DNA of 47,455 nucleotides from a virus (Duplodnaviria; Caudoviricetes): the IMG/VR virus record IMGVR_UViG_3300035659_000028, positions 1-47,455 of that record, one strand, 5' to 3'. The position numbers and the translations under genes were made by a program. This document shows, piece by piece, positions 1 through 47,455 of this stretch; the first letter of the stretch is position 1, and each line of letters starts with the position of its first letter. The notes below the pieces were generated by a model. It saw nothing but the letters and a program-made list of their open reading frames with translations. It was not told the origin of the DNA and ran no database searches.

Positions 1-127
1 TTGGTTGATGCTGTTGATGCGTTTACTGACGCCCATGAATCAGAAGACTTACTTACCTCGCTCGGTCTTGGGGCCAAAGCCGCTGTTGCAAGTTGGGTGG
101 GTATTGGTGTCCAGACCTATCCGCCAA
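1..127. repeat. Exact terminal overlap (copy 1) indicating circular assembly
   Basis: 1-127 identical to 47329-47455; reading frame continues across the join. Confidence 0.95.
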
Positions 128-636
128 AGGTCAGAACTGAAGTTCAAATAGGTAAAAACTCGTATGCCCAAGTTGAGTATGGCAAAAATTGGGATGAACT
201 TAATCCTTTACAACAACGCAAACTCGCCAGGGAACACAAACAGGAATTTGAAGAAGCGGAACAGCGGATTAAAGTAGAAGGTACAAAAGAACGAGACTAT
301 GAGTTTCTTTCCCGTATGGCTGAACAAGAACGAGAGGCAGGGGATGTAGCGATCAAAGGTCTGTCGTCCGGGGCCAAAGATGAACTTGGTCGTCTTGGGG
401 TCACAATCCTTTTATCCCGCGAAATCAACAACTACAAACTCAACGATAAACGCTATAGTGAATACCAACAAACGGTCGCGCGACAACTCAAAAAACCTCT
501 GGAACAGTTATTGTCTTCCCCCTTATGGAGCCATTATTCCGATAAACGCAAGGTAGAAAAAATCCAAAGAAAAATTATGTTGGCCAAACGCGCGGCGCAA
601 CGAGAAACAATCCGAGGAGTAAACACCAATGAATGA
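1..636 (+). CDS. C-terminal part of the large polyvalent/ejection protein starting at 43978
   Basis: Same frame as 43978..47455 across the 127-bp overlap; the TTG at 1 is an internal Leu. Confidence 0.9.
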   Translation: MVDAVDAFTDAHESEDLLTSLGLGAKAAVASWVGIGVQTYPPKVRTEVQIGKNSYAQVEYGKNWDELNPLQQRKLAREHKQEFEEAEQRIKVEGTKERDYEFLSRMAEQEREAGDVAIKGLSSGAKDELGRLGVTILLSREINNYKLNDKRYSEYQQTVARQLKKPLEQLLSSPLWSHYSDKRKVEKIQRKIMLAKRAAQRETIRGVNTNE

Positions 637-814
637 AATACCAACAGGAACGGTCAAAGAACGACTTACCCGTATTGAGGTTATACTTAACAACCACTTG
701 GAACATCACAGGTTCATAACCCGCTGGTTGCTTGGCGTCAGTATAGCTTCAACCAGCGGGATGGTCTTGTTGATCGTCCCCGGGTTTGTCAAATGGTTGG
801 CCGGGGTACTATAG
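629..814 (+). CDS. Small membrane protein, holin-like candidate
   Basis: ERLTRIE coiled segment plus C-terminal hydrophobic helix; GGAG RBS; last gene of late arm. Confidence 0.45.
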   Translation: MNEIPTGTVKERLTRIEVILNNHLEHHRFITRWLLGVSIASTSGMVLLIVPGFVKWLAGVL

Positions 815-848
815 TAAATCTCTGAAGACTTTAGGCCAATCTTTTTTC

Positions 849-1109
849 TCACAAACCTTGAGATGGCCTGATTCCCAATTCCCACAAAGTAGTCATCAAT
901 GTCTGCGCCGCCTTGTTGCTTATCGTGCACATATTACTTTGATCGAGGGTAGCGAACCATTGTATCGGTTCAAATTCAATCTTTTTTACTTGTTGACACT
1001 TACTCTCATCAGTATCAAATCGACAACCATGTAGAATGATACTCTCTTCAGTTTCACCTGATGTAGCTAATATCTGTAATTCACCCCACAAAATCGGTGC
1101 ATCATACAT
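849..1109 (-). CDS. Hypothetical protein
   Basis: AGGAG RBS, co-oriented in operon. Confidence 0.6.
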   Translation of the reverse strand: MYDAPILWGELQILATSGETEESIILHGCRFDTDESKCQQVKKIEFEPIQWFATLDQSNMCTISNKAAQTLMTTLWELGIRPSQGL

Positions 1110-1111
1110 TT

Positions 1112-1384
1112 TCAGTCTCCTTTAGTTAGAGGTGTTTCTCCGCCTATATACTCCTCAATCGGCACACGCGATAACAACCCGCACACCAACCGTCGCTCCA
1201 CTCCCATAGGCCGAATCCCAAGTATGTGGGTCCGGCCCAGGTACACAGTACTTACGACCCATCCCCCCTCGAACAGGCCGTGTACTATCACTTGGCCCCG
1301 GTCAATGGCCCGTCCAACCGTTTTGTTCGGGGCGTTTTGGGCGAGCCATGTAAGGAGTTGGTTGCGGGAAGTGATGTGGGTCAT
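1112..1384 (-). CDS. Hypothetical protein
   Basis: Start MTHITS overlaps upstream stop (ATGA). Confidence 0.6.
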   Translation of the reverse strand: MTHITSRNQLLTWLAQNAPNKTVGRAIDRGQVIVHGLFEGGWVVSTVYLGRTHILGIRPMGVERRLVCGLLSRVPIEEYIGGETPLTKGD

Positions 1385-1650
1385 TCTCTTAATGCTTCCC
1401 AATCTTGTGAAAGTGTATCATCGTCGTGTGCGTTTTCGAGCCAATCCCATGCACTAATGGCAGCTTCATAAATTTCATCAATATATCTATCAGCGATGTC
1501 ATCACTACTCAAACCCTCAACAAGCACTTCTATTTGCGCTGCTATCTGCGCGCGGTTATCGTCGCCAAAAGTTGAATAATGGCTTACATTTAACTTAAGG
1601 TCTTCAAGTCTTTCAATTTCTTGTTCTATTTGTTCTTTTGTTGGCCTCAT
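1381..1650 (-). CDS. Hypothetical acidic phage protein
   Basis: AGGAG RBS, ATGA overlap. Confidence 0.7.
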   Translation of the reverse strand: MRPTKEQIEQEIERLEDLKLNVSHYSTFGDDNRAQIAAQIEVLVEGLSSDDIADRYIDEIYEAAISAWDWLENAHDDDTLSQDWEALRE

Positions 1651-2060
1651 GTGTTTTTCTCCTGCGCTTTTTGTATTGTTACGATTTGGCCGATCACAGT
1701 TTCGATGTCTGTATTGGTCCCTTGTTTGAACTCGTCTTTAATCCTGGCCCAAAGTTCAGGTTGGTTCTTCTTGATTCTTTCGACGGATGTTACAATATGT
1801 TGGGAGGTGTTCTTGTATTTGGTCAACCCAGGTTTCATTTTCTTAAATGTTGCGGCTATACCTGCGGCTATACCAGCAACCCCGGCTGCGCCTGGAATGA
1901 ATAGGGACAAAAGACTGAACACTCCTGCGGTTGTATCAGCGGTCCCTTCTATCCTGTCAGCGGCGAATGGGTCAAGTCGCCATTTACCAGTTTCATCCTG
2001 GTGGCAACTGGTACAGAACAAACTGATCGTAAACAACACTATCAACAATACTCGTCTCAT
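1647..2060 (-). CDS. Putative lipoprotein/membrane protein
   Basis: MRRVLLIVLFTISLFCTSC resembles signal peptide with lipobox; second hydrophobic Gly/Ala segment; AGGAG RBS. Confidence 0.6.
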   Translation of the reverse strand: MRRVLLIVLFTISLFCTSCHQDETGKWRLDPFAADRIEGTADTTAGVFSLLSLFIPGAAGVAGIAAGIAATFKKMKPGLTKYKNTSQHIVTSVERIKKNQPELWARIKDEFKQGTNTDIETVIGQIVTIQKAQEKNT

Positions 2061-2314
2061 TTTTGTTCTCCTGTTATTGGTCTTTTGGGTATCAACCCAC
2101 ACGATGTAGGTTGTTTGGTTACACTAATAAGTTCTACAAGGGCATGTCGTTCATCGGTTATCCAATGTTCGACCATCTTAAATTTGAGTAAACAAAGGCC
2201 ATATTGAACATCAAATTCGACTCCTTCTTGGATTGGAATTTGAGTATAATAGTCCTTTGACGGTTCACCCGTCTCCGGGTCTATTGTGTGATGGATTAAG
2301 ATTCGTTCTGGCAT
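2057..2314 (-). CDS. Hypothetical protein
   Basis: Start MPERIL directly after upstream stop, GGGG RBS. Confidence 0.55.
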   Translation of the reverse strand: MPERILIHHTIDPETGEPSKDYYTQIPIQEGVEFDVQYGLCLLKFKMVEHWITDERHALVELISVTKQPTSCGLIPKRPITGEQK

Positions 2315-2315
2315 G

Positions 2316-2918
2316 TTATCCCCACTGTTCCGCCATTGCATCGGCTATACCTTGAAATGTCTTGCTCCGTTCTTTGGCTCGTTTTTCGCCGGACCCTTTG
2401 ATTCCTTCTACCCAATGTATCTTTTTTCCATTGTGTTTTTTCCCTTTACGAATATAAAGCGGTTCTGGTTTTGGCAAAATGGTCTCACTATAATTCAAAA
2501 CTGGAAGGTTTTTTAACCACAAACAAGTACGTTTCTGTACAGAATCTCCGAAATAGTATGGGTGGATTATTTGATCCGGTTTTCTTAAAATAGTGTTTGG
2601 ATAACCAACAGGATTCTCCATACATATTTTTCCAATCGGAGTGTTATATAAGGCCATAAAAAATTGCATAGCTTCTTCCCGTTTTTCTTTTCTGCCAAGG
2701 GCGTTCCAATGTCGAATACCTGCATAACTCAAATAAGTACATGGCGGATGAGCTATCATCAAATCCCACCTATCTTCTAAAATACTCAACACATCCCCCT
2801 GTATGTGTTGCCCTGGTATCTCAGTTGGGAGCAAGTCACAACTCCACGCGTCATGCCCCTTTCTGGCAAATGCTTCCCGAACTCGACCACTAAATTCACA
2901 CGCGACAAGAACTCTCAT
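2316..2918 (-). CDS. Phage DNA cytosine-C5 methyltransferase-like protein
   Basis: MRVLVACEFSG SAM-binding-like start, HPPC catalytic-like motif, ENP motif. Confidence 0.75.
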   Translation of the reverse strand: MRVLVACEFSGRVREAFARKGHDAWSCDLLPTEIPGQHIQGDVLSILEDRWDLMIAHPPCTYLSYAGIRHWNALGRKEKREEAMQFFMALYNTPIGKICMENPVGYPNTILRKPDQIIHPYYFGDSVQKRTCLWLKNLPVLNYSETILPKPEPLYIRKGKKHNGKKIHWVEGIKGSGEKRAKERSKTFQGIADAMAEQWG

Positions 2919-2919
2919 A

Positions 2920-5160
2920 TCATACCCCCTTGGCTTGACCTTCTTTGGCCCACTTGTTTATCTTAACACCCATGATAACTCTTTGACTGTTATCGGTCTC
3001 ATTCTCTCGGATGTGTACAGCGTTCATATATGTACACAAATTGCGAACGAACGTACCCTTTAGACACACGTTCCGGCCCTCACGGGTGATCCACCATTTC
3101 CACACAGCGTAAAGATAATCAACTGGTTCACCATAAGCGGGGTCAACTATGATACATTGTTTGGCGAACTCTACCATAGGAGACACAAACTCAAGAAATG
3201 CCTGATGGTGGCGTTGCGATATTGACGGTATGGCAAACTCATTGTTGGTATAAAGGTCTTTGAGGCCGCGTAAGGCAAAATTGATTAGTTTGCCTTGTGA
3301 GGCTTCAATATCAAGTTGGTCTTTAAGCGAAGTATCAGGATTATCTACAAACGTCTTGTTGAACGGCATGATAATGATACGCCGCTTTAGGGCTTGGTCC
3401 GGGTCTTTGAACGCTGGATAGTCGTTCATGGCGAACGTAAACCTACAACGGAGGTGAATATCCGGCATACTATCCTTGAACTTCACTTGGATGTTTATGG
3501 GGTCACGACCAACGATATTGAGTATGCGCTTCAAAACTACATTCTCCTGACCCCGTTGCATGGCGGTTTCATCACCTATCACAGCAGCCAATTTGCCCAT
3601 CAAAGACTCAAACCCGAAACGGTATGACAGTGAATCAAAGTCTGTAGTGGCCCAGTTGTTTCGCCCCAACATCGAGGTCATGGTACGGAGAACGGTGCTC
3701 TTGCCTGAACCGGGTGGGCCTTTCATCAACAGAAATTTTTCCTGGGACATATCTGGTACGATATTGTAGCCGAACCACTGGCTAAAGAACCGCACCCGTT
3801 CATCATCCCCTTCCACTATGTCAGGCAACACACTGTTCCAAAGTCTTGATTCTACTGACTCATCGAAGTTATATGGCAAGACGTTAAACGTAAACAAATC
3901 CGGTGTTGGGTTGTATAATGTGACCTTGCCTTTGATGTAGTCGTTGATGTCAAGGATACCATTTTTGAAAACCACAAGACGAACCGGGTCAGGCCCGTCC
4001 CTGTCATCTAACCAGACCGGCCAAGGTCTTTTGATGGGGCAGATGGCGCTACAAGCATCTATGACATCGTTTACCTTTGTCTTACTCGGTTTGTACTTCT
4101 TAATCACACCTTCATCAGTAGTGTAATCTTTGTCTTCAAGGTATTTATAAATGTCACCTCGTACTGACAGATCATCAAGTTGTTCGTAACACTTTCCGCT
4201 AAACTCCACAAAACCCTTGTGAAAAATTCGGAAATGCAGTTTCCCGTCTACTGTTTTGGTTCGCAACCACGCTTTTGCTATGGTCGGCCCTGCGTTATCT
4301 TCAAACGTACTTGACCCGAGGGTGGTTTCTTTGGTTTTTTCTATGTAATCCAACAACTCAGTTTGGGTCAATCCCGTTTGTTTCCACTGTCGTAGGTCTT
4401 TGATACCATCCGGGGGCATCACTTTGGAACAACTTACACGCGCATCCTTGAGTAAGGTGAATGTAGTTTCCATGCCCCTACGCCCGGCCCCGGCGTCGTT
4501 TTCTCCCACAATAATACAGTCGCATCCGCCCAAAAGGTCTGTAAGGTCTTTACCCCCGCCCAAGGCCGACGGTCTGCCAACTGCGGTAAAACCAAGGTCA
4601 AAGGCTGCACAGACATCAGAAGCCCCCTCTACAACCAGGATCGGATGTTCTGATGGGAGTAAAAGAGAAACCCGCCGTTGTCTGACTGGATCAAGGATGT
4701 GGAGAAAACCAGGGGCGTCCTCAGATAAGGGCCGGTCTGACCCCTCTGACACATGAACACAGACTACAGCGTTGGGATTCTCGTATTCCCCGTTGGGATA
4801 CATGCACCCATCTGACTTGTTACAAACAGGGCATGGATAATCGGGTGATACCCTAACCCAATTTCGTTGTTCATATCTGGTTGTGTGGGTTTGGTTCTTG
4901 GCGTATATCAACCCACGTTTAGAACCGGTTATGGCCATTTTCTTGCCGTTGGGATAGCGTTTGGTTATCCCAACTACAACCCCCTTACTGTTGCGCTCAG
5001 GGAACGTCCACGCCCAATGACCGTAGCCATCACAGGGGAGCAGACCAACCTCTACAGTGTGGAGTGAGGTCACAGATACGCCAAGTTGTTCTGAGAGTAC
5101 ACTGTAGAAGACTGGAAACTGGGCCAGATTTTGAACGTAAGTGTTGTGGAGGTTTTGCAT
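2920..5160 (-). CDS. Primase (TOPRIM) fused to D5/P4-type SF3 helicase
   Basis: VVEGASD, GENDAG, KDLRQW TOPRIM motifs; FKNGILD D5-N; Walker A GPPGSGKST, Walker B IGDE, motif C FAMN. Confidence 0.9.
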   Translation of the reverse strand: MQNLHNTYVQNLAQFPVFYSVLSEQLGVSVTSLHTVEVGLLPCDGYGHWAWTFPERNSKGVVVGITKRYPNGKKMAITGSKRGLIYAKNQTHTTRYEQRNWVRVSPDYPCPVCNKSDGCMYPNGEYENPNAVVCVHVSEGSDRPLSEDAPGFLHILDPVRQRRVSLLLPSEHPILVVEGASDVCAAFDLGFTAVGRPSALGGGKDLTDLLGGCDCIIVGENDAGAGRRGMETTFTLLKDARVSCSKVMPPDGIKDLRQWKQTGLTQTELLDYIEKTKETTLGSSTFEDNAGPTIAKAWLRTKTVDGKLHFRIFHKGFVEFSGKCYEQLDDLSVRGDIYKYLEDKDYTTDEGVIKKYKPSKTKVNDVIDACSAICPIKRPWPVWLDDRDGPDPVRLVVFKNGILDINDYIKGKVTLYNPTPDLFTFNVLPYNFDESVESRLWNSVLPDIVEGDDERVRFFSQWFGYNIVPDMSQEKFLLMKGPPGSGKSTVLRTMTSMLGRNNWATTDFDSLSYRFGFESLMGKLAAVIGDETAMQRGQENVVLKRILNIVGRDPINIQVKFKDSMPDIHLRCRFTFAMNDYPAFKDPDQALKRRIIIMPFNKTFVDNPDTSLKDQLDIEASQGKLINFALRGLKDLYTNNEFAIPSISQRHHQAFLEFVSPMVEFAKQCIIVDPAYGEPVDYLYAVWKWWITREGRNVCLKGTFVRNLCTYMNAVHIRENETDNSQRVIMGVKINKWAKEGQAKGV

Positions 5161-5189
5161 CAAGCGAGTCTCGGTCGTTGTAGTGTCAT
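5160..5189 (-). CDS. 9-aa upstream ORF MTLQRPRLA coupled to primase
   Basis: AGGGG RBS, ATG at 5189, TGATG overlap with primase ATG. Confidence 0.5.
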   Translation of the reverse strand: MTLQRPRLA

Positions 5190-5201
5190 ACTCAATCCCC
5201 T

Positions 5202-5232
5202 AAAAGCCCCGCCCGTCAACTTGGGCGAGGCT
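5202..5232 (-). terminator. Hairpin with short U-tract upstream of primase
   Basis: AGCCTCGCCC-8nt-GGGCGGGGCT followed by TTT. Confidence 0.5.
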
Positions 5233-5256
5233 ATACCCAACGTGTTGTCCTAAAAG

Positions 5257-5445
5257 TTACGTTAGTTTTTTCCCACAATCGGGACAGTAATTGAACACCC
5301 ACAATGTCTCAGGGAGATGCGGATACTTAAACATCTGTTCTTTCTGATACCCAATCTCAGACTCCCGATTAACAATTCTTGTTCTTGAGTCCTTAGTCTG
5401 GGCAAAAACCACGCCATACTTATGGCTGCATAGTGTAACTGGCAT
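5257..5445 (-). CDS. Small Zn-ribbon protein
   Basis: C-terminal FNYCPDCGKKL. Confidence 0.55.
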   Translation of the reverse strand: MPVTLCSHKYGVVFAQTKDSRTRIVNRESEIGYQKEQMFKYPHLPETLWVFNYCPDCGKKLT

Positions 5446-5457
5446 CTATACCACCCC

Positions 5458-6261
5458 TTAGACCTTGCTTGTCTGCCGTAGCACAATTTCCTTGACCTGA
5501 TACCACTGTTCCTCGGTGATCTTGGACTCGTCCTCGTTAACCGCAACTACTGCCTTGAGCCATGCTTCATTAAGCGCATCATCTGTTACGTCATCCCGCT
5601 TCAAACTGTAACAGGCAGTGTAAGCATCATCAGCCGAGCACCTACCCACAACAGTGGCCTTGGGCAACTTGGGTGTACCCTTGGGTGGTCTGCCTACCTT
5701 GGGTTTATCCGGGGCCTTGGGTGTCTCTGATGCAGGCATGGGAGCGGGAACAGGAGTAGGAACACTAACAGTCTTGGCTGATACTGGCTTGGCCGCTACC
5801 TTAGTACTGGCCAGGACTTGGGCGTATCTGGCTTGAAGGGCTTGCACGTCTTTGGCGTCGAGTTTCTGGACTGTTCTGGTCGGTGTTGCATCGAGTGTGT
5901 CAATCCACGTTACTTTGAGTGTTGTGTTTTCATTGAAGGTGCTTTCTTCAACCCGAAATGCTATAGGCGTGTCAGTCATATTCATTTCGCGCAGAACCAT
6001 AAAGTCACCTCCGTCCCATCCTATAACTTTTTTGAGTTGTTGAAGGTGCAGGGTTCCACGATCTTTACTGTCGATCAAGACAAGCCAGGCTTTAATTTCG
6101 TTAACCTCTGGGTCTGTTGGAAGATAGTTTCCGCTATCCGGGTCATAGACCTCAAGGGCTTTGAGGGCCATTTCTTCTTGTGGGAAGCCGCCCGGCGATT
6201 GGCTAAGACCCGCATCTGTGATAACACCATGATAAAACCCTGTATGATTGATTAGACTCAT
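5458..6261 (-). CDS. Putative ssDNA-binding protein (DUF669-like N-domain, Pro-rich linker)
   Basis: Beta-rich N-terminus; position next to Sak4-like ATPase, the usual SSB slot. Confidence 0.5.
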   Translation of the reverse strand: MSLINHTGFYHGVITDAGLSQSPGGFPQEEMALKALEVYDPDSGNYLPTDPEVNEIKAWLVLIDSKDRGTLHLQQLKKVIGWDGGDFMVLREMNMTDTPIAFRVEESTFNENTTLKVTWIDTLDATPTRTVQKLDAKDVQALQARYAQVLASTKVAAKPVSAKTVSVPTPVPAPMPASETPKAPDKPKVGRPPKGTPKLPKATVVGRCSADDAYTACYSLKRDDVTDDALNEAWLKAVVAVNEDESKITEEQWYQVKEIVLRQTSKV

Positions 6262-6473
6262 TTTGTTCCCTTTCTGATTAGTTTGAGTTCTTTGACGTTG
6301 AACCGTCTTTCTATACCGTTTTTTCGTTTGACTTCGTATGGGAATATATCGTCCCCTCTGTTACATCCCACCACCTTACCCCTATGTCCTTTCTTAAAAT
6401 CATCAGAAAGAGGGTATTCATCTGGATTGTTTGCTCCTATAACCTCCACTATGTCATCAATTTTGAACTTCAT
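6258..6473 (-). CDS. Small SH3/KOW-like protein
   Basis: MKFKIDDIVEV...GKVV...YEV...FNVKEL pattern. Confidence 0.55.
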   Translation of the reverse strand: MKFKIDDIVEVIGANNPDEYPLSDDFKKGHRGKVVGCNRGDDIFPYEVKRKNGIERRFNVKELKLIRKGTK

Positions 6474-6474
6474 A

Positions 6475-7320
6475 TTAGTTCCCCTTAAAAAGTAGTTGCC
6501 ATAAACTGTTGTCATCCTTGGTACTAAACGATATAATCGATTCTTCCAAAGTCCGGGATTTAGCGTAGAAAGCGTTATCTCCCCTGGTGTCTATTACGTG
6601 GGTAGAATCACCTAACGCTCTTTTTTTGCCTTCTGGAACAATAGTTTGTTGGTGGCGTATTCTGAAAATATGGTCGGCCCACTGACACCACATTTTTAAC
6701 ACGGACCATTTTTCACTGTGATACAAGTCTGGGCCTTCTTTTAGGTATTCTTGACCAATATCAGTAGTATGTTTATTACAAATCAACTGACAAATTACAA
6801 TTACGTTCTTTCCGGCTTCGATCAATTTATCAAAATCCAAAAGAGGAAGTCGCATCGCATCCCATAAATGTTTATATCCTTTTCCCCAACCATAATCCTC
6901 TATGTGATCTGGTTTTAATCCTGGTTGGCCTTTTGCATTTCTTGCAATAACAGTTCTGAGAACAAATTGTTCCGCAAAGCGTTGGAAAAGAGTACCAGTA
7001 TCAACAACTACAGTCTGGCAATCCAAGTCAAGACACGCACCAAGCGCCCCACGCACATCTTCAAATGTGTTGACACTTGGTATATGTCTCAGGAGTTCCC
7101 CTGTTTTGGGATGATGGAGTTTGCGCCCGCCGTCGTCAAGGCCAATGAAAACCGGATTGGGGGCCATTGACGCAAGAGTAGTTTTACCCATGCCGGTCTC
7201 CCCGTAGAGAATTATCTTTTCACCAGTCTTAGAGCCATCCCATTGTTCAATAGCGAACTGTTTGTTGGCTGTTGCCGGTCTTGGTGAATCCTGTTTAGGT
7301 GGTAGTGGTCGTAATGCCAT
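6475..7320 (-). CDS. Sak4-like/AAA_24 ATPase (single-strand annealing recombinase family)
   Basis: ILYGETGMGKTT Walker A, VVVDT Walker B, YGWGKGY, AKSR C-terminal motif. Confidence 0.85.
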   Translation of the reverse strand: MALRPLPPKQDSPRPATANKQFAIEQWDGSKTGEKIILYGETGMGKTTLASMAPNPVFIGLDDGGRKLHHPKTGELLRHIPSVNTFEDVRGALGACLDLDCQTVVVDTGTLFQRFAEQFVLRTVIARNAKGQPGLKPDHIEDYGWGKGYKHLWDAMRLPLLDFDKLIEAGKNVIVICQLICNKHTTDIGQEYLKEGPDLYHSEKWSVLKMWCQWADHIFRIRHQQTIVPEGKKRALGDSTHVIDTRGDNAFYAKSRTLEESIISFSTKDDNSLWQLLFKGN

Positions 7321-7574
7321 TATTTGCCTCCTCCCTTGTTAAGTTTAGATATTTGTCGTCGATGAAGATTAACAGATTCTTGTAATGCCCGTTTTAATCG
7401 AGATGGTATAATCTCTATCGGTTCGTCTTTATGATGGGCAAACATAGTTATAGAATATAAGTTTATCTCATATATTCCATCTACTGTGGAATCTGTTACT
7501 ACCAAATTTTTACCAATTTCAGGGCAAACGATTTCTACCAAATGCTTTATTTTGTCTTTAACTGTTTGCGCCAT
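7320..7574 (-). CDS. Hypothetical protein
   Basis: Coupled to neighbours, GGGG RBS. Confidence 0.6.
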   Translation of the reverse strand: MAQTVKDKIKHLVEIVCPEIGKNLVVTDSTVDGIYEINLYSITMFAHHKDEPIEIIPSRLKRALQESVNLHRRQISKLNKGGGK

Positions 7575-7737
7575 TATCTATCCCCCCACAGATCACGTTG
7601 AATGATAACTGGCTTGGCTTAAAACTTGTTACAGTTTTTGCCATAACAAAAACACTGTTGCAGTGAGGACACTGGATTCTATCTCCTGGAACAAACGGTT
7701 TCTTAGACCACAATTTTTTGATGCGTTTCCAAAACAT
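7558..7737 (-). CDS. 59-aa hypothetical with CPHC motif (below ORF-track cutoff)
   Basis: MFWKRIKKLWSKKPFVPGDRIQCPHC...; TAATG coupling to upstream gene. Confidence 0.5.
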   Translation of the reverse strand: MFWKRIKKLWSKKPFVPGDRIQCPHCNSVFVMAKTVTSFKPSQLSFNVICGGIDNGANS

Positions 7738-8894
7738 TATTTACTACCTCCTATCTTTTTGAAATTATCAGGCACAACATCTGGCCCAATGTCCAAGTGA
7801 TTATAGCAAAAATCTATGTACGAACAGCGGTATGTATTTTCGCACTGGTTTTCGTTCCTCCACCACCTGTTATGCAGGCCCATCTGCCGGATGCTGTGAT
7901 AGATGTTGAATAGTTCCCACTCAAATGTTTCAAGATCGTTACTCTGGTGAACTATCTCACGCCGGGCGAAGTAGAACTCAGGGCGTTGGGTTATATCCTG
8001 GAGCAACCTGGCCCCGTACATTTCCGGGGTTTCGCGGATAGCGAGCGTACCTTCTTTTGCGCCGAGTTCAACTGAGGTTAATTTACCGTTTACTACAAGT
8101 CCGTCAGTATCCGGCGGACAACTAACTTTGAACTGTTCCCCGCAATACAGCCCATCAACTACGAACTTCTTACTCTCGGCCTGGGTCAACTTCTTCGGAC
8201 TAATCTGGGGTTTGTGCCACACATCATATAGTACACCGCACATCCCCAAACCAAGTTGCTTGGCCGCATAAGTGTAAAGCCGGGTCTGAGTATCAAGGGT
8301 CAAGTGACCCCAATAGGTCGAATCGGAGTCCACGTTCTTGCTGGTACTTTTGTATTCATGGACAAACCTATTGGCCCCGGTTGAGAACACCCGGTCGATC
8401 TTGCCGTTTAACTCAACTTGGAGCTTACGACTTGTAATCGGGGACAGGAGCGGCAAGTTGAATTTCTGTTCAAGTTGTTCGACTCGATAACCTACATCGT
8501 TGTAGTACCACTGATAACCTACCAGGGAATAGAGGAGTTTAACACGTTCTGTTTCCCACTCCTCTATGGTTTTGGACACGGGCGGCATGGAATAGGTTTC
8601 ATTAAGGTGGCGCACAACAGCATCCATCGGGTCATCTGGAAACCGGCCTGAACCTTGGCAGAGGACACAGTTGGGGTTGGGTCGTAACGCCATTGGTTGT
8701 TGCGCACATTCGCACATCCCGCCCGGTTTCATATCCGCTATTTCATGGATACGATGCCAGTTTGTTCCCATGCGTTGGCTCTCAGTATCTTCAATTGGAA
8801 CGAGACCCAGACCATAACGATAATAGTAACGCATCGGACAATCTTTGAAACAACCGATACTGGTCGCGCTGAGGCGTATTGAGTTAATTGTCAT
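7737..8894 (-). CDS. PD-(D/E)XK Cas4/RecB-like exonuclease
   Basis: LSAT..CP N-terminus, E..F, GKIDR, EYKST, QTRLY, C-terminal C-x5-C-x5-C Fe-S-type cluster. Confidence 0.88.
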   Translation of the reverse strand: MTINSIRLSATSIGCFKDCPMRYYYRYGLGLVPIEDTESQRMGTNWHRIHEIADMKPGGMCECAQQPMALRPNPNCVLCQGSGRFPDDPMDAVVRHLNETYSMPPVSKTIEEWETERVKLLYSLVGYQWYYNDVGYRVEQLEQKFNLPLLSPITSRKLQVELNGKIDRVFSTGANRFVHEYKSTSKNVDSDSTYWGHLTLDTQTRLYTYAAKQLGLGMCGVLYDVWHKPQISPKKLTQAESKKFVVDGLYCGEQFKVSCPPDTDGLVVNGKLTSVELGAKEGTLAIRETPEMYGARLLQDITQRPEFYFARREIVHQSNDLETFEWELFNIYHSIRQMGLHNRWWRNENQCENTYRCSYIDFCYNHLDIGPDVVPDNFKKIGGSK

Positions 8895-9072
8895 CAGTTA
8901 TCTCCTCTACATTGGTCACTTCAGCTGATCGTAAGTCCTTGAAATTAGCATCAGATTCAATTTCATCGAGGTCCATATTCTCTGCGATTTCCTGAGCTTT
9001 TTCCTCGTTGTTGGCGTGGATTTCGATTGTGTATCGTGTAGTTACATCAATTTCAACACTGTATGGTTTCAT
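8884..9072 (-). CDS. Small acidic protein (DpnD/PcfM-like pattern)
   Basis: YSVEI...IEIHANNEEKAQEIA. Confidence 0.5.
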   Translation of the reverse strand: MKPYSVEIDVTTRYTIEIHANNEEKAQEIAENMDLDEIESDANFKDLRSAEVTNVEEITDDN

Positions 9073-9263
9073 GGTTTTTCCTTTCTTTTGAGTTTTATGG
9101 AGATATTAACCCCGATGTCCGGGAGACGGTAAGTCTCTTCTTCCTCTCGTAATTCTATGTGACCTGTACTCCACTCCAGTATATCTTTCATGCGAAGTCC
9201 TTTTTGTCCTGTAATTATACGGGCCTCAGCCAATATCGCTGTCTCAAGTGCTCTCATGCTCAT
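9069..9263 (-). CDS. Hypothetical protein
   Basis: GAGG RBS, coupled overlaps. Confidence 0.55.
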   Translation of the reverse strand: MSMRALETAILAEARIITGQKGLRMKDILEWSTGHIELREEEETYRLPDIGVNISIKLKRKEKP

Positions 9264-9265
9264 GT

Positions 9266-10201
9266 TTATTCCCTCAATCTTCTTTCAGTCAACTCTATCT
9301 GGCTTTGGCGAATGTCAATCCCAATATATCCCCGGCCTAACCTTTTAGCTTCAGCGCACGTCGTGCCCGACCCCAAGAAGGGGTCAAGGACAGTTCCCCC
9401 CGGCGGACAGAATGACTTGACAAAGAACTCAGCCAATTTTTCGGGGAACGGCGCATCTGTCTCGTGGGCAAAATTTGATCCCATGTGACCTTTGCCCATT
9501 GCCCCACAATTAACTGTTACTCCGCAATCAAGAATATCCAAATAATCTCCAGGATTACATAAATTGGGGGGCACAAAGTCCTTTGGTAAATTAACTGGGT
9601 CGAAATAAACATGGGAAGGCTTTACAACATTTACCGTTTCCCCATCTTTACGACGATCTGTTTGTTTCCCTGTTCCACCCCATTGATTAACGCGGCTCCC
9701 ATCCTTTTTCCGATTAGAACAAGGCCCCCCCGGACCATATACCGGGACATGGCCACAAGCAATGTTATCCGACCACGGAAGTTTCCCCGGTGGTGTGACA
9801 CAGATGACATACTCGTGATTACACTTTAACCACTCTTTTCCGCCACTACCGGGCACACCAAATCGTTGGAAGATAACAGGTCGGCGTAGATTAAACCCTA
9901 CTCTATGTAAATCGGCCATAAGCAACACCGGAGTGCAGGACCATTTATACTGTCTGGTCTTGCCTTGCACCACAAACGCCACCAGTCCCTTGCACACGCG
10001 ACTTGACGCACGGAACACCTCTACCATCCAATCAACCCATTGTTGTCCCTTGAGATTGAAGTCGATGCCATACGTGCGCGCGTCTTCGTAGGGTGGTGAA
10101 CCAAACACCAAGTCAACTGAGTTGCCCGGCATCCCAACCATGACCTCGATACAATCCCCGCATATCAGGCGCTGTGTTAGTAGTCTTGGTCGTTGTATCA
10201 T
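9266..10201 (-). CDS. DNA amino-methyltransferase (N4-C/N6-A, beta class)
   Basis: GDC start, SPPY motif IV before VLDPFLGSGTT motif I. Confidence 0.92.
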   Translation of the reverse strand: MIQRPRLLTQRLICGDCIEVMVGMPGNSVDLVFGSPPYEDARTYGIDFNLKGQQWVDWMVEVFRASSRVCKGLVAFVVQGKTRQYKWSCTPVLLMADLHRVGFNLRRPVIFQRFGVPGSGGKEWLKCNHEYVICVTPPGKLPWSDNIACGHVPVYGPGGPCSNRKKDGSRVNQWGGTGKQTDRRKDGETVNVVKPSHVYFDPVNLPKDFVPPNLCNPGDYLDILDCGVTVNCGAMGKGHMGSNFAHETDAPFPEKLAEFFVKSFCPPGGTVLDPFLGSGTTCAEAKRLGRGYIGIDIRQSQIELTERRLRE

Positions 10202-10635
10202 ACCAGCCCTTGCATCATCTCAACAAGCTCTTCAACCCCGTGTACAACCAGATACACCCCACCAACCTCCCGCACGTCAACCATCCGCTTTTGTTGGATT
10301 GCGCTAAGTCTGCCTCCGAACCCGGCTTTGGTCTCGATCTCAAAGTGCCTTCCATCGAAGAGTATCCCTATAATGTCTCCAGCACCTTTGATCCCGTATG
10401 TAGCAAAACCATGTCCAAAGTCTCCCGCTCCGCAATCGTGGCGGTCGTGGAAGATGCGATGTTGTTTGAGCCACTGTCGGCACTCAGCCAGAACTCCGGC
10501 CTCCGGCAACCCCTTAACAGGTACAGTAGGATGAGTTGATATAGACCCATCTTTGGCCTTGACTTGCGGGCGAACCCCTGTCTTGGTTGCTTGGTAAGCT
10601 GTATGGGCTTCGTCCAGTTTTTGGCGTTTAGTCAC
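10198..10635 (-). CDS. VRR-NUC family endonuclease/resolvase
   Basis: E..V, GAGDII, IETK, LSAIQ. Confidence 0.85.
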   Translation of the reverse strand: MTKRQKLDEAHTAYQATKTGVRPQVKAKDGSISTHPTVPVKGLPEAGVLAECRQWLKQHRIFHDRHDCGAGDFGHGFATYGIKGAGDIIGILFDGRHFEIETKAGFGGRLSAIQQKRMVDVREVGGVYLVVHGVEELVEMMQGLV

Positions 10636-12569
10636 AGTGTTTCTCCTATCTTAATCTCAGTATCAACTGGCAACCCTTCAGCCCAAGCCGGGATTGTCCG
10701 CATGATAGCGGCTTGCCGCTCGGCAATCTCCTCGGCCTGGTCTTTGGGTAGAATAGAGCGGGTATCATCGTGGATATGCAAAGTAATAGGTATGCCAACT
10801 TTCTCGCACTCCAATATCCAATAGCCAAGTAAATCACGGGCTATGGCTTGGTCTATGTTCTCGGTGATCGACCCGCCCCATAGTGCCCCATCGTGATACT
10901 TGATAGAGTTTTTTTTGTCAAGTTTGGCGTGGCGATAATAGAGTACGCGCCCGGATGGAAGTTGAATATGAACAGTTGTTCCCTTGCAATAAAACTTAGT
11001 ACAACCGACTTTCGGTTCAAGATGGGGGAATCGCAGACATTGGCGAAACGCGCACTCTACATCACGCCAATACTCAGGTATTTTTGAGTACGTGGTACGA
11101 TATGTGTCAATGAGTTTTTTGACAAACATAAAGTCATATTGCCCAGAGTCGAACAACGGGCGAAGCGTTGGGTTTGAGAGGCAATTATCATAGAATCGGG
11201 TAGCGCCCATTCCATAACCTGCACCAAGTATGGTATCTTTTCCAAACCCACGCCTGATTTTCAACATAATGTAAAGTGGCTTGGGGTCAGTCTTGCGAGG
11301 GCTACGTACTGGATGCCGAAACAATCCAGTGGCAAATTGTGAATACACATCCTCACCTTTAGCGAAACCGTCAAGTAGGTCTTGTTGACCCGCAAGCCAA
11401 GCCAATAACCGAGCTTCAATTTGTTTTGAATCCACTGTACACACTACGTAGCCAACAGGGGGTTTGATTAAAGTATGAATTTCTTGCATTAACGGGTCGT
11501 TTTCTTGGCCGCTTCTTCCCTCGCCCGCCATGTTTTGTAAGTTAATACCCTCTCCACCAGACCAGCGCCCAGTGTGGCCCCCATAGTAATTAAGCGGTAC
11601 TCTGAGTGTTCCGTTGTTGGCCTTAACTTGAGCAACCAAACTTGTTATGCGTTTGATATGAGTAGGCCACGATTTTACTGCAAGCCTTGCCACTATAAGG
11701 TCTCGCACTTCTTTTTTCGGATGTACGAATAATTGTTGACACGCTTCATCTGTTTTGGAAAGGGCTGGGATGTTGCCGCGTTTGCCTTCTTTCATGGGTA
11801 CTTTTTCGCCATCAGGCAAAACGTCATCGAGGTATTGAGAGAATTTTTTGCTTCGTAGTTCTTTTGGAGTGTGGCCTGAATCTTGTACAACTTTAGCTAT
11901 CTTAGTTCGCATTTGGACTTTGAGTTTAGGCGCGGTTTCAGTATCAATGACAAATCGTTTGTGTAACCAAAGATCAAGCGTATGCCGGGCAAGTTGAAGT
12001 TCAATTTCAGGATTGGTCAACTTGGGGAGTAGGATTTTAGCCAAATCCGTTTCAAGTTCTACGTCATTGATAGCGTATTCTCGCAAAGCTTGTTGCTGTT
12101 CCGGCGTCATTGTAACCCAATGTAGCCCCTTGAAATTCATGGTCTCGCCTTTGGGTTTTAAGTTGAACTCCTTGGCCATATCTTTGAGTCTGTGGGACAT
12201 TCGAGAATCATAATGAGAGGCCAAGTCTTTGAGGTCTATAATGTATTTTGGAATGATACCAAATTTTTCTTGTAGGATGGTAATGTCAAACCGGGCATTT
12301 TGGATTAGCCAAGTTGCATCATCAATCCAGTTTACTTCCATAGCACCGACGGCTTCTATAACTTGTTTCACCCCACCTTCAAAGTAAACCTCATCTGAAT
12401 CAGGCCACATCCAACCAACACCTGTCAACTCAAACCGAGGATCGTTTATGTACTCTATCGTGGACATTTTGGACAGACTGTATTCGTTATCAAAGTACGT
12501 CTCAAAATCGACCACCAAGATGTCTTTAGGATAACCAGCTTGTTCAAGGATAGACCGATAATCAGACAT
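10632..12569 (-). CDS. polA: DNA polymerase family A with 3'-5' exonuclease
   Basis: DFETY ExoI, YAINDV ExoIII, TGRWS/NLQN, DSKQIEAR motif A, RRGFGKDTILGAGYG motif B, IHDD motif C. Confidence 0.95.
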   Translation of the reverse strand: MSDYRSILEQAGYPKDILVVDFETYFDNEYSLSKMSTIEYINDPRFELTGVGWMWPDSDEVYFEGGVKQVIEAVGAMEVNWIDDATWLIQNARFDITILQEKFGIIPKYIIDLKDLASHYDSRMSHRLKDMAKEFNLKPKGETMNFKGLHWVTMTPEQQQALREYAINDVELETDLAKILLPKLTNPEIELQLARHTLDLWLHKRFVIDTETAPKLKVQMRTKIAKVVQDSGHTPKELRSKKFSQYLDDVLPDGEKVPMKEGKRGNIPALSKTDEACQQLFVHPKKEVRDLIVARLAVKSWPTHIKRITSLVAQVKANNGTLRVPLNYYGGHTGRWSGGEGINLQNMAGEGRSGQENDPLMQEIHTLIKPPVGYVVCTVDSKQIEARLLAWLAGQQDLLDGFAKGEDVYSQFATGLFRHPVRSPRKTDPKPLYIMLKIRRGFGKDTILGAGYGMGATRFYDNCLSNPTLRPLFDSGQYDFMFVKKLIDTYRTTYSKIPEYWRDVECAFRQCLRFPHLEPKVGCTKFYCKGTTVHIQLPSGRVLYYRHAKLDKKNSIKYHDGALWGGSITENIDQAIARDLLGYWILECEKVGIPITLHIHDDTRSILPKDQAEEIAERQAAIMRTIPAWAEGLPVDTEIKIGETL

Positions 12570-12750
12570 TGGTTTTTGTCATCCTGTCATATCGCTGTTT
12601 CCAATATCCAACTTCTTTCTCAGCCAACGATTTCGTTAACGGCGTTTCGAGTTGGGCCTGAGCCTGGTTGTGTTTGGTTAAGCAACACAATTTGAATTTC
12701 TTACCCGATTTACACGGGCACGGCTCGTTACGATATTTTCCAAGGCCCAT
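12562..12750 (-). CDS. SEC-C motif Zn-binding protein
   Basis: RNEPCPCKSGKKFKLCC. Confidence 0.85.
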   Translation of the reverse strand: MGLGKYRNEPCPCKSGKKFKLCCLTKHNQAQAQLETPLTKSLAEKEVGYWKQRYDRMTKTNV

Positions 12751-12923
12751 TATAGTTTCTTCCTCCTATCAGTTTCGGTCTTCAACTTGGCGGTGAGCGC
12801 TATTCCTATCTGTTCAGCGTTGACAAGCCCCCATTCAGCCACCAAACGGTTAAACATAACCTGAGCTGCGTTGCCGGCTGTAAGACCAGTTATAGGGCGG
12901 CGTACTGGGATTAGACCAGACAT
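12750..12923 (-). CDS. 57-aa hypothetical (below ORF-track cutoff)
   Basis: MSGLIPVRRP...RRKKL; GGAG RBS; fills the gap with TAATG coupling. Confidence 0.55.
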   Translation of the reverse strand: MSGLIPVRRPITGLTAGNAAQVMFNRLVAEWGLVNAEQIGIALTAKLKTETDRRKKL

Positions 12924-12929
12924 TGAACG

Positions 12930-14078
12930 TCACTCCAAAATAATCGGGAACCTTGCTGTTGCCCCGTAACGGGGGTGGATAATCTCGAACGCCTGAGACG
13001 GTCGTTGGAACCGCGCCTTGATCTTGATTGAGTATTCGTTGAATCCTATAAGCGATCCTACCATCCGGTAGTCCTCCCCTGTTAGGTCTGTATGGTAGTG
13101 CCCGAAGTAATTCAAATCAGCCCGTGTCGATGTATTCCAGTTGTCAATTGCCTTCCGTAACGGAATATGGACCCCACCTACGCCACCTGAGTATCGGATA
13201 TTATCCCCATGAGCAAGACGGATAACATATTGGTACACTTTCAGATATGTCATATCCCCCTGGGGTAGGAGAAATCGAATCTGTTTGTTGCCGCGAGCCT
13301 CAAACCACCGGGCCACGAGTTGATATATCAACCAGTCCAGATTAGTCTCTACCCGTTTTTTGGACATGATTTTCTTAGTGATTCGCCCGTGATTTCCGCA
13401 TACACAAGGCACAATTATCTCTTTGGCTTTCGTCTCTTTAGCCAGGAAATCCAGTCCAGATACCAAATCCTCGAATACACGAAGAACAGCTTGCGGGGGA
13501 GTCAAATTGTTTGTGGCTACATATTCATCATGTATCCAGTTGTTAATCATATCTCCCAGGAGCATTACGATAACTGTGTCTATCTTGCTCCTTGATCGGC
13601 ACATATCAACAAGGCTTGCTGCGCTCTGGAATAACCTGACCGTTCTCCGCCGGGCTATATCCAGATTAAATTCATTTACTCCGTTCACTTCTACAGCAGT
13701 AACTTGTTCCTCATAGTGCCAGTCACCTATACCGATCATAGCTGTAGCCTCACCTTTGCCTCCGTGTTTGGGTTGGATTACTACTGGTTGGAAATTCCGT
13801 GACCAATCTGATACCGTTGTGAAAAGAGACAATTCCTTGTTGAGTTTGTCTATCTCTACCAATGCAACCTTGTACTTGGCCGCTACCTCTTGACTTTCTC
13901 GTCTGTGATATTCAGCAGTAGTATCCTCCGGCAAAGTTAGCGTGGCCCGAACATTGGCTACAGTTCCTTCTGATACCTCACAGTCCTTTGCGATTTTACG
14001 TCTGGATTCCCCTTTCAAAAGGGCCATTTCAATCAATCGCCGCGTAGTATTTTGTAGTTTAGGCGTAGGCATTAACAT
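12930..14078 (-). CDS. Calcineurin-like metallophosphoesterase with N-terminal HTH
   Basis: GDWH, GDMIN, GNHG, HGD, GHYH motifs; SRRKIAKDCEVSEGTV HTH. Confidence 0.88.
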   Translation of the reverse strand: MLMPTPKLQNTTRRLIEMALLKGESRRKIAKDCEVSEGTVANVRATLTLPEDTTAEYHRRESQEVAAKYKVALVEIDKLNKELSLFTTVSDWSRNFQPVVIQPKHGGKGEATAMIGIGDWHYEEQVTAVEVNGVNEFNLDIARRRTVRLFQSAASLVDMCRSRSKIDTVIVMLLGDMINNWIHDEYVATNNLTPPQAVLRVFEDLVSGLDFLAKETKAKEIIVPCVCGNHGRITKKIMSKKRVETNLDWLIYQLVARWFEARGNKQIRFLLPQGDMTYLKVYQYVIRLAHGDNIRYSGGVGGVHIPLRKAIDNWNTSTRADLNYFGHYHTDLTGEDYRMVGSLIGFNEYSIKIKARFQRPSQAFEIIHPRYGATARFPIILE

Positions 14079-14599
14079 TTCTCCAAATTGTTCTTAACAA
14101 CCTCAAGTGTATCATCTGCCCAACTACGTAATTCATTCCAAGGGCGAGGGACCAGTATTCCCATTCCTCCAGCAGCCACAAACTCAGATACGTTTTCGTC
14201 TTTGTCGTCGATTAGGAGACAATCAGGTCCGGCTAAAATGTGCTTGGAAGCTTGCGTAATGATAGTTCGTTTGGCATATCGGGGCAAGTGTTTTTCTATC
14301 CACAATATCTTACCTGTTCCTGATCCTGGATGGGGCATTGGGGTTGTAAGAAGATATATGTTACCAAACCTCGATGCTATTTCGTCGAGAATTTGCTTAC
14401 CATCGTGCATCCATTCGAGGTTAGCCCAAAAATTTATGTCACAAACGGCGTTAAATTTCTCAAAGCTAATCCCAAAATACTTGTAATAACACCATTCATT
14501 CAATGCCGGGTGATGATAATCATAGTTCAACCCAAATGCCTCGAACGTGCCTTTATTGAAATTAACCAACACCCCGTCCATATCGAGAAAAACTCTCAT
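14072..14599 (-). CDS. HAD 5'(3')-deoxyribonucleotidase (NT5C-like)
   Basis: FLDMDGVL motif I, K..W, LIDD motif IV, PWN. Confidence 0.9.
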   Translation of the reverse strand: MRVFLDMDGVLVNFNKGTFEAFGLNYDYHHPALNEWCYYKYFGISFEKFNAVCDINFWANLEWMHDGKQILDEIASRFGNIYLLTTPMPHPGSGTGKILWIEKHLPRYAKRTIITQASKHILAGPDCLLIDDKDENVSEFVAAGGMGILVPRPWNELRSWADDTLEVVKNNLEKC

Positions 14600-14781
14600 T
14601 GTTTATCTCCAAAAATTGCGATTGCAACTAATAAAGGTACGAGAAAAATACAAACTAAGCCCCATAAAGCAAACCCTTCTGTTGCGCTCATCTCATCGGC
14701 CTCCCAAAAATCAATAACTGAACAATCCCCAACAGGATCGAAGTTATTCCAGTTCTCCAATTCCGGGTTAAGCAATCGCAC
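14596..14781 (-). CDS. Small membrane protein
   Basis: C-terminal hydrophobic helix; start uncertain. Confidence 0.4.
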   Translation of the reverse strand: MRLLNPELENWNNFDPVGDCSVIDFWEADEMSATEGFALWGLVCIFLVPLLVAIAIFGDKQ

Positions 14782-14836
14782 ATCCCAAGTCCGAAAAAAG
14801 ATAGTACCATAACCACCATAAAGATTGTCCGTAACA

Positions 14837-15682
14837 TCAATATCCTCCTGGAATCAGTTTAGTACGGTCAACAGGTTCAATTTGTTTCACTTTATCCTTG
14901 AGTATTTCATGTAACCGCCCCATGATATTGAACAACTGGGCGCATAAAACATCCTCGATTTCAACTGGGCCATGATTATCCTCAGCAACATAACCCTCTG
15001 TCAATAACCAAGCGTCCATGAAGTGCCGCCCATTGCTACTATGGTATGTCTCTTGGGGAATCCCTTTCTTCCAATTGTCGAACTCTCGATAATTGCCATC
15101 AGACTGTAGCCTATGTTTGTCAAGATATTGTACGTACCGACGTAAGACAATGGGTGACAACGCTTTGACATAGTCCAATTTGCCCTGGACCGTATCGCGC
15201 GTGGCTCCTGTAGCAAACTCTCGAATAGCCATCACCGTTGGGTTGAGAACCAGTGATATTGAGGGTTCTTCTTTTACTTGCGCTTCACCACAGGCCCATG
15301 CTTCGCCGCAGACCCGCGCTTCACCACAGGCCCATGCTTCGCCGCAGACCCGCGCTTCACCACAGACCAGTGCTTTGCCATAGACCCGCGCTTCACCATA
15401 GACCCGCGCTTCACCATAGACCCGCGCTTCACCACAGACCCGTGCTTCACCATAGACCAGTGCTTTGCCATAGACCCGTGCTTCACCATAGACCAGTGCT
15501 TTGCCACAGACCACTGCTTCACCATAGACCCGTGCTTTGTCATAGACCATTGCTTCACCATAGACCAGTGCTGAATCCGCTACATAAGCAGTGTCTTGTA
15601 CCCATCCTCCTCCATTGGAATGTTCGTGCCACTCGCTCAGTTTTGCGTCCGGGAATATATTCGTAACTATCTTAAAACTCAT
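14837..15682 (-). CDS. Hexapeptide-repeat domain fused to dATP/dGTP diphosphohydrolase-like (DUF5664-type) domain
   Basis: (GEARVY)n repeats then FATGATRD..GKLDY...DNWKKGIP...RH...A.LFN. Confidence 0.75.
   Translation of the reverse strand: MSFKIVTNIFPDAKLSEWHEHSNGGGWVQDTAYVADSALVYGEAMVYDKARVYGEAVVCGKALVYGEARVYGKALVYGEARVCGEARVYGEARVYGEARVYGKALVCGEARVCGEAWACGEARVCGEAWACGEAQVKEEPSISLVLNPTVMAIREFATGATRDTVQGKLDYVKALSPIVLRRYVQYLDKHRLQSDGNYREFDNWKKGIPQETYHSSNGRHFMDAWLLTEGYVAEDNHGPVEIEDVLCAQLFNIMGRLHEILKDKVKQIEPVDRTKLIPGGY
15280..15572 (-). repeat. 18-bp-period tandem repeat encoding G(E/K)A(R/L/W)(V/A)(Y/C)
   Basis: Repeated CTTCACCATAGACC-type units. Confidence 0.95.
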
Positions 15683-17571
15683 CTCACACCTCCTAAACTA
15701 AGGTTGTTACCGTACTTGATTCGCATCATTTCTTCAACCCCACTCCCCGCTTGTCCGGCTTGGGTTATCTTGCGCGCTTCCAGAATCAAATCATAGTCGT
15801 TTACCAAACTCGCAAACTTCAAATCAGGCAGCCCATGTTGGCGAACGCTAAACAGTTCACCTGGGCCACGTAACCGAAGGTCATGTTCAGCTATTTCAAA
15901 GCCATCGTTGCACTGTTCAATAACCTCAAGCCGGGCTATGGAATCTTGGTTTGCAGTCTCAGCCATAAGAAAATAATATGCTGTACCTTTGGCGCGGCAT
16001 ATCCGTCCGCGTAACTGATGAAGTTGCGACAACCCGAAGCGGTCGGCTCCTTCAACGATCATTACCGTAGCATTACTGCAATCAAGACCAACTTCGGCTA
16101 TGATCGTGCTAACCAGAATATCAATGTCCCCCTTCAAAAATCGCTGGATAATAGCAGTTTTATCCTTTGATTTTCCAGTAAGTAGGACTATACAATAATC
16201 GCGGAACCTCTGGCAAATTATGCCATAACCATTGACCGCTGATTGTTCCTGTTCGTCATCTCCTATGCGGGGATAGATAACATAAGCTTGTCTGCCTTTG
16301 GCCAATTCCCTCTCAACAATTTCGTACATTGCTTCTCGTTTTTCAGAAAGAACCTGGCGCGTAATCACCGGACCACGCGCAACAGGTTGCTCTCTGATTT
16401 CGGAAATCTCCAAGTCCGCAAAAACGGAGGCTGCGAGGGTGCGGGGTATTGGAGTCGCCGATACGAGGAGGAGGTGAGAGGATTTGCGTATCTTAGATTT
16501 TTGGATCACTCCAAATTTTTGTACTTCGTCAACACAAACCAAAACAGCGGAAGAAAGTATTGATTCATCGTTTAGAATTGCGTGTGTGCCAACAGTAATT
16601 AGCGCTCCATTATCTTGCCCGCTTTTAGTTGTTAGTTGTAAATCAGACCACTCCATGTTTTTGAGAGTATCAAAATGTTGCTGGGCTAAGATAGACGTAG
16701 GGGCCAGAATTACCGCCCGATAGCCTTGAAGTGCGCAACCAATCGCTGTATAAAATACGACCGCTGTTTTTCCAGAACCAACCTCGCCATGAAGCAATCT
16801 TTGCATCGGCTTCCCGCTTGCAAGATCGCGCCTAATATCCTTTACAGCTTGCTCCTGTTCTTGAGTAAAAGAATATGGAAAATAGGATTTTATCTTTCTG
16901 TCGATGTCCAAACCCCACGTTACTGGCTGTGAAAGTTGACTTTGACGACTCTTCCGTCGTTCAGCCATAGCAAGTTGATAACACAATGCCTCGTCAAACT
17001 TGAGACGAGTCAAAGCCTGTTGCTGGCTCTCTTTTGACACAGGGAAGTGAAGCGCATCAAACACCATAGCCCTGTCAAACCCATCTACCATAGGCGGCAA
17101 CTCCACGTTAGCCAAAACCTCCTTGAGCGCCGCCCGGATCGTTTCATTGTGTACCCCATAAAACCCGCCCGCAATATCAGACCAATTTGGCTGAGTAGTG
17201 GTGAAGCGCGGTTGTTGAAGCGCGCCATTATGAAATTTGCCCCAAAACGTCACCACCATACCCGGTTGAAGGTGCTGAACAACAAACTGTTGGTTGTACC
17301 AAACAGCTTTACATTGGCCAGTCCCGTCATTCAAAAGTGCTTCGACTATAGGCACGCGCGTTGGCAAACGACTAAGTCTCATTATCTTGGCCCAGACAAC
17401 AACGTACCCTTCTTTAGTGTCTGCAATACTGGTAGTACCTGGGTAGATATAGTGAAGCGGTTGATACTCAAGCAAGTTGCCTATTGTCTCGATACCCATT
17501 CTTTCAAGTTCTTTGGCGCGGGCTGGTCCTATGCCCTTGACGTACTTTATTGATTGATTCCAATTATACAT
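15679..17571 (-). CDS. recG: ATP-dependent DNA helicase RecG
   Basis: KGIGP N-terminus, OB wedge, PMQRLLHGEVGSGKT, DEVQ, SATPIPRTLA, RFGLSQLHQLRGR, TRG motif DLRLRGPGE. Confidence 0.95.
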   Translation of the reverse strand: MYNWNQSIKYVKGIGPARAKELERMGIETIGNLLEYQPLHYIYPGTTSIADTKEGYVVVWAKIMRLSRLPTRVPIVEALLNDGTGQCKAVWYNQQFVVQHLQPGMVVTFWGKFHNGALQQPRFTTTQPNWSDIAGGFYGVHNETIRAALKEVLANVELPPMVDGFDRAMVFDALHFPVSKESQQQALTRLKFDEALCYQLAMAERRKSRQSQLSQPVTWGLDIDRKIKSYFPYSFTQEQEQAVKDIRRDLASGKPMQRLLHGEVGSGKTAVVFYTAIGCALQGYRAVILAPTSILAQQHFDTLKNMEWSDLQLTTKSGQDNGALITVGTHAILNDESILSSAVLVCVDEVQKFGVIQKSKIRKSSHLLLVSATPIPRTLAASVFADLEISEIREQPVARGPVITRQVLSEKREAMYEIVERELAKGRQAYVIYPRIGDDEQEQSAVNGYGIICQRFRDYCIVLLTGKSKDKTAIIQRFLKGDIDILVSTIIAEVGLDCSNATVMIVEGADRFGLSQLHQLRGRICRAKGTAYYFLMAETANQDSIARLEVIEQCNDGFEIAEHDLRLRGPGELFSVRQHGLPDLKFASLVNDYDLILEARKITQAGQAGSGVEEMMRIKYGNNLSLGGVR

Positions 17572-17589
17572 TAGAACCTATCCTTACCA

Positions 17590-17705
17590 AAATAAAACGC
17601 GGGCAAGTGCTGGTTGCGCTTTTCCGGTCTCCCAGCTTGACCATCATCTGGACCTGAATCTTGCTTACCAGCGCATCGGGTCAACTGCGCCGCCGCCGTC
17701 TCGTG
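17590..17705 (-). ncRNA. Candidate structured intergenic RNA upstream of recG
   Basis: GC-rich intergenic with several complementary segments and terminal U-tract. Confidence 0.25.
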
Positions 17706-17711
17706 GAATTG

Positions 17712-18083
17712 TCAAAATTTCTCTCTCACTAACGCATCATGCGCAATCGGGTCATATCTCTCAGCAGTCATACTGAACAAAAACCCATGCTTGCGCAAAA
17801 GCTCTACCTCTTTTTTGAGCGAAGCAAGCGTGATGCCCAACGACGTGCACATTACAGCCCGGCTCACATGCTGGTCATACAATGCCAAAACAGCCCTTTG
17901 CCTGGGGTCAAGTATGGGGAACATCTGCGGAGCCTTGCGTTTAGTTGACCTGAGTAGGGCCTTGACTTCTTTGACGGTTATGCCCATTATACCAGCTGTA
18001 TCATCTATAGGGAATCCCTTAAACTCATGGTGACACAACCGTATGGCTTGTTCTTCTTGCTCGGTGATTATTCGTTGTTCCAT
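17712..18083 (-). CDS. Tandem HTH (sigma70 region-4-like) transcription regulator
   Basis: ITEQEEQAIRL...TAGIMGIT and LDPRQRAVLAL...SLGIT; GGAG RBS. Confidence 0.65.
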   Translation of the reverse strand: MEQRIITEQEEQAIRLCHHEFKGFPIDDTAGIMGITVKEVKALLRSTKRKAPQMFPILDPRQRAVLALYDQHVSRAVMCTSLGITLASLKKEVELLRKHGFLFSMTAERYDPIAHDALVREKF

Positions 18084-18089
18084 TGCAAT

Positions 18090-18114
18090 CTCCATTATAC
18101 GTAGATTGGCTACT
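18090..18114 (-). promoter_or_regulatory. Conserved box AGTAGCCAATCTACGTATAATGGAG, copy 1
   Basis: 25/25 identical to 23410-23434 (opposite strand). Confidence 0.8.
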
Positions 18115-18121
18115 TTTTGAG

Positions 18122-18385
18122 TCACATTTTTGGCAAGTTTTTTCGCACCCAGTCCATACTACCCCTACAATCGTTACCACTGCGCGCAATTTTTATTGCC
18201 CGCTCCACAATATGGCCCCATTTTCGCACTTGTGACACCAGATTCCTGCATCGGCGACATAACACCAGACCAGACGCAGGATCAAAACAGAGCGAGCGCC
18301 TCCAACTTATCTCGGTATCGCAGGCCGGGCAACGCCGGTCTTGTTTGTCAAAAAATTGAACGCGGATATGGTGGGGAGTTGTCAT
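18122..18385 (-). CDS. EndoVII/HNH-like Zn-finger protein, paralog 1
   Basis: QDRRCPAC-x20-CRRC. Confidence 0.6.
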   Translation of the reverse strand: MTTPHHIRVQFFDKQDRRCPACDTEISWRRSLCFDPASGLVLCRRCRNLVSQVRKWGHIVERAIKIARSGNDCRGSMDWVRKNLPKM

Positions 18386-18672
18386 TCTGCACGACGAATT
18401 TCAAAGTCTTTCCCCGTGCATCGTTTTGCAACGGTCGGCCTATATCCTAACTGTTGTAATTCTTTCAATAACGGTCTATATTCTTTAGGCTTTGCAAGTC
18501 GTGTCTGTCTGACCACAATCAGTTCATTCGCTGCCCCATGTTGACCGACCTGTAGATACGACAAACAAAGATACCCATGTATATCATCATACGGGATTTG
18601 TGGGAACAGAGCAATTACGTCTCCATTCGGCCATATTCGGAATACTGTTTTAGTCTTTTCTTTGTCTTTCAT
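18382..18672 (-). CDS. Conserved-looking early phage hypothetical
   Basis: VFR...VIALFP...SY..GQHG...ELQQLGY; AGGAG RBS. Confidence 0.7.
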   Translation of the reverse strand: MKDKEKTKTVFRIWPNGDVIALFPQIPYDDIHGYLCLSYLQVGQHGAANELIVVRQTRLAKPKEYRPLLKELQQLGYRPTVAKRCTGKDFEIRRAE

Positions 18673-18711
18673 AATTTCTCCTGCAAACGTAAATAATTGG
18701 TTCGGGTTTCC

Positions 18712-19254
18712 TCACACACCTATATCAAGTTGACCTTTAGCGGTAAACTCATATTCATTTGCTCTGATCGTCTCGATTATGGCTTCTTCACTTGTCAAGT
18801 AGTCATACTCTGTTTGAAGTATTGTCTGGTAGTCCTCAAGAATTGTCTGTTGAAATTTTTCGGATAATTCCTCAGCGTCGTCTGTGTATTCAAAATCAGC
18901 ACGCTCGCACTTATCCGCGTCTTTTGGGGCGTGCTCATACTCCCTTTGAGCCCTTGCATAGTCATGTATGAAGCCCCGCGCATCCACACACGTCTCGCAA
19001 CTTTCGCCGTGGTTCTTGATAATTGCTTCAGCAACATCTATTGCGTCCCGTGTCCATTGACCTATGCACACCTGATTTTGCCTTAAATTAAATTCTGCGA
19101 TCTTCAACCCGATGTTGGCTGCGTCTTCATAGACGAACTCCCACCAGTTGTAATCAACATTCACGTCGGACAACTGTTCCAGAGCTTTTTGTTTTGCCCC
19201 TTCCGACAATTCATCAAACTCATAGACTGTTCTTGTTATTGTGTACGTTCTCAT
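18712..19254 (-). CDS. Acidic early protein
   Basis: VYEFDELSE.AK.KA ... YLTSEEAIIETIRANEYEF; GGAG RBS. Confidence 0.75.
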   Translation of the reverse strand: MRTYTITRTVYEFDELSEGAKQKALEQLSDVNVDYNWWEFVYEDAANIGLKIAEFNLRQNQVCIGQWTRDAIDVAEAIIKNHGESCETCVDARGFIHDYARAQREYEHAPKDADKCERADFEYTDDAEELSEKFQQTILEDYQTILQTEYDYLTSEEAIIETIRANEYEFTAKGQLDIGV

Positions 19255-19288
19255 TTTGTCAATCTCCACCTATTAACCCTTGTTTCTG

Positions 19289-19364
19289 ATAATCCTCACA
19301 AGTCCGGGCTGTTGGGCTTGGTCTCACTTCGGCCAACGCCACAGCCCGGTATTGAGAGGGTTAT
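19289..19364 (-). other. Long imperfect intergenic hairpin (RNase III-site candidate)
   Basis: CCGGGCTGT/ACAGCCCGG perfect stem plus outer 13-nt and inner stems. Confidence 0.6.
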
Positions 19365-19366
19365 GA

Positions 19367-19669
19367 TTAGCCATTCAAATCCCGAACAACATACACCCCA
19401 TCTTTGATTTTGCGCTTCGTTTCTTTTGTAGTTTCTCCGAGAAAAATCGCCCGGTATCTACTGGTTGTGCGCGAATAGTCCCAGTCCGGATCAAGGTATG
19501 TTCGACCAGCCACGATAGCAACGATCAATGTATTGTAGCTTTGAAAGTACTTTCCGTCGTCAGTCACAATTTCAAATTGGTTAGCGATACGACGACCGCT
19601 ACGTCCTGAGTGGAGGTTGTTAACTTTCACAACCGGCAATTCCACTTGTTCAGTTATTACAATGCCCAT
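19367..19669 (-). CDS. Early phage hypothetical
   Basis: ANQF...YFQSYNTLI...YSRTTSRY; AGGA RBS. Confidence 0.7.
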   Translation of the reverse strand: MGIVITEQVELPVVKVNNLHSGRSGRRIANQFEIVTDDGKYFQSYNTLIVAIVAGRTYLDPDWDYSRTTSRYRAIFLGETTKETKRKIKDGVYVVRDLNG

Positions 19670-19739
19670 TTTCTCATCCTTTCAGCACAATGCCGCATAT
19701 ACCAGCATTGCCAATTTTATTAAATCCCAAAACGTAACA

Positions 19740-20057
19740 TTACTTTTCACGTTCAATCCCCGTCTCGTATTTGCGAATCAACTTCCAAGCTTCGGCGTCA
19801 TAATCGTTATACTTATAATCGTCAATTTGCCCAGCTCCGTCCCAAACACCGCTACGCTCGTCTGCAAGCGCTTTGCCCGTGCTGTTACAAAACTCCTCTA
19901 TAGTTGCAATGTCCAGCGACCCGCTCGATCCTATCGGCAGACATTGGGAACTATCGTATTTGCAATTTCCCGCTTGATATATTGCGTCCAATTGCGGTGC
20001 ATCTTTTTGATAAATCGAATACCCGCTTCGGTTAAATTCTCCAAAAAAATGTTCCAT
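19740..20057 (-). CDS. Hypothetical acidic protein
   Basis: GAGG RBS, co-oriented. Confidence 0.65.
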   Translation of the reverse strand: MEHFFGEFNRSGYSIYQKDAPQLDAIYQAGNCKYDSSQCLPIGSSGSLDIATIEEFCNSTGKALADERSGVWDGAGQIDDYKYNDYDAEAWKLIRKYETGIEREK

Positions 20058-20073
20058 CGTACCCTCACTTTCT

Positions 20074-20253
20074 TTAACTACAAAACTTTTTCATCACGAC
20101 ACCGGCCAAGAGCAAATCAATGCGCTCCAGCTGGATCAACGCTTTTTCGTTCTTTCTTCTGGCCGCTACTACGATTTGCATAGCGGTCAACTGTTGTCTC
20201 CGCCGCAATTCGCTGAGCCCCAATGTTGCAAAGTATGTTCTATACTTGCCCAT
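20074..20253 (-). CDS. Hypothetical protein, probably leaderless
   Basis: ATG 6 nt after -10 box. Confidence 0.55.
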   Translation of the reverse strand: MGKYRTYFATLGLSELRRRQQLTAMQIVVAARRKNEKALIQLERIDLLLAGVVMKKFCS

Positions 20254-20259
20254 GTTCAA

Positions 20260-20288
20260 ATCATACCATATTCGATTCGCTATGTCAA
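20260..20288 (-). promoter_or_regulatory. Sigma70-type early promoter
   Basis: TTGACA-17-TATGAT with TGn extension and upstream T-tracts. Confidence 0.85.
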
Positions 20289-20317
20289 CAAAAAAACCGG
20301 CCAAGCAAAAAAAATTA

Positions 20318-20755
20318 TTAGGTATCTGGGGCTTGGTCTGGCGCGGCTGGGACTGGTGCTACCGCCATGGGCGCAGGGCCTAACGCTGGGTATAAGCCAG
20401 GCACAAACGGGGCAAGGCGCTCGGCTGTGATCCCATTGGATACTGATTTGCGGAGCTTGTTTATCATTAAGAAACAAGCTGGACAGAATATCTTAGCCAT
20501 TTGTCGATCAAGATATATCCGTGAGCTGTGCGGCATAAGTTCTTCGCAAAGAGCACACTCCCCATTTTGGCCTTCAAGTATCTTATGGCGCTGCTGTTTT
20601 TTGCCGCCCTTAATGTTGTAGTGTTTCTTATGTTGTTCTGTAGCAGCCCACATTTCTGCGCCGTACTCCAAGCCGTGCTCCTGCATAAAACCAGGTTGTA
20701 GATCAGACGGAAGGGCGCAGTATTTGGCGTATAGTTGTTCTTTCTCGGGCGTCAT
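20318..20755 (-). CDS. EndoVII/HNH-like Zn-finger protein, paralog 2
   Basis: QNGECALC-x20-CPAC; GAGG RBS. Confidence 0.6.
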   Translation of the reverse strand: MTPEKEQLYAKYCALPSDLQPGFMQEHGLEYGAEMWAATEQHKKHYNIKGGKKQQRHKILEGQNGECALCEELMPHSSRIYLDRQMAKIFCPACFLMINKLRKSVSNGITAERLAPFVPGLYPALGPAPMAVAPVPAAPDQAPDT

Positions 20756-20813
20756 TGTTCACCTCTTTCTACTTTGCCTTGGCCTGGGCATAGATTTGTT
20801 TAGTCATTGACCG

Positions 20814-21131
20814 TTACCGGCTTTCGTCCTCGCCGGCCTTATCCTCTGCCCGATATGCCTCAAGCGCTTGCTGTGCGCTGTCTGCAAGCTCGTTTGTGGC
20901 TTGGTCGTTGATATGCGTAAACTTGTTCCAACGTCGCGCCACAGCTTGGAAACTACCCATACGATTGACTGCGCCCATGAGATTAGACACCAAGAGAATA
21001 CATTTGCGACACATGCACGTATTGGATTCGGCGTGGTAGCACGGAATGTTCTTGCAATCAAGCTGGTTGTCGCAAAAAGCGCACCGAAAGTTTTGCGTGA
21101 TTAGAGCTGTCCGTTTTGTTTTACTTGCCAT
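20814..21131 (-). CDS. EndoVII/HNH-like Zn-finger protein, paralog 3
   Basis: QNFRCAFC-x20-CRKC; AGGA RBS. Confidence 0.6.
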   Translation of the reverse strand: MASKTKRTALITQNFRCAFCDNQLDCKNIPCYHAESNTCMCRKCILLVSNLMGAVNRMGSFQAVARRWNKFTHINDQATNELADSAQQALEAYRAEDKAGEDESR

Positions 21132-21173
21132 TAGTTGTTCCTTTCGTTATATATTGGATTATGTTGTCTCTCT

Positions 21174-21194
21174 ATTATACGTGGAATGGCTACT
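21174..21194 (-). promoter_or_regulatory. Conserved box AGTAGCCATTCCACGTATAAT, copy 2
   Basis: 19/21 identical to copies 1 and 3. Confidence 0.75.
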
Positions 21195-21206
21195 ATTTCA
21201 GTCAAT

Positions 21207-21237
21207 AAAAAAGCCCTGGCCTTGTTGGCCAAGGCTT
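21207..21237 (-). terminator. Intrinsic terminator
   Basis: AAGCCTTGGCC-AACAA-GGCCAGGGC followed by TTTTTT. Confidence 0.75.
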
Positions 21238-21251
21238 CAAGAGAAGGATGG

Positions 21252-21425
21252 TTAACTCCAGACTATATCGAACATCGGGGAGTTCGGGGAACAGCGCTCC
21301 AGGGCCCACCATAACCCTCTGTGCTCAGCCCAAGCCACGCACGCGCGAGCTTCGGCTAAACTGTCAAACTCGTATATTTCTTCCGGCTCAGAAAACCATC
21401 GGGTTCTCACGCGATATGGTTCCAT
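21252..21425 (-). CDS. 57-aa early protein (below ORF-track cutoff)
   Basis: MEPYRVRTRWFSEPEEIYEFDSLAEA...; GAGGAGG RBS. Confidence 0.65.
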   Translation of the reverse strand: MEPYRVRTRWFSEPEEIYEFDSLAEARACVAWAEHRGLWWALERCSPNSPMFDIVWS

Positions 21426-21448
21426 TGTCAATCCTCCTCATTCTAAAC

Positions 21449-21480
21449 AGGTTCTGGTTCTCGGCAAGCACGTTGCAAGC
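21449..21480 (-). promoter_or_regulatory. Leader motif hairpin(AACGY)+AACCAGAACCT, copy A
   Basis: GCTTGC-AACGT-GCTTGC-CGAG-AACCAGAACCT. Confidence 0.7.
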
Positions 21481-21482
21481 TG

Positions 21483-21830
21483 CTATCTTTGGTTGACGGG
21501 CATTTGCGGTAACGTCTTATCGGTTTTATTAAAACCCTGAATAAAACCCTGGTCGTCAGTACAAGCGAATATACAGTGTGTTGAACCATCATAGTGTGTT
21601 ATCTTGTAGCAGTGGTTTGAAAGCCACTTTTTTGCGTCTTTGACATCGCGGACATCTACGAATCCGCTATGGATGTCCAAGTAGCAGTTGCCTGTTTTTG
21701 TTCGCTTAAACGCCGATAATGCGCTTATGTTTGTTTTCGCTGCTGCAATATAATATGTTCGGAACTGCCCGTTGTCGTGCGAGTATCTAAACGCAAGCTT
21801 TTCTGGAGTTATTTTTTCGCAACGATACAT
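21483..21830 (-). CDS. Early hypothetical protein
   Basis: GAGGAGG RBS before MYRCEK. Confidence 0.65.
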   Translation of the reverse strand: MYRCEKITPEKLAFRYSHDNGQFRTYYIAAAKTNISALSAFKRTKTGNCYLDIHSGFVDVRDVKDAKKWLSNHCYKITHYDGSTHCIFACTDDQGFIQGFNKTDKTLPQMPVNQR

Positions 21831-21850
21831 GTTCAATCCTCCTCTATGGG

Positions 21851-22057
21851 TTATGGTTGTAGTTCGTACACTGTATCTGGCCCATATATCCATTCGTACA
21901 GCATAATGTCTTCTTGTTTCAACAACGCTTTCAACTGGTCACGCTTCGCCCGCAATGGCGGCAACGCATCACTTGTTAAGCTAATTCCCAAATCCGCTGC
22001 CTCAGCTTCTGTAAGTATAGCTCGTTCAACTCTGTTTAATTCGCTCATTGTTGACAT
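21851..22057 (-). CDS. Early hypothetical protein
   Basis: GAGGAG RBS. Confidence 0.65.
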   Translation of the reverse strand: MSTMSELNRVERAILTEAEAADLGISLTSDALPPLRAKRDQLKALLKQEDIMLYEWIYGPDTVYELQP

Positions 22058-22083
22058 TGTCTCATTCTCCTCTTAGTGTTTGG

Positions 22084-22236
22084 TTATGACTTGATATTGG
22101 TTGTGACCAGTACATACCATTGCTTCTCAATCCACTCCAGACCACTACTGGTCAAAATTGACCAGCCGAGCGGATATTCCGCAACGAGTTTACCAGTTAT
22201 CTGTATGTCGTTGCGCTTGCATTGTACTGTAATCAT
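22084..22236 (-). CDS. 50-aa early protein
   Basis: AAGGAG RBS before MITVQC; upstream GTG of the ORF track lies in the promoter. Confidence 0.6.
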   Translation of the reverse strand: MITVQCKRNDIQITGKLVAEYPLGWSILTSSGLEWIEKQWYVLVTTNIKS

Positions 22237-22254
22237 GTTCAGCTCCTTTACTAT

Positions 22255-22286
22255 AGGTTCTGGTTCACAGCAAGCACGTTGCCTGC
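22255..22286 (-). promoter_or_regulatory. Leader motif, copy B
   Basis: GCAGGC-AACGT-GCTTGC-TGTG-AACCAGAACCT. Confidence 0.7.
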
Positions 22287-22296
22287 CATTATTGAA

Positions 22297-22325
22297 AGTA
22301 TAACACATTCTTAAATCGAACACAA
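22297..22325 (-). promoter_or_regulatory. Sigma70-type early promoter
   Basis: TTGTGT-17-TATACT with TGn extension. Confidence 0.7.
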
Positions 22326-22599
22326 GAGAAAAATCATATATATTCTCTACTATGCGTGACTATGTGTGGATTGACTGTTATTTGAGTTTTAGACCGTCGT
22401 GTCGTACACGTATGAAAACAAAGTTATATCCCCCCCTACGAAAACCCTACTAAATTGGAAAACGCCTTATATACCTTTGGCTTATATATCGTATATATAA
22501 CCAGTTTAGTAAGAAAGCTCTATACAGGGTATTGGATGATGTCGCGTCATGTAGGACACGCGGACATGTCGGACATCCATGAGGGTTTTTTGGCTGTAG

Positions 22600-22676
22600 T
22601 ATAAGCACAACTTATAATCTTTTGACAGTATAAGCCCTACTTATAATGCATTTGGACTATAAGTAAGGCTTATAAT
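22600..22676. repeat. Three palindromes TATAAG-N5-CTTATA(AT) at exact 29-bp period
   Basis: Units start at 22600, 22629, 22658. Confidence 0.9.
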
Positions 22677-22798
22677 CATCCGGCACCCGCACAAAAACTG
22701 AACAAAATGGGGCATTTCTCCCCATTCGACCTGATCCCTTGGGGCATAAAACAGCCCGGCCAATACTGCGCCGGTCTTCATATATGCTCTGTAGTGCC

Positions 22799-22942
22799 CT
22801 ACAAGGCACGATCTGCTTCGTACCGCTCCCACACTGTATCCAAGATCACTTTGAGCACCAGCATCGCTTCTGGTCCTGTTAGTATGCCGTCCCTGATCTT
22901 GCCTGGCAGACTGTCAACAGCTTGTTGTTCATAAGGCGTCAT
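22799..22942 (-). CDS. 47-aa early protein, paralog of 22970..23134
   Basis: MTPYEQQAVDSLPGKIRDGILTGPEAMLVLKVILDTVWERYEADRAL; AAGGAG RBS. Confidence 0.75.
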   Translation of the reverse strand: MTPYEQQAVDSLPGKIRDGILTGPEAMLVLKVILDTVWERYEADRAL

Positions 22943-22969
22943 TGTCTTGTCTCCTTTATGACCCGCGCA

Positions 22970-23134
22970 TCATTTCTGCTCGTCGAGGCGTTTGGCACGA
23001 CCTGCTTCAACGCGCTCGAACACCGTAGTCATAATGACTTTGAGCATAAACAACGCTTCTGGGAGCTTCAACATGCCGTCTCTGATCTTATTTGGCATGT
23101 CGGCTATGGCTTGTTGTTCGTTTTGCTTCATCAT
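22970..23134 (-). CDS. 54-aa early protein, first gene of left arm
   Basis: MMKQNEQQAIADMPNKIRDGMLKLPEALFMLKVIMTTVFERVEAGRAKRLDEQK; GAGGTG RBS. Confidence 0.75.
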   Translation of the reverse strand: MMKQNEQQAIADMPNKIRDGMLKLPEALFMLKVIMTTVFERVEAGRAKRLDEQK

Positions 23135-23155
23135 TGTCTCACCTCTTTCTGTTAT

Positions 23156-23187
23156 AGGTTCTGGTTATGGCCTGCGCGTTGCAAGCC
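23156..23187 (-). promoter_or_regulatory. Leader motif, copy C
   Basis: GGCTTGC-AACGC-GCAGGCC-AT-AACCAGAACCT. Confidence 0.7.
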
Positions 23188-23196
23188 TTTGAACAT

Positions 23197-23225
23197 AGCA
23201 TACACTATACTTGACTAACATGCAA
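23197..23225 (-). promoter_or_regulatory. Sigma70-type early promoter
   Basis: TTGCAT-17-TATGCT preceded by T-tract. Confidence 0.65.
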
Positions 23226-23409
23226 GAAAAAACTTGTATGTATAAGCAGATTGTTCTTGACATGCGTCTTTGCTTGCTTGTGTGTGTGGTTGCTGGTCTG
23301 GAGATGGGCAATGGCCATGCCGGGGTAGTACCCCCGATTATCAGACGTGGGACTCCTATAACCCCCATCTTGGACCCCCTCCACCATATCAAAAATTTCG
23401 ACTCCGGAC

Positions 23410-23434
23410 AGTAGCCAATCTACGTATAATGGAG
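23410..23434 (+). promoter_or_regulatory. Conserved box AGTAGCCAATCTACGTATAATGGAG, copy 3 (head of late arm)
   Basis: 25/25 identical to 18090-18114. Confidence 0.8.
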
Positions 23435-23548
23435 GAACACATGTTCCTTTGCTATATGGGGCATAATACCCCCACGATCAGCCGGGCCAGTCCGACTTGT
23501 TGACGGCCCGGCTTTGACTATAACGAGTATGACGACTGTAGTGGTACA

Positions 23549-23800
23549 ATGGTTATAACCCTTAACAACGTCAAATACAATATAGACATCACAGGCCCTA
23601 TAAACGGCCTAATCGATACAATCCACAGTACCATACCAACCATAGTCCTTTGTTGCGACCTCGATACCAGGGCGGGGCTTGAAACAGTCTGCCATGAGGC
23701 CATGCACGCGCTGTACCCGACTACAACAGAGGACAAGATAGGCCGGTCAGCCAGAGACCTTGCGCGGTTACTCTGGCAACTCGGTTACAGGAGAACCTGA
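23549..23800 (+). CDS. Small HExxH zincin-like protein
   Basis: ETVCHEAMHA...E motif. Confidence 0.65.
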   Translation: MVITLNNVKYNIDITGPINGLIDTIHSTIPTIVLCCDLDTRAGLETVCHEAMHALYPTTTEDKIGRSARDLARLLWQLGYRRT

Positions 23801-23801
23801 C

Positions 23802-24152
23802 ATGTACGATAACGGCGGATTCCAAACCAGTCCCCACCCCAACCAGGGCCAACCAGTCATCACTCAGACGGCCCTGCAACTCACAAACGGCACCGCAGAC
23901 GCTAACGCCGAGGCCACGGTTGTGGCCGGGGCCAGGTACAGGTTCACGTCCTATAAGACGGGTGGGTTCATGTTTGGTCTCGCTACAACCGCTACAGTCG
24001 CTAACATCCGATGGGTGTGTCCGCTTTACGCGACTGTCGAGATACAGATACCCCAGGGTTATACGTCCCTGCACTATCAGACCAATGTCAACAGTGGTGT
24101 TGGGTATCTGGTGAAGATCAAACAGAACGCAGACGAAGACCCGGCCAAGTAA
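23802..24152 (+). CDS. Hypothetical beta-rich protein, possibly structural
   Basis: AGGAG RBS before MYDNGG. Confidence 0.6.
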   Translation: MYDNGGFQTSPHPNQGQPVITQTALQLTNGTADANAEATVVAGARYRFTSYKTGGFMFGLATTATVANIRWVCPLYATVEIQIPQGYTSLHYQTNVNSGVGYLVKIKQNADEDPAK

Positions 24153-24163
24153 GAGGTACACCG

Positions 24164-24787
24164 ATGAAGCGCGTCGTAGAGGTAGCTATAGTAGTCACAG
24201 TTTTGGCGATAGTAGCCAGTTTAACCCTGTTACCAACTTATCCTGGCACATTCGGTCAACATACTTTGGCTTCGTGTGGGGTTGTTACTGATGGTAATGG
24301 ATGGGGTTCGGTAGTGGCCATAGGTCCGGACTTGCTTTTGACAGCTGGACATTGTATCGGTCATCCTGATACTTATGTAGAGATACAAGGTAAACGGTAT
24401 GAGATATTGGACCAATGGCGGTCCGAGGATTCGGATGTTGGGTTCATACGTGTTGATGGCGCGCTTCCTTACCTTGAGTTCGGTACGATGCCCAGTTTGC
24501 TGGACACAGTGTATTTGGTTGGCAGTCCGTATGACCAAGTGTTGGTCAATACTGTTACTAAGGGTATTGTGTCTGGTTTTGACCGCGCTATATATGACTG
24601 GGAACACCTTATACAGACTGACGCTGAGGCCGCACCTGGTTCCAGTGGCGGACCGTTATTTGACATACACGGACGTATTATAGGTATTTGCGTAGCGGGT
24701 CCGAATCCAGGTGGTGGTGTTACATTGTGCGTTCCAGTTAGTGACATATTGGTTGCGTTGGAGGTGTATTGTGCCAGCCACAAGTAA
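24164..24787 (+). CDS. Trypsin-like (S1/HtrA-type, no PDZ) serine protease with N-terminal membrane anchor/signal
   Basis: LLTAGHC, DVGFI, GSSGGP catalytic triad; hydrophobic N-terminus; GAGG RBS. Confidence 0.92.
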   Translation: MKRVVEVAIVVTVLAIVASLTLLPTYPGTFGQHTLASCGVVTDGNGWGSVVAIGPDLLLTAGHCIGHPDTYVEIQGKRYEILDQWRSEDSDVGFIRVDGALPYLEFGTMPSLLDTVYLVGSPYDQVLVNTVTKGIVSGFDRAIYDWEHLIQTDAEAAPGSSGGPLFDIHGRIIGICVAGPNPGGGVTLCVPVSDILVALEVYCASHK

Positions 24788-24983
24788 GGCACATTTCCGT
24801 TTCATGCACGCCGTAGCACAGGGTGACGTTAAAGTCCCTGGTCTCTCCAAGGAGAAGGCCGCTGAGTTCGTAGAGGGCCAATCCCCGGTTGGGTTGCCGG
24901 AACGCGCGGCTAAGGCCGGGTTACACAGACTTGTGAACAAGGTCAAACAGGCCAGAACAGGCAAGAGGTTCCGAGTTGGCTAA
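24771..24983 (+). CDS. Small basic phage protein
   Basis: GGAGG RBS, GTG start, MPATSKAHFRFM pattern. Confidence 0.6.
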   Translation: MPATSKAHFRFMHAVAQGDVKVPGLSKEKAAEFVEGQSPVGLPERAAKAGLHRLVNKVKQARTGKRFRVG

Positions 24984-25335
24984 GAGTCTTAGTGATTTTC
25001 TGAAAGAAATCGGCGAGGAACAAGTGACTATCACACTTGATGGACGGCCCTATACGTGTACCAAGACTGAGGCCCTCGCCCGCAAGATGTATGTTATGGC
25101 AAATGGTGGGGTCTCAGAGGAACGTGGGGTTGATGGCAATATGGTTCAGGTGTACCACAACCCCAACCCAACTGTAGCCAAGACAATACGTGAGTTCACA
25201 GAAGGCAAACCAGCAGTTGAGATTCAACCTGAAGTCCCTGGTAACAAAAAGGCTGGGCGGTTCGACGGCAGTATAAGCAAACGGCTCAACGAGAGGTTGA
25301 AACCGGTACAGAGACCGACGATAACCAAACCATGA
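24976..25335 (+). CDS. Terminase small subunit candidate
   Basis: Directly upstream of TerL; EALARK...A...TEGKP helical pattern. Confidence 0.6.
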   Translation: MAKSLSDFLKEIGEEQVTITLDGRPYTCTKTEALARKMYVMANGGVSEERGVDGNMVQVYHNPNPTVAKTIREFTEGKPAVEIQPEVPGNKKAGRFDGSISKRLNERLKPVQRPTITKP

Positions 25336-27239
25336 CCAAACCAGAACTCCCAACTCCGTTTCCGAACACACCAGACTTGTGGACCGACCCAAAAACAGGT
25401 ATCGTCGTGCCCAAACATTCGGAACGCAACTTGGCGTGGCGTTTGGACCTATTGGCTAAGGCAGAGAAGGATGAAGGTATGCAACGGGACTTGTTAGCCG
25501 CTTGTGCTGAATCTCAGTTGTTCTTCATCAATGCGTTCTGTATGACTTATCACCAGTTCGATGTTGGACCTGACGGTAAACGACTTGAGTCCAAGTATCC
25601 TGACCAACCCATGATAACGTGGCCTATCCAGGATGAGTTGCTTTCGATATTTGAGACCAACATCCCCAAAGGTGAGGATGTCTTGATTGATAAAGCCCGC
25701 GATATGGGTGCGAGTTGGTGTTGCATCGACTACATTCATTGGTTGATGTTATTCCGGCCCAAGACCACTGAACTCCTTGAGATGAGCCGTAATGAAGATT
25801 ACGTGGACAAACCTGGTAACATGAAGGCGTTGTTCCAGAAACACGACTATATCAATCAATGGTTGCCCAGTTGGATGCGACCAGAAGGTTGTTTTCTTGG
25901 TCAAGTTAATCGACAACACTTGCACTGGTATAATCCCATTACTGGTATTACACTTGATGGTGAGTCCACAACCAAACACGCAGCAAGGGGTGACAGGCGG
26001 TTTGTTGGTTTGCTTGACGAGTTTGGTGCCACTCAGAATGGTGCTGCAATGCGTATGGCTTCGCGCGATTCTTGTCTGGCACGTATCATTAACTCAACCA
26101 GTGTGCCAGGTAGTGAATATAATAAATGGCGTAGCGATGGTACTATCAAGGTTTTTGTTATGCCATTTTGGGAACACCCTGATAAAGGCGCTAATCGGTA
26201 CGTTAAACAGACTAAGAATGGAAAATGGGAAATACGTTCACCTTGGTTTGATTCCGAGGAGAGAATACGCGGGGCCAAACACATGGCCACTGAAGTCCTG
26301 AGAGAGGACACTGAACCAGGTTTGTCATTCTTCGTACAGAATAACATAGACAACCATGAGGCCATGTACGCCAGACCACCTAAGTCAGTATGGGACATCA
26401 AGTGGCGCAAGAATCTGGGTTATGAAGACCTTGCCCATTATATCGCGGACAAAGACCTTAGTATGATCCTGGCCAGGGAACAAGCACTTGGCCCACTCAA
26501 GATTTGGTGTGAGTTGAAGGATGGTAGGTTGGACCAAACCAAATCATACATCTTCGGTATTGATACCGGCAAGGGTCAAGGCGCGTCGAACTCAGTCATT
26601 TCAATCAAGTGTAAGGAGACTGGTGAGAAGGTCGGTGAGTGGGCCGACGCTACATACCCTCCGTATGATTTCGCCCAGATAGTGCTGGCTGTTGCCCTTT
26701 GGATTGGCGGGGCCAAACCGCTTCGATTGCCGTTCCTTAAGTGGGAAAAGAATGGACCGGGTTGGGATTTGGGTCGTATCATAGTCAAGAAGTGCCTGTA
26801 CCCATATTTTTATCGTGGTGAGACGACTGATAAGATCACTACTACTAAGAACAAAACGTATGGGTTCCAAACAGGTCGTGACAGTAAGTATATGTTGTTA
26901 TCGGCATACGACAAGGCTTTAACCGACGGGACGTATATCAACCGGTCAAAAATAGCACTGGAAGAAGCCAGAACCTATATTCATTTTGAAAATGGCGGGG
27001 TAGGCCCCGCTATGTTGATGCAGGAAAGTGCTACAGCCAAACGCACACATGGTGACAGAGTTATGGCTGATGCTCTTACGATTGAAGATAAAGAGATGCC
27101 CAAGGTTAAAACGGATAAAAGTGGTCCGTCTGTGTATTCAGCCGGGTATCGGTTTTTGCAATACATCAAAAACAAACGACGGCAGGGGAAGTTGGGGTTT
27201 CCTAAAAAACGCATTTTTGACTTTTCCGGGGTCTGTTGA
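25332..27239 (+). CDS. terL: Terminase large subunit
   Basis: KARDMGAS Walker A variant, LLDEFG Walker B, NST, GIDTGKG and HGDRVMA RNase H acidic residues. Confidence 0.92.
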   Translation: MTKPELPTPFPNTPDLWTDPKTGIVVPKHSERNLAWRLDLLAKAEKDEGMQRDLLAACAESQLFFINAFCMTYHQFDVGPDGKRLESKYPDQPMITWPIQDELLSIFETNIPKGEDVLIDKARDMGASWCCIDYIHWLMLFRPKTTELLEMSRNEDYVDKPGNMKALFQKHDYINQWLPSWMRPEGCFLGQVNRQHLHWYNPITGITLDGESTTKHAARGDRRFVGLLDEFGATQNGAAMRMASRDSCLARIINSTSVPGSEYNKWRSDGTIKVFVMPFWEHPDKGANRYVKQTKNGKWEIRSPWFDSEERIRGAKHMATEVLREDTEPGLSFFVQNNIDNHEAMYARPPKSVWDIKWRKNLGYEDLAHYIADKDLSMILAREQALGPLKIWCELKDGRLDQTKSYIFGIDTGKGQGASNSVISIKCKETGEKVGEWADATYPPYDFAQIVLAVALWIGGAKPLRLPFLKWEKNGPGWDLGRIIVKKCLYPYFYRGETTDKITTTKNKTYGFQTGRDSKYMLLSAYDKALTDGTYINRSKIALEEARTYIHFENGGVGPAMLMQESATAKRTHGDRVMADALTIEDKEMPKVKTDKSGPSVYSAGYRFLQYIKNKRRQGKLGFPKKRIFDFSGVC

Positions 27240-27241
27240 TA

Positions 27242-29050
27242 ATGACCAAACATATTGAACCAAGTCAGATTGAACAGATTGTGATTTTGGGGTTTGAACG
27301 AGTCGAACGATTCGCCAAAGTGACACGTCAAATGTTCAAATCGTATGTTCCCATGTATTATCAAATGGAAAAAGGAGAGTGTAGTGAACCGTTGAATTTA
27401 GTGTTCAACACAATACGCGCGTATGTGCCTAATCTGGTCATGCAGAATCCCGTTACTCATGTAACTACCTCGTTTCAAACATATAAAATGTATGCGGAAC
27501 TCCTTGGTCTCGGTCTCGATACAACGGCCAGACAGATAAAACTCAAGGATGAACTCCGAACTTGGATAACAAATGCCTTGTTTGGGTGGGGTATCATGCG
27601 AGTAGGTATAAAAGCCACAGGCGAACTACTCAATTTTGACGACATCATGGTTGATAACGGTCAGGTCTATGCTCGCAATGTCAGTCTAAGCAACTTTGGT
27701 TTTGATCCCACCTGTACTCATATCAATAGAGCCAGATGTTTGTGGGATAGAGTGACTATTCCCCGCCAGATACTGTTAGATACTGACGGTTTCGATCACG
27801 ATATTATCGAACAATTACCTTCGTCTCCTACCAATATACAAAAGTCTCTGTCTGATATGACGACTTCGACCGAGGCGAGGGGCGCTATGGTCAAGCTTCA
27901 AGATGAGGTTGACATAGTACAGATGTACGTGCCGGAAATCGAGTCCATTGTCATAATGGGTGATCCGGCTCAGAAACGCCAAGGCAAATTCCTCAAGATT
28001 ATGGAGTTCAACGGCCCCAAAGAAGGGCCTTATGTGTTCTTGTCGTTTTCTCCACCTGTTGATGAAAACCCGTTCCCAGTCCCCCCAGTTTCAGTTTGGT
28101 ATGAATTGGCCAAAATAGCCAATCGGGTTTTTGTCAAAATGATAAATCAGTTCGAGAATCAAAAGGATGTCGGATTATACAATCCGGCCCAAGTGGATAC
28201 AGTCAGCCAGATTGAGGAAGCAGTAACCGGCGACTGGGTCTCTACAATGGACCCGAAAGGAATTAACGTAGTCTCATTCGGAGGACAGAATGAGAAGAAC
28301 GAACGGTTTATGCAGGAACTCTACACTATCTATAACATGATGGCAGGGAATCCAGAACTCATATCTGGCCAAAGTATGCCTGGCGGGAGAGGTACGACAG
28401 CTACAGCGGTCCAAGCGCTTCAAGGTAACGCTTCTATTGGTATCGAAGATATGCGGGATATAGTGTATGATTCGACTGCTGAAGTCCAACGCCGGATAGC
28501 ATGGTACCTGCACACCGATCCGTTCATTGAACTGCCGCTTACTAAGAGGGGTACTGGCGGTGAAGAAGTACAGTTGAATCTCACGCCCGAACAACGTATG
28601 GGCGACTTCCTTGATTATACATTCAAGATCGTGGCCCGGTCAATGACTAAAATGGACCCGATGGTACGTTCCAAACGTATTGTTGAGTTCTGCACTAATA
28701 TCATACCAGGTGCTGCCCAGACTGCTATGGTTCTGATGCAGATTGGTCAACAGTTTAACATAGCCAAGTATCTGAACCAGATCGCATTTGAAATGGGGAT
28801 TCAAGACATCGTAGAGGATATGTTCAATGATCCTGAATGGCAACAGAAGATGGAAATAATGATGTTACTTGGCCCACAGAATCCAGGTAAGGCCGGCGGC
28901 GGTGGGTCCATAGCCGGGGCCACCCAGAATAAAGGTAACGCGATGGCGCGTCCTATTTCTATGCCCGGTCAGGAGTTCAACCAACAGGTCCAGTCAACTG
29001 CGGCGATTGGACAGAGTATGAACCAGGGTATGACAGTGGGAGGTTATTGA
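27242..29050 (+). CDS. Portal protein
   Basis: ~600 aa after TerL, TATA motif, Gln/Met-rich C-terminal tail as in P22-like portals. Confidence 0.85.
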   Translation: MTKHIEPSQIEQIVILGFERVERFAKVTRQMFKSYVPMYYQMEKGECSEPLNLVFNTIRAYVPNLVMQNPVTHVTTSFQTYKMYAELLGLGLDTTARQIKLKDELRTWITNALFGWGIMRVGIKATGELLNFDDIMVDNGQVYARNVSLSNFGFDPTCTHINRARCLWDRVTIPRQILLDTDGFDHDIIEQLPSSPTNIQKSLSDMTTSTEARGAMVKLQDEVDIVQMYVPEIESIVIMGDPAQKRQGKFLKIMEFNGPKEGPYVFLSFSPPVDENPFPVPPVSVWYELAKIANRVFVKMINQFENQKDVGLYNPAQVDTVSQIEEAVTGDWVSTMDPKGINVVSFGGQNEKNERFMQELYTIYNMMAGNPELISGQSMPGGRGTTATAVQALQGNASIGIEDMRDIVYDSTAEVQRRIAWYLHTDPFIELPLTKRGTGGEEVQLNLTPEQRMGDFLDYTFKIVARSMTKMDPMVRSKRIVEFCTNIIPGAAQTAMVLMQIGQQFNIAKYLNQIAFEMGIQDIVEDMFNDPEWQQKMEIMMLLGPQNPGKAGGGGSIAGATQNKGNAMARPISMPGQEFNQQVQSTAAIGQSMNQGMTVGGY

Positions 29051-29247
29051 TGGTCAACATAATCCCTACAAACGACTTCATACAACATACATTCGATCCT
29101 ACATGTATTTGTCAACCTGGTTTGGACTTCGACGAACAAGACAGGATGCTCGTATTTCATAGTTTCGTTGATTCGCGGACTAAATCGAGATTACCAATTA
29201 AGAAACGCTGGGAGACAATCAATGATAACCCATGCCTTTGTGTGTGA
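29047..29247 (+). CDS. Small His/Cys protein
   Basis: IIPTND..H....CICQP...H. Confidence 0.55.
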   Translation: MMVNIIPTNDFIQHTFDPTCICQPGLDFDEQDRMLVFHSFVDSRTKSRLPIKKRWETINDNPCLCV

Positions 29248-29560
29248 CGACTGTAATATAGAAGTTACTGATATAGATACGCGCAAGGTTCATATCTGTC
29301 CGCAATGTGGATGTGATATGCGTTGGAACTTGGTTGGTAATGCAAGTGTGTGTGGCGACTATGAACACATCAGCGAATCACTCGCCATACACCCGGACCA
29401 GACAATGGAACATAAGATAAAGTTTCCAGATATTGACGTACTACCTGATGGCCGGTTGCGGTTTACCAGTGTACGACAACAGGAACAGTATGCGAATAGT
29501 TGTGGATTTGATAAAAAAGAACAGAGGAAACATAATCTTGGAAAACAGAGGATAGCATGA
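29222..29560 (+). CDS. Zn-ribbon (FmdB-like) protein
   Basis: FVCDDC...CPQCG..M; GGAG RBS. Confidence 0.65.
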   Translation: MITHAFVCDDCNIEVTDIDTRKVHICPQCGCDMRWNLVGNASVCGDYEHISESLAIHPDQTMEHKIKFPDIDVLPDGRLRFTSVRQQEQYANSCGFDKKEQRKHNLGKQRIA

Positions 29561-29772
29561 GTACATTAACAGAACGTAAATCAGCGCGTAAACAATATAA
29601 ACGTGCGGCTGAGATGACCAAACCAGGTGAAGGTGCGCGATTTGCAGCGGTTGAGAAAGCTGCTAAACTCGGCGGGGTCAAGAACCCTGGTGCAGTAGCG
29701 GCTTCTATAGGCCGCAAAAAATATGGCAAGGCCGCGTTTCAGAAGATGGCTGCCGCAGGAAAGAAAAAATAA
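29557..29772 (+). CDS. Small basic protein
   Basis: NPGAVAASIGRKKYG; GAGG RBS. Confidence 0.65.
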   Translation: MSTLTERKSARKQYKRAAEMTKPGEGARFAAVEKAAKLGGVKNPGAVAASIGRKKYGKAAFQKMAAAGKKK

Positions 29773-29784
29773 TGGGTAAGGAAA

Positions 29785-30024
29785 ATGATGACCCTGGACC
29801 TGGGAACACTGTTGCAGATAATGACGATCACTTGTTCCCTGGTGGCGGCGCAACTCTTAACAAGAAAGGGAACCGAACGATGGGGTTATTTGGTTATGTT
29901 CGTGAGTTTGCCAGTGTACGCCGCGTTGGAATGGTATTACCGAGAGTGGGTCTATTTTTGCCTCAACCCCATATATGTCTTTTTATATATTAAAGCGCTT
30001 AAAGAACATTGGAATAAATCCTGA
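29785..30024 (+). CDS. Small multi-pass membrane protein
   Basis: Three hydrophobic segments; AAGGA RBS. Confidence 0.55.
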   Translation: MMTLDLGTLLQIMTITCSLVAAQLLTRKGTERWGYLVMFVSLPVYAALEWYYREWVYFCLNPIYVFLYIKALKEHWNKS

Positions 30025-30075
30025 CATACTGACCCCGGTGTGTAAAACCGGCCAACTATATAAAGGATAAAGAAT

Positions 30076-31143
30076 ATGAGCGAAGAACTCACACAAGAAG
30101 AACAAGTAGTTGATGCCAAGGCCGACAAAATGTTGGCCGAAAAAGCATTATTGGAAGCGTCAAGGATAAACCTTGATAAAGTGTTTGGTGATGAGCCTAC
30201 CCCGGAACCAGAACCTACCCCGGAACCTGAGTCGAAGTCAGAATCGGAACCCGACCCTCAGTCAAAACCTGAGCCGGAACCCGAACCTGAACCAGAACTG
30301 AAACCGGCAGGTGAACCAGAACCAAAACCGGCAGGTGAACTGACCCAGGCCGAAATCCGAGCGGCCAAACATCTCGGATGGTCAGAGGATGAAATAAAGG
30401 AATTGGCGCAGGCCAACCCTGACCTTGCTAAGAAGACCTGTGTTAAAGCACTTGAGAGTACCAACAATCTGTCAAAGAAGTTCTCAGAACTTGGTAAGGC
30501 ACAGGTCAGCAAACCTGAACCTAAACCAGAACCCAAACCAGAGTCAAAGCCAGAACCCAAAGGTATTGACTTTACCACTCTGGAAAAGGAGTATGAGAAC
30601 GATCCCATAGTTGGGGTACTTAAACAGGTTGTTGAACAGAATCAGATATTGGCTAAAGAACTTGGGGTATTGCGAGAAGGCAGTACTAAAGTTGATGATA
30701 AGGCCACCCAAGCGCAGATTCAGGAAGATGCAGCTATATCCCAACAGATTGATTCTTTCTTTGCTCGTCCCGATGTGGTAGAATACAAGGAAGTATATGG
30801 CGAGGTTGTAAAGGGAGAAAAGAACTGGGACAACTTGACCCAGGCCCAGATTAAGAAACGCTGGGGTGTTGTTGAACAGGCCAACTTGATTCTACTCGGT
30901 GCGAAACAACAGGGAATGGACATGCCTTTGGAAGAGGCATTTGAACGTGCTCATTTGCTCGTCACTGATGACGTGCGAGAGCAAACTATAAGGAAACAAA
31001 TCAAGGCCAAAGCTGTAAAGCGCGCTAAGGCCATTACGTTTGAACCTACAGACCCGGCCAAATCCCAAACGGGTAAAGCCAAGACTCAGTCTGAGGTTCA
31101 CACGAACGCCAAGGCTGGCCTCAAAAAAGTTTTTGGGAGTTAA
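30076..31143 (+). CDS. Capsid scaffolding protein
   Basis: Acidic, PE/PK repeats, helical, basic C-terminus, directly before capsid gene. Confidence 0.8.
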   Translation: MSEELTQEEQVVDAKADKMLAEKALLEASRINLDKVFGDEPTPEPEPTPEPESKSESEPDPQSKPEPEPEPEPELKPAGEPEPKPAGELTQAEIRAAKHLGWSEDEIKELAQANPDLAKKTCVKALESTNNLSKKFSELGKAQVSKPEPKPEPKPESKPEPKGIDFTTLEKEYENDPIVGVLKQVVEQNQILAKELGVLREGSTKVDDKATQAQIQEDAAISQQIDSFFARPDVVEYKEVYGEVVKGEKNWDNLTQAQIKKRWGVVEQANLILLGAKQQGMDMPLEEAFERAHLLVTDDVREQTIRKQIKAKAVKRAKAITFEPTDPAKSQTGKAKTQSEVHTNAKAGLKKVFGS

Positions 31144-31146
31144 ACT

Positions 31147-32244
31147 ATGGGTTACAGACCAGAAGATATTGCAGACCTTCTTGCGACGACACTGGCTGAC
31201 CTGCCCGATCAGGAATTGGAATATGCTCTGCAACACAATGAGTATTTCTGGACCTCTCTGTTCCAGGAAAAGAATATCCAAGTCGACGGCGGGACCAGTA
31301 TTCAAAGGAAGGTTTCGTTTGACACCTCCGGTAATGCTCGGTATCGTTCAATGTTTGATACCGATGAGCCTAAGTTCGGAGACAGTATTCATACCATCGA
31401 AGTGCATTGGGCGTTGGTCGGTACTAATGCTTCGTGGGATGAGTTCGAGATTCTTCAACAGAAGAATTCGGAAAAAGGTTACGTTAATCTCGTTCAGACA
31501 CGGAAGGACAAGTCGATTATCGACCTCGCTGACCTCATCGAAGAGACGATGATTGCTGCTCCCGCGTCTGCTACGGATAAAAAAACGCCGTTTACTCTAC
31601 CCTATTATCTGAGAGTCCTTAATACGGCTGGGACTATCAATACTTCGGCTGGGTTTAACGGCGCAACCGTTACATACGGCAATGGTACAACTGGTACAGT
31701 CATTGCTGGCATCGACGCCGCTGTTGAGGAAAAATGGCGCAACTGGTGTGCCCCGTACACTACAATTAACAATGCGTTCCTCAAGGCATATCGTCAGGCG
31801 TGTATCAAGACCAGGTTCCGTCCACCGATTACCCTGGATACTCCTTTGATGAAAGAACGTAAGGCAAAGATGGTATCGATTGCTGGAACTGGTATGGTAC
31901 TTGACATCATGGAACTGGTGGACAAGAAAGATGACAACCATACAGCGACTGGTAAGGAAGCCCTTGGTGGGTTACTGGTAGTCAACGGTGATTTGGTGAG
32001 TATCAACCGCACCCCTATTCTCCCCTTGGATACGTTGGATAGTGCGAGTTACACACCCCTTTACACCATTGACTTGGCCTACTTTAAACCAGTTGTTCAC
32101 GACGGATATTGGATGAAAGTTACACCCCCTATGGTTGGTGGTAGGATGCAACATACTACCTACACGTCGTTCATTGATGGCGCGCATAACATTCTTGTCG
32201 AGAACATTCGCAAGTGCGGTTTTGTTCTGCACAAGATTACGTAA
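31147..32244 (+). CDS. Major capsid protein
   Basis: 365 aa, DGGTSI early motif, position after scaffold. Confidence 0.8.
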   Translation: MGYRPEDIADLLATTLADLPDQELEYALQHNEYFWTSLFQEKNIQVDGGTSIQRKVSFDTSGNARYRSMFDTDEPKFGDSIHTIEVHWALVGTNASWDEFEILQQKNSEKGYVNLVQTRKDKSIIDLADLIEETMIAAPASATDKKTPFTLPYYLRVLNTAGTINTSAGFNGATVTYGNGTTGTVIAGIDAAVEEKWRNWCAPYTTINNAFLKAYRQACIKTRFRPPITLDTPLMKERKAKMVSIAGTGMVLDIMELVDKKDDNHTATGKEALGGLLVVNGDLVSINRTPILPLDTLDSASYTPLYTIDLAYFKPVVHDGYWMKVTPPMVGGRMQHTTYTSFIDGAHNILVENIRKCGFVLHKIT

Positions 32245-32257
32245 AAGGAGAAAAGAA

Positions 32258-33040
32258 ATGAAGTCAATTCAAAGAGTCGATTATCTCGGCATGGCTGGAA
32301 TCGTTCAGAGTGTTTCCAGAGGTGCTTGGGATTTTATTTACCGTGTTTCCACTGTGAGAGACACAAAGTGGAACATCGGTGACAGAGTTGTATTGCCCGA
32401 TGGCCGGGAGTTTGTGTACTCCAAGTCGTCTGCGGCTTGTATCTCTGGTCAAGGTTGTGAGTTTACGTATACCGGTTACACAGCTATCACCACATTTGGT
32501 GTATCGGCTGCGGTCGGTGTTGTATCTGTAACGGTTCCTGCTGCTACCCACGCCACTTTGACTGAGGATGAGTTGGCTGGCGGTTACATCTGTATCTTTG
32601 ATGGTTCCACCAACAACACTCAGTTCAGAGGTATAGTTGGCAATGCTGCGGCCGCTTCTGGCGCGGCTTTTGTTGTCTATCTGGATGGCGCGCTTACAGA
32701 GGCAGTTGTTGCTGCTACTTCAAAGTGTGAGACGTACCAGAACCCGTATGCGGCTCTTCGCACCGGCACAGATGTTGCTTTGGCAAAGGCAGGCGTTCCT
32801 GCGGTTAAAGTCACTGCTGGGAGTATGTATTTTTGGGTTCAGCGCGCGGGTATTACATGGGCGGCTCCCCAAAGTGGCATCACCGGAAAGAATCGCGGTG
32901 CTTGTTGGCGACATGACGGATCGCTTGATACGATTGATAATGGAGTGGAAGATAACGCTTACGTATCTTCACAGATTGCTGGTTACGCTGTAACTGGTTC
33001 TGCGGAAGGTAACGGTCCTCTGTTCATGTTGCAGGGTTAA
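32258..33040 (+). CDS. Capsid decoration/cement-like protein
   Basis: GDRVVLPDGREFVY...YFWVQRAG; strong RBS; followed by terminator. Confidence 0.6.
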   Translation: MKSIQRVDYLGMAGIVQSVSRGAWDFIYRVSTVRDTKWNIGDRVVLPDGREFVYSKSSAACISGQGCEFTYTGYTAITTFGVSAAVGVVSVTVPAATHATLTEDELAGGYICIFDGSTNNTQFRGIVGNAAAASGAAFVVYLDGALTEAVVAATSKCETYQNPYAALRTGTDVALAKAGVPAVKVTAGSMYFWVQRAGITWAAPQSGITGKNRGACWRHDGSLDTIDNGVEDNAYVSSQIAGYAVTGSAEGNGPLFMLQG

Positions 33041-33050
33041 AGTGTTCGTT

Positions 33051-33087
33051 GCCTCTGGGGGCGTATATGCCCCCAGAGGTTGTTATT
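33051..33087 (+). terminator. Hairpin terminator after capsid genes
   Basis: CCTCTGGGGGC/GCCCCCAGAGG perfect stem then TTGTTATT. Confidence 0.75.
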
Positions 33088-33104
33088 ATCGAAAGGGGAA
33101 AACA

Positions 33105-33395
33105 ATGTTCGACAAGAAACAAGTACAAGAAGCGATTAACAGGGTGGACACATTACTGGGACGGGCAAGAATAGTTGAACCTATATTGTCCCGGCAAGAT
33201 CATATAACTCTGGTCAATGACATGCGGTTGATTCAAGGATGTTGCATGGAGTATTTCGAGGAACAAGAAGATGACAGAACCATCAAGTTTGTTGACAGTG
33301 TTGGGACTGGCAACCAGGATTGCAAAGGAAGCGGGAACAGCATACAGGGGGACGAACGGGACGGATCGGGCGATGCCCCCCGTGAACAAAGATGA
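33105..33395 (+). CDS. Hypothetical protein
   Basis: AGGGG RBS; 3' end overlaps next gene. Confidence 0.5.
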   Translation: MFDKKQVQEAINRVDTLLGRARIVEPILSRQDHITLVNDMRLIQGCCMEYFEEQEDDRTIKFVDSVGTGNQDCKGSGNSIQGDERDGSGDAPREQR

Positions 33396-34578
33396 CCTGG
33401 AAGACATCAAACAGGTAATCAACGACGGCATACGGCAGTTCGAGTCTGACGCTCCGACTTCGGGATGGCAGTGGCGTAGGCGGATACTCCAGGTTAATAT
33501 ATCAGGTTTAGAGATAACTGGTATTGTTGATTCAGTGACTGATCCTGCATTACCCTCGACACCTACATTGGTGGATTTGGCACTTGCGTCTGTCTATGAC
33601 ACAAACGACGACTTAAACGGATATTGGATTTACATTCTGACTGGAACAGGTCAGTATAGTTACGCGCAAATCACTGATTACGTTGCGGTGACTGGGACAA
33701 TTACTGTCGTTGATTGGTTAGATGCAAACGGTAATACTGGCGGAGTTCATCCTGCGGCTTCCAGTACCTATATCATAACTCGATACGAAACAGTAGGTGG
33801 TGACATAGCCCGGTATCCATTACCGGAGAACTTCGGTGGAGAGATTAACGGGCCGATAGGTTATTACAAAGATGCCAACCACAGTCAGTTTATCGGTTGG
33901 ACATCCGAGGCCATCATCCGCAATCAACAACAGGCGAGTGGTGGTACTGGTTATCCATATCTCGCCGCTATACGTTCACTTGAACCGACTTCGTCTTCTC
34001 TCGGGCCTAAACGCAGGTACGAATTGGCGTTATACCCTGACCCGGTTCAGGTTGACATACTTGAGTTCCCTTACATTCTGGTTTTCAATGGCGTTGATTT
34101 TGAGACTGGTGTGGCTACTGGTGGGTCAACTTTGACTGTGGCGGATACTTCAAGAGACGAACCCGATAACTATTTCAACGGTTGGCGTATTGACATCATA
34201 GGTGGAACAGGACGCGGGGCCTATGCTATAGTGACAGATTACACCGGGTCAACAGGCGTGTTTACTGTGGCTGATTGGCTTGGTGGTCCCTCTGATCCTA
34301 CTGTTGATAGTGTGTACTTTGTACAACCCGCAAACAATTTGCATCCAGCCGGGGTCAAGTTCGATGAGGTGGTCAAGGCCGCGTGTCTGGCAGAGGGAGA
34401 ACAATACTTTGAAGGCAAGGCCCCGTCCGGTGCGTTTTCAGGGGCCATCGAACGATACGTTCAAAAAGCATTACCAAAGGCATACGAGGCTGATACCCGT
34501 AGTCTTATGTTTACTAAAGTCGGCAAACAGCCGAGACAATTACGAACCTGGTCAATAGTGGAGAAAGACAATGAGTGA
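33271..34578 (+). CDS. Head-tail adaptor (tail tubular A-like) with two inserted beta domains
   Basis: Helical N-terminus ..INDGIR..W.W, YPLPENF, LYPDP; duplicated GTG..ITDY..TV.DW domain. Confidence 0.65.
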   Translation: MTEPSSLLTVLGLATRIAKEAGTAYRGTNGTDRAMPPVNKDDLEDIKQVINDGIRQFESDAPTSGWQWRRRILQVNISGLEITGIVDSVTDPALPSTPTLVDLALASVYDTNDDLNGYWIYILTGTGQYSYAQITDYVAVTGTITVVDWLDANGNTGGVHPAASSTYIITRYETVGGDIARYPLPENFGGEINGPIGYYKDANHSQFIGWTSEAIIRNQQQASGGTGYPYLAAIRSLEPTSSSLGPKRRYELALYPDPVQVDILEFPYILVFNGVDFETGVATGGSTLTVADTSRDEPDNYFNGWRIDIIGGTGRGAYAIVTDYTGSTGVFTVADWLGGPSDPTVDSVYFVQPANNLHPAGVKFDEVVKAACLAEGEQYFEGKAPSGAFSGAIERYVQKALPKAYEADTRSLMFTKVGKQPRQLRTWSIVEKDNE

Positions 34579-34828
34579 TATAGGATTCAAACTTGAAACG
34601 ATGATCCCGATGCCAGCAGCATCCAGTTCTGTACGACCGATTATCACAACGGAAGACGGCGTATTACTTTGTTACGGTAGTGCTGCGCACACAGTGTTAG
34701 AGGCCGAAACGGATGTATATGCACCTGGGTGTCTTTACATCAAATCGCTTACCGCTGGTTCGTCTATCTTGTACGTTAATGAAGGGACCAGAACGACCCC
34801 GGACTTCGACGCAGTTAGTGTGGCTTAA
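34571..34828 (+). CDS. Small structural protein with fibre-joint-like motif
   Basis: APGCLYIK...LYVNEGT...PDF. Confidence 0.55.
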   Translation: MSDIGFKLETMIPMPAASSSVRPIITTEDGVLLCYGSAAHTVLEAETDVYAPGCLYIKSLTAGSSILYVNEGTRTTPDFDAVSVA

Positions 34829-34848
34829 CCCGCCCTGTGAACCGTTTT

Positions 34849-34887
34849 AGGGGCCGGGTTGCTTCCCCTTGCCCGGCCCCACATTTT
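34849..34887 (+). terminator. GC-rich hairpin, possible terminator
   Basis: GGGGCCGGG/CCCGGCCCC then ACATTTT. Confidence 0.55.
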
Positions 34888-34898
34888 GAGGTGCGACT

Positions 34899-35129
34899 TT
34901 GGAAATTCCATTTCCCTTCGCGGGCCTGCATGTCGGTTTGGCGTCCGAACGTCAACCCCCGGCCACGTCCCCGCACTTGAAAAACGTGCGCCCGTATGAC
35001 GTAGAACAAGGTCGGGCCAGAGGTGGTCAAAGACCTGGGTTTGTCAAGGCGTACACGACGCCGATTGGCGGTGCGCATCCTGTGTTGTTAATCGAGACCA
35101 TTACAACAACGTATATAGAACCCGTTTAG
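34899..35129 (+). CDS. Putative N-terminal fragment of tail nozzle protein
   Basis: GAGGTG RBS, TTG start; IPFP..G...L.NVRP....G...RPG resembles nozzle N-termini. Confidence 0.6.
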   Translation: MEIPFPFAGLHVGLASERQPPATSPHLKNVRPYDVEQGRARGGQRPGFVKAYTTPIGGAHPVLLIETITTTYIEPV

Positions 35130-35137
35130 GAGATAAT

Positions 35138-35554
35138 ATGGCAGCGGAACTACATACGCCAGGGCTTCAGTTTTTACTTGAAGTGGCGTTTTCAGAACAA
35201 CAGAGTGTCCCAACGAATTTTTATATAGGTTTGGCTACTGATGCCTCATTGGCAGAAGGTGCTACTCTTGCGTCGCTTACTGAAGTTTCTGGCACTGGTT
35301 ATGCCCGGCAAACGGTGGCCTCAAATAACACTGATTTTACGTCAGCGACAACCGGGACCAACGACCGCAAAGTAACGACCAAGACAGTGACATTCACAGC
35401 GGGAGGAACCTGGACAGGGGCCAATACCGTGTTTTTGGCTACTACAGTTGACGGTTCCGGTAAACTAATAGCGTCCGCTCCTTTGAGTGTAACGCGCACG
35501 CTTGGTAACGGTGACAGTCTGACCGTGTCTATGGAAATTGATCTGACAGGTTAA
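35138..35554 (+). CDS. Virion structural protein (tail-associated)
   Basis: YIGL...EVSGTGYARQ...TF...W...G.L...GDSLTV pattern. Confidence 0.7.
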   Translation: MAAELHTPGLQFLLEVAFSEQQSVPTNFYIGLATDASLAEGATLASLTEVSGTGYARQTVASNNTDFTSATTGTNDRKVTTKTVTFTAGGTWTGANTVFLATTVDGSGKLIASAPLSVTRTLGNGDSLTVSMEIDLTG

Positions 35555-35555
35555 T

Positions 35556-36416
35556 ATGGCACTTGTTCTTGGAACAAATTGCGGTTTTGTTACAGTTGCC
35601 CCGATAGTTGATCCAGGTGGTGGTGGCAATAAAATAATAGATGCTACCTCGTGGGCATTGAAACATACAACGCCAACAGTTCTTACAAAGATAACACAAG
35701 TTGGTTGGTGGTGTGCTTCAGTTTCTGAGGAAAGTAATTTTGAAGTTGGTTTGTATAGTCACAATGCTGGAACCAATAAACCGGATACAAGATTATATGT
35801 AGTTAATACTAATGCCAAAGGAACCGCCACAGGTTGGAAAACTGTTACTGTTGATTGGACCATTGTTCCTGAAACAATTTATTGGATAGCAGTACAACTT
35901 GACAATACTACCACAACGACTTATACCAACTATACCAGCGGCAGCGGCGCACGGTCGTTAGGAACATCTACTACTACTTTAACAGACCCTTGGGCCGGAG
36001 GAGCCGCAGCCGCAGAAATTCTGGCTTTCTATGCTAAATGTTCGGCTGGAGTAACTGAATATGACGAGGGAACTAAAACAGTAACAGGTGGGGGCGCGGT
36101 CAGTCTTACAGTAGAATCTGTAGTGTGGGTAGAAGGTGTTTTAGTTGTAACTGGGACACTTACTACTTTACTTGGAACGGAATTCTACCAAGGCATTTTA
36201 ATTGTAATCGGTGCGCTTACAGTTCTACTCAAAACGGAATCCTATCAAGACAGATCAGGTTGGCCGTTTGCCAGGGCAAGTGATTATGATCCAGACCTCT
36301 ACTGGGACGAGGCTACTGAGGTGTGGGTAACTACTCGAAAAACTGGACCAGGTAATCTGGTGGATTTTGTCGTGGTTGTGGGTGAAGAAGGCGAAGTTTA
36401 TTTCGGTAAGTTCTAA
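35556..36416 (+). CDS. Tail appendage protein 1 with C-terminal SDY...YFG module
   Basis: Thr-rich beta-sandwich; C-terminus similar to that of 36416..37360. Confidence 0.65.
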   Translation: MALVLGTNCGFVTVAPIVDPGGGGNKIIDATSWALKHTTPTVLTKITQVGWWCASVSEESNFEVGLYSHNAGTNKPDTRLYVVNTNAKGTATGWKTVTVDWTIVPETIYWIAVQLDNTTTTTYTNYTSGSGARSLGTSTTTLTDPWAGGAAAAEILAFYAKCSAGVTEYDEGTKTVTGGGAVSLTVESVVWVEGVLVVTGTLTTLLGTEFYQGILIVIGALTVLLKTESYQDRSGWPFARASDYDPDLYWDEATEVWVTTRKTGPGNLVDFVVVVGEEGEVYFGKF

Positions 36417-37360
36417 TGGCAGTCGGTGATCCAACTGGTGAAGATTTGTGTGTCGGTACTACTGACGGTAATACACTTCCGGTGTATTCGGGAAGTGAAT
36501 TGCGCCAAATCACGTTTGGGTCTTCCTATTCTTTGGTTGCGGGTACAAAATATGCCGTTGTCATTCGGGCACTGACAAACAATTATGATTTTATGCTTGA
36601 CTGGTGGGGAGATTCTCTTCCTTACTCCGGTGGAAAACCTCTTTCGAGTGGTGACGGGGGTGTTACCTGGTCGGAAGTTCAAAATTTCGATGACTCTTTC
36701 ATAACATATTCTGGTAGTAACTCGAAAGATTTGTATTTAGGGGCATCAGGCGTTTCAAGTGGGCCAAAAACATTTTGGATGGCCCAAACTTTTACAGCGG
36801 GGTCCGATTATGACATTACTTCAGTGCGATTATTTTTGTCGCGAGACTCAGATGTTTCTATTGGGATCGTCACTGTAAGTATTAGGGCAACAGAAGGCGC
36901 TGTTCCGTCAAAAGCGATTACCCCTGCTCCTGTTAATACAGCGGAAGACATTGGGATCAGACAACCGACAATCACTTGGGAAAACGGTGGGGGCGCAACA
37001 TCGTATGATGTTTACTTCGGGACTGTATCCGGCGGTCTTAGTCTGGTATCAAGTAACCAGGTTGCAACGTCGTTTTCCTTATCAGGTCTCATACCGTTTG
37101 ATTACCGCACTATATACTATTGGAGAATTGATTCAAAAAATGTCGATGGAACGACTACAGGAGATGAATGGAAGTTCACATCTATTCAATCTCCTTGGTT
37201 CATGCTCATGGAACGCCGTTCGGATTACAACCCGAATCAAGTGTGGCAACCAACTGTAGGTTGGGTGGACATCGAGGACTTTGAATACACGGGTGGGGGT
37301 AGGTTCAAAAACAGAGTCGTGGTAATCGGTCACAATGTCATCTACTTCGGGGATGCTTAA
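36416..37360 (+). CDS. Tail appendage protein 2 with Fn3-like domain and C-terminal SDY...YFG module
   Basis: ITWE.GGGATSYDVYFG...YYWRID...GDEWKF. Confidence 0.7.
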   Translation: MAVGDPTGEDLCVGTTDGNTLPVYSGSELRQITFGSSYSLVAGTKYAVVIRALTNNYDFMLDWWGDSLPYSGGKPLSSGDGGVTWSEVQNFDDSFITYSGSNSKDLYLGASGVSSGPKTFWMAQTFTAGSDYDITSVRLFLSRDSDVSIGIVTVSIRATEGAVPSKAITPAPVNTAEDIGIRQPTITWENGGGATSYDVYFGTVSGGLSLVSSNQVATSFSLSGLIPFDYRTIYYWRIDSKNVDGTTTGDEWKFTSIQSPWFMLMERRSDYNPNQVWQPTVGWVDIEDFEYTGGGRFKNRVVVIGHNVIYFGDA

Positions 37361-37361
37361 C

Positions 37362-37712
37362 ATGGCGGTCAAAGCAAAACAATACAGTATGGAACTTGAA
37401 CGCGAAATTGGCAAGGGTAAAGACCTTGAACAGGCACATAAAACTGCGGCAAAGAAATCAGAGGTCGAAATGGCAAAACAAGATGAGACATGGATACAAA
37501 AACTCAAACGCAAATCGCATGAACTCCTAAAGGGAGAAAAGGCGTACATCGGTAAAGAACGACTCGCTGAGATGAAGGCGGCGAACAAAACAACTGAAAA
37601 GAAAACGAACGTATTGAAGGACTATGCCAACCAAACTGTTGCGCCTCAGTTCCAGGGGGCCAGTGGTAGTGACTTGGCTGAACTTCAAAAACGATTTGGA
37701 AAGAAGAAATAA
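37362..37712 (+). CDS. Charged helical hypothetical protein
   Basis: Lys/Glu-rich; coupled to next gene (TAATG). Confidence 0.6.
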   Translation: MAVKAKQYSMELEREIGKGKDLEQAHKTAAKKSEVEMAKQDETWIQKLKRKSHELLKGEKAYIGKERLAEMKAANKTTEKKTNVLKDYANQTVAPQFQGASGSDLAELQKRFGKKK

Positions 37713-39226
37713 TGCCAACCCTCACAGCACTTGGTTCTGGACATGGGTTCACCGCTGGCGATCTCGATACATCAGGCCAGGTCAGTATGATCCCGGCCTA
37801 TCAGAAGATGTACTTGGCTGATGGCAGGCCATATTCGGCCACGATTGGTTCAAGCGGTTATCATAAACTCGACTTCCTCAATACCCGTCTGGTCGGTGCA
37901 ACATCAGTGAATTTTACACAGGGTGAAGTCATAACCCAGGCCGCAACTGGGGCAACTGGTATCTTCGACGAAAGAGTTTATAGGAGCGCCGGGGTTTATT
38001 GGTATTTAATTTATCGAACAACAACGACAGAATTTAACGCAACGGAAATAGTTGGGGCAACTTCAGGGACAAAAATCACACCGTCAGCGTTCGCGCCTCC
38101 TCCTCATTGGCTCAATTGGACACTCACTACCGGTTCATTCCCTGACGGCGGGTCGAATATCCTGTCCTTGTGTTGGGGTCGTGTTTTTATGAACAGTATC
38201 CAGCATCCACACCAGTGGTTTGCTACGCGGATAAACGATCCGCTCGATCTTCTGCTTGTAGTTGATGATGTGGCCTCGGCCCAGAATAGCCAAGCCACGA
38301 CCAAGGCCGGGTTGGTTGGCGACCAGATTGTTGCCATGATACCATACAAGGGCAATACCCAGGTATTCGGTTGTCTGAACAACATGTTTGTCATGCGGGC
38401 GGACCCGGCCAAGGGAGGGTTTTTCACTACATTGTCCGATACTACCGGTATCTTCAGTAATACCGCGTGGTGTTGGGATGACAAGAACAACCTATACTTC
38501 CTCGGTTTTGACGGTATCTACGCCTTGTCAGCAGCGGCTATCACTGAGGGCGCACCCCCGACCAATCTCACTAAGGAACACGTACCCAATCTCATAACCA
38601 ACATGGGTCTCAATCGCCGGACCGACCGGGTCGTGATGAAATATGACAAGGATAGGTACGGCATCGTGGTATCAGTTAGTCAGTTTGATGGGGAATGGAG
38701 CGTTTCTTTTTGGATGGATTTAAGAACCGGGGGTATCTTCCCAGATGAGTATGCCGAGGCCCACACACCCACGTCCTTGTTGTACTTCAACTCGCGTGTC
38801 AAAAGTGAACGTACTTTGTTGGCTGGATGTAACGACGGTTACATACGACGGTGGAATGAAACAGAAAAATCTGATGACGGAAGTACAGTTATTGAGAGTG
38901 AAGCCCTGATTGGCCCCATAGTCGGGTCCAATACGCGCTCGCGCGTGGGCGTTAACGAGGTGTCGATAAAGACTGGTGTTGATACTGACGCCCTATCAGT
39001 TTCATTGTACTCTGGTCTTACCGCTGAACACCTTATTGATAACGTGGTCAACGGTGAACCTCCCAAAGTAACCAAGAGTTTTACTACTGACAAACTGCTT
39101 CCTTCTATCCGCCAGCAGGTCAAAGGCGGGGCGATAGGTGTGAAATTATCCAATAACTCTGCCGCTTCAACGTGGAGTATGGAAAAAATAGATATAGAGT
39201 TGTCCGAATCCGGGAGAATGAAATAA
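37712..39226 (+). CDS. Tail nozzle/DNA-stabilisation protein (beta-propeller body, lacks usual N-terminus)
   Basis: Repeated blade motifs (GRVFM, GDQIVAM, LYFLGFDGIY, LLAGCNDGYI), position before ejection genes. Confidence 0.7.
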   Translation: MPTLTALGSGHGFTAGDLDTSGQVSMIPAYQKMYLADGRPYSATIGSSGYHKLDFLNTRLVGATSVNFTQGEVITQAATGATGIFDERVYRSAGVYWYLIYRTTTTEFNATEIVGATSGTKITPSAFAPPPHWLNWTLTTGSFPDGGSNILSLCWGRVFMNSIQHPHQWFATRINDPLDLLLVVDDVASAQNSQATTKAGLVGDQIVAMIPYKGNTQVFGCLNNMFVMRADPAKGGFFTTLSDTTGIFSNTAWCWDDKNNLYFLGFDGIYALSAAAITEGAPPTNLTKEHVPNLITNMGLNRRTDRVVMKYDKDRYGIVVSVSQFDGEWSVSFWMDLRTGGIFPDEYAEAHTPTSLLYFNSRVKSERTLLAGCNDGYIRRWNETEKSDDGSTVIESEALIGPIVGSNTRSRVGVNEVSIKTGVDTDALSVSLYSGLTAEHLIDNVVNGEPPKVTKSFTTDKLLPSIRQQVKGGAIGVKLSNNSAASTWSMEKIDIELSESGRMK

Positions 39227-39804
39227 TGGCACTTCCATTTAGTTACGAACCACAAGCTGATGTAACTGGTAGGTCAGTATATACCAACGCCCTTCAGCGT
39301 TGGCTTAATCAACAGAAAACGGCTGGTACACAATTTACAGCGGCGCAGCAACCGCTCCAACAGTCGGTTCAGATGTTCCAACCGGGCGGAGGTTATGGCG
39401 CTGGTCAATCGGCTCTCCTGGAGGAACAGGCCCGTCAGGCCCAGGCCCAGGCCCTCTCAGAACAAGTAGCCAGCGGTATGAGTAGCGGTTCGTTGGCTAC
39501 TGGGACTGGTTTGCGGGTCAAACGCGATTTGGCGACTGGTTTGAAGGGAGTCGAGGATACGCGGACTCAGTTCCTGGCCCAGGCATTACAGGCCCTTAGT
39601 GGTTTGCGTGGTACACAGGCCCAGACTACAGCTTCATTGGTTGATCCCACGTATGCCCCGTATCTTGGGTATCTTGGCCAGAGATTCGGCCAAGTATCAG
39701 GATTGAACGAGTCTGCGATTAGGTCTGCACCTTCTCCTGCACCTTCTTCCGCGCCAGAGTATAATCCGTTTCATGGGGCGCAATACGGAACACCGAGGTT
39801 TTAA
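39226..39804 (+). CDS. Putative DNA ejection/pilot protein
   Basis: Gln/Ala/Gly-rich, SGMSSGS motif, after nozzle. Confidence 0.55.
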   Translation: MALPFSYEPQADVTGRSVYTNALQRWLNQQKTAGTQFTAAQQPLQQSVQMFQPGGGYGAGQSALLEEQARQAQAQALSEQVASGMSSGSLATGTGLRVKRDLATGLKGVEDTRTQFLAQALQALSGLRGTQAQTTASLVDPTYAPYLGYLGQRFGQVSGLNESAIRSAPSPAPSSAPEYNPFHGAQYGTPRF

Positions 39805-40130
39805 TGGCAGTCGAACAGTATAGTCTGGTATCCGGCGATTGGATCAACCTTGAGGCCATAATCAATGACCTCACACAACGAGTGGTAGGACAGGCGTTGA
39901 ACCCCACGAGTTCGCCTTCTTTCGCTGGGTTCACTTTAACTGGACTGGCGGCGTCCACTTTAGTTGGGACTGATACTAACAAAAAACTAACAACGAATGT
40001 TACAGGATTTTCTCCAACTTTTGCTGGGTTGATAATTTCTGAAGTAACGGAATTACCTGACCCAGTGGTTGAAGGAAAGATAGTAAGGCTAATAACAGAT
40101 AGTCGGTTGTATTTTGGAAAGGTGGTTTAA
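39804..40130 (+). CDS. Tail fibre proximal segment
   Basis: SSPSFAG and SPTFAG repeats; ends EGKIVRLITDSRLYFG. Confidence 0.6.
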   Translation: MAVEQYSLVSGDWINLEAIINDLTQRVVGQALNPTSSPSFAGFTLTGLAASTLVGTDTNKKLTTNVTGFSPTFAGLIISEVTELPDPVVEGKIVRLITDSRLYFGKVV

Positions 40131-40131
40131 C

Positions 40132-40536
40132 ATGGCCGTAGAATGGAAAAAAATCTTGCTTGAAGGGGACACAACGACAGAGATGTCTCTGATTAAAGTA
40201 TCCTCCGACGATACCACACCTGGGTATCTCGATGGTAAGTTGGTTGCTGGTACAGCAATTGACTTGACAGTGGGTAATCCTGCGGGAAACGAAACTCTTG
40301 AAATTAAAGTCGAAGCAGATGGGATAACAGCGGCGTTGATAGCAGACGACGCCGTTGGTTCAGAACATATTGAACAGTTGAGTGCTGCCTTGGACTTTGG
40401 CGGCAACCAAGCCCAAGATATGACCGTTCACAACGTGGCCGATGCTGCTGCAAGGAACGGCCTTACCCCTGTTCTTGGCAAGATGGTGTTCCAGGCGGAT
40501 ACTTTACATCCATATATTTGTACGTCGATTGCGTAA
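40132..40536 (+). CDS. Tail fibre segment
   Basis: KVSSDDTTPGYLDGKL, ITAALIADDAV repeats; ends GKMVFQADTLHPYIC. Confidence 0.65.
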   Translation: MAVEWKKILLEGDTTTEMSLIKVSSDDTTPGYLDGKLVAGTAIDLTVGNPAGNETLEIKVEADGITAALIADDAVGSEHIEQLSAALDFGGNQAQDMTVHNVADAAARNGLTPVLGKMVFQADTLHPYICTSIA

Positions 40537-40545
40537 AGGTTTGAT

Positions 40546-42837
40546 ATGGCAGTTGAATGGAAAATGATTCCCACTGTTCCTGTCCCTATTACTGATGGGG
40601 GATCGGGACAGGTTACTGCACAGACAGCGATTGACGCACTTACTCAAGTGGCCGGAGCTACAAATGAGTATGTGTTGACCAAAGATACTGCCAGTGGCAA
40701 TGCTCTATGGAAAGCGGGGGGTGCAGGAAGCGACTCTGAAAAGGTCAAGGTGGATGTCGCTGCAACAGCGGACTATCTCGGTGCAGCGTCTAACGATGGT
40801 GTACTACGAACAGGGACAAGTTTGAGTTATGTGGATGGTGGTAACTTTATTACATTAGACACTATTCAGGATATACAAACGTCTGCTGGTCCAACCTTTA
40901 GAGATTTGACACTAACAGATGGTTGGAGTATTCACGAGAGTCTGGTTGGCATAGACTCTTACACGAAATTACTCTTGCATTTTGACGGGGCAGACAATTC
41001 AACTGTTCTTGTTGACAACTCCTTCTTCAATCATGCCCCAACAGTAGCCGGGGACGCCCAGATAGACACTGCTCAAAGCAAATTTGGCGGATCAAGTTGT
41101 GTCTTCGATGGAACAGGGGATTACATATCTATACCAGACCACGCCGATTGGGATTTTGGGAGTGGGGACTTTACTATTGATTTCTGGATTTACCCAACAG
41201 ATACGAATAGGCGTGCAATTATTGCAGGAACATCCGATTATTGGTTGGGGATAGACTATCATTATCTCGGAACAAGAAATATCAATATATGGGCCAGCAG
41301 TAATGGAAGTTCCTGGAATTTGTTAAATGCAGACTCCGGTGGCAATGCAATAGGGGCGATTACCTTAACTCTTAATACCTGGACACATGTGGCTATTGTT
41401 CGCAATGGAAACAACTGGCGTTCCTATATTAACGGAGTCAAGGATATTGACGTTACAGTTGCTGGAACATTGGTAACGATTGCGGAAGCAAAGAGTATAG
41501 GAAGGTGGGGTGGAGATGCAGTTCCAAAGTGGTTGGGTTGGATAGATGAGTTCCGTGTCTCGAAAGGAATTGCCAGATGGACTGCGGCTTTTACTCCTCC
41601 TACTACGGCTTATGGAGATGGGATATTCGGAAGAGTAAATGCAAGTGGTCTTACTTTAGCCATCCCTTTAAGCATAGACAATGGCGGAACAGGAATAGCG
41701 ACTCTTACCGATCATGGATTACTTTTGGGTTCTGGTACAGGCGCGATTACACCCCTTGGTGCAGCAACTAATGGCCAAATACCGATAGGTTCTACCGGGG
41801 TTGATCCTGTATTGGCTGCGTTGACGGCTGGTACAGGAATTGGAATCGCTAATACAGCGGGTTCAATTACTGTTTCCAGTACTATTACACAATATACAGA
41901 TGAATTGGCCCAAGATTCTGTGGGTGGAATGATTGCCAATACTGCAACAATCAACCTTACTTACACAGACCTAACTCCATCTTTGGTAGCTGACTTGAAT
42001 TCCACATTAAAAACCAACTATGATGCGGCTTATACCCATAGTGGGTTGACAACAGGAAACCCTCATAGCGTCACCAAGTCTGATGTTGGCCTTAACAGTG
42101 TAGAGAATACTGCATTATCTACATGGGCCGGTTCAGCAAACATAACTACTCTGGGGACCATTGCAACTGGAGTATGGAATGGTACTGATGTTGCGATTGC
42201 TGATGGGGGAACAGGACAAGGAACAGCCCAATTAGCTATCAATGCTTTATCTGCTGTATCGGCAGCTACCAATGAACATGTTTTGACGAAAGATACTGCA
42301 ACTGGAAATGCGATTTTCAAAGCAGCAACTGGGGGTAGTGATTCTGAGAAGGTCAAAGTAGATGCGGCGGCTACTGCTGATTATATTGGGGCAACATCAA
42401 GTGCGGGCGTTTTACGAACCAATGCCGGATTAACTAAGACAGATGGGGGAGATTTTATAACTCTTTCTGTAACTGGTACGTTTGTACATAGAGGAGACCC
42501 CTCCGTAACAGATTGGAATGAGACTGGAAGTAAAGCGGTTCTAAATACAAACGGGGCATGGCATGATTTAGATTTAAGTAGTATTGTACCAACTGGGGCT
42601 TTAGCTGTTTTGTTTTCTATGACGATCAAAGACGATACTGCTGACGCTATGTTTGCCCTCAGAAAAAAGGGACAAACCTATACCATAATTACCACCAAAA
42701 TACGAACACAGGTAGCCAATATAGAGTTTAATGGATTGATACTCTGCGCTTGTGACACAAATCGTGTTGTTGAATACGTTGGGGATAACTTGGCGTTTAC
42801 ACAAATTGCTTTATCTGTTGCAGGTTGGTGGATATAG
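40546..42837 (+). CDS. Tail fibre/receptor-binding protein with LamG (concanavalin-like) domain
   Basis: LLLHFDG...SKFGG...DFTIDFW...WTHVAIVR...IDEFRVSKG.ARW; GGTG fibre repeats. Confidence 0.85.
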   Translation: MAVEWKMIPTVPVPITDGGSGQVTAQTAIDALTQVAGATNEYVLTKDTASGNALWKAGGAGSDSEKVKVDVAATADYLGAASNDGVLRTGTSLSYVDGGNFITLDTIQDIQTSAGPTFRDLTLTDGWSIHESLVGIDSYTKLLLHFDGADNSTVLVDNSFFNHAPTVAGDAQIDTAQSKFGGSSCVFDGTGDYISIPDHADWDFGSGDFTIDFWIYPTDTNRRAIIAGTSDYWLGIDYHYLGTRNINIWASSNGSSWNLLNADSGGNAIGAITLTLNTWTHVAIVRNGNNWRSYINGVKDIDVTVAGTLVTIAEAKSIGRWGGDAVPKWLGWIDEFRVSKGIARWTAAFTPPTTAYGDGIFGRVNASGLTLAIPLSIDNGGTGIATLTDHGLLLGSGTGAITPLGAATNGQIPIGSTGVDPVLAALTAGTGIGIANTAGSITVSSTITQYTDELAQDSVGGMIANTATINLTYTDLTPSLVADLNSTLKTNYDAAYTHSGLTTGNPHSVTKSDVGLNSVENTALSTWAGSANITTLGTIATGVWNGTDVAIADGGTGQGTAQLAINALSAVSAATNEHVLTKDTATGNAIFKAATGGSDSEKVKVDAAATADYIGATSSAGVLRTNAGLTKTDGGDFITLSVTGTFVHRGDPSVTDWNETGSKAVLNTNGAWHDLDLSSIVPTGALAVLFSMTIKDDTADAMFALRKKGQTYTIITTKIRTQVANIEFNGLILCACDTNRVVEYVGDNLAFTQIALSVAGWWI

Positions 42838-42861
42838 GAATCTAAAACTCTGAGACAACAG

Positions 42862-43032
42862 ATGAACCCAGAAGCCATAAACAAAATCCGAGATATACAA
42901 AGACAAGAAGGCAACCAACCCTGTTTCAAAACACCGAGGTTACACTGTCTCCATTCAGAAACATGTTGTTGGTCCTCGATATGCCAATACGATTTTCCCG
43001 TTATACATGAAATAGAGGTAACAAATGAATGA
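42862..43032 (+). CDS. 56-aa Cys-rich protein (below ORF-track cutoff)
   Basis: IRDIQRQEGNQPCF...C....CCW...C. Confidence 0.6.
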   Translation: MNPEAINKIRDIQRQEGNQPCFKTPRLHCLHSETCCWSSICQYDFPVIHEIEVTNE

Positions 43033-43978
43033 ACCGTACATAGCCCCCATAGGTAAACAGGGTACTATCGAATACAGACCTAATTGGGGCCAACCTATCA
43101 CGCCTGAAGGTCGTTGGACTGGTCGAACACAACCTGAGACTACAACTTTGCCCGATCCGGCCAAGTTGGTACAGGATAACCTCGATCAACTGAAGACCAG
43201 TTTCAAACAACGCGCAGACGCGCTGAGAGAATCCGGCCTTGATCCAGAGGCCCACAATCGTGTCTTGGCCGGGATGCAAGATGAATATGACCAGGCCAAA
43301 GCCAAATCGACGGGAGTACGGGCACAACTTGGTTTGATAGACCAGGGAACTACAAGCGGGGCATATTCTCCCCAACAGGCATTTCAGGCCAAATTGAGGT
43401 TGGTCATGCCAGAAGGGACTGTGAACGAGTTGTTCCCTAATGTCAAACCAGAACCAAGAGGTAGGTTTAGACCAGAGGATTTTGGTTTCACAGATTATAA
43501 AGATTCATTTGAAGAGTCATTTGCTCGTGCCGCTGCCGCAGCCAGACCTGGTGAGAAATATAATCTTGAAGTTTTGAAACAGGAATACTCAATATGGCAA
43601 GAAAACTATGGCTATAATGAGTTTAATACAAATCAACGACACGGCTATAATGCAATTTGGGATGGCGTTGCTAAAGAACTTGGTGTAGAAACTGAACCTC
43701 AGATAAAAGCGGCACGGGCTGATACTTCTGTGACACGGGCCGCAGCTGGCAAACTCGGTGTTAAACCCCCAAGTTTGGCCAGAAAGGCGTTTGGTCTAAC
43801 TCCTTTGGCCAAGGGAATAACCTGGATGAGGAACAGGCGTTCTCCTAAGACTACTCCAACAGAACAAATGCCTCAACTTGAACAAATGCCCCAACCCAAG
43901 ACTAAAGAAGAGTATGACCAACTTCTACCTGGCACACAATATGTAGGAACCGATGGCCAACTGAGGGTTAAAAAATAA
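43025..43978 (+). CDS. Putative DNA ejection protein
   Basis: Helical, GAGG RBS, C-terminal EEYDQL.PGT.Y...DG..RVK motif, before large polyvalent gene. Confidence 0.6.
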   Translation: MNEPYIAPIGKQGTIEYRPNWGQPITPEGRWTGRTQPETTTLPDPAKLVQDNLDQLKTSFKQRADALRESGLDPEAHNRVLAGMQDEYDQAKAKSTGVRAQLGLIDQGTTSGAYSPQQAFQAKLRLVMPEGTVNELFPNVKPEPRGRFRPEDFGFTDYKDSFEESFARAAAAARPGEKYNLEVLKQEYSIWQENYGYNEFNTNQRHGYNAIWDGVAKELGVETEPQIKAARADTSVTRAAAGKLGVKPPSLARKAFGLTPLAKGITWMRNRRSPKTTPTEQMPQLEQMPQPKTKEEYDQLLPGTQYVGTDGQLRVKK

Positions 43979-46900
43979 TGCCGGAACAATGGGAACAACA
44001 AGATAAGGTTGTCACCAGTGGTGCGGATTGGGAACAGAGTGATACTGTGGTTCCACGACCAGGTTTGCTCAAACGTGCCGGGACAGAACTCTATAATTTA
44101 ATACCAGAAACTATAAACGGTATTTTAACTACCGCAGCCAAATTTGGACCCGGTGAATTTGAACAAACACAACGGGCGCAAGAGGATATTCTCGCTGGTA
44201 AACACGGCCAGAAAGCAAAAGAAGAACTGGAACTTCATTTAGCAAAAGCGGAAAGACAGGCCAAACATTTGCAACCTATTCCTGTTTCCGCGCCCGTAAA
44301 CTTGGCTGAAAAAGGTGTGGACGTGGCTATCGGAACAGCTAAGTTCATAGCACAATTAGTCGCGTTAAAGCACGGTATGCCTGCTGGTACACCGGAAGGT
44401 GTCCTGTGGGAAATGCAAAACCTCGCGTCAGGGGGTACGCCTGGTCGTGGCGCGGCTATGTACGGTTTGTTCAGTGCGCCTGGCAAACTCATCCCAGGGG
44501 CATCCAAATTGGCCAAGGGCGGGCGATTGGCCGCTGAATCCACCTTACTCGGCGGGGCGTCGGCTATTGAACAGAAATTGACGACTGGTGAGATCAATTG
44601 GGAAGATGTGGCGATCCAGGCAGGTATCCCCGTGGCTTTGCGCAGTGTCAGGGCTATCAGGGCGGCTGTTCGACGGGGAGACCCGAAGATAATCAAGGCA
44701 GTTGGGGAGGTTATGGCAAAACAGGCCCCTCAAGAGGAGATCGTGCCCCCAGCGAAGCCACAGAAGCAAATGGGGGTCACGTTGGCAAACTATGACGAAA
44801 CCGTTAAACCCATTCAAGATAAGATTGATGTTTTGGAGGAATCTGGCGTCTCTCAGAATGATCCACGATTGAAACAATTCTATGAACAACGATTTGCAAT
44901 GGATGAACAAGCCATTGACGATTATATGTCGATTGTCCATAGCGCCCTCAAAGATACCGGGATAACAGACAATACTCTAACCTTCACACCAGAGTATTCA
45001 ATTGCTCAAGATGTTTACGGAGCACCCAAAGAAGGCAGTAAGAACAATCTTATAGCAATGGTTTATGAACGAGGCCAGGATGCGTTCTCGAACGAGATTG
45101 AAACGAAGAAAAAACTGGCTGAGAAGATATTTCGGTATCAAATGGAGAAACAAGGTATTGACCCAGAAGGGGTTTTGGGGCCTACATCCGCTTTGACTGA
45201 AACTGGAAAAGTACAGGTGCTTCGCAAAGCAGTTGATATTGCAGAGCGGGTACACGAATCCATCAAACAACAGTTGATGCCAAGATCGAAACAGGTTCTT
45301 CTTCCCGCTCCCGCGCCGGCGGCGGGGCAACAAGCGGGAAAACCTAACATTGAACGTACCTTTGACGAGGTCAATGCACTTAGCGAAAAACAACTGAAGG
45401 CCGAAGCCATATCTTTGAAGAAAACTCACGTCCAACTTGGAGCGGGCCAACAAGAATTTGAGGGGATGTATCTCTCGACAGAACAAGGTGGCAATCGTTA
45501 TGCAACACCAGAAACCCCTGCGAAAGAAATGTTGGCGGATATTCAGAATCCGAAAATCTTCCGTCACGCTACCGAATATGTGTCTTACCATGAGAAATTT
45601 CTACCTGAAGGTTGGAACTCTGATAATCTCGTTCCTCATCGTGAAAATCCCGAATGGCAACAGTTGAAAAAGGCTATTAAGGACGCGACGGGTTCATTGA
45701 AAGAACAGGGTTATGATTCTGTTTATCTGCCTGAGTCTAAGACCAACGAAGGTATTCTTGTTGTCTTCGACAGAGGCAAAGTAAAGCAGACTCCTCCCGC
45801 CCCCGCACCTGCGCCCGCACCTGCACCTGCGCCGGCAACCCCGGTTGTACCAGGAAACACCCAAACTGTAATAGACAAACTCGTACCTGAACTTGAAAAA
45901 AGTCTCAAGACACAGAAAAAACTCCGCAAGGGGGTTGAACTGGCCTATTCCAAAGAACGGGGAAGGCGGGCCGAGGCCCAGACCAAATATCTCTATGAAC
46001 TCTTGGCGGGAAAAATGGGTGAGACTGAGGCCATGTATAAGTCCAGGTCCAAGTTTGCTGATGAATTGATAGGTGAAGAAGACCGCATATCGCAAGAGGC
46101 TATTCCCCAACTCTCTGATACCGAGTGGGATGTTCTTCAACGTAAAGTCATTGATACATACCCGAAAGCGTTCCGGGCGTATAGTCGGCTCAGGGCGTCT
46201 GAAGCTATCAACAAAATAAGACGTGGCGAAGTGTTACAGAATAACGAAATCGAAGCGGTAAATAAAATCTTAGGGTTGAAAGTCAGTAAATTGCTTCGCA
46301 AACAACAACCATTTTCTGATAGATTACTCCGTAATCTTTTTGACGTTACTGGCCTAACTAAAGTGGTTGGTTCCAGTGGTGATATTTCCTACGCTTTCAA
46401 ACAAATATGGACCGGATTTTACCGAAGTCCTACAACCTGGGCCAGATCAGTGGTTAAGGGAACAAAAGCGTTCTTTTCCCAAGAACAATTCAATCGTTCT
46501 CAACAGGAAATCAAGGATTCAAAATACTATGAAGAAGCCCTTGAACACCGTCTCCAACTCACTGATATGGATGAATTTGGGTCCAGATCAAATGTTGAAG
46601 AATCGTTCCCTGGTCGTTTGGCAAGTAGTTGGCCGTTGGCCAGACAAGGTAATCGGGCGGCTGTTACAAAAGCCAATCAACTTAGGATGGGCCTCTATGA
46701 AAAGATACGCAATCTTTGGGAACGCCAAGGAGTTCCAATTACTGATGCACGGTTGAACAAATTGGCTGGAATGATAAATGATTTCAGCGGGCGAAGTAAC
46801 ATACCGAGGGGACCAAGGGTTCAAGCATTGTTTAATTTTCTGAACGTGATAGGTTACTCCCCTCGGTTCGCTCTAAGTCGGGTTAAAAACGTGGTTACTT

Positions 46901-47455
46901 TGTTTCATACACTTAGTACCGACCCATATATCGCTAAAGAAGGATTGAAGACTTTAGCAGGATACATAGCCACAACAACTACGATAGCTTTACTCGCTGA
47001 TATTCTGGGACATAAGGTCGAACTTAACCCATACTCAACTGATTGGATGAAACCAAAAAAGGGCCACACTCGTCTCGATTACCAAGCCGGGCACGGCCAG
47101 GTCATACGGTTTATCATCCAAATGGCAATAGCCAAACAGAAAACAGAGGCCGGAGAAATCAAGGATATATCACGTAAAGACGTGTTTATGAAATTCATAA
47201 AGTCTAAACGCGCTCCTATCATTGGCCTAATATCAGAAATTTGGACAGGTCGGGATTTCAGTGGACAACCTATTGAAGGAATTGGGGGTTGGACAAAAGA
47301 ACTTGTTGAACATTTTTTGTATCTATGGTTGGTTGATGCTGTTGATGCGTTTACTGACGCCCATGAATCAGAAGACTTACTTACCTCGCTCGGTCTTGGG
47401 GCCAAAGCCGCTGTTGCAAGTTGGGTGGGTATTGGTGTCCAGACCTATCCGCCAA
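43978..47455 (+). CDS. Large polyvalent/ejection protein (~1328 aa including 1..636) with ART-like and LPD38-like domains
   Basis: ATG coupled to upstream TAA; frame read by eye without stops to window end; GMYLST...IQNP...GYDSV...VVFD and TGRDFSGQPI motifs. Confidence 0.85.
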   Translation, partial: MPEQWEQQDKVVTSGADWEQSDTVVPRPGLLKRAGTELYNLIPETINGILTTAAKFGPGEFEQTQRAQEDILAGKHGQKAKEELELHLAKAERQAKHLQPIPVSAPVNLAEKGVDVAIGTAKFIAQLVALKHGMPAGTPEGVLWEMQNLASGGTPGRGAAMYGLFSAPGKLIPGASKLAKGGRLAAESTLLGGASAIEQKLTTGEINWEDVAIQAGIPVALRSVRAIRAAVRRGDPKIIKAVGEVMAKQAPQEEIVPPAKPQKQMGVTLANYDETVKPIQDKIDVLEESGVSQNDPRLKQFYEQRFAMDEQAIDDYMSIVHSALKDTGITDNTLTFTPEYSIAQDVYGAPKEGSKNNLIAMVYERGQDAFSNEIETKKKLAEKIFRYQMEKQGIDPEGVLGPTSALTETGKVQVLRKAVDIAERVHESIKQQLMPRSKQVLLPAPAPAAGQQAGKPNIERTFDEVNALSEKQLKAEAISLKKTHVQLGAGQQEFEGMYLSTEQGGNRYATPETPAKEMLADIQNPKIFRHATEYVSYHEKFLPEGWNSDNLVPHRENPEWQQLKKAIKDATGSLKEQGYDSVYLPESKTNEGILVVFDRGKVKQTPPAPAPAPAPAPAPATPVVPGNTQTVIDKLVPELEKSLKTQKKLRKGVELAYSKERGRRAEAQTKYLYELLAGKMGETEAMYKSRSKFADELIGEEDRISQEAIPQLSDTEWDVLQRKVIDTYPKAFRAYSRLRASEAINKIRRGEVLQNNEIEAVNKILGLKVSKLLRKQQPFSDRLLRNLFDVTGLTKVVGSSGDISYAFKQIWTGFYRSPTTWARSVVKGTKAFFSQEQFNRSQQEIKDSKYYEEALEHRLQLTDMDEFGSRSNVEESFPGRLASSWPLARQGNRAAVTKANQLRMGLYEKIRNLWERQGVPITDARLNKLAGMINDFSGRSNIPRGPRVQALFNFLNVIGYSPRFALSRVKNVVTLFHTLSTDPYIAKEGLKTLAGYIATTTTIALLADILGHKVELNPYSTDWMKPKKGHTRLDYQAGHGQVIRFIIQMAIAKQKTEAGEIKDISRKDVFMKFIKSKRAPIIGLISEIWTGRDFSGQPIEGIGGWTKELVEHFLYLWLVDAVDAFTDAHESEDLLTSLGLGAKAAVASWVGIGVQTYPP
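47329..47455. repeat. Exact terminal overlap (copy 2)
   Basis: Identical to 1-127. Confidence 0.95.

Follow-up and report, generated by a model that had tools for sequence, protein, structure and literature searches.

The window analysed here, a stretch of 47,455 nucleotides that forms one complete virus record, encodes an intact RecG, an enzyme regarded as cellular (and organellar); phages known to remodel forks use helicases of their own, such as UvsW. Sequence comparisons suggest that the gene was likely captured once, from a Phycisphaerae host. Together with analogy to known systems, they also suggest that its product probably serves the phage as an accessory, ATP-driven junction translocase in replication and recombination.

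Identity of the phage RecG

The recG gene occupies positions 15679..17571 on the minus strand and encodes 630 aa, free of internal stops. A wedge/OB domain (about aa 1–210) is followed by an SF2 motor (aa 235–530), a TRG hairpin and loop (aa 540–580) and a C-terminal tail of the Planctomycetota type. The Pfam models RecG_wedge, DEAD, Helicase_C and RecG_dom3_C each score above their cut-offs, with the wedge PF17191 at 51 bits against 23, and the predicted structure (pLDDT 84.7) finds its best fold match in RecG 1gm5. In the wedge, Y92, Q94 and F96 align with F204, Q206 and Y208 of T. maritima RecG, of which F204 and Y208 are described as aromatic junction-stacking residues (PMC7889586); position 92 is aromatic in all 74 aligned proteins and position 96 in 70 of them. 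The Walker A, motif II DE, SAT and motif VI arginines of the motor are all intact. Positions reported from experiments to be essential in T. maritima RecG (PMC6213257) are almost all invariant: K268, T329, D348, S371-A372-T373, Q519, R521, R523, R526, R568, G569, G571 and Q578 are kept in 74/74 aligned proteins and E349 in 73/74. In the TRG hairpin and its GPG..hh..Q.G loop, R547, D564 and G580 are, like R568, G569, G571 and Q578, kept in 74/74. These matches and conserved residues bear out the wedge, helicase and TRG motifs of the original prediction, and the drifted HGEVGSGKT, DEVQ and QLRGRICR that it listed are found in the protein as claimed.

The phage protein has the same wedge, SF2 motor and TRG, and the same catalytic and junction-stacking residues, as the bacterial RecGs of T. 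maritima (1gm5), E. coli (9wm0) and Sedimentisphaerales/Phycisphaerae. It differs from them in being encoded by a phage and passed on together with a phage replication module, and in being some 60–70 aa shorter. The description of a full-length RecG therefore holds in that every domain is present, but the protein is compact, with short deletions (630 aa against a median of 701 in 155 cellular RecGs), and it falls below every NCBIfam RecG cut-off (458 against 659.4 bits for TIGR00643, 516 against 718 for NF008168). None of 21 viral records exceeds such a cut-off, and PHROG 34613, which the protein matches at 5.8e-90, is unannotated. Mfd shares the motor and TRG, and the Mfd compared also has a DExQ motif II; the phage protein, however, lacks the Mfd N-terminal domains, carries the RecG wedge and scores 282 bits with mfd against 458 with recG. 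Membership of the RecG family is confirmed by homology, that is, by the wedge, motor, TRG, predicted fold and descent within bacterial RecG rather than Mfd.

Motif drift and selection

The changes in the motor motifs are features of a subclade rather than of the window alone. In motif I, E replaces D in 68 of 74 viral rows (HGEVG in the window); motif II is of the DEFQ type in most rows (F in 60, Q in 63), with DEVQ in the window, whereas 153 of 155 cellular RecGs have DEQH; in motif VI, C replaces G in 71 of 74 (RICR). Basal viral RecGs retain QGDVG/DEQH/RVGR, and DExQ also occurs in 2 of the 155 cellular RecGs and, as DEEQ, in the Mfd compared. The window's subclade is also missing some 12 residues of motor lobe 1, and the branch leading to it is long (stem 0.66). 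Six informative pairs gave dN/dS values of 0.125–0.198 for recG, against 0.115–0.12 for PolA and 0.095–0.141 for the exonuclease; pairs containing the window's own recG were saturated. In sequence terms, the drift is common to the subclade and is not decay.

Genomic setting

The record carries a 127-bp direct repeat (1..127) common to both ends, as in a complete circular assembly, and encodes a portal protein, a terminase large subunit (25332..27239, plus strand), which served as family marker and host probe, and a podovirus-type major capsid protein (31147..32244, plus strand; NF033394, under cut-off). The genome is organised as two opposed transcription arms. On the minus strand lie genes for a D5-like primase-helicase (2920..5163), a predicted OB-fold ssDNA-binding protein (SSB) that has a proline-rich linker and ends in a small helical domain (5458..6261), a Sak4-like ssDNA annealing protein (AAA_24; 6475..7320), a PD-(D/E)XK exonuclease (7737..8894), a small nuclease (10198..10635), a family A DNA polymerase (PolA) with a 3'-5' exonuclease domain (10632..12569), a phrog_284 exonuclease-family protein with an N-terminal HTH (12930..14078) and a 5'-nucleotidase of the NT5C family (14072..14599). 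No RecA-type recombinase was found in the 47,455-nt genome. The small nuclease is likely a VRR-Nuc-like junction resolvase, a label that rests on weak matches (phrog_93 at 1e-7, phrog_5702 at 8e-4, and Pfam VRR_NUC at E of about 0.02 in 2 of 10 family members); it occurs in 12/12 RecG-carrying genomes and also in 12/19 RecG-less ones.

Immediately downstream of recG, a 281-aa protein (14837..15682, minus strand) combines a YdcK-type beta-solenoid with a C-terminal domain that clusters with the family's dATP/dGTP diphosphohydrolase-like proteins. The predicted ATGA coupling is present: bases 15679-15682 read TCAT, which is ATGA on the minus strand, and here the stop codon of recG and the start codon of the 281-aa gene overlap. 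This gene is no fixed partner of recG across relatives. Just upstream, a sigma-70 region 4-like HTH protein (17712..18125, minus strand) is encoded beside recG throughout the window's subclade, and also in 9/19 RecG-less genomes. The statement that recG opens the replication block holds only loosely, since the HTH gene precedes it and four ORFs separate it from PolA; in related phages recG follows the primase gene or directly precedes PolA. No conserved RNA or promoter was seen in the region upstream of recG, which showed no tRNA, no Rfam match, no shared intergenic motif and a folding z of +1.6. A TATAAT match falls within the first codons, and none of the listed datasets holding the window sequence contained RNA data.

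Relatives and distribution

About 100 relatives, at 43–69% identity, were found; the phage family consists of uncultured phages of 42–54 kb. The many viral homologs, with their intact ATPase motifs, speak against an isolated, ATPase-dead protein, which the original prediction had named as one way of being wrong. In 26 of 80 viral loci, recG adjoins the same PolA-nuclease-exonuclease-Sak4-SSB-primase module; at most of the other 54, the RecG falls among cellular RecGs in the tree. The gene is accessory and dispensable for the phage family, being present in 10 of 27 near-complete relatives and absent from 17. Its presence is patchy, changing 4 times across the 35 genomes of the family tree, and within sublineages the RecG tree agrees with the replication-gene tree. 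A role for recG as stand-in for another SF2 helicase was rejected: 29 RecG-less records (of 50) gave no match to another Helicase_C protein, and no helicase-like ORF was seen among the non-core ORFs of at least 250 aa in 19 RecG-less genomes, in a search by eye and Walker A pattern that a divergent helicase could escape.

In GenBank, 24 of 50,697 phage records had RecG-like matches, none above 35% identity, over 80% of the query. One of them, MH643778, encodes a canonical RecG of Pseudomonas type (1146 bits), which lies behind an OxyR-like regulator. The BFVD entry A0A8S5RSW5 is RecG-like at 30% identity, and the homolog P0078 lies on a 49-kb contig labelled as a Ketobacter MAG. The metagenome scan, which covered 1/64 parts, yielded only cellular-type RecG, and the genome scan covered 4/64 parts; a profile search of 50% cluster representatives, in which the window's subclade collapses to a handful of clusters, added few.

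Origin of the gene

A FastTree analysis with an Mfd outgroup pulled the viral clade rootward without separating a donor; it was replaced by site-mixture trees without Mfd, built on 62 and then 40 rows chosen of 273 (the long row L068, and L037, were dropped from the 40), and both trees had the same shape. In the 40-row tree, the viral RecGs form one clade (support 100/99) nested in Planctomycetota RecG (nodes 98/93, 99/95 and 98/91), with Sedimentisphaerales-type rows as its sister (86/96). The phylogeny proposed by the original prediction has returned a viral clade and points to a donor phylum. In an AU test, a tree with the cellular Planctomycetota as one clade excluding the viruses stays unrejected (p=0.092). 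The phage protein is 38–39% identical to Sedimentisphaerales proteins; against L169, identity is 30% in the N-terminal part and 38–49% in the motor and TRG. A RecG-less family member is embedded among host genes in a genome of class Phycisphaerae, on a provirus-like contig. Taken together, these comparisons indicate that an ancestor of the phage family likely captured recG once from a planctomycete (Phycisphaerae) host. The single viral clade, inheritance within sublineages, purifying selection and a probable Planctomycetota/Phycisphaerae donor support the idea of a domesticated RecG.

RecG was detected in 98 and RuvB in 96 of the 101 genomes compared from the likely host order. Since the likely hosts own both, the phage copy fills no host gap, and that explanation was rejected.

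Proposed role and alternatives

A part in recombination-linked replication, as the original prediction had it, is the most probable role. From RecG biochemistry, the wedge would grip the branched substrate, be it a fork, a D-loop or a Holliday junction, as the motor moves along the duplex. The phage RecG may reverse stalled forks of PolA and the primase-helicase, and may branch-migrate joints that the exonuclease, Sak4 and SSB produce into four-way junctions, which the small nuclease would then cut; stand-alone VRR-Nuc proteins are reported to cleave such junctions (PMC4103454). The module runs without RecG, given that 17 of 27 near-complete relatives have neither RecG nor another Helicase_C protein, and with most relatives lacking recG the enzyme would improve replication rather than enable it. 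Since Sak4 is an annealase and not a RecA-type strand-invasion enzyme, replication primed by D-loops would either depend on host RecA or not be the main route.

A private copy would be useful since host RecG depends on host SSB for loading, and phage DNA is likely coated by phage SSB, through which the phage RecG may be loaded. Co-folding of the phage RecG and SSB gave a weak score of 0.43, against 0.00 for the best of 3 controls (the runs share at least 40% of their contacts, and the partner pLDDT is no lower than 71). Of 157 solved complexes, 116 reach the same mark, as do 2 of 215 mismatches; with scores of 0.60 or below, those reaching it are only 18 solved complexes and both mismatches. 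RecG and SSB are a textbook pair. As such low scores poorly separate solved from mismatched complexes, the phage SSB is a weakly supported candidate for the private loader.

Two known systems resemble the proposed arrangement. T4 UvsW, like the phage RecG, is a phage-encoded SF2 motor, and it does in T4 the fork-reversal and branch-migration job proposed here; it has been called a functional analogue of RecG (PMC3778716) and is reported to reverse forks and unwind R-loops (PMC3016281). It belongs to another family, however: the phage RecG matches phrog_16 only at 1.9e-13, over the motor, against 1e-137 for recG, and the window phage encodes the cellular enzyme itself. The prophage resolvase RusA depends on E. 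coli RecG for its junctions (PMC1636454), a precedent for a phage-derived resolvase fed by RecG; in that pathway the host provides RecG and the nuclease is RusA, whereas here both would be encoded by the phage and the nuclease is, on weak evidence, VRR-Nuc-like.

The best-surviving alternative, though an unlikely one, is that the main job is not to migrate junctions but to clear phage DNA of transcription R-loops or 3' flaps, either shutting off R-loop origins or preventing re-replication where forks meet. The conserved catalytic and TRG residues are also compatible with this job, and two opposed transcription arms fit it; T4 UvsW unwinds origin R-loops (PMC3016281), and many recG phenotypes have been attributed to unchecked re-replication (PMC5055574). 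However, UvsW acts late, whereas the phage recG lies in the early/replication arm in every placement seen, and RecG-less relatives have the same two-arm layout.

That the motor of the window's subclade is retuned or weakened, leaving RecG mainly a junction-binding clamp or a competitor of host RecG, is improbable. The changes in motifs I, II and VI in most of the 74 viral rows, and the long stem branch, are what such a reading would predict, but the Walker A lysine, DE, SAT and every motif VI arginine are kept, DExQ is shared with the Mfd compared and two cellular RecGs, and basal viral copies retain the cellular motifs.

The original prediction further raised anti-CRISPR R-loop removal, which our data do not support. 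An overproduced phage RecG might strip Cascade-type R-loop complexes, or be a host-like helicase invisible to helicase-sensing defences; we rate this slightly below even the clamp. The patchy presence of recG resembles that of accessory counter-defence genes, UvsW-type phage helicases are reported to trigger a retron (PMC12746101), and E. coli RecG displaces Cascade in vitro. That displacement, however, required an ssDNA trap and restored 5–10% of replication, and its authors interpreted it as aiding adaptation (PMC6546356); primed adaptation requires RecG, which favours the host (PMC4678826). Cas3 was found in 14 of the 101 likely-host genomes, a lower bound because these genomes are mostly incomplete, host RecG is present in 98 of them, and recG is stably inherited within sublineages. 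Anti-CRISPRs are recognised as small genes of an acr locus that have a dedicated aca HTH partner; the phage RecG has 630 aa and lies in the replication arm, and its HTH neighbour recurs in RecG-less genomes. A broader version, in which the phage RecG would be a private R-loop sweeper, loaded by phage SSB and with its motifs I, II and VI retuned, clearing roadblocks that include CRISPR interference complexes, is hardly more probable. If true, it would be a counter-defence acting on the DNA junction, and so independent of Cas protein sequence.

That recG is host DNA from the edge of a provirus, the product of a chimeric join or a passenger in decay, a reading that does explain other database cases (the canonical RecG of MH643778 and most of the remaining 54 viral loci), is rejected as having a negligible chance here: a 47,161-bp contig spans both recG borders at even depth with zero differences, so that the chimeric assembly feared by the original prediction is not seen; a second study spans the 3' border without differences and contains 85% of words (in run X2 the middle of recG was uncovered, with 76% read); the surrounding gene order is common to independent contigs; composition (GC 0.464, GC3 0.435) and codon use are like those of PolA; and purifying selection argues against decay.

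In the literature, judged by titles and abstract openings, we came across no previous description of a genuine RecG maintained as a phage gene. The main text of a survey of dsDNA virus replication proteins makes no mention of RecG, and the tables of that survey may bear on the point (PMC4889955). The gene tree and the provirus-like contig provide a host marker, both indicating Phycisphaerae, whose phages are, to our knowledge, little described.

To conclude, our work describes a viral RecG clade under selection, in which a 47-kb phage spends 4% of its genome on a fork-reversal motor that its host already has. Its compact natural variants, in which motifs I, II and VI show coupled changes, offer material on the role of RecG in vivo, a question for which they are useful because sister phages with and without recG exist.

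Results

The virus record is complete, with 127-bp terminal repeats; one arm carries terminase, portal and podovirus-type capsid genes, and the other PolA, a small nuclease, an exonuclease, Sak4, a predicted SSB and a primase-helicase. Translation placed recG (15679..17571) on the minus strand as a single frame of 630 aa, the plus strand having no open frame, and this frame contains the three motifs named in the original prediction, HGEVGSGKT, DEVQ and QLRGRICR. Wedge, helicase and TRG motifs do lie in one protein, as claimed: the Pfam models RecG_wedge, DEAD, Helicase_C and RecG_dom3_C all score over cut-off, and the predicted structure (pLDDT 84.7) best matches T. maritima RecG (1gm5, E 6e-36). 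The RecG models of NCBIfam rank first, yet every one is under its cut-off. Relative to a Sedimentisphaerales RecG, 4+4+4+8 residues are missing from the N-terminal domain, 12 from motor lobe 1 and 9 near the C-terminus. The extreme C-terminus, on which E. coli RecG activity is described as depending (PMC4027168), is present in its Planctomycetota form. The recG stop overlaps the start of the next gene in an ATGA, which bears out the proposed coupling.

In the likely source run, positions 15477-18800, including both recG borders, lie on one 47,161-base contig of even depth without differences, and no chimera was found at the borders, a concern the prediction had raised. A second study's run contains 85% of the sampled words and spans the 3' border, and the GC, GC3 and codon use of recG are those of neighbouring PolA; together these rule out an assembly artefact. 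At 14837-15682, a YdcK-type solenoid of tandem hexapeptide repeats is fused to a domain clustering with dATP/dGTP diphosphohydrolase-like proteins, and its repeat breaks the assembly graph. A trypsin-like protease (24011-24787) ahead of the terminase genes is common to 14 of 31 family genomes.

Among the best 120 homologs listed, ranks 2-101 show 43-69% identity and define a viral subfamily; none of their contigs exceeds 52,222 bases, and 21 of the 100 lie on contigs of 40-53 kb. Cellular-type homologs in the same list start at 37-39%, the one named being Sedimentisphaerales. One fragment on a 49-kb contig is labelled as a Ketobacter MAG, and we take it for putative co-binned phage DNA. Replication genes like those of the window adjoin RecG in 25 of 80 viral loci listed (two pairs being identical copies), and one further locus turned out to be a family member. 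Of the other 54, those placed in the tree group among cellular RecGs and are likely host flanks.

The residues described as essential in T. maritima RecG (PMC6213257; wedge residues, PMC7889586) show little or no variation across 74 aligned proteins. The dN/dS of recG, 0.125-0.198 over six informative pairs and rough because dS is 1.1-2.0, is near that of PolA and exonuclease. The drifted motif residues are real: among the 74 aligned rows, motif I has H in 68 and E in 68, motif II ends in Q in 63 and motif VI has C in 71, while DEQH occurs in 153 of 155 cellular rows and the basal viral copies retain the residues of the cellular enzymes. Judged from the alignment, they are traits of the subclade.

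Several viral loci show further peculiarities. A 966-aa RecG (L026:7122-10022) carries an insertion of ~300 residues at motif I, which matches part of phrog_32482 (2e-46) and no Pfam intein model; it is likely an intein. In L016:9614-11971, an HNH_3 domain precedes RecG in one open frame. Just before recG in L010 (~7140-7180) lies a tRNA-like 3' end, a T-loop-like motif followed by CCA, called by neither ARAGORN nor Rfam. Several family PolA genes (L010, L012, L018, L019) are 920-1000 aa rather than 650-700 aa and some are split, which suggests inteins or introns.

Discussion

The phylogeny against bacterial RecG recovered a viral clade and points to a probable donor phylum. A site-mixture tree of 40 chosen rows (62 rows gave the same shape) places the phage copies in a single clade (100/99) nested within Planctomycetota RecG (98/93, 99/95, 98/91), adjoining Sedimentisphaerales-type rows (86/96). 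The AU test did not reject a cellular Planctomycetota clade without the viruses (p=0.092), and the cellular sample is biased toward what the search patterns caught. For the least diverged viral RecG, the only named taxa among the best hits are Planctomycetota or Phycisphaerae (42-47%), and phage and Planctomycetota proteins have in common signatures that include VYPRI, FSTRQHGLPD and a K(F/Y)G..L.L..V tail. A RecG at the end of a linear contig (L565:16973-19117 in G053, the same as L037) comes from a less closely related phage, which has an SF2 helicase and a Sak4 of its own; in the tree this RecG adjoins a planctomycete RecG outside the viral clade and represents a second capture or host flank.

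The terminase provides evidence on the host independent of the RecG tree. Matches at E<=1e-30 occurred in 8 of 401 genomes of the Sedimentisphaerales MAG's class, which we take to be Phycisphaerae, in 1 of 251 of the Pirellulales MAG's class, and in none of 251 in either the Anaerolineales or the Chitinophaga MAG's class. One Phycisphaerae-class genome contains a near-whole family member (G308:C5 ~2200-40000, L547-L549; GC 63%) whose 112-kb contig continues with metabolic genes of the host, among them those for citrate synthase, nitrite/sulfite reductase and ABC transporters. We infer a Phycisphaerae-type host for the window's phage, and only infer it because RecG is absent from the part of the G308 member seen and that member groups with a RecG-less clade. 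Two near-identical provirus-like blocks (L552-L554; G151:C10, G255:C61) have related terminase, portal and capsid genes, and their fetched parts lack the replication module.

RecG is accessory, not core, in this family. Whole records were searched for 50 of 160 loci, 47 being longer exonuclease-anchored ones and 3 PolA-anchored; 21 carry it, including 10 of 27 that are >=90% complete, shares inflated by the use of RecG-carrying loci to make the anchors. All 11 closest records have RecG, and none of the 29 lacking it gave a Helicase_C match. In the gene-by-gene comparison, primase, PolA, terminase and portal clusters are common to all 31 genomes, and RecG to 12. Its presence changes 3 times on the core tree among 31 genomes and 4 times among 35, and within sublineages the RecG tree agrees with that of the replication genes. 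One capture may have been followed by spread between sublineages, which fits the differing positions of recG; the gene follows an HTH gene in the window's subclade and primase in a second, and directly precedes PolA in G039 and an HTH gene in G047 and G054. RecG may equally have been gained once by an ancestor, with about six losses, as counted from the drawing of the midpoint-rooted tree. G010 (L460-L462), with replication genes close to the window's and terminase and portal on a very long branch, has a swapped structural module.

Neither the enzyme nor the notion of a branch-migration helicase in phages is new. RecG occurs in phage databases (PHROG 34613; 24 GenBank records, the one inspected having a host-type RecG behind an OxyR-like gene). 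We found no description of a phage-encoded RecG in the literature searched, and the word is absent from the main text of a published survey of the replication proteins of viruses (PMC4889955). A viral clade of RecG proper that is kept under selection appears to be previously undescribed.

In published accounts, the RecG wedge binds branched DNA and ATP drives rewinding, and T4 UvsW does the same jobs (PMC3778716, PMC3016281). The phage exonuclease, annealase and SSB would generate branched joints, and phage RecG probably reverses stalled forks and migrates branches for this module. All 12 RecG-carrying genomes also encode a small nuclease weakly similar to VRR-Nuc; stand-alone VRR-Nuc proteins are reported to cut four-way junctions (PMC4103454), and the prophage resolvase RusA to rely on RecG (PMC1636454). 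In five genomes of a single RecG-less clade, the position after PolA that the VRR-Nuc-like gene takes in the others is filled by another resolvase, a phrog_1770 Holliday-junction resolvase (L499:8558-9244, with homologs in G033, G034, G040 and G041). The further suggestion, that phage RecG removes anti-CRISPR-relevant R-loops, draws on the displacement of Cascade by E. coli RecG and now seems very improbable, since displacement occurred only with an ssDNA trap, restored replication to 5-10% and was tied by its authors to adaptation (PMC6546356), primed adaptation is described as requiring RecG (PMC4678826), Cas3 is found in at least 14 of 101 genomes of the likely host order, and nothing resembling an acr-aca unit is present at the recG locus.

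As to how RecG would serve the replication module, in E. coli SSB loads RecG, according to one account via a proline-rich linker (PMC7290993), and the predicted phage SSB has such a linker. Folding RecG with this SSB gave 0.43 against 0.00 for the best of three controls, with runs agreeing on >=40% of contacts and partner pLDDT >=71. The mark was reached by 116 of 157 solved complexes and 2 of 215 mismatches, only 18 solved complexes and both mismatches lying at <=0.60, and the resemblance to a textbook pair qualifies the score; the modelled pairing is a lead only. The likely hosts possess their own RecG and RuvB, and therefore the gain from a phage RecG must be one of dose or targeting.
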